NCBI GenBank assembly: GCA_020441045.1
Contig: JAGRMV010000002.1
Span: 1 to 35,262, forward strand
Direction: 5' to 3'
DNA length: 35,262 nucleotides
DNA from: Deltaproteobacteria bacterium
GTDB lineage: Bacteria; Bdellovibrionota_G; JALEGL01; JAGRMV01
The translations under genes were made by a program, and so were the position numbers. The stretch's first letter is position 1, and each line of letters opens with the position of its first letter. Of this stretch, positions 1 through 35,262 are shown piece after piece. The notes below the pieces were generated by a model that saw nothing but the letters and a program-made list of their open reading frames with translations, ran no database searches and was not told the DNA's origin.

Positions 1-21
1 GGCGTGGATATGTTTTGCGCC

Positions 22-1323
22 TTAAATTCTGACGATTTTGTTGTCACGAATACCACGGGTGGCGTTACGCGTATCAACGATGGCTTTGGCGTTTTCGACC
101 AATGCCGTCACTTCAAAATCGCGATGCCACGTGGTGATCACCACCAGGTCAAAACCTTGAATCACATCTGGAGAAATATCGATGGATTTTTCCACCGAGC
201 CATTGAATTTAAATTCGGCCACAAAGGGATCATGATAACTCACGTCTGCGCCTTTGGCCTTTAGAATTTTAAAAACATCGACAGCAGGGGACTCACGCAT
301 ATCAGAGATATTTTCTTTATAGGAAATCCCCATCAACAAGACTTTTGACCCATTGATACTAAGGCGCATGTCATTGAGTTTTTCACCTGCCAATTGCACA
401 ACATAGTTTGGCATGTCAGTGTTGATCTCAGAGGCCAGTTCAATAAAACGGGCATTGTAATTGAGGGTTTTTAATTTCCAAGAAAGATAGTGCGGATCGA
501 TCGGAATACAATGCCCGCCCAAACCTGGACCTGGATAAAAAGCCTTAAACCCGAACGGCTTGGTTGCCGCTGCGTTGATGACCTCATTGGTATCAATACC
601 TAAGATGTGGCACATTTGGGCAAGCTCATTGACCATACCAATATTGACACTGCGATAGGTGTTTTCCAATAGTTTGGCCATCTCGGCGACCTTGGTATCA
701 CTGACCGGGACAACGGTATCGACCACTTGATCATATAAACTACAGGTTATTTCGGTACAATCGCTGGTAACCCCACCAATGACTTTAGGGGTGTTTTTGA
801 ATTGATAGGTCTGGTTCCCGGGATCAATGCGTTCAGGTGAAAATGCGATAAAAATATCTTTGCCGACGGTAAAGCCCGCTTCTTCGACCAAGGGGACCAA
901 AATTTCTTCGGTGGTGCCAGGATAGGTGGTCGACTCAAGCACGATGAGCATGTCTTTGTGTAAATATTTTTTGAGCTGCTCACACACACTGAGGATATAG
1001 GACATATCTGGATCTTTGGTTTTCACCAGTGGTGTTGGGACACAAATCGAAACCGCATCCACTTCTTGCAGTTTAGAAAAGTCGGCTGTAGCTGTGATAA
1101 AACCTTTGCCGGTAGATCCGGTGACCGATGCCAACACTGCATCAGAGATATCTTCGACATGGGATGTGCCGTTATTGATATCCTGACATTTCGCAGGTAC
1201 GACATCAAAACCGATCACTTCAAATCCCTCTTTGGCAAAATCAACCGCCAGTGGCAGCCCCACATAGCCAAGTCCAACAACACCAAATACGACTTCTTTG
1301 TTTGTAATTTTATCTTTTAGCAT
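22..1323 (-). CDS. wecC: NAD-dependent UDP-N-acetyl-hexosamine 6-dehydrogenase (WecC/Cap5O/TviB family; most likely UDP-ManNAc dehydrogenase)
   Basis: 433 aa ORF. It has an N-terminal Rossmann motif 'GVVGLGYVGLPLA' and the catalytic-Cys region 'GPGLGGHCIPIDPHYL'. 'VIGG' and 'AEMAKLLENTYRSVNIG' blocks are typical of nucleotide-sugar dehydrogenases. It is the last gene of a wecG-wecB-wecA-like operon. The stop is TAA at 22-24. The ManNAc versus GlcNAc substrate cannot be decided by eye. Confidence 0.8.
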   Translation of the reverse strand: MLKDKITNKEVVFGVVGLGYVGLPLAVDFAKEGFEVIGFDVVPAKCQDINNGTSHVEDISDAVLASVTGSTGKGFITATADFSKLQEVDAVSICVPTPLVKTKDPDMSYILSVCEQLKKYLHKDMLIVLESTTYPGTTEEILVPLVEEAGFTVGKDIFIAFSPERIDPGNQTYQFKNTPKVIGGVTSDCTEITCSLYDQVVDTVVPVSDTKVAEMAKLLENTYRSVNIGMVNELAQMCHILGIDTNEVINAAATKPFGFKAFYPGPGLGGHCIPIDPHYLSWKLKTLNYNARFIELASEINTDMPNYVVQLAGEKLNDMRLSINGSKVLLMGISYKENISDMRESPAVDVFKILKAKGADVSYHDPFVAEFKFNGSVEKSIDISPDVIQGFDLVVITTWHRDFEVTALVENAKAIVDTRNATRGIRDNKIVRI

Positions 1324-1328
1324 ACCTA

Positions 1329-2462
1329 TTATCCTACCTTTTTGATCAAAGACCCGCGCCCTAGTTTTTTCTCGAGCAAGTATGCGCTTTTCGCATCCTT
1401 GACTTGGCTCTGGTCAAACTGTTCATAATTCAAAAACTTCACCAGCACCAAGGAAATAAATACAAAGAACACGACGCCAGCTGTTATGACAGCAAATGTC
1501 ATATCAATCAAGAGAAAACCTATGCCAGCACTTACCATGGCGTAGGTGGCCAAAATTACGTTGGTTTTACGCTGGGTGCATCCAGCCTTTAACAAACGAT
1601 GGTGCAAATGATCGCCATCGGCAGACATCGCTTTGCCGATCAGCTTGATGGGATTGTATTGTTTGTGGATGCGTACTTCTTTGGTCACGCGGCGAAAAAC
1701 TGAAATCGCAAATTCTAGCAGTGGATAAGACAGAAACAGCAAGGGCAACCAAATCAGACTCCCAGTATAAGCATGCAAACACTCGATACTCATCACCGCA
1801 AGCGCATACCCTAAAAACATACTGCCGCCATCGCCCATGAATATTTTGGCAGGATGAAAGTTGTAGAGAAAAAAGCCTAGCACCGCACCAACCAATAAAA
1901 AACATAATATCGCAATCGGCATATTGTGCTCCAACGCAGCCAATATACCTAACGCAAATAACACAATTACAACATAAGAAGAAGCCAGACCATCCATACC
2001 GTCGATCATATTCAACGCATTCATGACCACAATAATCCAAAGCACTGTCATCGGCATAGACAAATACCCCAAATCTAGACCTGTCCCAAAGCCAAAGTGG
2101 ACTTGCTCAATATGAAACCCGGCGCCATAGGTCATAAGGCCCAGAAGGAGCTGTCCAAGCAATTTACGTTTTGGGGAAAGGGTGAAGAAGTCATCGACCG
2201 AGCCAAGTAGCATCGCTGCAACAGCGCCATAAAGTAAAAAAGAATAATCCTTCGAGAGCACCGTAAAGTAGGAGACTGCAGGGAAAAGCAAAATACTCGA
2301 TAAAAAAATCCCCACCCCTCCGTGGCGTGAGATTGGAAACAAATGAATCTTTCGTGAGTTCGGAAAATCGACCCAGTTATAAAGTTGGCAAACTTTCATC
2401 ACAACTGGCATCAAGGCGATCGATACCAAAAAAGAAATGATGAAGCTTAAAAATAAAATCAT
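1329..2462 (-). CDS. wecA: Polyprenyl-phosphate HexNAc-1-phosphate transferase (GT4/MraY-WecA-TagO family initiating transferase)
   Basis: 377 aa and strongly hydrophobic, with about 10 predicted TM segments. It carries family motifs 'NALNMIDGMDGLA' and 'IFMGDGGSMFLGY'. ATG is at 2462. It lies 5 nt upstream of the dehydrogenase gene. Confidence 0.8.
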   Translation of the reverse strand: MILFLSFIISFLVSIALMPVVMKVCQLYNWVDFPNSRKIHLFPISRHGGVGIFLSSILLFPAVSYFTVLSKDYSFLLYGAVAAMLLGSVDDFFTLSPKRKLLGQLLLGLMTYGAGFHIEQVHFGFGTGLDLGYLSMPMTVLWIIVVMNALNMIDGMDGLASSYVVIVLFALGILAALEHNMPIAILCFLLVGAVLGFFLYNFHPAKIFMGDGGSMFLGYALAVMSIECLHAYTGSLIWLPLLFLSYPLLEFAISVFRRVTKEVRIHKQYNPIKLIGKAMSADGDHLHHRLLKAGCTQRKTNVILATYAMVSAGIGFLLIDMTFAVITAGVVFFVFISLVLVKFLNYEQFDQSQVKDAKSAYLLEKKLGRGSLIKKVG

Positions 2463-2581
2463 ACCATTGTTGCCATTTTAACACACTTGCGTGCAAATTA
2501 AGGTTATACATCAGGCTCAATTAACGCCCGTAAGGCATCTATTAACAGATATTTGCCCGTTTTAGCAAAAAAACCGCCAGT

Positions 2582-3667
2582 TCAAAGAACTTCTGTCAAT
2601 TTCTCTAAAATACGTTTGCCAGCTTGCCCATCCCATAGCGGTGGAATGGCAACCTGACTTACATCAAATGCCTGCAATGATGGTCTTATGGCTTCGAGGT
2701 TTTTATTGATCAAAAAGTTCGACCCCATGTCCGTCGTACTGGGTCTTTCTGTATTGGGTCGCAGGGTAAAGCACGGTTTTTTAAGATAGGTGGTCTCTTC
2801 TTGAATGCCACCACTATCAGTTAAAACAAAGTCGGCATGGTAGACCAGTGACATAAATGAAAAATAAGGCTGTGGCGCAATCAATACAAAACGGCGACGC
2901 ACATCATCTGGAATATGCTCCATCATCTTTTGGGTACGCGGGTGCACAGGAAAAATAATTTTGGTCTGCGCTGGAATATTTTCAACAATGTTTTGTAAAC
3001 GCTGCGCAAGCTCATCGGATGTATCAACATTGGCAGGGCGATGCAGCGTCAACACGCAGTAAGGATCTTTTTCAAGTCCAAATGTTGTTAATACCTGGCG
3101 ATCTTCTATCGATATAAGGTTGGATACCAGCGTATCGATCATAGTATTGCCGACAAAAAAAATACGCGCAAGATCGATGCCCTCATGCGCAAGATTGACG
3201 TTGGCTGATTTTTCCGTCGTAAAAAGATAATCAGAAATATGATCGGTGATTTTGCGATTGATTTCTTCCGGCATCCCTGTGTCAAAACTGCGTAACCCCG
3301 CCTCAATATGTGCGACTTTGATTTGCAATTTAGTGGCCACCAATGCGCACGCAACGGTTGAATTCATATCACCAATGACAACAACCAGGTCAAACGCATG
3401 TTGTGCCAGGACTTTTTCAAATCCAACCATGATTTGCGCGGTCTGGCTGGCATGGCTGCCACTACCTACATTCAGATGGTAATCAGGCGCAGGCAAACAA
3501 AGCTGTTCAAAAAAAACTTCATCCATTTCCTTAGAGTAGTGTTGTCCGGTATGCAGTAGCTGCAACGAAAGCTCAGGAAACTGGCTGGATACCCGGAACA
3601 ATGAAGCGGCTTTCATCATATTCGGTCGCCCCCCCACACAGATCAGTATTTTTTTCAACGCTTCCAC
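2582..3667 (-). CDS. wecB: UDP-N-acetylglucosamine 2-epimerase (non-hydrolysing)
   Basis: 361 aa with motifs 'GGRPNMMKAA', 'HTGQHYS', 'HIEAGLRSFD' and 'DSGGIQEETT'. The apparent start is GTG at 3667, overlapping the stop of the upstream wecG-like gene by 13 nt. Confidence 0.9.
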   Translation of the reverse strand: MEALKKILICVGGRPNMMKAASLFRVSSQFPELSLQLLHTGQHYSKEMDEVFFEQLCLPAPDYHLNVGSGSHASQTAQIMVGFEKVLAQHAFDLVVVIGDMNSTVACALVATKLQIKVAHIEAGLRSFDTGMPEEINRKITDHISDYLFTTEKSANVNLAHEGIDLARIFFVGNTMIDTLVSNLISIEDRQVLTTFGLEKDPYCVLTLHRPANVDTSDELAQRLQNIVENIPAQTKIIFPVHPRTQKMMEHIPDDVRRRFVLIAPQPYFSFMSLVYHADFVLTDSGGIQEETTYLKKPCFTLRPNTERPSTTDMGSNFLINKNLEAIRPSLQAFDVSQVAIPPLWDGQAGKRILEKLTEVL

Positions 3668-4446
3668 CTTTCTTTTAAAACACGTACGCCATATAGCATA
3701 AGCGGTTTGATTCGTTTATATCTTTGTAGGGGTTGGCTGACAATTCTATACAGCCACTCCATTCCGATACGACGTATCCATTGCGGCGCGCGCGTTACTG
3801 CGCCAGAAAGCACATCAAAACTACCACCAACCCCAGTAAAAAGCGTCTGTGGAAAACGGTTGACCTGTTCGATTATCCATTGTTCCTGCTTAGGTGATCC
3901 CAACCCGACAAAGACCAGGTCTGGGGGAGTCGACTGCATCAGCTGCGTAATATATCCTGAATCATTCTGATAGCCATCGACAGCAAAGGCAATGTTAAGT
4001 TTCGGGTAAGCAACTTGCAGAGCTTGTAATGCTTTTGCTATATTGTCTTTGCTGGCACCATATAGTGCGATGGTTTTTTTTTCTTTTTCACAAAGGGCGG
4101 CCACATCAAGTAGTAAATCTGCACCTGTTACCCTTTCTATATTTTTTTGTTGAAGAAGTTTGCTGGCTATCGCCACCCCTATCCCATCAGCATAGACAAA
4201 ATGCGCCTGCAATAATAGCTGGCATACATCTTGGCTTGCAATGGCATGCATGATTTTTTCAGGATTCAAGGCAATATAATACCCACCACTGCCTTGCGCA
4301 AGTAGTACTTGCACCCTAGCCATGATTTCAGCATGCGTTATAGCCAATGGTAAAACCTTCAGCAAGGCTCTGATTGAATCGGTAGATCGATAATTCACTG
4401 CATGCCTCTGCGATAACGTTGGCCAAGAAAAAGGGCGATCTTGCAA
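3655..4446 (-). CDS. wecG: WecG/TagA/CpsF-family glycosyltransferase (N-acetylmannosamin(uron)yl transferase)
   Basis: 263 aa with motifs 'ALNPEKIMHA', 'YADGIGV', 'VGLGSPKQEQWI' and 'GVGGSFDVLSG'. The ORF-track start is TTG at 4446. No ATG lies upstream of the conserved core, so the exact start is uncertain. Confidence 0.8.
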   Translation of the reverse strand: MQDRPFSWPTLSQRHAVNYRSTDSIRALLKVLPLAITHAEIMARVQVLLAQGSGGYYIALNPEKIMHAIASQDVCQLLLQAHFVYADGIGVAIASKLLQQKNIERVTGADLLLDVAALCEKEKKTIALYGASKDNIAKALQALQVAYPKLNIAFAVDGYQNDSGYITQLMQSTPPDLVFVGLGSPKQEQWIIEQVNRFPQTLFTGVGGSFDVLSGAVTRAPQWIRRIGMEWLYRIVSQPLQRYKRIKPLMLYGVRVLKERWKR

Positions 4447-4599
4447 GTGTCATCAAACATTTTCTGTAGTACCTATATAGCTTCTGACGATCCGTCAATC
4501 AACCCTTGACCTTCCTGGGGACAGGGTGTAGTAGTCGTGAAACAATTTTGGATTAATTTTAACTAGTTAGATAGTGATTGTACATAGTACGGACGTTGT
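4447..4599. promoter_or_regulatory. Divergent intergenic region between the wecG-like operon (-) and wzm/wzt (+); presumed bidirectional promoter region
   Basis: This 153 bp non-coding gap separates divergently oriented operons. It contains 'TTGACC' (4506-4511) and a perfect 10-bp palindrome 'TAACTAGTTA' (4560-4569) about 30 nt upstream of the wzm ATG. No convincing -10 box was identified by eye. Confidence 0.3.
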
Positions 4600-5355
4600 A
4601 TGCTAAACAAAAAAGATATCGTTGTTTTCTATACCAAGGCAAAGTTGGAAAACGACATCTTTAATAACTATATCGGTTTTCTATGGTGGCTGTTGGATCC
4701 GGTGCTATCGGCTGTCGTCTACTACGTTGTATTTGATCTTATTTTACGACGAGGTGGCCCCGATTATATTATGTACCTCTTTGTTGGTATTGTTGTCTGG
4801 AAATGGTTTCAAACCACGATCAAATCTGGCAGCGCTTCTATTTTGAACAATAAAAATCTCTACAAAAAGGTCTATCTGCCAAAAATTGTTTTTCCTTGGA
4901 TCGAAATCAATTTTGCTTCATTCAAATTTATTTTTGCCATTGTCTTTATCGCTGTACTGTATCCTCTGCTGGGTTTTCCGTTGACGCTCAATTACTTATA
5001 TCTACCCATTTCATTTTTCGCACTGTTTGTTTTTATGCTTGGCATAAGTACTTTATTGGCTGCCTTGGTGCCTTTTATTCCCGACATCAACCTTGTCATT
5101 GCTCATCTATTGCGTTTGTTATTTTACCCTTCAGGCATTTTGTTTCGCCCCAACCAAGTCCCAGATCGGTTGCAGTTTGTATTGACTTACAACCCGATCG
5201 CGCAAGGGGTCAAAGCATTTCGCGATATTTTGATGTATGGGGAAGCGCCATCAACTTTTGGCATTTTCTTTTTGATTGGACTTGGATTGGCGACCTATTT
5301 TATAGGGGTGATCTTGATTAAAAAATTTGAGGGGAAATATGCCAAACTTGCCTGA
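4600..5355 (+). CDS. wzm: ABC-2 type polysaccharide/teichoic-acid exporter permease (Wzm/TagG/KpsM family)
   Basis: 251 aa with about 6 hydrophobic TM segments. It is followed immediately, with overlap, by a Wzt-type ATPase. Size and topology are typical of ABC-2 permeases. Confidence 0.8.
   Translation: MLNKKDIVVFYTKAKLENDIFNNYIGFLWWLLDPVLSAVVYYVVFDLILRRGGPDYIMYLFVGIVVWKWFQTTIKSGSASILNNKNLYKKVYLPKIVFPWIEINFASFKFIFAIVFIAVLYPLLGFPLTLNYLYLPISFFALFVFMLGISTLLAALVPFIPDINLVIAHLLRLLFYPSGILFRPNQVPDRLQFVLTYNPIAQGVKAFRDILMYGEAPSTFGIFFLIGLGLATYFIGVILIKKFEGKYAKLA
5329..5334 (+). promoter_or_regulatory. Shine-Dalgarno-like site for wzt
   Basis: 'GAGGGG' lies 4 nt upstream of the ATG at 5339. The TTG at 5327 used by the ORF track has no such site. 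Confidence 0.5.
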
Positions 5356-6049
5356 TGCAACACGGGTCATTGACTGCCAAAATATTGCTGTTTATTATCC
5401 ACCACAAAATTCAATCTATCGGCGAAGCAATAAAGAAGATGGATTTTGGGCTGTGCGCGATGTTAGTTTTCAATTGAACAAGAATGATGTTCTTGGCTTG
5501 ATTGGGCGTAATGGCGCGGGCAAAAGTACAATTTTATCGGTTGTCAACAACATCATCGAGCCAGACAAAGGAAAAATCGAAACCTATGGTCATTCGACCA
5601 TGTTACTTTCGATCAATGCTGGTATGTCCAATAAACTCTCGGGAAGAAAAAATATTTATATGATGGGACTCACCCTTGGTATTCCCAAACCAATCATTGA
5701 TGAAAAAATCGAAGAGATCATTGACTTTACTGACATCCGCACCTTTATTGATAAACCTGTAGAAACCTACTCTTCGGGGATGAAAACGCGGTTGGGATTT
5801 TCAACGGCGCTGTATTTGGAACCTGAAATATTTTTGGTTGATGAAGCCCTTGGGGTTGGCGATAAAGACTTTCGCAAAAAATCATCCAATGCGCTCCACG
5901 ACAAGCTATCTAAAAACTCGACTGGCATCATTGCATCACACAATGAGAAAACCATCAAAGAGCTTTGCAACAAAGCACTGCTGATTGAAGAAGGGCAAAG
6001 TATTGCTTTTGGTACACCTGAGGAAGTTTTTAAACAATACAACAAGTAA
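5339..6049 (+). CDS. wzt: ABC polysaccharide exporter ATP-binding protein (Wzt/TagH/KpsT family, short form without C-terminal carbohydrate-binding domain)
   Basis: It has Walker A 'GRNGAGKST', ABC signature 'YSSGMKTRLGF', Walker B 'IFLVDEALGVGD' and H-loop 'IIASHN'. The preferred start is ATG 5339 (236 aa), overlapping the wzm end by 17 nt. Confidence 0.9.
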   Translation: MPNLPDATRVIDCQNIAVYYPPQNSIYRRSNKEDGFWAVRDVSFQLNKNDVLGLIGRNGAGKSTILSVVNNIIEPDKGKIETYGHSTMLLSINAGMSNKLSGRKNIYMMGLTLGIPKPIIDEKIEEIIDFTDIRTFIDKPVETYSSGMKTRLGFSTALYLEPEIFLVDEALGVGDKDFRKKSSNALHDKLSKNSTGIIASHNEKTIKELCNKALLIEEGQSIAFGTPEEVFKQYNK

Positions 6050-6060
6050 TCAAATCAATA

Positions 6061-6720
6061 TTATTTCACTTGCTGATGTAGTTTCGGTGCAACAATTGAA
6101 TCGTGTTTGATCGCTTGTTCCAAAAGATCTTGCAATTGATTTTTTTCAATCTTAGATGGGTCATATTCGTTGGACATCAACACTCGATAGTAACCTTCAC
6201 AGACAGGATCATACTGTTTGATCTTGGACAAAAAGTAATCCAATGCCACTTCATCACGATTGGATACGGCCTGCTGAATCAGTTCGTTGAATACTTCTTT
6301 GAGTTCGGCTGTATAACTAGCATCTTCTCCTTGCAGCGTTTCCATATATTCGTAAAAAATCGGCACCAATTCTTGATTGCCGGTTTCTTTGGCGTAATCA
6401 ATAAATTTTTTAATGATATAGATTTTGCTTTTCTCATCTGAAATAAATAGTTTTTTTGCCAGCGCAGCATTGATATAACGCTGATAATTACCATTTTCTT
6501 GTAAGAAGGCCTCAAATTGTTGTCGAGAAACTCTCTTGCCAAGTAGTGCATAAAATGGGTGAAAAATGCGCAGCTTAACAAAGACAAAAGCGATCGACCT
6601 TTTGATCCAGCCTTTACATTTACGCAAAAAGCTTACAACAGCCATCATTCTGCGCACACCAATGGTCCGGGTCAAACGGTTTTTAAGCGCTTCCTTGCAT
6701 ATAAAAACAACATTACTCAT
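6061..6720 (-). CDS. Hypothetical helical protein, homologous only to the N-terminal module of the three upstream paralogues
   Basis: 219 aa. The block 'VALDYFLSKIKQYDPVCEGYYRVLMSNEY' aligns with 'FEYFLQKIKKYDEIFELYYRYVARQF' (6717-8402) and 'LNFFLDKLQHGDAIYEQYYRLLSNQF' (8405-10087). 'KLRIFHPFY' aligns with 'KLIRIFPNFF'. Its start forms an ATGA overlap with the upstream stop (6717-6720). It is convergent with wzt, 11 nt apart. Confidence 0.5.
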   Translation of the reverse strand: MSNVVFICKEALKNRLTRTIGVRRMMAVVSFLRKCKGWIKRSIAFVFVKLRIFHPFYALLGKRVSRQQFEAFLQENGNYQRYINAALAKKLFISDEKSKIYIIKKFIDYAKETGNQELVPIFYEYMETLQGEDASYTAELKEVFNELIQQAVSNRDEVALDYFLSKIKQYDPVCEGYYRVLMSNEYDPSKIEKNQLQDLLEQAIKHDSIVAPKLHQQVK

Positions 6721-8402
6721 ACCAACTCCGATACCCCTCTGGTTTTATGCCCCAGCCAATAGTCTCCCATGGCGCCCACGTCCAAAGCGACTGCACCTTT
6801 TTCTTTGGATTTTTTCAAAAAACATTTTCCAGCAAAACCCGCTGCGACCAAAACCAGATCACCTTTTTCAACAGTAGACTCGACCTCTGCAATCAACGCA
6901 TCAATTTTAAATGGCATCGATTGTGCTTTGGTTCTTTCTTTGGGAACTTGTATGGTGACAATATCATAACCAGCAAAGGCTTGTTTCATTTCATCGGAAT
7001 CGTAATTTGAAATGACGACCACTTTATTGGCCAACGCAAAGAAATCGGTCACTTTTTCTTTGGTGAACAAAACCTGATGGCAGCGATTTTCTGAAAAAAC
7101 CATATTTGCATGAAATTTGCGCGCATCCATATCTTTTTGCAACTGTTCCATGATCATCACAGAACCGCGTTGATTTCTACGCTCTGTAAAGGATGTGCGT
7201 AAGTTAGGCAAATCCGAGACAAATCGAAAAATGCTAGGAATGCCTAGAACATCACAGTCATAAAAGGTTTCAAGAAAGTGATCCGAAAGTTTTTTACGTA
7301 AACCATGACTTAAATTGACGCCCCACCATTTCATCTCACGCGACTGACAATCGATCAAAAACGTCTCATCAACATTGCGGATATTCTGAAAACCATAGGT
7401 ATCGGCATCTCCAATTCGAAGCATAAACATTGGTTTTTGCTCACGCAAGTGTGACATAATTTTATCATACAGCTGCTTTTGCTCGTTTTGATCAATACGA
7501 ATATCGAGTAGTGTTGTGTAGTTTGCAGACATTTGGCGATATTGTTTTCGTAAATTGTCAATATAGGATTTATTGTCAGCATCCCCAGGAATATCCTCTA
7601 AATGATCAAATACCGCTTCCCAATGTTTCTTTTCAGTTGGCGCTGTCTGACCCAAGGCATTATGAATTTCTTGTGTGACTTCATACAGTTTGATTTCGCC
7701 ATATTTTTTAAGCTCTGGATCAACTATATTTGCAATCACTTTATTCCGGTAGGCCAAAGCCTGTTCGGGTTGTTTTTTCTTCAAGGCCAATTTGATAATA
7801 CCGATGGACAATCGTAAATACTGATGTCGTCCAAAAAGATAGGCCTTGCCTTCTTTATCTAGATAGGCAATGGCATTGTCTAAGTCTTCTGCCTGAATCA
7901 GCTTGGTGATATATTGTGAAGCGATACTACGAAACAATGTCGACGCTTCACGCTCTGCTCGATCATAAAGCGCCTTCCACTCATCTTCTGACACACTACC
8001 TTCTAGAAACTGTCGCGCGACATATCGATAATACAGTTCGAAGATTTCATCATATTTTTTGATCTTCTGAAGGAAGTATTCAAATTTATAAAAATCTCTC
8101 AACGCATATGCCTCATGGATAATACGCTCATAGGTTTTTACAATTCTTTTTTGCACTCCACCATGGGTTGGCACATCATAAGATAAGAGTTCTAGAAAGG
8201 CTGATCGTAGTTCATGCTCTTCAAGTTCTTTTAAATCATCTACGACTTCTTCTAAAAAGTGAATACGGTTCTTTTTCTCGGAAAAATATTTATCCGCAAC
8301 CTTGTTATAAATATCAAATTTTTCTACATTCTCTTTATAGAACAAAAAGTCGTTCATCAAACGATTGGGCACTTTGGAAAATATTTGACTGAGTTTTGCC
8401 AT
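6717..8402 (-). CDS. Uncharacterised two-domain protein, paralogue A (helical N-domain plus putative GT-D-like C-domain; metal-site motif reads GDAD)
   Basis: The C-terminal half shares ordered blocks with paralogues B and C: 'LLDIRID', 'LRIGDADTYGF', 'REMKWWG', 'DVLGIPS', 'QRGS', 'ENRCHQVLF', 'VPKER', 'LVLVAAGFAGKCFL' and 'ALDVGAMGDYWLGHKTR'. The preferred start is ATG 8402 ('MAKLSQIF'), 2 nt after the stop of paralogue B. The ORF-track TTG at 8450 would overlap B by 46 nt. Confidence 0.6.
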   Translation of the reverse strand: MAKLSQIFSKVPNRLMNDFLFYKENVEKFDIYNKVADKYFSEKKNRIHFLEEVVDDLKELEEHELRSAFLELLSYDVPTHGGVQKRIVKTYERIIHEAYALRDFYKFEYFLQKIKKYDEIFELYYRYVARQFLEGSVSEDEWKALYDRAEREASTLFRSIASQYITKLIQAEDLDNAIAYLDKEGKAYLFGRHQYLRLSIGIIKLALKKKQPEQALAYRNKVIANIVDPELKKYGEIKLYEVTQEIHNALGQTAPTEKKHWEAVFDHLEDIPGDADNKSYIDNLRKQYRQMSANYTTLLDIRIDQNEQKQLYDKIMSHLREQKPMFMLRIGDADTYGFQNIRNVDETFLIDCQSREMKWWGVNLSHGLRKKLSDHFLETFYDCDVLGIPSIFRFVSDLPNLRTSFTERRNQRGSVMIMEQLQKDMDARKFHANMVFSENRCHQVLFTKEKVTDFFALANKVVVISNYDSDEMKQAFAGYDIVTIQVPKERTKAQSMPFKIDALIAEVESTVEKGDLVLVAAGFAGKCFLKKSKEKGAVALDVGAMGDYWLGHKTRGVSELV

Positions 8403-8404
8403 AG

Positions 8405-10087
8405 CTACATTACAATATCCAATATTTGACGGGTTTTCTGGCCGACCCAATAGTCAGCCATCGCGCCAACATCGACAGCCACTGCGCCTTGGGTTTTTGA
8501 TACATGTAAAAAATATTTGCCTGCATACCCCGCTGCTACAAGGACCAATGTACCAGGCCCAGCTTGCGCCTGCAGGGAATCTATATAACCATTCAAATGA
8601 TAAGGCAATGACATATTTTTCTTACGTTCGCCAGGAATGGTCAAACAATGCAAATTTTCATGCTTGAGAACAGCACGCAAGGATGATTCGTCGTGTCGAC
8701 TTATCACGATCACCTTTGGACTAACCGCAATCAAACGCGCGATGGTAGTTTGATCAAACAAAACCTGATTACAACGATGCTCAACAAATACCGCACCTTG
8801 AGAAATCTGCCCTTCAGATAATTCCTTGGCCAGCCGATCCAGAATAACCAGCGAGCCTCTTGAATCCAAAGAATCCAAAAAATTAGAGTTAATATAAGTC
8901 ATATCGCGAAAAAAACGGTACATACTAGGAATACCAATCACATCGGCATGCCTGACTGTCGTTAAAAACTGATCGACAACTTTATCCTTTATGGCAGGCT
9001 CCAAAAGTCCACCCCACCACTTATTTTCGCGAATCTGCCAATCTTCTAGGTTACTGTCTTGCTTGACCCAATGACTTTCTAGTCCATAAGATTCGCCATC
9101 GCCGAGTCGAATCAGCGAAAGTGGTTTTTGATCAAGTAAAGCTTGGTGAATCATATTGTAGACAACTTCGCGTTCATTTTTATCTATGCGAATATCTAAA
9201 TACATTTGATGGTCTTGCCCCAGCTTTTCAAAAATCTCAAAAGCGTGTTGAAAAATTTTTTCTGAGTGTTGACCTGCGCCAATAGACATCGCCATTTCAT
9301 AGCCTTGCTTCCACAAGGCCGTGCTATTTTTATGATCAAGTCGATTTTCGAGCATCATTTCAACTTCATAAAACACTTCAAAACAGCGAATTTGCGTAAG
9401 CTTTCTAATTTTTTCATCACGGATTTGACCCAAGAAATAGGTTTTAAAATCTTTTGCACTATCGTGGGCGTTGTCCTTGATACAAAGCTTAAGAATGCCA
9501 ATAACAAGATTGATATCTCTTTTGTGAATTCCATGCTTAGAAATTTTTTGTTTAAAGTAAAGCAAAGTATCTTCTAAGTCTGTTTCCTTGATGCTGGTTT
9601 TGATCAATTCATTGAGAATTTTTTCGTGCATGGCATGATTTTCTAATCCTGCCTTTTTTTCCAAATCTTTCCATTGATCCAAAAAGGAAGTCGCATCAAA
9701 AAACTGGTTAGACAGTAGCCGATAGTACTGCTCGTAGATGGCATCACCATGCTGTAATTTATCAAGAAAGAAGTTTAGTTGTGGACGGTTACGTGATTTA
9801 TAGGCGCGGTTGACAATTTTGCGCTGCATGTTGATTTGATTAGCACGGTACCCCAAGTGTTTTGGTAATAAAAAATGTAACATCGAAAAAACCGACTCAC
9901 GTGCCACTGGATCATGCAAAAAATTCTCTTCTTTGAGCAGTTCACGTAGAAAAAGTTCTTTATGGGTTTTAGATCGGAATAAATAATCTAAATGTTCAAA
10001 GCCAGGTAAATATTTTTCCATGTGATTTTCATAATCAAGAAACTGCCGAAAGAAAAAATTTGGAAAAATGCGAATAAGTTTTTTCAT
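8405..10087 (-). CDS. Uncharacterised two-domain protein, paralogue B (helical N-domain plus putative GT-D-like C-domain)
   Basis: 560 aa with blocks 'YLDIRID', 'LIRLGDGESYGL', 'RENKWWG', 'DVIGIPS', 'SRGS', 'EHRCNQVLF', 'IPGERKK', 'LVLVAAGYAGKYFL' and 'AVDVGAMADYWVGQKTR'. ATG is at 10087. Confidence 0.6.
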   Translation of the reverse strand: MKKLIRIFPNFFFRQFLDYENHMEKYLPGFEHLDYLFRSKTHKELFLRELLKEENFLHDPVARESVFSMLHFLLPKHLGYRANQINMQRKIVNRAYKSRNRPQLNFFLDKLQHGDAIYEQYYRLLSNQFFDATSFLDQWKDLEKKAGLENHAMHEKILNELIKTSIKETDLEDTLLYFKQKISKHGIHKRDINLVIGILKLCIKDNAHDSAKDFKTYFLGQIRDEKIRKLTQIRCFEVFYEVEMMLENRLDHKNSTALWKQGYEMAMSIGAGQHSEKIFQHAFEIFEKLGQDHQMYLDIRIDKNEREVVYNMIHQALLDQKPLSLIRLGDGESYGLESHWVKQDSNLEDWQIRENKWWGGLLEPAIKDKVVDQFLTTVRHADVIGIPSMYRFFRDMTYINSNFLDSLDSRGSLVILDRLAKELSEGQISQGAVFVEHRCNQVLFDQTTIARLIAVSPKVIVISRHDESSLRAVLKHENLHCLTIPGERKKNMSLPYHLNGYIDSLQAQAGPGTLVLVAAGYAGKYFLHVSKTQGAVAVDVGAMADYWVGQKTRQILDIVM

Positions 10088-10260
10088 TGTATTTTGTATG
10101 CAAAAGTTTTTACAGGCAAGTCCACAAAAACATCACCTTCCAAGACGACACCAGTCTTGGTATATAGCAGTAGCTATACAACATATAAAAATGACATGCA
10201 CGCATATTCAAAACATGCCACATAAAGTCAATTGCTGTTAAAATCAGCTATTTCCTCGTA

Positions 10261-11697
10261 TCAAACAAAGTCAGCAATTTGCCTGGTATGATGCCCGAGC
10301 CAATGATCGACCATAGACCCTACATCTAGGGCGACACAACCAGCACTTTTTGCTGCTGCAAGAAATCCTTTCCCTGCAAAACCTGCTCCAACCAAAACCA
10401 AATCGCCTGGGCGCAGTAATGACAGCAGCGACGATGTATAATCGTCAACATGATATGGCAACGATGTGTTGCCTTGCCTTTCACCCGGAATCTGAAAAAA
10501 GGCCACTTTTTCACTTTCAAATAGTGCGGCCAGTGGCGCTTGCGCATACTTTGAAACAATGATGGTTTGGGGTGCCCATTGCATCAGTTTTTTTATTTGC
10601 GGGAGTCGAAATACCGTTTGATGACAACGATGTTCGCAGAACACCACCTGCTTGCTTATTTTTTCATGATGATAATCATCGATAAGCTGTCGATGGATGC
10701 TTTTTAATCCTCTTTGGGAAACAGATTCAATACGATTGAAGGTAAGATAGTCTTTTAAATTCATCCCGAGGTAATCTCGATAAAAACGATAACAACTTGG
10801 TATACCTAAGCAATCTGCTTGGTAATAAGCCTGTTTAAATAACTGGCATATATGATTTCGCGTTGATGATGCTAACGGCTGCCCCCACCATTTGTTTTCG
10901 CGCACATTCATATCACCACTATGTTTATCTCCCATAAATGCATAGGACTCCCCATCTCCCAGACGCAATAACAAGTATGGTTTGCTGTTTTTGATCGCAT
11001 CAGCAATGGCACCTAAAAGCTGATCTTGTTCAGCTTGTGAAAAACGAATATCCAGTAACAAGGCTGAAGCGCGCTGCAATCGGCAGTGATCCACCTTAAC
11101 TTCATAAAGCAGGTTGCTTTTTCCATAAAGTTGTAGCTTGTCTAAAATATCAAAAGTTTCAATCCACCTGTGGCGAGTCAGTTTTTGAGAGAAAAAGGTA
11201 TCTAATTTAAAATGAATCTCTGATGTCATCAGTGAAATTTTTTTGTGTAACACAGGAGATGATATTTTTGCAAAACAGCTCTCTTTAAAGTCCCTTGCCT
11301 GTTGATAGGATTGATTCTCCATCAATAAATGTAAAATTCCGATATATTTCTGGGCATCCCGAAATTTAAAACCAAAACTTTCAATGCCTTGTAAAAACAG
11401 GACAACTGATCTTTCTGTGTTTTTTTCAACAATCAATTGTAAAACCATCTCATGATGAATGACTTTTCTCAGTTTTTTATTTGTTGTCGGTACCCTGTCG
11501 TACAGAGTTTGCCAGTCGAGAAATGAAGGTTTATCTCCGAGCACCCTGTCAATATAATGCCGCCAAAACCAAAACTTATGTACATTATACTTTTTAAGTT
11601 TTAAGATATTTTCATCTACAGCTTGAATATTTCTTTGATGATAAAATTTTTTGATCTTCCACTCGTAGAAATTTGAAAATATTTTTTGTGCAATCAT
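10261..11697 (-). CDS. Uncharacterised two-domain protein, paralogue C (shorter helical N-domain plus putative GT-D-like C-domain)
   Basis: 478 aa with blocks 'LLDIRFS', 'LLRLGDGESYAF', 'RENKWWG', 'DCLGIPS', 'QRGL', 'EHRCHQTVF', 'IPGERQG', 'LVLVGAGFAGKGFL' and 'ALDVGSMVDHWLGHHTR'. ATG at 11697 lies 14 nt after the upstream stop. Confidence 0.6.
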   Translation of the reverse strand: MIAQKIFSNFYEWKIKKFYHQRNIQAVDENILKLKKYNVHKFWFWRHYIDRVLGDKPSFLDWQTLYDRVPTTNKKLRKVIHHEMVLQLIVEKNTERSVVLFLQGIESFGFKFRDAQKYIGILHLLMENQSYQQARDFKESCFAKISSPVLHKKISLMTSEIHFKLDTFFSQKLTRHRWIETFDILDKLQLYGKSNLLYEVKVDHCRLQRASALLLDIRFSQAEQDQLLGAIADAIKNSKPYLLLRLGDGESYAFMGDKHSGDMNVRENKWWGQPLASSTRNHICQLFKQAYYQADCLGIPSCYRFYRDYLGMNLKDYLTFNRIESVSQRGLKSIHRQLIDDYHHEKISKQVVFCEHRCHQTVFRLPQIKKLMQWAPQTIIVSKYAQAPLAALFESEKVAFFQIPGERQGNTSLPYHVDDYTSSLLSLLRPGDLVLVGAGFAGKGFLAAAKSAGCVALDVGSMVDHWLGHHTRQIADFV

Positions 11698-11711
11698 AGA
11701 TAGTGATTCTC

Positions 11712-13253
11712 TTATACCGGTAATGTTTTATCCCCAGCAACTGTATTTTTCATCACACTAATCGAAGGGCAAAGCCTTTGATCCTTACAATAGTTGAAAC
11801 GATCAATCACGAGACATTTTGCCTCAATTTTTTCTTTTACAAGCTGCGTATAGGTTAGATTTTTTACAAAAGACGATGTCATCATGGAACACGATGTGTA
11901 GAAATATTCTGCATATGTATATTCAGAAAAATGGTTTTTTTGGTAAAATCGATTGTTTTTTTCATCATAGGACCCGGGTTTTGTTACGGTATCTACCTGC
12001 GCAAAATGAAAAGCCAAAATCATATCAAGCAAGTAGTTTGCACCATAAAATGAATGTGGGTTGAAAATAGACAGAAAAAAAGCATCATGCTGCAAAAACA
12101 TTGCTTTGATCGCATCAGACCCATCTTCAAATAAAAGGGCATGCTTATGGACAACATGATCATGTTTTGCTTTTGTCACAATATATAGTTTTCTGTTACC
12201 ACAGGTTTGCTGATCAAACATTTCAACAACCTGATCTATATCGTTACTTTCTTTACAATCTGCCAGCACAACAGTAGGCACTTGCGGAGAAATATCTTGT
12301 AAAATGCCGTTTACCGCTGTGTATACAGCAGCCAATCGCTGTCCACAGGTATGATTTTTTAGTACTTTCCGAAGCCCTTGCAATGTCAACGACTGCCTTA
12401 CATCTTGATCAGAAAAAATTTGTTTGAACGAACTTTCTATTACTTTGTAATCATCTGAGCATATCATGACATCGCCAAACTCCTTTTTAATACCATCAGA
12501 ATGATTGCCTACGACAAATGTATTGGAAGCCATGAGCTCAAGTACGCGTCTGGAATACATCGTATTGGAATTTTTGACTGAATTCATATTGATGCCGAAT
12601 TGATATTTCTTATAAATATTTTTCATTTCAGAAAATGGCACGCTACCATGAACATGATTCGTATATTTCGAAGGAAACCGATATTTTCCTTTTCCGTCCA
12701 GCCTGTCATAAATATGAATATCTACATAGCGAGAAATCGCATCAAATAAAGCATCAAAATTTTCCGCCCGGATAGGATACTTATAATGTGGGTAATATGT
12801 CCCTGCAAAAAAAGCGGCTTGCTCTCTGCTACCCGTCGTCACTGGATTATGTATTTTGGGCTGACACCCAAAGGGGAGCACATATACTCTTTCATGGGCA
12901 ACAGACTTTTTATAACGGTCAATACAGTTTTCGTCGGTAAGAAAAATAAAGTCAAAAAGTTTTGAAACCCGCATAAACGTAAAAAAATGTGGCGGCACCT
13001 CTTTATGCCAGAAAACCGTTGGAATGTTATTTTGTTGGGCCCATGCAATGATCTCAATGATCTCATTTGAAATCTCTGAAATTTTTCCTTTCCAGGTATG
13101 ATCTTTTCCTTGCCATACGGATTCCACAAAAAGCAGGTCTGGTTTGACCGTTTGACATACGTCTTTCCAGTCATTTGGCGTAACCTGGATAAAATTTGCT
13201 TCATACTTAAATGTTTCAAAACTAAACGTATCCATAATGCATAAAATATTCAT
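11712..13253 (-). CDS. Putative glycosyltransferase, CgeB-like (DUF3880 / Glyco_trans_1_2-like) with an extra C-terminal domain
   Basis: The N-terminus 'MNILCIMDTFSFETF...PDLLFVESVW...IPTVFWHKE' and the central block 'YSRRVLELMASNTFVVGNHSDGIKKEFGD...LKNHTCGQR' resemble CgeB-type GT-B proteins, from memory. The preferred start is ATG 13253. The ORF-track start at 13418 adds 55 lysine-rich low-complexity residues. Confidence 0.55.
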   Translation of the reverse strand: MNILCIMDTFSFETFKYEANFIQVTPNDWKDVCQTVKPDLLFVESVWQGKDHTWKGKISEISNEIIEIIAWAQQNNIPTVFWHKEVPPHFFTFMRVSKLFDFIFLTDENCIDRYKKSVAHERVYVLPFGCQPKIHNPVTTGSREQAAFFAGTYYPHYKYPIRAENFDALFDAISRYVDIHIYDRLDGKGKYRFPSKYTNHVHGSVPFSEMKNIYKKYQFGINMNSVKNSNTMYSRRVLELMASNTFVVGNHSDGIKKEFGDVMICSDDYKVIESSFKQIFSDQDVRQSLTLQGLRKVLKNHTCGQRLAAVYTAVNGILQDISPQVPTVVLADCKESNDIDQVVEMFDQQTCGNRKLYIVTKAKHDHVVHKHALLFEDGSDAIKAMFLQHDAFFLSIFNPHSFYGANYLLDMILAFHFAQVDTVTKPGSYDEKNNRFYQKNHFSEYTYAEYFYTSCSMMTSSFVKNLTYTQLVKEKIEAKCLVIDRFNYCKDQRLCPSISVMKNTVAGDKTLPV

Positions 13254-13648
13254 TTGTTCAAAACCACACTGGATCGCTTTGGCTTTGGTGTTTTTGATCA
13301 GTGTAAAGTAAAGACGCATATTTTTTATTGTAACTTTACGAAACCATACTAACCGCTTTGCTGCATTTTTTAATCTCACCAAATGCAAAAGCACTGTATT
13401 TTTTACTTTCATCTTCATAAAATTTTAAACATAAAAATCTGTTACCATCCTCTAATGAAAATACGTAGCATAACTCAGACTTCAAATAAAAGGGTTTCTT
13501 TTGCTGGTCTGGGTAGAACTTGCAATGCTTTGAAAAAGAGATAATCCACATTCACGAAAGCAATGCCCCATGGTAGAATCAATACTGCCAATAAAGAACA
13601 GTGTCCCTTAATGCTTTGCTAAAAAATTGAACTTTGCCTGATAGCTTT

Positions 13649-15340
13649 TTAATATCTCCACAAGCCATAATCTTCTAAAACACCACATATTCTATATCCA
13701 TAGAACCCTGCAATCTTAAAGTGTCTGCCACTAGGACACTCTTTCACTAAATTCGGCATAAAATGATTTTCAGCCATCAATTCAGAAGCATAAAATAAAA
13801 AACGCTGAGCGAATCTATTGGTATCATGAATAAATTTTGCATCCGGATGTTTAATCATCATTATTTGTGCAAAATTCGTTTCTGTATATTGTTTTTTATA
13901 AACATTCCTCCCAACAATCCAACAATTGAAAAAGAGCACTCCACTAACTGCGTATATGATAATTTTTTTTATCAGCAGCTGGGTAGCTGAAAATTGATTC
14001 CGTATTGGCGCAACTATACCAAAAACAATCAAAGGGTACCACCATAGCTGTGGAACTAAGCGTGCATACCACCCCGCGCTGGTAACAAAAACAGTAGACA
14101 GCACAATCCCAATCAAAATAAAAGAAGAAGGTTTCAAGAAAAATAGAAAAAGCAAAGTCATTAACACTGCAAAGCCAAATAACGGCCCATTACCAGAGTA
14201 GCGTATTGTTCCATCTGGCCAATACTTCTGATGAACAAAAGGAACATAACCAACTGGAAGAGGTGGTTTTGAACGATCTCCCTTCGAAAAAACGGATATC
14301 ACAGTTTTGGAAAATCGATTCTTTTTCATAAAATCGGCATGCACTAACCCCTGCAAAACATCTTTTCCACCCTTCCTAATCGCCGGATAAAAAGGATTCT
14401 TTTGTACAACAGTATTTGAAACATAGGGATTAATGCCAAAAAGGAAAATTGATGCCAAAATAGCAATGGAAATAGTTTTTGCAGTTTTAATCCCCCAGGC
14501 AAGATTTCCTTCATACCAAGCAAGCAAAAACACACCAAGTAATATACATGATCCAAAAACAAGGCCCGTAAGTTTAATATTGATTGTATAGGGAATAAAT
14601 AACAATAATATAAATAACAATTTTTTGTCGGTTGTTTAATAATATAAAAGAGATGATGAAAATACGGCAGTCAAGCAGGCAACATGAGGTCCATCCAAAT
14701 ATCCTGAAAAAAACTGAAGGATTGAAGTCGGATTAAGCATCCAAAGACACGACAGCAACAAACTAGTAACAAGCGTATTCTTTAGAAATGTTCTGAAAAA
14801 AGCAAATGAAAAAAAACCTGAAACAATCACAGAGAACATATTAACAAACGAAGCAATAGTAGTTTTTGGTAAAAGAATGTACATCGTTGAAGCTACAATC
14901 CAATTTGATTTCGCATAGTGGCGTAAATATGAACGGTGGGGATGATCTTTATCACATAAGAGATCTGGAATAGCCGCACACTGATCCCAGTTGTAGACCG
15001 GGTTCCAACCTTTGGCTAGCGTGTAGATCCCCTTGAAGTGGTAGTTCCGAGAATCATAAAAAATATCAAACATCTCATTCCCCACAATATAACGCACAAC
15101 CAGGAGGAACATTAAAACAATAAAGGAGAGTAAAAGCTCTTTCCATTTTCCACCATAAAACTTTCCTACAAGAAAGTAAGCGCTACATACACCAAATATA
15201 AAATGAAACTTTGAGATTGAAATACCAAGAAAAAATCCTATCGAACTCAATGTATAGAGAACAGGTGAAAGTAGAACAATCGGTAAAAAAACAACAAAAT
15301 AATCTAAATTAGATATTTTTTTGCTTAGTTTATATATCAT
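13649..15340 (-). pseudogene. Polytopic membrane protein, candidate GT-C-type polyprenyl-phospho-arabinofuranose-dependent glycosyltransferase, interrupted by one in-frame TAA (14636-14638)
   Basis: ORFs 14636-15340 (234 aa) and 13649-14620 (323 aa) are in the same frame. The junction reads '...SSSLLYY*TTDKK(L)LFILLLF'. The downstream part has no ATG until about codon 98 and no SD before its TTG. Both halves are multi-TM. The upstream half starts immediately after the DprE2 stop with no spacer. Confidence 0.55.
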
Positions 15341-16075
15341 TTACATACTCATTCTTTTAAAAATTCTTTCTGGAATCATTTTGATGACAAACATAATCCA
15401 CCTCCAAAAAAAAGGCACGTATGCAATATCTTTTTTACTACGGATTGCGTTGTCAATGCCATGAGCGACTTTCTCTGCTGAAGTCCACAAAAACCCCTTG
15501 GGAAAGTTTTGAGTCATCGGGGTATCTACAAAACCTAGTTTCAAGTCAACCACATGAACGCCGCTATCATATAAATCATTCCTAAGTCCAGCCAAAAAAG
15601 TGGAAACAAACGCTTTCGACGCTCCATAGAAATAATTAGACTTTTTTCCTCTGTCGCCCGCAACTGAAGTGATTACAGCCAATGTAACATTTTGTAAATT
15701 TTTCAGCTTTTGAGCAACAAGCGTACAAACTGACACCGTTGCCAACGCATTAAGGTTAATATGTTTTATTGCGTATGAAATATCTTCAAAACACCTTTTT
15801 TGATCTGGTAGTGTTCCAAAAGCAACAAGAACTATATTGACTTCTTGAGAAAAAATACTCTGAATAATATTTTCATAAGACTCCGTATCTAACATATCTA
15901 ACTCATACGCACGTACACTCGAAGCACCTCTAGAACGCAAGTCACTTGCAACTTCATCAAGTTTATCTTTGTTTCTTGCTACTAGCGTCAACTTATGGCC
16001 TTCAACAGCCTTTTTACGTAGGTATGCATTTGCAATTGCAGAAGTAGCTCCAAAAACAACAATATGCTCTTCCAT
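15341..16075 (-). CDS. dprE2: Short-chain dehydrogenase, DprE2-like (polyprenylphospho-2-keto-pentofuranose 2-reductase)
   Basis: 244 aa with 'VFGATSAIANAY' (NAD(P) site) and 'YGASKAF' (YxxxK). The C-terminal 'FWRWIMFVIKMIPERIFKRM' closely parallels the M. tuberculosis Rv3791 C-terminus 'FRYVMMVLRHIPRSIFRKL', recalled from memory. A TAATG 1-nt overlap links it to the upstream dprE1-like gene. Confidence 0.85.
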   Translation of the reverse strand: MEEHIVVFGATSAIANAYLRKKAVEGHKLTLVARNKDKLDEVASDLRSRGASSVRAYELDMLDTESYENIIQSIFSQEVNIVLVAFGTLPDQKRCFEDISYAIKHINLNALATVSVCTLVAQKLKNLQNVTLAVITSVAGDRGKKSNYFYGASKAFVSTFLAGLRNDLYDSGVHVVDLKLGFVDTPMTQNFPKGFLWTSAEKVAHGIDNAIRSKKDIAYVPFFWRWIMFVIKMIPERIFKRMSM

Positions 16076-17379
16076 TACAAGCCCAATCTTTCCGACTGTA
16101 TTGAATGGAACTTTCTCCCATAAGTACTTCTCATTCTTCTAAAATTTTTCAGCCCATCTAAATACATTTTTTCAAAGTCTTCTTTAGACAAACGGACATC
16201 CTTTGTCAAATACACCCTTCCATTGTATTGCAAAGTAATTTCATCAAGTTTTTTTAGCAATGCAAATACCTTGTCTGACAACTTAAAATCCAAAGCCAAC
16301 GTATAACCCTCAATAGGAAAGCTCAAAAAGTTTTTATTTGCAGGTCCAAATCGTTTTAAAACAGCCAAAAATGAACCCATTGATGACTCTGAGATGGTTT
16401 TCAGAATTATTTCCATCCCTTCTCTTGAAGGGTCAGGCAAAACACACTGATATTGTGTAAACCCCTTTTTGCCATACATACGGTTCCATCTTGAAACTGC
16501 ATCTAAAGGAAAAAAGAAAGGATCAATATCAATTTCCTTGTAAACAATTTTGGGAAACTGTTTGTGGAAATAAAAAAAATTAAACATTTTGACAAAAAGT
16601 GTATTTAGAAACCATGTGGGCATCATGGGCATATGAATCAATTTTTTCTTTGGATGATACGATAAGTCGTTTGAAAGTTTATTATGTTCTCCTTCCATAA
16701 AAACACCTCGCCCCATTTTTTTTCCTTTTGCAAGGCAATCAATCCATGCAACCGAGTAGGTTGATTGCTTATATCTTTCAAACAGATCATAAAGTTCACT
16801 TAAATTCTTTGCTTTATGGCTACTCATAGAAATTTTTGAACTTTTAATCTGTTTTAAATCAAAAACAACTTCGTCAATGTAACCAGTCAATCCCATCCCA
16901 CCACAAGTTGCATAAAACAGCTGACTATTTTGATCTCTTGAGCATGTGATCTTTTTTCCATCAGAATCAACCAACGTTAAACTTTTTACGTGTTTTGTAA
17001 AAGTCCCTTCACTATGATGATTTTTGCCATGAATATCACAAGCTACAGCACCACCAATGGTAATATACTTTGTACCTGGCACTACTGGCAAAAAGTATCC
17101 TTTTGAGACCAAAATAGGCAACAACTCAGCAATAGAAATCCCTGCACATACTTTGATCAAATGTTCCTTTGTGTCAAAATCGAGTATAAAATCACGATGC
17201 TTAGAGTTCAAAACTGTGGAAAATAAAGCACTATCTCCATAACTTCTTCCAAAACCTCTTGAAATGAGCTTTTTTTGACTTTTAATACAATCAATCACCT
17301 CATCTGATGAGGTTGGACTATACTGAATTGCCTTTATACTTGGGTAAAGCCCCCACCCTGTAACAGTTTCTCGCATCAA
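16075..17379 (-). CDS. dprE1: FAD-dependent oxidase, DprE1-like (polyprenylphospho-ribofuranose 2'-oxidase)
   Basis: 434 aa. Motifs 'TGWGLYP', 'RGFGRSYGDSAL', 'VPGTKYITIGGAVACDIHGKNHHSEG', 'GGMGLTGYI', 'WNRMYGKKGFTQYQCVLP' and 'FGPANKNFLSFP' are collinear with Rv3790, recalled from memory. The position of the benzothiazinone-target Cys ('NICVDF' in Mtb) reads 'TLALDF' here. Its start forms an ATGA overlap with the gtrA-like stop. Confidence 0.9.
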   Translation of the reverse strand: MMRETVTGWGLYPSIKAIQYSPTSSDEVIDCIKSQKKLISRGFGRSYGDSALFSTVLNSKHRDFILDFDTKEHLIKVCAGISIAELLPILVSKGYFLPVVPGTKYITIGGAVACDIHGKNHHSEGTFTKHVKSLTLVDSDGKKITCSRDQNSQLFYATCGGMGLTGYIDEVVFDLKQIKSSKISMSSHKAKNLSELYDLFERYKQSTYSVAWIDCLAKGKKMGRGVFMEGEHNKLSNDLSYHPKKKLIHMPMMPTWFLNTLFVKMFNFFYFHKQFPKIVYKEIDIDPFFFPLDAVSRWNRMYGKKGFTQYQCVLPDPSREGMEIILKTISESSMGSFLAVLKRFGPANKNFLSFPIEGYTLALDFKLSDKVFALLKKLDEITLQYNGRVYLTKDVRLSKEDFEKMYLDGLKNFRRMRSTYGRKFHSIQSERLGL

Positions 17380-17774
17380 ACAAGCTCCTTAAACACAAAT
17401 CGTTTGTCCAAAAAATATTTCAATGTATACCCAATACATAGTCCAATTACGCCCCCGAGATAGCGCATCAATTGGTCTTGAAAAACAAGTTCAAACATCC
17501 ATTCAACACCCCAAAAAATCATTGTAGTTATCACCCCCATTGAACTATAAAGCATAAAAAGATATGAATCATGCTTCATATTTTTTGTTTGATAAAAAAA
17601 TATGTATTTTTTGTCTAGTATGTACTTCACTACAAGACCTGTTATGGTCCCAATAAATATAGATACCTGGACCGCATACAATTGATTATACACCCTCAGG
17701 CTTATATCCTGTGATCCAATATTGATTGCTATTGCAAAAAAAGAAAACAATGCATATTTTGTACCCAACTCCAT
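17376..17774 (-). CDS. GtrA-family small membrane protein (Rv3789-like)
   Basis: 132 aa with 4 hydrophobic segments and the family-typical 'KY(I/F)LDK(K/R)(Y/F)(I/V)F' motif present twice. It sits between the UbiA-like and DprE1-like genes, as in the actinobacterial DPA cluster. Confidence 0.75.
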   Translation of the reverse strand: MELGTKYALFSFFAIAINIGSQDISLRVYNQLYAVQVSIFIGTITGLVVKYILDKKYIFFYQTKNMKHDSYLFMLYSSMGVITTMIFWGVEWMFELVFQDQLMRYLGGVIGLCIGYTLKYFLDKRFVFKELV

Positions 17775-19235
17775 CTACAAGACCTGGATTCCATATTTTG
17801 AAAGAACCAGACATGCAATAATGAAAACAAAAATTAGATACCCCTTTGTATCTTTCATCGTGAACACAATTGGATCTTCATCTATCAACCCTCTAGCAGC
17901 TTTTAACCAGATTCGACCAACCCAAAAAAGAAGTAAAGGTGCAATCAACCATAACCAATATTTAACTTGGTAAAGTGCACTCATCGCTTCAGAGTTTATA
18001 TACAAGACAAAAATTAAAACAGAGCAGACGCCAGCTGAAACACCAAAGATCTGTATTATTTCCAGATCACTTACCAGATACCCTCTTCCTAATACGTTTT
18101 GACCATTTCCTTCTTTAGACTGATTTTTCTTCAAGATTTCGTTGTTTCTCTTTAGAAAACCAAGAGAGAAAAAAAGAAATATAGAAAATGAAAACAGCCA
18201 TTCTGACAATCGAATATTTGTGATAACGGAACCTATAATGATTCGATGTGTATATAAAAAGGCCAACACAATCACGTCTAGAATTGCGATAGATTTTAGA
18301 TACAAACTATAGAAAAGTGTGATTGCCGTATAAATAAACAATAATTTACATAATGCTACTGATTCAAAAAACGATACGACTAATGCTCCACTAAGAAGAA
18401 GCATCGATAGCAAAACACCTGTTTTAATTTGAATTTTCCCTGATGCGAAGGGTCTATTTTTTTTTTCCGGATGAGCTCTATCAGATTCTATATCAAACAA
18501 ATCATTAATAATATAGGTTGCAGATGCTGTGAGCGACATACAGAAAAATGCAACAAGCGCATGATGAAATTTTTCAACTTCAAAAATTTTATGTGATAAA
18601 AGCAATGGTAAAAATATGAGAATATTTTTTAACCATTGGTGAATTCTTATCGCTCGAAAAAACTCTCTCATGCTTACCCTCCCTGTACTATAATTTTGTT
18701 CAAATTGAATACCTTTATTTCGTAATATTTTTCCTACTGAGGCATTACCAACAAAATACGCGTTCTTGCTATATCGAAAAACTTCGAAATCGCAAAGGTG
18801 ATCACCAACATAATCAAACTTTTTTTCTCCGAAGCGCTGTGTCAAAAACTTAGATTTAATCGCCCCCTTGAGATTCTTTTGATGATCACTGCAAAAATAA
18901 CCATCAAAAAGATTCAAATACTTACACACGCCATGGACATTTTTTTGGGTATTAGCTGAAACCAAATAAACGCTAGCACCTTCTCTTTTTTTCTTTCCAA
19001 TCAACTCCAAGACTTCTTCTCTATATGGAAGCATTTCAAAAGCAATATTTGTGTGCTCTTCGACTTTATGTTTGAAATATTGCCTTCCCCGTAACAACCA
19101 CCAAGGCATTATTAATAAAGTCTGTGGTCTCTTCTTCACGCTATTTAGAATATTTTCCAACAATAAGTCAGACATCACAAGGGTATTATCCAAATCTACA
19201 CAAAGAGGTATACTCTTATATACTGATTGTTTCAT
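17775..19235 (-). CDS. Fusion protein: N-terminal HAD-superfamily phosphatase plus C-terminal UbiA-family polyprenyl-phosphate phosphoribosyltransferase (Rv3806c-like)
   Basis: 486 aa. HAD motif I is 'CVDLDNTLV', motif II is 'LVSANT' and motif III is 'YVGDHLCD'. From about residue 195 the protein is multi-TM and carries 'NDLFDIESDRAHPEKKNRPFASG', the NDxxDxxxD prenyltransferase motif. This motif is very close to the Rv3806c motif as recalled. Confidence 0.85.
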   Translation of the reverse strand: MKQSVYKSIPLCVDLDNTLVMSDLLLENILNSVKKRPQTLLIMPWWLLRGRQYFKHKVEEHTNIAFEMLPYREEVLELIGKKKREGASVYLVSANTQKNVHGVCKYLNLFDGYFCSDHQKNLKGAIKSKFLTQRFGEKKFDYVGDHLCDFEVFRYSKNAYFVGNASVGKILRNKGIQFEQNYSTGRVSMREFFRAIRIHQWLKNILIFLPLLLSHKIFEVEKFHHALVAFFCMSLTASATYIINDLFDIESDRAHPEKKNRPFASGKIQIKTGVLLSMLLLSGALVVSFFESVALCKLLFIYTAITLFYSLYLKSIAILDVIVLAFLYTHRIIIGSVITNIRLSEWLFSFSIFLFFSLGFLKRNNEILKKNQSKEGNGQNVLGRGYLVSDLEIIQIFGVSAGVCSVLIFVLYINSEAMSALYQVKYWLWLIAPLLLFWVGRIWLKAARGLIDEDPIVFTMKDTKGYLIFVFIIACLVLSKYGIQVL

Positions 19236-19393
19236 ATCAATCTATTTCTCCCTCAGGAATTTCTTTGAAAAATTAGGCTTAAAAATAATAAAAATACTGA
19301 TACCAGTATAACAAACTCAACCTTTATAACATGTAGCACATTCTCCTTTTTCCGAAAAAAACAGCTAAATACTTCAACATTATAAGAAACCTT

Positions 19394-21373
19394 TTATTCA
19401 TACCGTAGTGCTTTTATTGGAGAAAGTTTGGCTGCCTTTCTTGCCGGGTATAATCCAAAGAAAACCCCGACAAATAATGAAAAAAGAAACGCAACAATGA
19501 CCCCATACGGCTTAAAAACAATCTCCCACCCCATCGCCGAACGCAAGACAAAACCAGCAATAAACGCAATGACAACGCCAACCAATCCACCTACAAGACC
19601 AATAAGAACAGACTCGACTAAAAACTGATTTAATATGTCTCTAGATTTAGCGCCGATAGCTTTACGTACGCCAATCTCTCTGGTTCGTTCAGTCACTGAA
19701 ACCAGCATGATATTCATGATGCCAATTCCACCTACAATCAACGAAATAAGGGCAACGATTAAAATGAGCTTAAGCATTGTACCTGAAACTTGATCCACCG
19801 TATCTTTCATCTCACCATAATTTTTGATGGCAAAGTCATCACTCATACCTTTGCTCATTCCATGCCGACTTCGTAACAACGTCTCCACTTCTTTGATAGC
19901 TGGTTTGATCGCCAACTCATCTTTGGCTTGAATATAAAAAAAAGTATAAAAATCTTCACCAAAAATGCGGTGCACCGCTGTTTCGACAGGTACATATACC
20001 ACATCATCAACATCTCCCCCCCAGCTTGTACCATTGCTCGGCAGCAAACCAACAACACGAAAATTCCTATTCTCGATTTTAATGCTGCGCCCGATTGGGT
20101 TTTCTTGATTTTTGAACAACTGCTTATATACAGTTTGTCCAATCACGCAGACCCGCTCTTGGTTTTCATTTTCTTGCTCATTAAAAAACCGTCCATGCGA
20201 TGGGTAATTGCCGCGCAATCTTTCATACGAAGGGCTCACCCCAATAATTTTTGTACTATAACTGTAGCCTTCAAAAGTTGCAGTTCCTTTTCCCTCATAG
20301 GTTGCAGCAAAATCTTTCAGGTAAGGATTGGATTGCACCAACTGTCTTAAAGCGTGCAAATCTTTCGCATTTAAGCGTGTGATGGTCCTTTTTTGTCGGG
20401 CACTGCCCTTGATTTTCGGCCATTGTGAATTGACTCTAAATAGATTTGATCCAAGTCGCCTTAACTCATGTTCAACGTTTTTCTTCGCACCTTCACCGAT
20501 GGCAAGCATTGATATCACCGAAAAAACTCCGATGATAATACCTAGCATGGTTAAAAAGGTCCGTATCCTATTTCGAAGCATGGTCTGCAATGCCATTTTC
20601 GTCGTTTGCATCCACAGCCGAATATTAAACCGATCCTTAAACTTGACCTCTGTCGGACTTTCAGCTTGTTTCCGATTTCGATACGTATGCTGTATTTGGT
20701 CTTTGACGATCTTTCCGTCCACAATTTCAACGACTCGGTCAGCACGCGCTGCCAGTTCAGGTGAATGTGTAATAATCAGTAACGTTATATCTTCTTCTCT
20801 ATGCAAGCGTTCAAGCTCTTCAATAATCTCGACCGCCTGCTTTTGTGGCAAATTTCCTGTTGGTTCATCGGCAAGAATAATTTCGGGCTGATTTACCAAT
20901 GCACGTGCGATTGCGACTCGTTGTTGTTGACCACCAGATAACTGACTGGGGGTGTGGTGCATATGATCCTGCATGCCCAATTGGGCAAGCACCTTCTCTA
21001 CCCGAACATGATCAACTCTACCCTTTTGGTAGATCATGGGTAAAAGCGTATTATCCTTGGCTGACACTCTGGAGAGCAAATTGAACATCTGAAAAACAAA
21101 GCCAATTTTTTGAGCGCGCAAATGGGTAACTTGATTGTCGGAAAGCTCGGTCGTTTCATATCCCACCATCTTATATGATCCTGATGTGGGGGGATCGAGC
21201 AGACCAATAATTTGCAATAGCGTAGATTTACCGGACCCAGAAGGCCCTATGATTGCGACATACTCACCTTTATCAATCGAGAGACTAACCTTATCAAGCG
21301 CCGTAAAAATATTTTTAGGGTCATCGCCCATTTGGTAGATTTTCGATACATTCTGAATATCGATCAATGCCAT
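19394..21373 (-). CDS. macB: MacB-type ABC transporter (fused ATPase plus FtsX-like permease with periplasmic domain)
   Basis: 659 aa with Walker A 'GPSGSGKST', signature 'LSGGQQQRVAIARAL' and Walker B 'ILADEPTGNL'. The C-terminal permease has the 'RTREIGVRKAIGA' loop and 4 TM segments. Confidence 0.9.
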   Translation of the reverse strand: MALIDIQNVSKIYQMGDDPKNIFTALDKVSLSIDKGEYVAIIGPSGSGKSTLLQIIGLLDPPTSGSYKMVGYETTELSDNQVTHLRAQKIGFVFQMFNLLSRVSAKDNTLLPMIYQKGRVDHVRVEKVLAQLGMQDHMHHTPSQLSGGQQQRVAIARALVNQPEIILADEPTGNLPQKQAVEIIEELERLHREEDITLLIITHSPELAARADRVVEIVDGKIVKDQIQHTYRNRKQAESPTEVKFKDRFNIRLWMQTTKMALQTMLRNRIRTFLTMLGIIIGVFSVISMLAIGEGAKKNVEHELRRLGSNLFRVNSQWPKIKGSARQKRTITRLNAKDLHALRQLVQSNPYLKDFAATYEGKGTATFEGYSYSTKIIGVSPSYERLRGNYPSHGRFFNEQENENQERVCVIGQTVYKQLFKNQENPIGRSIKIENRNFRVVGLLPSNGTSWGGDVDDVVYVPVETAVHRIFGEDFYTFFYIQAKDELAIKPAIKEVETLLRSRHGMSKGMSDDFAIKNYGEMKDTVDQVSGTMLKLILIVALISLIVGGIGIMNIMLVSVTERTREIGVRKAIGAKSRDILNQFLVESVLIGLVGGLVGVVIAFIAGFVLRSAMGWEIVFKPYGVIVAFLFSLFVGVFFGLYPARKAAKLSPIKALRYE

Positions 21374-21376
21374 GGG

Positions 21377-22285
21377 TTACTTCCCAAGAAATTTAAAAGG
21401 GTTTTTCTTTTGCTTCTTATTTTTAACTGAAAATTTTTCGACTTTGATTTTGTCATCTACAGATAGGCCTTCCTTCACATGTACCTGTCCGCCATAAACG
21501 TCGCCTAAAAGAATTTTCTTTTTTTCATCTGAAGCAAGTACTACTGTAACCCTACGATTGGATTGATTGTTGACCGCGGCTGCAGAAACACTTAAAGCAT
21601 CTTTGATTTCATTGATCGGAATCTCTACCACGACGGACATACCTATTTTAAGCGTCGCTGGGCTTTTTGATTCATCAATACTGATTTCAATCGGATACAC
21701 ATTTACATTGCTCACCGTCGTTGATATCGATGCTATTTTGCTTAACACGCCAGCAAATTTTTCATCTGGCGAAATATCAAATGAGACATAGACTTTTTGA
21801 CCTTTTTTTACTTTTGGAATATCGACTTCGTCTAGATTACCCCTTATGATCAGGCCTTGATAAATACTTGCAATAGACCCCCTGACCAAGTCGCCGGCCC
21901 TTAACTGCATATCGATAATTTTCCCCGAAGCAGGCGCAAAGATATACGTCGGTAACAGCTGCTTCTCCCAATATGCGATTTCTTCAGGACCTTTATGCGC
22001 AGCCATTTCTAACATGCGAATACGCTCATTAGAGCTCATATACCCGATTTTTTGTCCTTTGCGCACAACTTGGCCTTCTGTAATATAGATTTTTTCAATA
22101 CGACCTCCCAAAGGCGCTTGTACTGGAATTTCATTTTCTATTTCAATGGAACCGTTGATATCAATAAGCTGGGTTAATGTTCCTTGTGTCACTGGATATA
22201 ACTCATACTCCTGTACTTGCGCATTTTTTGCGCTACAAGATACCATCACAATTGAGAGTAAAAACATCAAACCCTTTTTCATCAT
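21377..22285 (-). CDS. macA: Periplasmic adaptor / membrane-fusion protein (HlyD/MacA family), probable lipoprotein
   Basis: The preferred start 'MMKKGLMFLLSIVMVSC' gives a signal peptide with a lipobox-like 'MVSC'. The ATG at 22285 overlaps the TolC-like stop in an ATGA arrangement. Beta-rich barrel-sandwich blocks include 'GQKIGYM' and 'GMSVVVEI'. It lies 3 nt upstream of macB. Confidence 0.75.
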   Translation of the reverse strand: MMKKGLMFLLSIVMVSCSAKNAQVQEYELYPVTQGTLTQLIDINGSIEIENEIPVQAPLGGRIEKIYITEGQVVRKGQKIGYMSSNERIRMLEMAAHKGPEEIAYWEKQLLPTYIFAPASGKIIDMQLRAGDLVRGSIASIYQGLIIRGNLDEVDIPKVKKGQKVYVSFDISPDEKFAGVLSKIASISTTVSNVNVYPIEISIDESKSPATLKIGMSVVVEIPINEIKDALSVSAAAVNNQSNRRVTVVLASDEKKKILLGDVYGGQVHVKEGLSVDDKIKVEKFSVKNKKQKKNPFKFLGK

Positions 22286-23517
22286 AAGCCCTTCCCTGCA
22301 GCTCTTACCAACGTTGCATACGCAATCATCCAATCTTTTTTTTGTTCTAGTATCTGGGTTTCAGCTGATTTCAACGCATTTTGCGATCGGTTCCAGACCA
22401 CGAAGTCTTCTAAGCCATTTTTATATTGTTCTGTTGTCACCCTTGAGCGGTCTTGTAATGCCTCTAACCGCAGCTCGGCAATTTCTAGTTTTTTTTGCAC
22501 TATTTGAAAACGGTTGACCGCTTTTTGGTATTCAGCCTGCAACTTTCGAAGTGTTTGCAAGCGCGTCAACTCACTTTGACTTTGAGTGAGTGCCGCCATA
22601 CGCTGCTCGTTTTTGTACCGGTTAAAGGCAAAAAGGGGCATCGACATTGAAATACCCGTTGACCAAAAAGGAATGATCGGTTCATCATCGGTATCAATTA
22701 AAACAAAATCCATTCTAAAACTAATATTCGGAAATCGGTCAGATTTGTTCATGTCGTATTTATACTGGCTCTCTGCTACGGTACTGGTCTCCACACGATA
22801 TTCTACATGTTGCGTTAAATCAACGTGCTCAAATGCATCCATTGGAATCTCTGCCGTATAAAAACCATCTTCATCGAGCTCTTGTATATCTGACACAGGC
22901 AGCTCCCCAACCAATTCTTGGAGGGAAACCAAGGCTTTTTGCTGATCCAGTTTGGCTTGCAACACCGTCAATCGATCTTCCTCAAAATCAGTTTTCGTAG
23001 TGAGATAGACCCATTTATATTCACGGCCACTTTGATATTTAAGTTCCACCAAACGTAAGTTTTTTTCACTTCGGTTGAGAATATTACGAGCAACCGATAG
23101 ATAATTTTTGGCATACAGCGCATTGGCAAACGCTTCTCGCAGCTTTTGGGTTTTATCCAACAGTTCGACACTTACTTTAAGTTCAGCCTGGCTCAAACGG
23201 GCCTCTTCGGCCCGCTTGTTTGCAAGTAAATATCCACCTCGATAAATCGGCGCACTGATTCTCGGTCCGATAAACGCGCGATAGCCACTGCTGGCATCTT
23301 CCTGAATAAATCGATCGGCTGCTGCGCGCAAGTCTAGCCTTGGGTAAAGCAGAGACTTGGCTACTGACAGACTCAGTTTTGCTGACTGTGATGCCACAAT
23401 GGCATTTTGGTATTCCGCATTGTTAGAGACGAGCATGCTATACGCTTGATCATAACTCCAACCGAATGCCATTGATGGCACAAAAAATACAATAATTTTA
23501 AATAGATACAATCTCAT
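22282..23517 (-). CDS. Outer-membrane efflux protein (TolC/OMF family)
   Basis: About 411 aa from ATG 23517. 'MRLYLFKIIVFFVPSMAFG' is a signal peptide. Two repeated helical halves rich in A/L/Q/E/R are typical of OMF proteins ('YPRLDL', 'VELLDKTQKLREAF...', 'YKNGLEDF'). It is the first gene of the OMF-MFP-MacB operon. Confidence 0.75.
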   Translation of the reverse strand: MRLYLFKIIVFFVPSMAFGWSYDQAYSMLVSNNAEYQNAIVASQSAKLSLSVAKSLLYPRLDLRAAADRFIQEDASSGYRAFIGPRISAPIYRGGYLLANKRAEEARLSQAELKVSVELLDKTQKLREAFANALYAKNYLSVARNILNRSEKNLRLVELKYQSGREYKWVYLTTKTDFEEDRLTVLQAKLDQQKALVSLQELVGELPVSDIQELDEDGFYTAEIPMDAFEHVDLTQHVEYRVETSTVAESQYKYDMNKSDRFPNISFRMDFVLIDTDDEPIIPFWSTGISMSMPLFAFNRYKNEQRMAALTQSQSELTRLQTLRKLQAEYQKAVNRFQIVQKKLEIAELRLEALQDRSRVTTEQYKNGLEDFVVWNRSQNALKSAETQILEQKKDWMIAYATLVRAAGKGL

Positions 23518-23623
23518 GCGGAAGACCGATACTATCTGTTTTGGCTTTGAAAACAAGCTTTTTTCGCGTCAATCCCTAGGCTTAGACCCATCTGCAGGTC
23601 TGTAACAACAAGACTTTTAAACT

Positions 23624-24939
23624 TTAGGGCAAAACCGGTTGCCGACCAATGGAATAGTATTGCATTTCTAGTGATTGCATTTGTTCGCGGCTATACAAAT
23701 TTCGCCCATCAAAAATGAGTGGTGTATGCATGGAGCTTCGTAATTTTTGAAAATCCGGACTGCGAAATTGATTCCACTCTGTCATAATACAAATCGCATC
23801 GGCCTTTTCGGAGGCGCTATAGATATCCGACGCTATTTCAATGGCATCACCAAATACCGCTTGCGTATTTTTACCTGCCTCAGGATCAAATACCCGCACC
23901 TTTGCATGTGCATCGAGTAATTTGCGAATGATGTCCAAGGCTGCCGATTCACGAATATCATCGGTATTGGCTTTGAACGCCGTTCCCCAAATCGCAAAAA
24001 CTTTTCCAGACAAATAGCTTTCCCCACCAAAATGCTTACATATCTTTTGGAAGAATCGATTTTTTTGATTGTGGTTGGTTTGCAAAACTTTTTAAGAATT
24101 TCTGGCCTGAGTCCTTTTTCATCATAGACCGATTTCATAGCGCGAAGATCCTTCGGGAAACAAGAACCACCTATACCCACACTCGGATACAAGTACTGCG
24201 GACCAATGCGGTGGTCCGCTCCCATAGCCTGCCGTACTTGATTGACATCTGCATCCATTTCTTCGCAAAGCTGCGATATTTCGTTCATATAGGTAATTCT
24301 TGTGGCCAAATAGCAGTTGGCCGCATACTTGGTTAATTCGGCAGACTCTGGAGACATCATAAAAATACGTTCACTTCGCAAAAAAAATGGCTTGTACAGC
24401 GCATGCATTTTCTCCGCCACTTTGTCGCCGCGCGCGCCAATAACAACCCGATCTGGCTTCAAACTATCTTCAACCGCCGTGCCTTCACGCAAGAACTCAG
24501 GATTGCTCACCAAATGAATCTTATCCTTACCCTTTTGATCCAAATAAAATCGCAGTTTAGCATTGGTCCCAATCGGGACCGTACTTTTGACTACCACAAT
24601 GGTCTCGTCGGTTAGGTCTGCAATTTGGTCAATACATTGATAGACATAATCCAGGTTTGCAGCACCATCTGCTCTTGACGGTGTACCCACACATACAAAA
24701 TAGACATCCATGTGATCTTTTGTCGAAGTCATATCGGTAGAAAATGTTAGCCTACCCTGCTCAATATTTCTGGCGACCAATTCTGCGAGACCTGGTTCAA
24801 AAAAGGGGATTTTCGAAGCTTGTAGTTTTTGTACTTTGCTCACATCGACATCAACACAACTAACTTTATTGCCCGTTTCAGCAAAACAAGCCCCTGTAAC
24901 GAGCCCAACATATCCAGTTCCAATGATGGTAATATTCAT
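23624..24939 (-). pseudogene. ugd: UDP-glucose 6-dehydrogenase, disrupted by a 1-nt frameshift at a short homopolymer (about 24084-24096)
   Basis: The N-terminal frame (to about 24095) has 'IIGTGYVGLVTGACFA' and 'GIGGSCFPKDLRAM...EILKK'. The C-terminal frame has 'VLQTNHNQKNRFF...GKVFAIWGTAFKANTDDIRESAAL...VFDPEA'. On the minus strand, 'CTT AAA AAG TTT TGC' would read 'L K K V L Q T N' with one extra A. Confidence 0.8.
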
Positions 24940-25036
24940 AACTCAGCTTATACTATAAATAATTCACAATATTAAGGGGAATCCACGCCCATTGCATATC
25001 TGATACAATGAAGGTGTGACATTTTTAAAGTTTGAT

Positions 25037-25055
25037 GCCATGATATCATCATGGC
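25037..25055 (+). promoter_or_regulatory. Perfect 8-bp inverted repeat (GCCATGAT-atc-ATCATGGC) spanning the uxs start codon
   Basis: Read directly. The left arm is 25037-25044, the spacer 25045-25047 and the right arm 25048-25055. The uxs ATG is 25051-25053. No obvious SD lies upstream. Confidence 0.3.
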
Positions 25056-26013
25056 GTTTACGAATATAAAAAATCAAGATTCATTGACCTACCTCATCGC
25101 AGGGGGCGCAGGATTTATAGGCTCTCACCTATGTGAAACACTTCTCGAAAACGGTCACAGTGTCATCGCTCTTGATAACCTTGTAACAGGTTCGCAAAAC
25201 AACATCGAACACCTTGCCCATGATGCCCGTTTTACCTTTATAGAACATGACATCAAAAACCCTATTCCAACCATGGGTAAAATTGACTGTATTCTCAATA
25301 TGGCTTCTCCGGCTAGCCCTATGGACTTTGAAAACCTCTCTATTGAAATCATGTTAGCAGGATCTATCGGCACATATCATTTGTTAGAATTTGCAAAAGA
25401 AAAAAATGCTTGGTTTATGATGGCTTCGACCAGTGAAGTCTATGGTGACCCAGAGGTACATCCGCAAAAAGAAGATTATCTAGGCAATGTCAATTGTATC
25501 GGCGTCCGCTCGGTCTATGATGAATCGAAACGTTTCTCTGAAAGCATGACCAATGCATATCTCAGAAAAAACTTGGTTCAAACATCTATCATCCGCATCT
25601 TTAACACCTATGGACCTAGAATGAGAGTGAATGATGGTAGGGTTGTTCCCAACTTTATTGACCAAGCTTTGCATCATAAACCCATCACAATCCATGGGAA
25701 AGGTACACAAACCAGAAGTTTCTGTTTTGTTGATGATTTGGTCCGAGGCATTATCCGTACCTCTGTGGTTAGACCTGAAACCCCCATTAATCTCGGAAAT
25801 ACAACTGAAAAAACAATACTTGAAGTTGCGGAAAATATTATTGCGTTCACAAACTCAAAAAGCGAATTGACTTTTCTTGATCTTCCAGAAGGAGATCCAA
25901 AAAGAAGATGTCCTGTACTAACCAGAGCAAAAGAGATTCTCGATTGGGAACCTGAAATTAGCTTTGCGGATGGAATAAAAAAAACCATCGAATATTTCAA
26001 AAACGCCCCCTGA
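25051..26013 (+). CDS. uxs: UDP-glucuronate decarboxylase (UDP-xylose synthase; extended SDR)
   Basis: 320 aa with 'GGAGFIGSHLCETLLENGHSVIALDNLVTGS', 'YDESKRFSE' (YxxxK) and 'RIFNTYGPRMRVNDGRVVPNFIDQAL...GKGTQTRSFCFVDDLV'. Confidence 0.9.
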   Translation: MAFTNIKNQDSLTYLIAGGAGFIGSHLCETLLENGHSVIALDNLVTGSQNNIEHLAHDARFTFIEHDIKNPIPTMGKIDCILNMASPASPMDFENLSIEIMLAGSIGTYHLLEFAKEKNAWFMMASTSEVYGDPEVHPQKEDYLGNVNCIGVRSVYDESKRFSESMTNAYLRKNLVQTSIIRIFNTYGPRMRVNDGRVVPNFIDQALHHKPITIHGKGTQTRSFCFVDDLVRGIIRTSVVRPETPINLGNTTEKTILEVAENIIAFTNSKSELTFLDLPEGDPKRRCPVLTRAKEILDWEPEISFADGIKKTIEYFKNAP

Positions 26014-26120
26014 TACTTGGAAAAACATCTGTTTAAACGTATTAGGGTCAATCCTTGTCGGCCTTAGTGACTGCTGCAATTGTCTTTTCATAATCGAGAA
26101 TTTTGGTATCATCGAAGCTT

Positions 26121-26348
26121 ATGTTGCGCTTTTTTACTTTTATCGTACTTATCCAATGTACTTTTATTGGTAATGCTTACGCATATTTTGACCCTGGCAT
26201 AGCAGCATTTCTATACCAAGTTGGGTATGGACTTATTACAGCTACATTGGTACTGTTTATATCTGGACCCAAGCGAGTATGGGCGTACTGTAAATCTTTT
26301 TTTCACAAAGTTCCTGATAAAGTTCCGGAAGAACAAGACAAAGAATAA
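26121..26348 (+). CDS. Small secreted/membrane protein (signal peptide plus one TM), function unknown
   Basis: From ATG 26121 the protein reads 'MLRFFTFIVLIQCTFIGNAYA|YFDPGIAAFLYQVGYGLITATLVLFISG', followed by a charged tail. The ORF-track TTG at 26103 is less likely. No homology is recognised beyond a vaguely familiar 'Y(F/I)DPG' N-terminal motif. Confidence 0.35.
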   Translation: MLRFFTFIVLIQCTFIGNAYAYFDPGIAAFLYQVGYGLITATLVLFISGPKRVWAYCKSFFHKVPDKVPEEQDKE

Positions 26349-26356
26349 AGACCTGC

Positions 26357-27739
26357 ATGAGCTATGATTCTTCAAAACGTGTCCATGCATCCTATGTCGA
26401 CCCCAGCGGTTACCTAACCGCTGATAACATCAAATTTTACCGTACTATTGTAGAACAGCAGGAGTTTTAAACTGAAAAAATCTTTACATACCCTGTCATC
26501 AAAGACCTGATAAACGGTGGCACACTTGTAGAAACCCAAAGATCAAGCCAACATTCAAACGTCTTAGAGCATGTGAAGATTGATCCACTAAATTATTGCA
26601 CTGAGTGGTGTTTTAGCATGTTACAAGACGCATGCTTACAAACCTTGCGTATTCATTTGGAACTGCTTGCATCTGGATTAGAACTTAAAGACTGTTATCC
26701 ATGGAACATTGTATTCAAGCATACCAATCCAACCTTGGTAGATTTTACTTCGATCACCGCATCAAACCCTAATCGACTATGGGATGCTTACATTCAGTTT
26801 GTCTCCCTCTTTTATAGACCTTTAATTCTAGCTTCTTATGGCAAAAAGAAAATCGCCAGATCCTTACTTCAAAACTTCATAAGCGGTATATCAACCAAAG
26901 ACTTTCTCAATTACCTTCCTGGACGCTATTTGCTATTTCACCCCCTAAAATCATCAAGCGCTTATTTAAGCTTTTTGTTTGAAAAATATGTCGATGCTCA
27001 TCACGATACAAAAAGAAAGATCGTCAAAAAAATCAACCAATCAACAATGACATTTACACAGCAACAGAAAACACTATTTTGTAAAAAACTGATTCGAAAA
27101 ATAGAAAAAATACGCATTTCTACTAGCAATGATTGGAAAAAGTATTACAAAAAGCAAGATATTGAACATGATGTTAGTGCAGATCTCAAAATACAGACAA
27201 TTGATAAAATATGCCAAAAAATAAAATTTCAATCAGCATTAGATATTGGCTGCAATATAGGCCGCTTCTCCATAATCGCTGAAAAATACGCTGAAACTGT
27301 TATTGCGATTGACTCAAGTGAAGATTGTATTGAATCGGTTTATACCTATGCTAACAAACATCAAAAAAATATTCTTCCATTGGTTGTTGATTATGCCAAT
27401 CCACCTGGTGCTTATGGATTCGCCAACCAAACATTTGACGCTTTTTTTTCCCGCATCTCTGCAGATTTAGTTTTATTTTTAGGAATCATGCATCATATTC
27501 ACATCACTTGCAGACAAAGTTTTCAAACTATGATTGAACATTTGGCATCCATTACAAAAAAATATATGATTTTTGAATTCGTTAGTGCGGATGACAAAAA
27601 CAACATGTTAATATCCAATGGGAGAGATATAAATTACTCTAGAGATACCGTACTTACAGAGCTATATAAGTATTTTGACGTTGATACTGTACCGTCTGAT
27701 CGCAGCACACGAGAAATGTTTATATGTACAAAAAAATAG
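26357..27739 (+). pseudogene. Class I SAM-dependent methyltransferase with N-terminal accessory domain, interrupted by one in-frame TAA (26468-26470)
   Basis: ATG 26357 opens 'MSYDSSKRVHASYVDPSGYLTADNIKFYRTIVEQQEF*'. The same frame continues without further stops as 'TEKIFTYPVIKDLINGGTLVETQ...HVKIDPLNYCTEWCFSMLQDA' into ORF 26573-27739. The SAM motif I is 'ALDIGCNIGRFS'. The family-typical N-terminus ('VDPSG...YR', 'PYEWsF..L.DAAL', from memory) straddles the stop. Confidence 0.65.
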
Positions 27740-29385
27740 AACATGTGCTACACTTTTCTTTCGCTTTTGGTTTTTTTGGAATATCAACTATTTTAACTAC
27801 ACTATATTTGCTGCAAGATTATTTATTTTTTTCATCAGGCATCGTTGAGCTTGTCGTTTTCTTATTCCCTTTTTTGCTTATTTTTATTCTACTTGGCTTT
27901 TGGGTACATACTGCTTTCAAAACTCTTAGCGCTTTCCGATGGATTCAAATAGGAATGATTGCTCTCTTTTTTACAGCTTTTATCTGCGCAATTGGGATGA
28001 TGATTTTAGATTTTCTAGTTTCATCTCAGGAAAAACTTTTTTACATCTCTGTAGGATTATTTTTAAGCACTTATATCGTCATCACCTATTTATTACAGCG
28101 TATAGCTGATAAAAACTTTATCCCTGAAGCCATTAAAAAATTATTTGTTCTTTCTTCATTATGTTTGATCGCTGGCACATTACTTTTTTTTCTCCCCCCA
28201 CCTTTTTCAACAACTACAAACGAAAAATCTAATATTATTGTACTTGTTTTAGATGGACTAAGTCAGAACATCACATACCCATACAATCAAGATCTACAAG
28301 AGCAGGCGGCATACAACTATCTCAACACAAAGGGAGTTACATTTTATCAGGCCATGACGAATGCAGTATATACGCATGGTTTTTTTTCACTTTTTTACTG
28401 TGGTCATATCAAAGGGAATTGTAACGAAACCAACCTTCTCAACCACTTTAGTCAACAAGGATACAGAATTATCACAAGCACCTTCCACCAAAATGGACTT
28501 CCTGAGAGCAACCGAATTCATAACTACCCAGGACTAAAATCTAAATATATTTCACAACATATGATTAAGCACATCAGTTGGTCACTTCGACGTAATTTCC
28601 ATATTTTTCGCTACCTCCCAACTCCCAATAGTGCCCGCGTAAAAAAATTTGAAGCGACACTTATGAGTGCCATTAATCCTGAATCGATCATTAACTTACA
28701 AGAGGACCTTCCATTTTTACTTGAAAAAAATCAAAGCAATTCATTCTTTCTTCTGTACCACACAACTCGTTTTGGAGATGGATATACTGTTCGAATGCGT
28801 GACTCGCTATGGGACAACGAAAATGGAACAATTCGGAGCACCCGAAAATACGATGTCAATAATCCCGAGGATATCAGTTATATTGAGATGCTAAAAAAAC
28901 GTGACATTACAAATAACCAGATATTTTCTCAAACAGAACTTATGCCTTTTTTGGAATGGTTTGAAAAAAGCCCCTATCGAGAAAACACATATCTTATCGT
29001 TACTAGTGATCACGGAAGCACGTATTCTAATGGCAACTTGTGGTATGGCTATAATGTTGAGGAAGATACAGTACGTGTACCTTTTTTTGTTTTGCCGCCC
29101 AAAGGCATGGAGATTACAAAAAAAGACCCATTGATCAGTTCTATTTCGTTTCACGATGCATTGATGCAGTTTGCTGAATATGGGGGGCTATCATTCCCAT
29201 TGATTAAAAGAACCGTGGGTATTTCTCAAAAGCTGAAAATATTTACATACGATGATATAAAAAAATCATTCAAAAAACATGATATTCGATCTGTCGAAAC
29301 GCTTTCAATGCTTTGCTCTGAACCTGATTATATATCGACTTTTAGTCATATCAATCCATCATCTAAACAATTACAGTGCCGGTGA
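27724..29385 (+). CDS. Membrane-anchored sulfatase/alkaline-phosphatase-superfamily transferase (LtaS/EptA-like architecture)
   Basis: 553 aa with about 5 N-terminal TM segments, then a soluble domain. That domain has 'NIIVLVLDGLSQ' (metal-binding Asp), 'AVYTHGFFSLFYCG' (candidate Thr nucleophile) and 'LIVTSDHGS'. It overlaps the methyltransferase end by 16 nt. Confidence 0.7.
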   Translation: MYKKIEHVLHFSFAFGFFGISTILTTLYLLQDYLFFSSGIVELVVFLFPFLLIFILLGFWVHTAFKTLSAFRWIQIGMIALFFTAFICAIGMMILDFLVSSQEKLFYISVGLFLSTYIVITYLLQRIADKNFIPEAIKKLFVLSSLCLIAGTLLFFLPPPFSTTTNEKSNIIVLVLDGLSQNITYPYNQDLQEQAAYNYLNTKGVTFYQAMTNAVYTHGFFSLFYCGHIKGNCNETNLLNHFSQQGYRIITSTFHQNGLPESNRIHNYPGLKSKYISQHMIKHISWSLRRNFHIFRYLPTPNSARVKKFEATLMSAINPESIINLQEDLPFLLEKNQSNSFFLLYHTTRFGDGYTVRMRDSLWDNENGTIRSTRKYDVNNPEDISYIEMLKKRDITNNQIFSQTELMPFLEWFEKSPYRENTYLIVTSDHGSTYSNGNLWYGYNVEEDTVRVPFFVLPPKGMEITKKDPLISSISFHDALMQFAEYGGLSFPLIKRTVGISQKLKIFTYDDIKKSFKKHDIRSVETLSMLCSEPDYISTFSHINPSSKQLQCR

Positions 29386-29390
29386 CACCG

Positions 29391-29837
29391 TCAACAAACG
29401 TACTCTATTTCAATATTTTTTTTACTTACGATAGATGAGATCTCATAGCATTTTTCTTTTGCAATGAGAGAAACAACTCTGTCTGGGTTATAAAAATATA
29501 TCTGCTTTTTTAGTGTAGAACCAAAAAAAACCTTTGCAAGCACTCGGCTTATTTTACCTGATAAAGATATTTTTGATGATAATAAGTGTACAATATGAAA
29601 AACAAAATAAAAATACTCATGTATTCTAATCCCCCTATACTCTGACAGTAACACTGACATAAAACTGCCATGCTTTTTATTCCACATTTTTTGCCACTCT
29701 TGATCAAGGGGATAAATACTGTCAACAATCGATGCAGAAGCATCTAATACTTTTTTTGTAAGTTCAAAAGCCTCTTGTTTACCACCGGAAGGGACAAGTA
29801 AAAGTATGGATTCATTTTGTTTTTTTTCCTTCGGCAC
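29391..29837 (-). CDS. Hypothetical protein (148 aa), in the same frame as the upstream gene and separated from it by TAA plus 2 codons
   Basis: It has a GTG start with no SD. Its N-terminus 'SILLLVPSGGKQEAFEL' faintly echoes the N-terminus of the 499-aa protein ('KVLVFSPYGHLQHNFHEL'). Coding status is uncertain. Confidence 0.3.
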   Translation of the reverse strand: MPKEKKQNESILLLVPSGGKQEAFELTKKVLDASASIVDSIYPLDQEWQKMWNKKHGSFMSVLLSEYRGIRIHEYFYFVFHIVHLLSSKISLSGKISRVLAKVFFGSTLKKQIYFYNPDRVVSLIAKEKCYEISSIVSKKNIEIEYVC

Positions 29838-29843
29838 CTGACA

Positions 29844-31343
29844 TTAACGCTGCACATATACATACTCTACCTCTGCTGAATTTTCACCAAGCGTCTCCGA
29901 TAAAATATTAGGTATATCCCCCTTACACATATCTTGATAGACTTTCTCCACCAAAGGATCTTGATAAATTTTAGCTTTATAGTCTTCAGGCAAAAATGGC
30001 ACCATCGTACCAAAAATATGATTGATCTGAAATGGCATTGACCAACAAGATAGATATACATTCATAAACCGATAAAATTGAATTTTCATATCCACTGAAA
30101 AATCAAGTCGAAGAAGTTCATCTAATTTTTTTTCATATTCGGATTCATTTTGAATTTGCAGAACAAACTCTGTATTGTAATACGCAGTTGGGCGTACCAT
30201 CAACAATGGCTTATTTTTATATAGAAATTCTAATGATGCTGTCGAACCAGCTGAAATAGCATTGTCACAAAGATAATTAAGCCATGATGTTTTAAGCTTA
30301 TCTTCAGGCTCAATAAAAAGCACATTACTTGGCAGTCCTTCCTCTTTTTTGGCCTTAATGTAGTCAAAAGCCTCTTGTTCACGGCCTAATTCATTAGAGA
30401 GATTGGGGTGAAATCGAACAATGCACAAGTGATCTGGTTTTTTTTCAAAATACGCAATGGTGCGATCGATCCAATCATATTGTGATGGAAATTTATGCTT
30501 GTAATAATCTATATTGGAATGTTCGTCTTCAGAAGAAGTCAAAACGAGTGTTTTTTGTACATACTTCTGACTTAATGTAGAGAGCTCTTCCCATCTTGCA
30601 TCTTGTGACTTGCCGACAAAATGATTACCTAGTGTCCTATTTTTACCCTGTTCTAAACTATGAAAAAATCTTTGGATATATTGAATTCTATCAACTGTCA
30701 GGGGATGAAGTTTATAGGTTTTATACAACTCTTCAATATGATCATACGCATGAATTTTTTGATTCATATTGAACATAATCGTATTTTTTTCAATCCCCTG
30801 CTCTAATACATACGTACGGATACCTTTTCTTTGCGCAATATTTAATATCGTCTGAAAAGGGGACATACGGCCATTGAATGTTAAAATCAAATCAGGCGTG
30901 TATGATTCTATATAGTTATATAAGGCATTAATGGTCTGCATGCACGCCAAGAAGGTTTTTTTATATTGTTGCATATGTTGTGGACTAGAAAAATCGATCT
31001 TGGTAATCCGTAACATTGTAAACACCGATGACTCTATACAGTCATGCACAGATATATCTTTATAGGAAAAATCTACATATTCATCACGCCCAGATAAATC
31101 TGGCATGACAACTTTTTCGGCATATCGTTCCATATAGTCATATCTGACATCAAACCAACTTTGATTGATTTTTTTTTGTACTATACATCGACGACAACGC
31201 TTTTGCAGATCACATGTAGCAAGATACCCCCCGCATGTTAAATATTTCACTTGATGCTGATTCGAAGAAAATTTTTCTCCTAAAACCAATTCGTGAAAAT
31301 TATGTTGTAAATGACCGTAGGGACTAAAAACCAAAACTTTCAT
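29844..31343 (-). CDS. Putative capsule-polysaccharide-biosynthesis-type transferase (KpsS/KpsC 'Capsule_synth'-like), Cys-rich N-terminus
   Basis: This 499 aa ORF has no competing frame. 'IVRFHPNL' and the overall alternating pattern resemble Capsule_synth/GT-B-like proteins, from memory only. A C-x6-C-x5-C-x2-C cluster lies at residues 37-53. Confidence 0.4.
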   Translation of the reverse strand: MKVLVFSPYGHLQHNFHELVLGEKFSSNQHQVKYLTCGGYLATCDLQKRCRRCIVQKKINQSWFDVRYDYMERYAEKVVMPDLSGRDEYVDFSYKDISVHDCIESSVFTMLRITKIDFSSPQHMQQYKKTFLACMQTINALYNYIESYTPDLILTFNGRMSPFQTILNIAQRKGIRTYVLEQGIEKNTIMFNMNQKIHAYDHIEELYKTYKLHPLTVDRIQYIQRFFHSLEQGKNRTLGNHFVGKSQDARWEELSTLSQKYVQKTLVLTSSEDEHSNIDYYKHKFPSQYDWIDRTIAYFEKKPDHLCIVRFHPNLSNELGREQEAFDYIKAKKEEGLPSNVLFIEPEDKLKTSWLNYLCDNAISAGSTASLEFLYKNKPLLMVRPTAYYNTEFVLQIQNESEYEKKLDELLRLDFSVDMKIQFYRFMNVYLSCWSMPFQINHIFGTMVPFLPEDYKAKIYQDPLVEKVYQDMCKGDIPNILSETLGENSAEVEYVYVQR

Positions 31344-31483
31344 GATACGGAACTTTGGTTATTGTTTTTCATGCCCAGGTAGTATACTCCAAGTGCAAAC
31401 CTTATTGAAAAAATAATATTCAAAAAAACCACAAACATCTAACACAATCTTTTCCCAAAACATCTCTCATATATGATTATAGA

Positions 31484-32620
31484 TTACTGCAGTATTCGCA
31501 CCACCTGTTCGGCCATTTTTTGCAAACATTGATCGTTAGAGTGGTGACTGTCATTAAATTCGGTTTGCTCACAATTCACATAAGCAGGATTTATAATGGA
31601 TAAATATTTTACATTTTCATCATCTGAAAGCTGTTTTAAAGCCTGATCCATTTGATCTAGAAGCTGTGCAATTTTCGGGTCTGACTGAAGTATTTGATAC
31701 GTCTCTGGGTGATATGGTGGGCGAACCAGTAAAATATTTGCGGTCAAATTCTTATATTTTTGCACAAGTTTTTTGAGTCGTTTGATAACGTCACGGTCTA
31801 ATTCATTCCAATTAGACATCTGATGCATATTACGAGCAAGATAGCTTTCAGCAATCTGCAGTTTTTCCTCAGGGGATGGTAAGTGTTGTTGACAGTTTTC
31901 AAAGTGACCATCATAATCTCTTATATAAATATCTTTGATATCATTATCAACAAAGCGATTTATTTGATCTGGCTCACAAAAATCTGATATCCGCATATTA
32001 ACAAGTCGAGGGACTTGTATCTGAGTAACCCCATTTGATTGAATTACATAGCGTAATGTTTCTTTGGTCGTTACATAAGACAATAAGTCTTTAAAGCGAA
32101 TCCATTTTTTTTTCATCCACAGCCACTGCTGCAGAAAAGATCGATGTTCATATTGGTATTCAGTATATTCATCCAAAAGAGATTGCCATCGTTCTGATTT
32201 TTGGTTTTTATTTAAAAACCATGGATCCAAACCAATCACGATATTTTCAGGAGTACATTGTTTTTTCTCAAGCAAGACATAAAGTGCTTCTAAATCCTCT
32301 ATGCTGGCTCCGCTAAACCACATATTGAGCATAGATTGCAAAAAAAATGTTTGTTTTAAACCACCAACGGTACTACTCCCCATAATCATGAGCTTTGGGC
32401 AAGTCGAGGCAGATTGTAACCTTCCTTTTACCCACAAGCGTTGGTCAAAAGCCCTATCAGATACCAAAATTTGATTGGGTATTTGCTGCGCAGCTAGCTT
32501 CAATACAATACCCTGGGTTTTAGTTCCCGCAATGTCAATTTTGGCATTCATCGAAATAATCAATAAGAGACTCCCAGCAAGGGCCATGCAAAAAATCATA
32601 AATTGCCTTTTATTGTTCAT
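31484..32620 (-). CDS. Periplasmic SGNH-like O-acyltransferase partner of MBOAT (AlgJ/AlgX / DUF1574-like), paralogue 1
   Basis: The preferred start ATG 32620 ('MNNKRQFMIFCMALAGSLLLIISMNA', a signal anchor) lies 5 nt after the MBOAT stop. It has block I-like 'IMGSSTVG' and a DxxH-like 'FNDSHHS'. 'IVIGLDPWFLNKNQKSERWQSL' aligns with paralogue 2 'IVILIDPWALNQNNQRMAWKSI'. Confidence 0.6.
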   Translation of the reverse strand: MNNKRQFMIFCMALAGSLLLIISMNAKIDIAGTKTQGIVLKLAAQQIPNQILVSDRAFDQRLWVKGRLQSASTCPKLMIMGSSTVGGLKQTFFLQSMLNMWFSGASIEDLEALYVLLEKKQCTPENIVIGLDPWFLNKNQKSERWQSLLDEYTEYQYEHRSFLQQWLWMKKKWIRFKDLLSYVTTKETLRYVIQSNGVTQIQVPRLVNMRISDFCEPDQINRFVDNDIKDIYIRDYDGHFENCQQHLPSPEEKLQIAESYLARNMHQMSNWNELDRDVIKRLKKLVQKYKNLTANILLVRPPYHPETYQILQSDPKIAQLLDQMDQALKQLSDDENVKYLSIINPAYVNCEQTEFNDSHHSNDQCLQKMAEQVVRILQ

Positions 32621-32625
32621 TATCG

Positions 32626-34026
32626 TCAAAATTGAAAATATAAAAACCTTGAAGAATAGTTCATCAACAGTACACAAACAGCAGCAACCACCCCCAGGCC
32701 TGCGCTTTGATACATTGTAAGCTCTTTCCACTGAATATCAGCAGTATTTTTTCTAGTAAATACAATCCACATAGCAAGCAATACCATAAACAACAGTTGT
32801 GGTGTTAACAGCAACCAATCCCCTAGTACTCCATTAAACATCAACAAAGCTTTAAACCAGTATAGTGCAAGCTCGAATGTCCCAGCTCGAAAAAATACCC
32901 ATCCAAAACAAATGAAAATGAACGTAATCCCAATCTGTATATTTTCAGACAAAGCATCCCACTGTCGTTTATTGTAGTGATAGATAACCAACAAAACGCC
33001 ATGATATATACCCCAGAGCAAAAAATTCCAAGAAGCACCATGCCAAAGCCCACCCAGCATCATGGTTAACATGAGATTGATTCTTTGGCGCTTCGCGCTA
33101 CATTGATTCCCACCAAGTGGAATATATAAATAGTCTCGAAGCCACATACTCAGAGTGATATGCCACCTTTTCCAAAAATCACTGGGAGAAAGGGCTTTAT
33201 AAGGGCTGTTAAAATTTTTCGGAAGCTCGATATTCATCAGTCGCCCCAACCCAATTGCCATGTCAGTATAGCCACTAAAATCGAAATAAATTTGCATGGC
33301 ATAGCCAATAACCGCTAACCACGCCTCAAAAAAACCACAGAACATCATATTATCGATGATCGGATCAATGATGTTCGCAATTCGATCTGCGATCAAAATT
33401 TTTTTAGCAAGTCCCGCAACAAAGAGAAAAATTCCTTCGCGCCACCTAGGATTGATGCCTTCAAGTGCAATACGTTTAATTTGTGGGATCAGCTGGTTGT
33501 GCCGCGTTAATGGACCTGCAACCAAGTGAGGAAAAAATGAGACAAAGGCGAAGTAAGCAAAATAGTCTTTTTCTTTTTTGCCATGTCCACGGTATACATC
33601 CATCGTATAAGAAATTGTCTGAAATGTATAAAATGAAATACCTGCAGGCAAGATCACTTTCCAGGCTTCAAAAATATGTGACGAATGATTTATATCAATT
33701 ACGTCAAGTAGCTGTGACAAGGATTGGAGAATCAAACCTGAGTATTTAAAATATCCTAAAAGACTAAGGTTTGCGACCAGGGAAAGGATTAAAAAGAACC
33801 TTTTTTTAGCTGGTGTGATGGCAGTAAAAATTTTATTTCCTACCCAAAAATCCAAAGTTGCAGACAAGATCATTGGCAATAAAAACCAGGTATGACCTGC
33901 ATAGGCATAAAACACAATACTTGTAATACAAATCCAACCTGTAAGCCATTTACCCTGCAGCTGTAGTGCCACTATAAGCACCACTGGCATGAACAGAAGC
34001 AAAAATTCTAAGGAGTTAAAAAGCAT
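32626..34026 (-). CDS. algI: Membrane-bound O-acyltransferase (MBOAT; AlgI/DltB/PatA family)
   Basis: 466 aa with the N-terminus 'MLFNSLEFLLLF' and many TM segments. The catalytic-His block is 'WKRWHITLSMWLRDYLYIPLGGN', followed by 'GGLWHGASWNF'. Confidence 0.9.
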   Translation of the reverse strand: MLFNSLEFLLLFMPVVLIVALQLQGKWLTGWICITSIVFYAYAGHTWFLLPMILSATLDFWVGNKIFTAITPAKKRFFLILSLVANLSLLGYFKYSGLILQSLSQLLDVIDINHSSHIFEAWKVILPAGISFYTFQTISYTMDVYRGHGKKEKDYFAYFAFVSFFPHLVAGPLTRHNQLIPQIKRIALEGINPRWREGIFLFVAGLAKKILIADRIANIIDPIIDNMMFCGFFEAWLAVIGYAMQIYFDFSGYTDMAIGLGRLMNIELPKNFNSPYKALSPSDFWKRWHITLSMWLRDYLYIPLGGNQCSAKRQRINLMLTMMLGGLWHGASWNFLLWGIYHGVLLVIYHYNKRQWDALSENIQIGITFIFICFGWVFFRAGTFELALYWFKALLMFNGVLGDWLLLTPQLLFMVLLAMWIVFTRKNTADIQWKELTMYQSAGLGVVAAVCVLLMNYSSRFLYFQF

Positions 34027-34038
34027 AATTTATGTAGC

Positions 34039-35091
34039 CTAGGTTTTGGGTTTCTTTCTATCAATGCATTGATGCAGTATTTTCTGTAAGCAAGTTTTTC
34101 GATAATGCATACCATCAATAAACTCCAAACGCTGACATCCAACATCTTGTGGGTTGATATAATTACACAATGTAAATTTCTGGTTTTTTCTCGCTTCAAC
34201 TGCCTGTTCAATAAAACGTATAAACTCTTGTAATGCTTCATCATAGACTTTGGTTTGTTGAAAAAAATCTAATACTTTCTTTTCATAGGGTGGTAGCACC
34301 ACAAACACTTCTATTTTTCTATTTACAAAATCATCAAACAGACGCAACAAACCATCAGCGACGATGTGGTCAAACTTCCAATTACACATAGAAAATACAC
34401 AGCCCTGTATATACTCGTCCACTCTTTGATCTAACTCTTGTATCGTAAGTTGGCGTGTAAATGACAATGGATATATATAACCTCCGTCTCCACGCTTGCC
34501 TTGCATTGTAGGTTGCACCTGGTCCAATGGCAAAATTTGCATCTGCTGTGTACCAAAATCTTGAATCACCGGAAGGCTAGAAGAGGGTTGAAAGACATCA
34601 CCACTTAAGTAATCTCGATATAATGATGCGATTGATTTCCAGGCCATTCTTTGATTGTTTTGATTTAAGGCCCACGGATCAATCAATATCACAATAGTCG
34701 ATGGCACCTTATCGTAAACAACCACCTGTTGCCAAATGGCCATAAAATCTTTGACGATGGCTGCTGACATAGCGGCATTATAAATCGTTATTCCCATTGC
34801 AAAATCACTTTGATTTGCTTCAATGATACGCGAACTTCCGAAAATCAAAACATCTGGGGTTTCAATTAACCTAATATGAGACGTTACAAATAACCTCTCA
34901 TTTAATTGATTATCTGTAATCCATACATGATCTGAGGGCCAGGCTAACACCTTCAAATTTGCATCTGGTGCTTTTCTATACTCTATTGAAGGTGCTACTT
35001 GTGAACGCTCACAGGCAAGTAGGAAGATAAGAAAAACGCCAATGCAGCAACTTATACCTAGAGTTTGTTTGTATTTTTTGGTCAATATCAT
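34039..35091 (-). CDS. Periplasmic SGNH-like O-acyltransferase partner (AlgJ/DUF1574-like), paralogue 2, probable lipoprotein
   Basis: 350 aa with the lipobox 'FLLAC', block I-like 'LIFGSSRI' and DxxH-like 'FIDGMHY'. It is paralogous to 31484-32620. Confidence 0.6.
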   Translation of the reverse strand: MILTKKYKQTLGISCCIGVFLIFLLACERSQVAPSIEYRKAPDANLKVLAWPSDHVWITDNQLNERLFVTSHIRLIETPDVLIFGSSRIIEANQSDFAMGITIYNAAMSAAIVKDFMAIWQQVVVYDKVPSTIVILIDPWALNQNNQRMAWKSIASLYRDYLSGDVFQPSSSLPVIQDFGTQQMQILPLDQVQPTMQGKRGDGGYIYPLSFTRQLTIQELDQRVDEYIQGCVFSMCNWKFDHIVADGLLRLFDDFVNRKIEVFVVLPPYEKKVLDFFQQTKVYDEALQEFIRFIEQAVEARKNQKFTLCNYINPQDVGCQRLEFIDGMHYRKTCLQKILHQCIDRKKPKT

Positions 35092-35132
35092 GTAAAATAC
35101 GAATGTAATTCATTCTACACGAGAGCAAACAA

Positions 35133-35262
35133 ATGCCCAAACAACTAGATATATGGAAAGGTGATTTTGGCGAGCAATGGGCCATTCGAAACGGTAACAC
35201 CCAGGAAAACATTAGCAAACGTATACACATGTTTCAGCGTATTTTTTCAAATGTTCCTGAAG
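35133..35262 (+). CDS. 5' fragment of a probable SAM-dependent methyltransferase (nonulosonic-acid-cluster-associated type); runs off the window
   Basis: The frame opens at ATG 35133 and stays open to the window end: 'MPKQLDIWKGDFGEQWAIRNGNTQENISKRIHMFQRIFSNVPE'. The 'W.G.FG..Y/W..RN' opening resembles pseudaminic-acid-associated methylases, from memory. It is divergent from 34039-35091 with only a 41-bp gap. Confidence 0.4.
   Translation, partial: MPKQLDIWKGDFGEQWAIRNGNTQENISKRIHMFQRIFSNVPE

Follow-up and report, generated by a model that had tools for sequence, protein, structure and literature searches.

Tandem GT-D-like proteins with TPR-like domains as candidate chain-building enzymes of an ABC-transporter-dependent glycan locus

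The DUF1792 enzymes of the GT-D fold (PF08759; structures 4pfx, 4phr, 4phs and 5v4a) belong to the streptococcal SRRP protein-glycosylation locus, where they use UDP-sugars to glycosylate serine-rich adhesins; their DXE motif is reported as the metal site. A further GT-D-like family, PF22882/NF040628, is to our knowledge functionally uncharacterised, and we know of no assayed member of PF22882. In ABC-transporter-dependent assembly of O-antigens and teichoic-acid-like polymers with a short Wzt (Klebsiella O2a galactan; TagO/TagA/TagGH), a WecA/TagO-type initiator and a WecG/TagA second transferase act together with chain-building enzymes that are either GT-A/GT-B proteins (WbbM/WbbO, WbdA-C) or TagB/TagF-type proteins. 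A Wzt that recognises a chain cap carries an extra C-terminal carbohydrate-binding domain. Helical-repeat domains fused to transferase domains are found in OGT and SPINDLY and in TagF-like capsule polymerases with TPR domains, for example the Bcs3/Cps proteins; in such fusions the TPR part presumably serves oligomerisation or the binding of substrates or partners.

We analysed a stretch of 35,262 nucleotides (the window) from a Gram-negative bacterium, probably of the Bdellovibrionota, that contains three tandem genes, wA, wB and wC, and a fourth, shorter gene, wD (Table 1). The original prediction had called the first three clear paralogues, and BLASTP bears this out: they share 31-33% identity over 435-566 residues (E 5e-70 to 3e-102), a resemblance that at the sequence level is far above chance. 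All nine of the proposed C-terminal motif blocks were recovered by regular expression, in identical order, in each protein, the acidic motif being D-A-D in wC where wA and wB have D-G-E. The genes are tightly coupled as described, with TAG-ct-ATG at the wB-wC junction and the wC stop overlapping the wD start (ATGA). wC could be longer, with a TTG start at 8450, but this is the less likely choice, since the MAKLSQIF encoded from the ATG aligns with MKKLIRIF of wB. The N-terminal block said to be shared by all, FL.K[IL]...D...E.YYR, is present in wB, wC and wD, with a spacing one residue off from that proposed, and is degenerate in wA, the fastest-evolving paralogue, which lacks about 85 N-terminal head residues found in wB and wC. 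The presumed N-domain-only copy, wD, indeed matches the B/C-type N-domain, and of that only the first ~135 residues (E 5e-9 with wC, 4e-5 with wB); its own N-terminus is basic and moderately hydrophobic. No transmembrane segment was found in wA, wB or wC (maximum KD19 <=1.5).

Table 1. Features of the array and its neighbourhood in the window (positions count from its first letter)
Feature	Position	Strand	Description
wecC-like	22-1323	minus	UDP-ManNAc dehydrogenase
wecA-like	1329-2462	minus	GT4-family phosphotransferase
wecB	2582-3667	minus	UDP-GlcNAc 2-epimerase
wecG/tagA family	3655-4446	minus	ManNAc(A) transferase; PF03808 E 8e-50; TIGR00696 above cut-off
Strain-variable cassette with array	3682-19394		G+C below flanks (GC profile)
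wzm	4600-5355	plus	ABC-2 permease, PF01061
wzt	5327-6049	plus	ABC ATPase, 240 aa; PF00005 at residues 44-175
wD	6061-6720	minus	219 aa, helical head-only protein without catalytic domain
wC	6717-8402	minus	ORF, 561 aa from ATG; TPR-like + GT-D-like
wC C-domain	6720-7520		~residues 295-561; RIGDADTY at 7395-7418
wB	8405-10087	minus	ORF, 560 aa; TPR-like + GT-D-like
wB C-domain	8408-9211		~residues 293-560; RLGDGESY at 9086-9109
wA	10261-11697	minus	ORF, 478 aa; short-N-domain (A-type) TPR-like + GT-D-like
wA C-domain	10264-11058		~residues 214-478; RLGDGESY at 10942-10965
CgeB-like GT	11712-13418	minus	GT-B glycosyltransferase; Glyco_trans_1_2 (PF13524) + DUF3880

The C-domains had been regarded as an unrecognised family, neither classical GT-A nor GT-B, with a tentative resemblance to PF08759. 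That model gives no match at E<=1 for any of the three. All three nevertheless pass the gathering threshold (27 bits) of PF22882, the 'GT-D fold-like domain', with 28.6 bits for wA, 50.2 for wB and 35.8 for wC; the NCBIfam model NF040628 ('GT-D_rel') matches below its cut-off and over the N-terminal third only. The family is thus already catalogued, its glycosyltransferase activity being putative, and is conserved outside the source genome: an exhaustive profile search returned 2,559 clusters at 50% identity.

Predicted structures agree with the GT-D guess. AlphaFold2 models reached a pLDDT of 88.3 (wB, pTM 0.84) and 85.9, and the only Foldseek matches of the C-domain with E<1e-3 are the DUF1792 structures 4phr (2.9e-5), 4pfx (5.2e-5) and 5v4a (3.1e-4), each with probability 1.00 over ~280 columns; the runner-up has E 4e-3 and TM 0.26. 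With a profile built from 73 sequences, those three structures again come first among PDB sequences (E 0.009, 0.009 and 0.14), and the profile places RLGDGE opposite 'SVVRFGDGE', and LVLVGAGxxGK…ALDxG opposite 'LILVMLGPTAKVLV…AIDLG', of DUF1792. Sequence and model comparisons together support the C-domain as GT-D-like and a distant relative of the DUF1792 fold. Both are single alpha/beta domains of ~270 residues in which the R-[FL]-G-D-G-E and C-terminal G-x-x-x-K … D-x-G blocks are colinear. The distance is nonetheless great (13-16% identity, TM 0.44-0.52), the array domain has additional conserved blocks (RE.KWWG, EHRCHQ and IPGER), and it is fused to a TPR-like domain whereas DUF1792 is fused to a GT-A domain.

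Across 74 diverse members of the family the invariant or near-invariant residues (R, GDGE, WW, D-G-P, R, R, G-GK, D-G-D and T-R) are mostly charged residues and glycines. On the predicted strands of wB (E323-327, E383-386, E513-517 and E536-539), RLGDGE, ADVIGIP, LVLVAAG and AVDVG lie on the strands or at their C-terminal ends, the usual active-site position in Rossmann-like enzymes. These residues also bear on whether at least one paralogue, along with wD, might be a non-catalytic scaffold or regulatory subunit, a pseudo-enzyme kept for complex assembly. The lack of any catalytic domain in wD, the fast evolution of wA and the change from D-G-E to D-A-D in wC and its orthologue mC would fit such a role. 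However, wA, wB and wC keep every family-wide invariant residue as well as the nine motif blocks, and D-A-D is still an acidic pair, conserved between the orthologues, and we regard this explanation as quite improbable.

The N-domains, 213-294 residues long and differing in length among the three proteins, are predicted by AlphaFold2 with high confidence to form about six TPR-like packed pairs of helices of 10-20 residues. Foldseek likens them to the TPR proteins 8chy, 3fwv and RapF (probability 0.95-0.99); no Pfam TPR model matches the N-domains, and the TPR likeness comes from predicted structure alone. Only a small clade has this N-domain: the window, L002, P0008-P0011 and P0062. It had been proposed that the helical domain acts as a ruler by analogy with the coiled coils of WbdD/WbbB, and the array proteins might on that account include chain terminators or length regulators. 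Long helical N-domains of unequal length in an ABC-transporter-dependent locus would suit such a role; but the models predict a TPR-like helical repeat with no long, extended coiled coil, which leaves the ruler analogy without a structural basis, none of wA, wB and wC carries a fused terminator domain of the kinase, methyltransferase or Kdo-transferase kind, and the short Wzt described below lacks a cap-binding domain. We consider this role improbable.

Fusion of TPR and transferase domains also recalls OGT and SPINDLY, and one may ask whether wA, wB and wC are protein O-glycosyltransferases whose TPR-like domain recruits a protein substrate. OGT and SPY are among the whole-chain Foldseek matches, and the founding GT-D enzymes act on a glycoprotein. 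The TM-scores to OGT/SPY are only 0.15-0.29, however, so the likeness is limited to the TPR part, and the catalytic fold is GT-D-like in the array but GT-B or TagF-like in OGT, SPINDLY and the TagF-like polymerases. Moreover, the conserved partners wecA, wecG, wzm and wzt belong to a lipid-linked polymer pathway, and neither a serine-rich repeat protein nor an accessory Sec system is encoded in the window. Protein O-glycosylation is therefore hard to credit.

Unlike DUF1792, the array lies in an Und-PP/ABC-transporter polysaccharide locus, as had been claimed. It is flanked on one side by the CgeB-like GT, directly upstream and in the same orientation, and on the other by wzm and wzt, the latter convergent with wD and separated from it by 11 bp between the stop codons. 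The wecA, wecB and wecC-like genes would by their sequences start the primer and supply UDP-ManNAc(A), and the WecG/TagA-family protein would add the second primer sugar. The best NCBIfam matches of Wzt are TagH and the galactan Wzt, and nothing, including a cap-binding domain, was found past its ABC ATPase domain. A Wzt of this kind gives no reason to assume a chain terminator. Once WecA and WecG are set aside, the window cassette has just the CgeB-like GT and wA, wB and wC as known or candidate glycosyltransferases; this makes the three array proteins, by elimination, the main candidates for the chain-building enzymes. Of the original proposal that they extend and/or terminate the chain, extension is therefore the part we retain.

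We think it rather probable that wA, wB and wC are soluble cytoplasmic, metal-dependent glycosyltransferases that extend an Und-PP-GlcNAc-ManNAc(A) primer prior to export by the ABC transporter. WecA and WecG would assemble this undecaprenyl-PP-linked primer on the inner side of the membrane, and wA, wB, wC and the adjacent CgeB-like GT would add further sugars, each paralogue probably forming a different linkage. The nucleotide-sugar donor may be bound through the acidic (metal) motif RxGD(G/A)(E/D) and the GxxGK…DxG loop. The TPR-like domains and wD would most likely keep the enzymes in contact with one another or tether them to the membrane or the acceptor, and the co-inherited Wzm/Wzt would export the finished polymer. 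Catalytic activity, donors, acceptor, linkages, division of labour and complex formation are all inferred here. The initiator, second transferase, proposed cytoplasmic synthesis and exporter (Wzm with short Wzt/TagH) would resemble those of the Klebsiella O2a galactan and wall teichoic acid, with the difference that the candidate chain builders are GT-D-like.

The same array, with order and orientation kept, adjoins wzt-wzm-wecG-wecB-wecA-wecC in a distant metagenomic genome (L001-L004), and the three-gene array with its head-only protein was seen there and in the window only. The B and C types of the window and L002 are reciprocal best hits: wB and mB share 35% identity, and wC and mC, which also has GDAD, are orthologous (39% identity, 87% NJ bootstrap). 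Orthology of wA and mA is less certain. The counterpart of wD in L002 is mS1 (148 aa, E 2e-10). No recognised GT-A or GT-B gene was found in the L002 cassette. In L014 a single GT-D-like copy occupies the same chromosomal site as the window array, and wecC, wecA and wecB genes flank it, as they do the array in L002; in L014 (42% identity) and in L006, GT-D-like genes have a homologue of the CgeB-like GT next to them. A near-identical sister strain (MAG GCA_041391435.1) lacks the array, unrelated glycan genes replacing the cassette: by blastn the window matches it at ~90% identity over 1-3681 and at 94.6% over 19395-26000, with no match between. Wzm is 57% identical to that of L002 and 38% to that of the sister strain, and Wzt 64% and 53%; both co-vary with the array.

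The genomic context also raises the question of the donor. Instead of being ordinary UDP-hexose enzymes, the GT-D-like domains could transfer a non-classical residue or use a non-classical donor, such as Kdo or nonulosonic acids in CMP-activated form, or sugar-phosphates, with at least one paralogue perhaps an adaptor or cap. In L005 the GT-D-like gene is directly downstream of NeuB in a PseB/PseC/GNAT/NeuB operon, the single copy in L014 adjoins a CTP_transf_3 cytidylyltransferase with a HAD and HMGL-like set, NeuB occurs in two of seven genome loci, and L015 has a TagF-like Glyphos_transf gene. In keeping with this, dedicated hexose-nucleotide genes are absent from the window cassette. Nor does the cassette encode a nucleotide-sugar pathway specific to wA, wB and wC other than that for UDP-ManNAc(A), which counts against the chain-extension reading. 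On the other hand, NeuB, CMP-sugar synthetase and CDP-alcohol genes are all missing from the 35-kb window, the KpsC/S-like Capsule_synth protein of L005 could itself be the ulosonic-acid transferase, and the sole structural relatives use UDP-sugars (PDB titles of 4phr and 5v4a). A non-classical donor thus seems unlikely, though it is the alternative we take most seriously beside chain extension by metal-dependent glycosyltransferases.

The association with wzm/wzt, evident in the window and L001-L004, is not general across the GT-D-like family: an ABC-2/ABC pair lies near the GT-D-like gene in ~7 of the 14 neighbourhoods examined. Compact permease + ABC_tran + GT operons occur in L008, L016 and L018. 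GT2, GT4, NeuB and rml genes are frequent around members of the family, and both TPR-fused and GT2-fused architectures recur among the long PF22882 members (18/74 and 8/74, respectively).

All four ORFs of the array lie on the minus strand exactly where the original prediction had placed them. We refer to the three two-domain paralogues as wA, wB and wC and to the head-only ORF as wD. BLASTP aligns wA, wB and wC over nearly their full length at 31-33% identity (E 5e-70 to 3e-102), confirming the paralogy, and the nine C-terminal blocks recognized by eye are found in all three in unchanged order. A shared N-terminal block had also been proposed; it is present in wB, wC and wD, where its corrected form is FL.K[IL]...D...E.YYR (the spacing had been one residue too long), and is degenerate in wA. 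wD resembles wB and wC only over the 'head' of their N-domain, which spans the first ~135 residues. The tight junctions are also as described, TAG-ct-ATG between wB and wC and an overlapping ATGA between wC and wD. Promoter and terminator scans of 5900-13700 gave nothing exceeding shuffled expectation and operon boundaries are therefore based on gene spacing alone.

Genes of the glycan locus and its surroundings in the window, in map order
Feature	Position	Strand	Remarks
wecC-like dehydrogenase, wecA-like initiator, wecB epimerase, wecG/tagA-family transferase	22-4446	minus	
wzm, wzt	4600-6049	plus	PF01061, PF00005
wD	6061-6720	minus	219 aa; next after wzt, array convergent with wzt
wC	6717-8402	minus	561 aa
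wB	8405-10087	minus	560 aa
wA	10261-11697	minus	478 aa
CgeB-like GT	11712-13418		beyond wA; Glyco_trans_1_2
Membrane ORF	13649-14620	minus	no family
Membrane ORF	14636-15340	minus	no family
DprE2-like SDR	15341-16075	minus	
DprE1-like FAD oxidase	16075-17379	minus	
HAD-UbiA fusion, phosphoribosyltransferase-like	17775-19235	minus	
macB-hlyD-OEP, ugd, epimerase, further envelope genes			follow the HAD-UbiA fusion
UDP-glucose dehydrogenase	23624-24939	minus	the ugd named above; split by frameshift
Methyltransferase	26573-27739		
Sulfatase-family protein	27724-29385		
ORF	29844-31343		no Pfam match
ORF	31484-32731		no Pfam match
MBOAT O-acyltransferase	32626-34026		
ORF	34039-35091		no Pfam match

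The C-terminal domains of wA, wB and wC match PF22882 ('GT-D fold-like domain') with 28.6, 50.2 and 35.8 bits, respectively, all above the 27-bit gathering cut-off (wA barely so), and the matches span almost the whole 210-position model. All three miss the 75-bit cut-off of NF040628 (GT-D_rel), with 16.4, 40.2 and 17.2 bits limited to the N-terminal third of that model. PF08759 (DUF1792), the family named in the original prediction, gives no HMM match at E<=1 for wA, wB or wC. The GT-D hunch itself is correct at the level of fold and superfamily, as indicated by PF22882, by structural comparison and by profile ranking.

AlphaFold2 modelled full-length wB from a 41-sequence alignment with a mean pLDDT of 88.3 and a pTM of 0.84, and the wB C-domain alone from 22 sequences with a pLDDT of 85.9 and a pTM of 0.88. 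Foldseek comparison of the C-domain model with the PDB returned exactly three matches with E<1e-3, all of them DUF1792 GT-D structures (4phr, 2.9e-5; 4pfx, 5.2e-5; 5v4a, 3.1e-4; probability 1.00 and ~280 columns each); the fourth match has an E of 4e-3 and a TM of 0.26. TM values to the DUF1792 structures are modest (0.44-0.47 for the C-domain model, 0.50-0.52 for the full-length model), identifying the C-domain as a divergent rather than close DUF1792 relative. A single-sequence PDB search with wB gave no relevant match. A 73-sequence profile placed the same three DUF1792 sequences on top (E 0.009, 0.009 and 0.14). Its matches form two colinear blocks, in which 'lSviRlGDGE' pairs with 'SVVRFGDGE', and 'LvLvGAGpwaeiY…GGVAvDiG' with 'LILVMLGPTAKVLV…YQAIDLG'.

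At the residue level, RLGDGE (wA, wB) pairs with SVVRFGDGE in 4pfx/4phr/5v4a (the acidic DXE, R-x-G-D-G-E block after the first strand) and the C-terminal LVLVAAG(F/Y)AGK…A(L/V)DVG with LILVMLGPTAKVLV…AIDLG (the G-x-x-x-K … D-x-G block, nucleotide-binding in GT-D proteins). We take the DXE motif of DUF1792 enzymes to be their metal site. In wC the first block reads RIGDAD, which keeps the acidic pair, and D-A-D is also found in its orthologue mC from a distant metagenomic genome. In the wB model, the RLGDGE, LVLVAAG, ADVIGIP and AVDVG blocks map to predicted strands or to their C-terminal ends (strands E323-327, E383-386, E513-517 and E536-539). In Rossmann-like enzymes active sites are usually found at C-terminal strand ends. 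Across 74 diverse family members, most invariant or near-invariant positions hold a charged residue or a glycine, a pattern expected of an enzyme, and the retained motif blocks argue against the paralogues being pseudo-enzymes.

The N-domain had been proposed to act as a helical ruler by analogy with WbdD and WbbB, in proteins that extend or terminate the chain. Residues ~80-292 of wB are instead predicted by AlphaFold2, at high confidence, to form about six packed pairs of 10-20-residue helices with no long extended coiled coil, leading us to reject a coiled-coil ruler; model confidence is low for the head region resembling wD (residues up to ~80). Foldseek matches the N-domain to TPR proteins (the consensus TPRs 8chy and 9qhc, as well as 3fwv and RapF/RapH; probability 0.95-0.99). 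Pfam TPR models find no match in the window proteins at E<=1. Genuine TPR matches are found in 18 of 74 long family members and GT2 fusions in eight of the 74, and one member (P0002) was named a TPR protein by JGI. The window-type N-domain is limited to a small clade (the window, the syntenic locus L002 of the distant genome, P0008-P0011 and P0062). Similarity of whole-chain wB to the TPR-plus-GT enzymes OGT and SPINDLY is weak (TM 0.15-0.29), and the genomic context argues against protein O-glycosylation in the OGT manner. A membrane anchor was also considered and rejected: wA-wC have no TM segment and the top hydrophobic 19-mer of wD is borderline at 1.51.

Regarding chain termination, Pfam finds none of the kinase, methyltransferase or Kdo-transferase domains of WbdD/WbbB-type terminators in wA-wC. 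For cap recognition (O9a-type as opposed to O2a-type), Wzt has to carry an additional carbohydrate-binding domain at its C-terminus. The Wzt encoded in the window (240 aa) consists of the ABC ATPase domain only, without a cap-binding domain, and therefore speaks against a capping or terminating step. The ruler/terminator model, contradicted by both the predicted N-domain structure and the short Wzt, is thus not supported. We infer that the TPR-like domains and wD have a role in complex assembly or in membrane or acceptor recruitment. In two genomes, the head segment missing from the A-type proteins has an equivalent in wD or its counterpart mS1, a suggestive match. No wD-like ORF was found at L014, a locus with a single A-type copy, so that the idea of a head supplied in trans is drawn from two genomes only.

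The surrounding genes place the array in a surface glycan pathway. An ABC-2 permease and ABC ATPase pair adjoins the GT genes, and the initiator is of WecA type (PF00953 at E 5e-41; among NCBIfam models ECA_wecA fits best, though below its cut-off). Wzx and Wzy Pfam families have no match in ORFs of at least 150 aa, and the two polytopic membrane ORFs match no family. In the best-supported reading, WecA and WecG would make an Und-PP-GlcNAc-ManNAc(A) primer, soluble wA, wB and wC together with the CgeB-like GT would lengthen it in the cytoplasm, and Wzm/Wzt would export the finished product. The argument by elimination for these four extenders is strong because the window cassette, besides WecA/WecG, offers only four cytoplasmic GT candidates, and because the L002 cassette has no recognized GT-A or GT-B gene, only four GT-D-like proteins and two DUF6395 proteins. 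To our knowledge, ABC-transporter-dependent polymer synthesis has not been described as a setting for GT-D enzymes.

The array is conserved outside this genome. On a 2-Mb contig of the distant JGI/Logan metagenomic genome (L001-L004), mA-mB-mS1-mC-mS2 are convergent with wzt-wzm, followed by wecG-wecB-wecA-wecC. The window shows the same order and orientation, yet the WecC proteins of the two are only 66% identical. Reciprocal best hits link wB to mB (35%) and wC to mC (39%; bootstrap 87%), wA and mA have the short architecture in common, and wD has its counterpart in mS1 (E 2e-10). These correspondences date the triplication before the split of the two organisms; a recent duplication is likewise ruled out by the 31-33% paralogue identity and the separate B- and C-type orthologues. 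Since the paralogues are ancient, separately conserved and have kept every catalytic block, their sequences suggest that they make three different linkages and are not redundant. The L002 region 3097-8425 encodes a fourth GT-D-like protein (894 aa, similar to wB by phmmer at E 1e-35; no Pfam match recorded), together with two tandem DUF6395 proteins, which may be another unrecognized glycan enzyme and take the place of the CgeB-like GT.

L014 occupies the same chromosomal site as the window (wecA-wecC-x-LysE-PilZ-Lon) and carries one A-type copy adjoining a CgeB-like GT (42% identical to that of the window), with GT4, pyruvyl transferase, cytidylyltransferase and wzm/wzt/wecG genes nearby. The window, L014 (9461-11065) and a Planctomycetales MAG (L006, 11310-13178) are unrelated contexts, and in all three a CgeB-like GT directly adjoins a GT-D-like gene, which suggests a recurrent functional pair.

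A sister MAG (GCA_041391435.1, labelled Bdellovibrionota), whose MacB falls in the 90%-identity cluster of the window MacB, matches the window at ~90% nucleotide identity over 1-3681 and at 94.6% over 19395-26000. It contains no GT-D-like gene between these flanks and has unrelated glycan genes instead (heparinase II/III-like, C5-epimerase, pyruvyl transferase, ComA/ComB, and MBOAT with PP-binding). With matched flanks and a replaced interior, the array sits in a strain-variable cassette (~3.7-19.4 kb). Relative to the sister contigs (L012/L013, JAWKOA010000013.1), the boundaries are sharp and recombination-like, at 3681 (end of wecB) and 19395 (end of macB). G+C is 0.33-0.40 in the cassette (3682-19394) against 0.41-0.46 in the flanks. 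Wzm and Wzt are 57% and 64% identical to those of distant L002 but 38% and 53% to those of the sister strain, indicating that the exporter travels with the array.

Co-occurrence with wzm/wzt holds in part: synteny with GT-D-like genes is kept in L002 and L014 as in the window, but ABC-2 permeases are not universal across the pooled neighbourhoods, which consist mostly of glycan-biosynthesis families. Permease and ABC_tran pairs adjoin GT-D-like genes at L008, L016 and L018; other neighbours are ABC_tran and TagF-like genes (L015), rml, ugd and PagL genes (L017) and GT2, GT4 and methyltransferase genes (L007). At L005 (unclassified MAG, 8127-10858), only 3 bp separate NeuB from the start of the GT-D-like gene downstream of it. 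The operon is of PseB/PseC/GNAT/NeuB (pseudaminic-acid) type and includes a gene for a KpsC/S-like Capsule_synth protein; given this position after NeuB, some family members may transfer nonulosonic acids. As a less likely alternative, the paralogues of the window may use CMP-ulosonic-acid or sugar-phosphate donors or have a cap or adaptor role, a view that takes all its support from contexts in other genomes (the L014 cytidylyltransferase, the L015 TagF-like gene and L005 NeuB).

The array had been described as belonging to an unrecognized family, which is not supported. Word-indexed homology searches returned only 6-41 relatives, suggesting a tiny family, and were superseded by an HMM search run exhaustively over 1.84 billion representatives, in which 2,559 clusters reached E<=1e-3 (1,252 reached E<=1e-30). 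PF22882, to which the C-domains belong, is thus a catalogued and widespread family. Protein lengths peak at 300-399 aa, the size of the stand-alone domain, and again at 500-599 aa, where an N-extension precedes the C-terminal domain; larger fusions exist. A pattern scan built on a 6-sequence alignment and covering 185,579 species at one genome each identified seven loci: one in an unclassified MAG (L005), two in a Planctomycetales MAG, and one each in Thalassovita, Woodsholea maritima, Robiginitomaculum and a Saprospiraceae MAG. Names given by the sources were limited to 'hypothetical' and 'GT-D fold(-like) domain-containing protein', plus a single 'tetratricopeptide (TPR) repeat protein'.

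Of all glycosyltransferase folds, GT-D has the fewest members and is the least understood. The only characterized members known to us are streptococcal adhesin glycosylators, and we know of no assayed PF22882 member. We tentatively propose, as possible though rather doubtful, that the TPR-like/GT-D-like proteins are an uncharacterized polysaccharide-building class, the first of GT-D fold to act on undecaprenyl-linked glycans in an ABC-transporter-dependent pathway. wA, wB, wC and wD would form a heteromeric machine through their helical domains, its composition setting the repeat unit and wD giving the A-type protein a head in trans. Fusion to TPR or GT2 domains is frequent in the PF22882 branch (>2,500 sequence clusters), which also often adjoins ABC-2 exporters. 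If it makes lipid-linked surface polysaccharides, many 'hypothetical' O-antigen and capsule genes of Alphaproteobacteria, Planctomycetes, Bacteroidota and Bdellovibrionota would gain a function, and a new fold would join the polymerizing enzymes of the ABC-transporter pathway. The window offers a compact test system: its primer pathway is defined (WecA/WecG), the candidate extenders number only four, and a strain without the array provides a natural comparison.

Other genes of the window were also annotated. The DprE1-like (NF053785, 366 bits, below the 500-bit cut-off), DprE2-like and HAD-UbiA genes, the last resembling decaprenyl-phosphate phosphoribosyltransferase, adjoin the two membrane ORFs. 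The region 13649-19235 has the look of a DPA-type pathway, supplying polyprenyl-phospho-arabinofuranose as donor to a GT-C-like transferase, by which the exported glycan would be decorated in the periplasm. Such a pathway would be unusual outside Actinobacteria. The two membrane ORFs share one frame, parted by one in-frame TAA and five codons, and may be one ~560-aa membrane protein cut by a nonsense mutation or sequencing error. The UDP-glucose dehydrogenase gene is split into a 368-aa ORF (N-terminal and central domains) and an overlapping 153-aa ORF (C-terminal part); the sister gene is intact (438 aa), so the window carries either a pseudogene or a misassembled gene here. Further envelope-modification genes, outside the array finding, occupy 26573-35091, where the methyltransferase gene overlaps that of the sulfatase-family protein and 32887-34128, covering most of the MBOAT gene, has ~69% nucleotide identity to the sister MAG.
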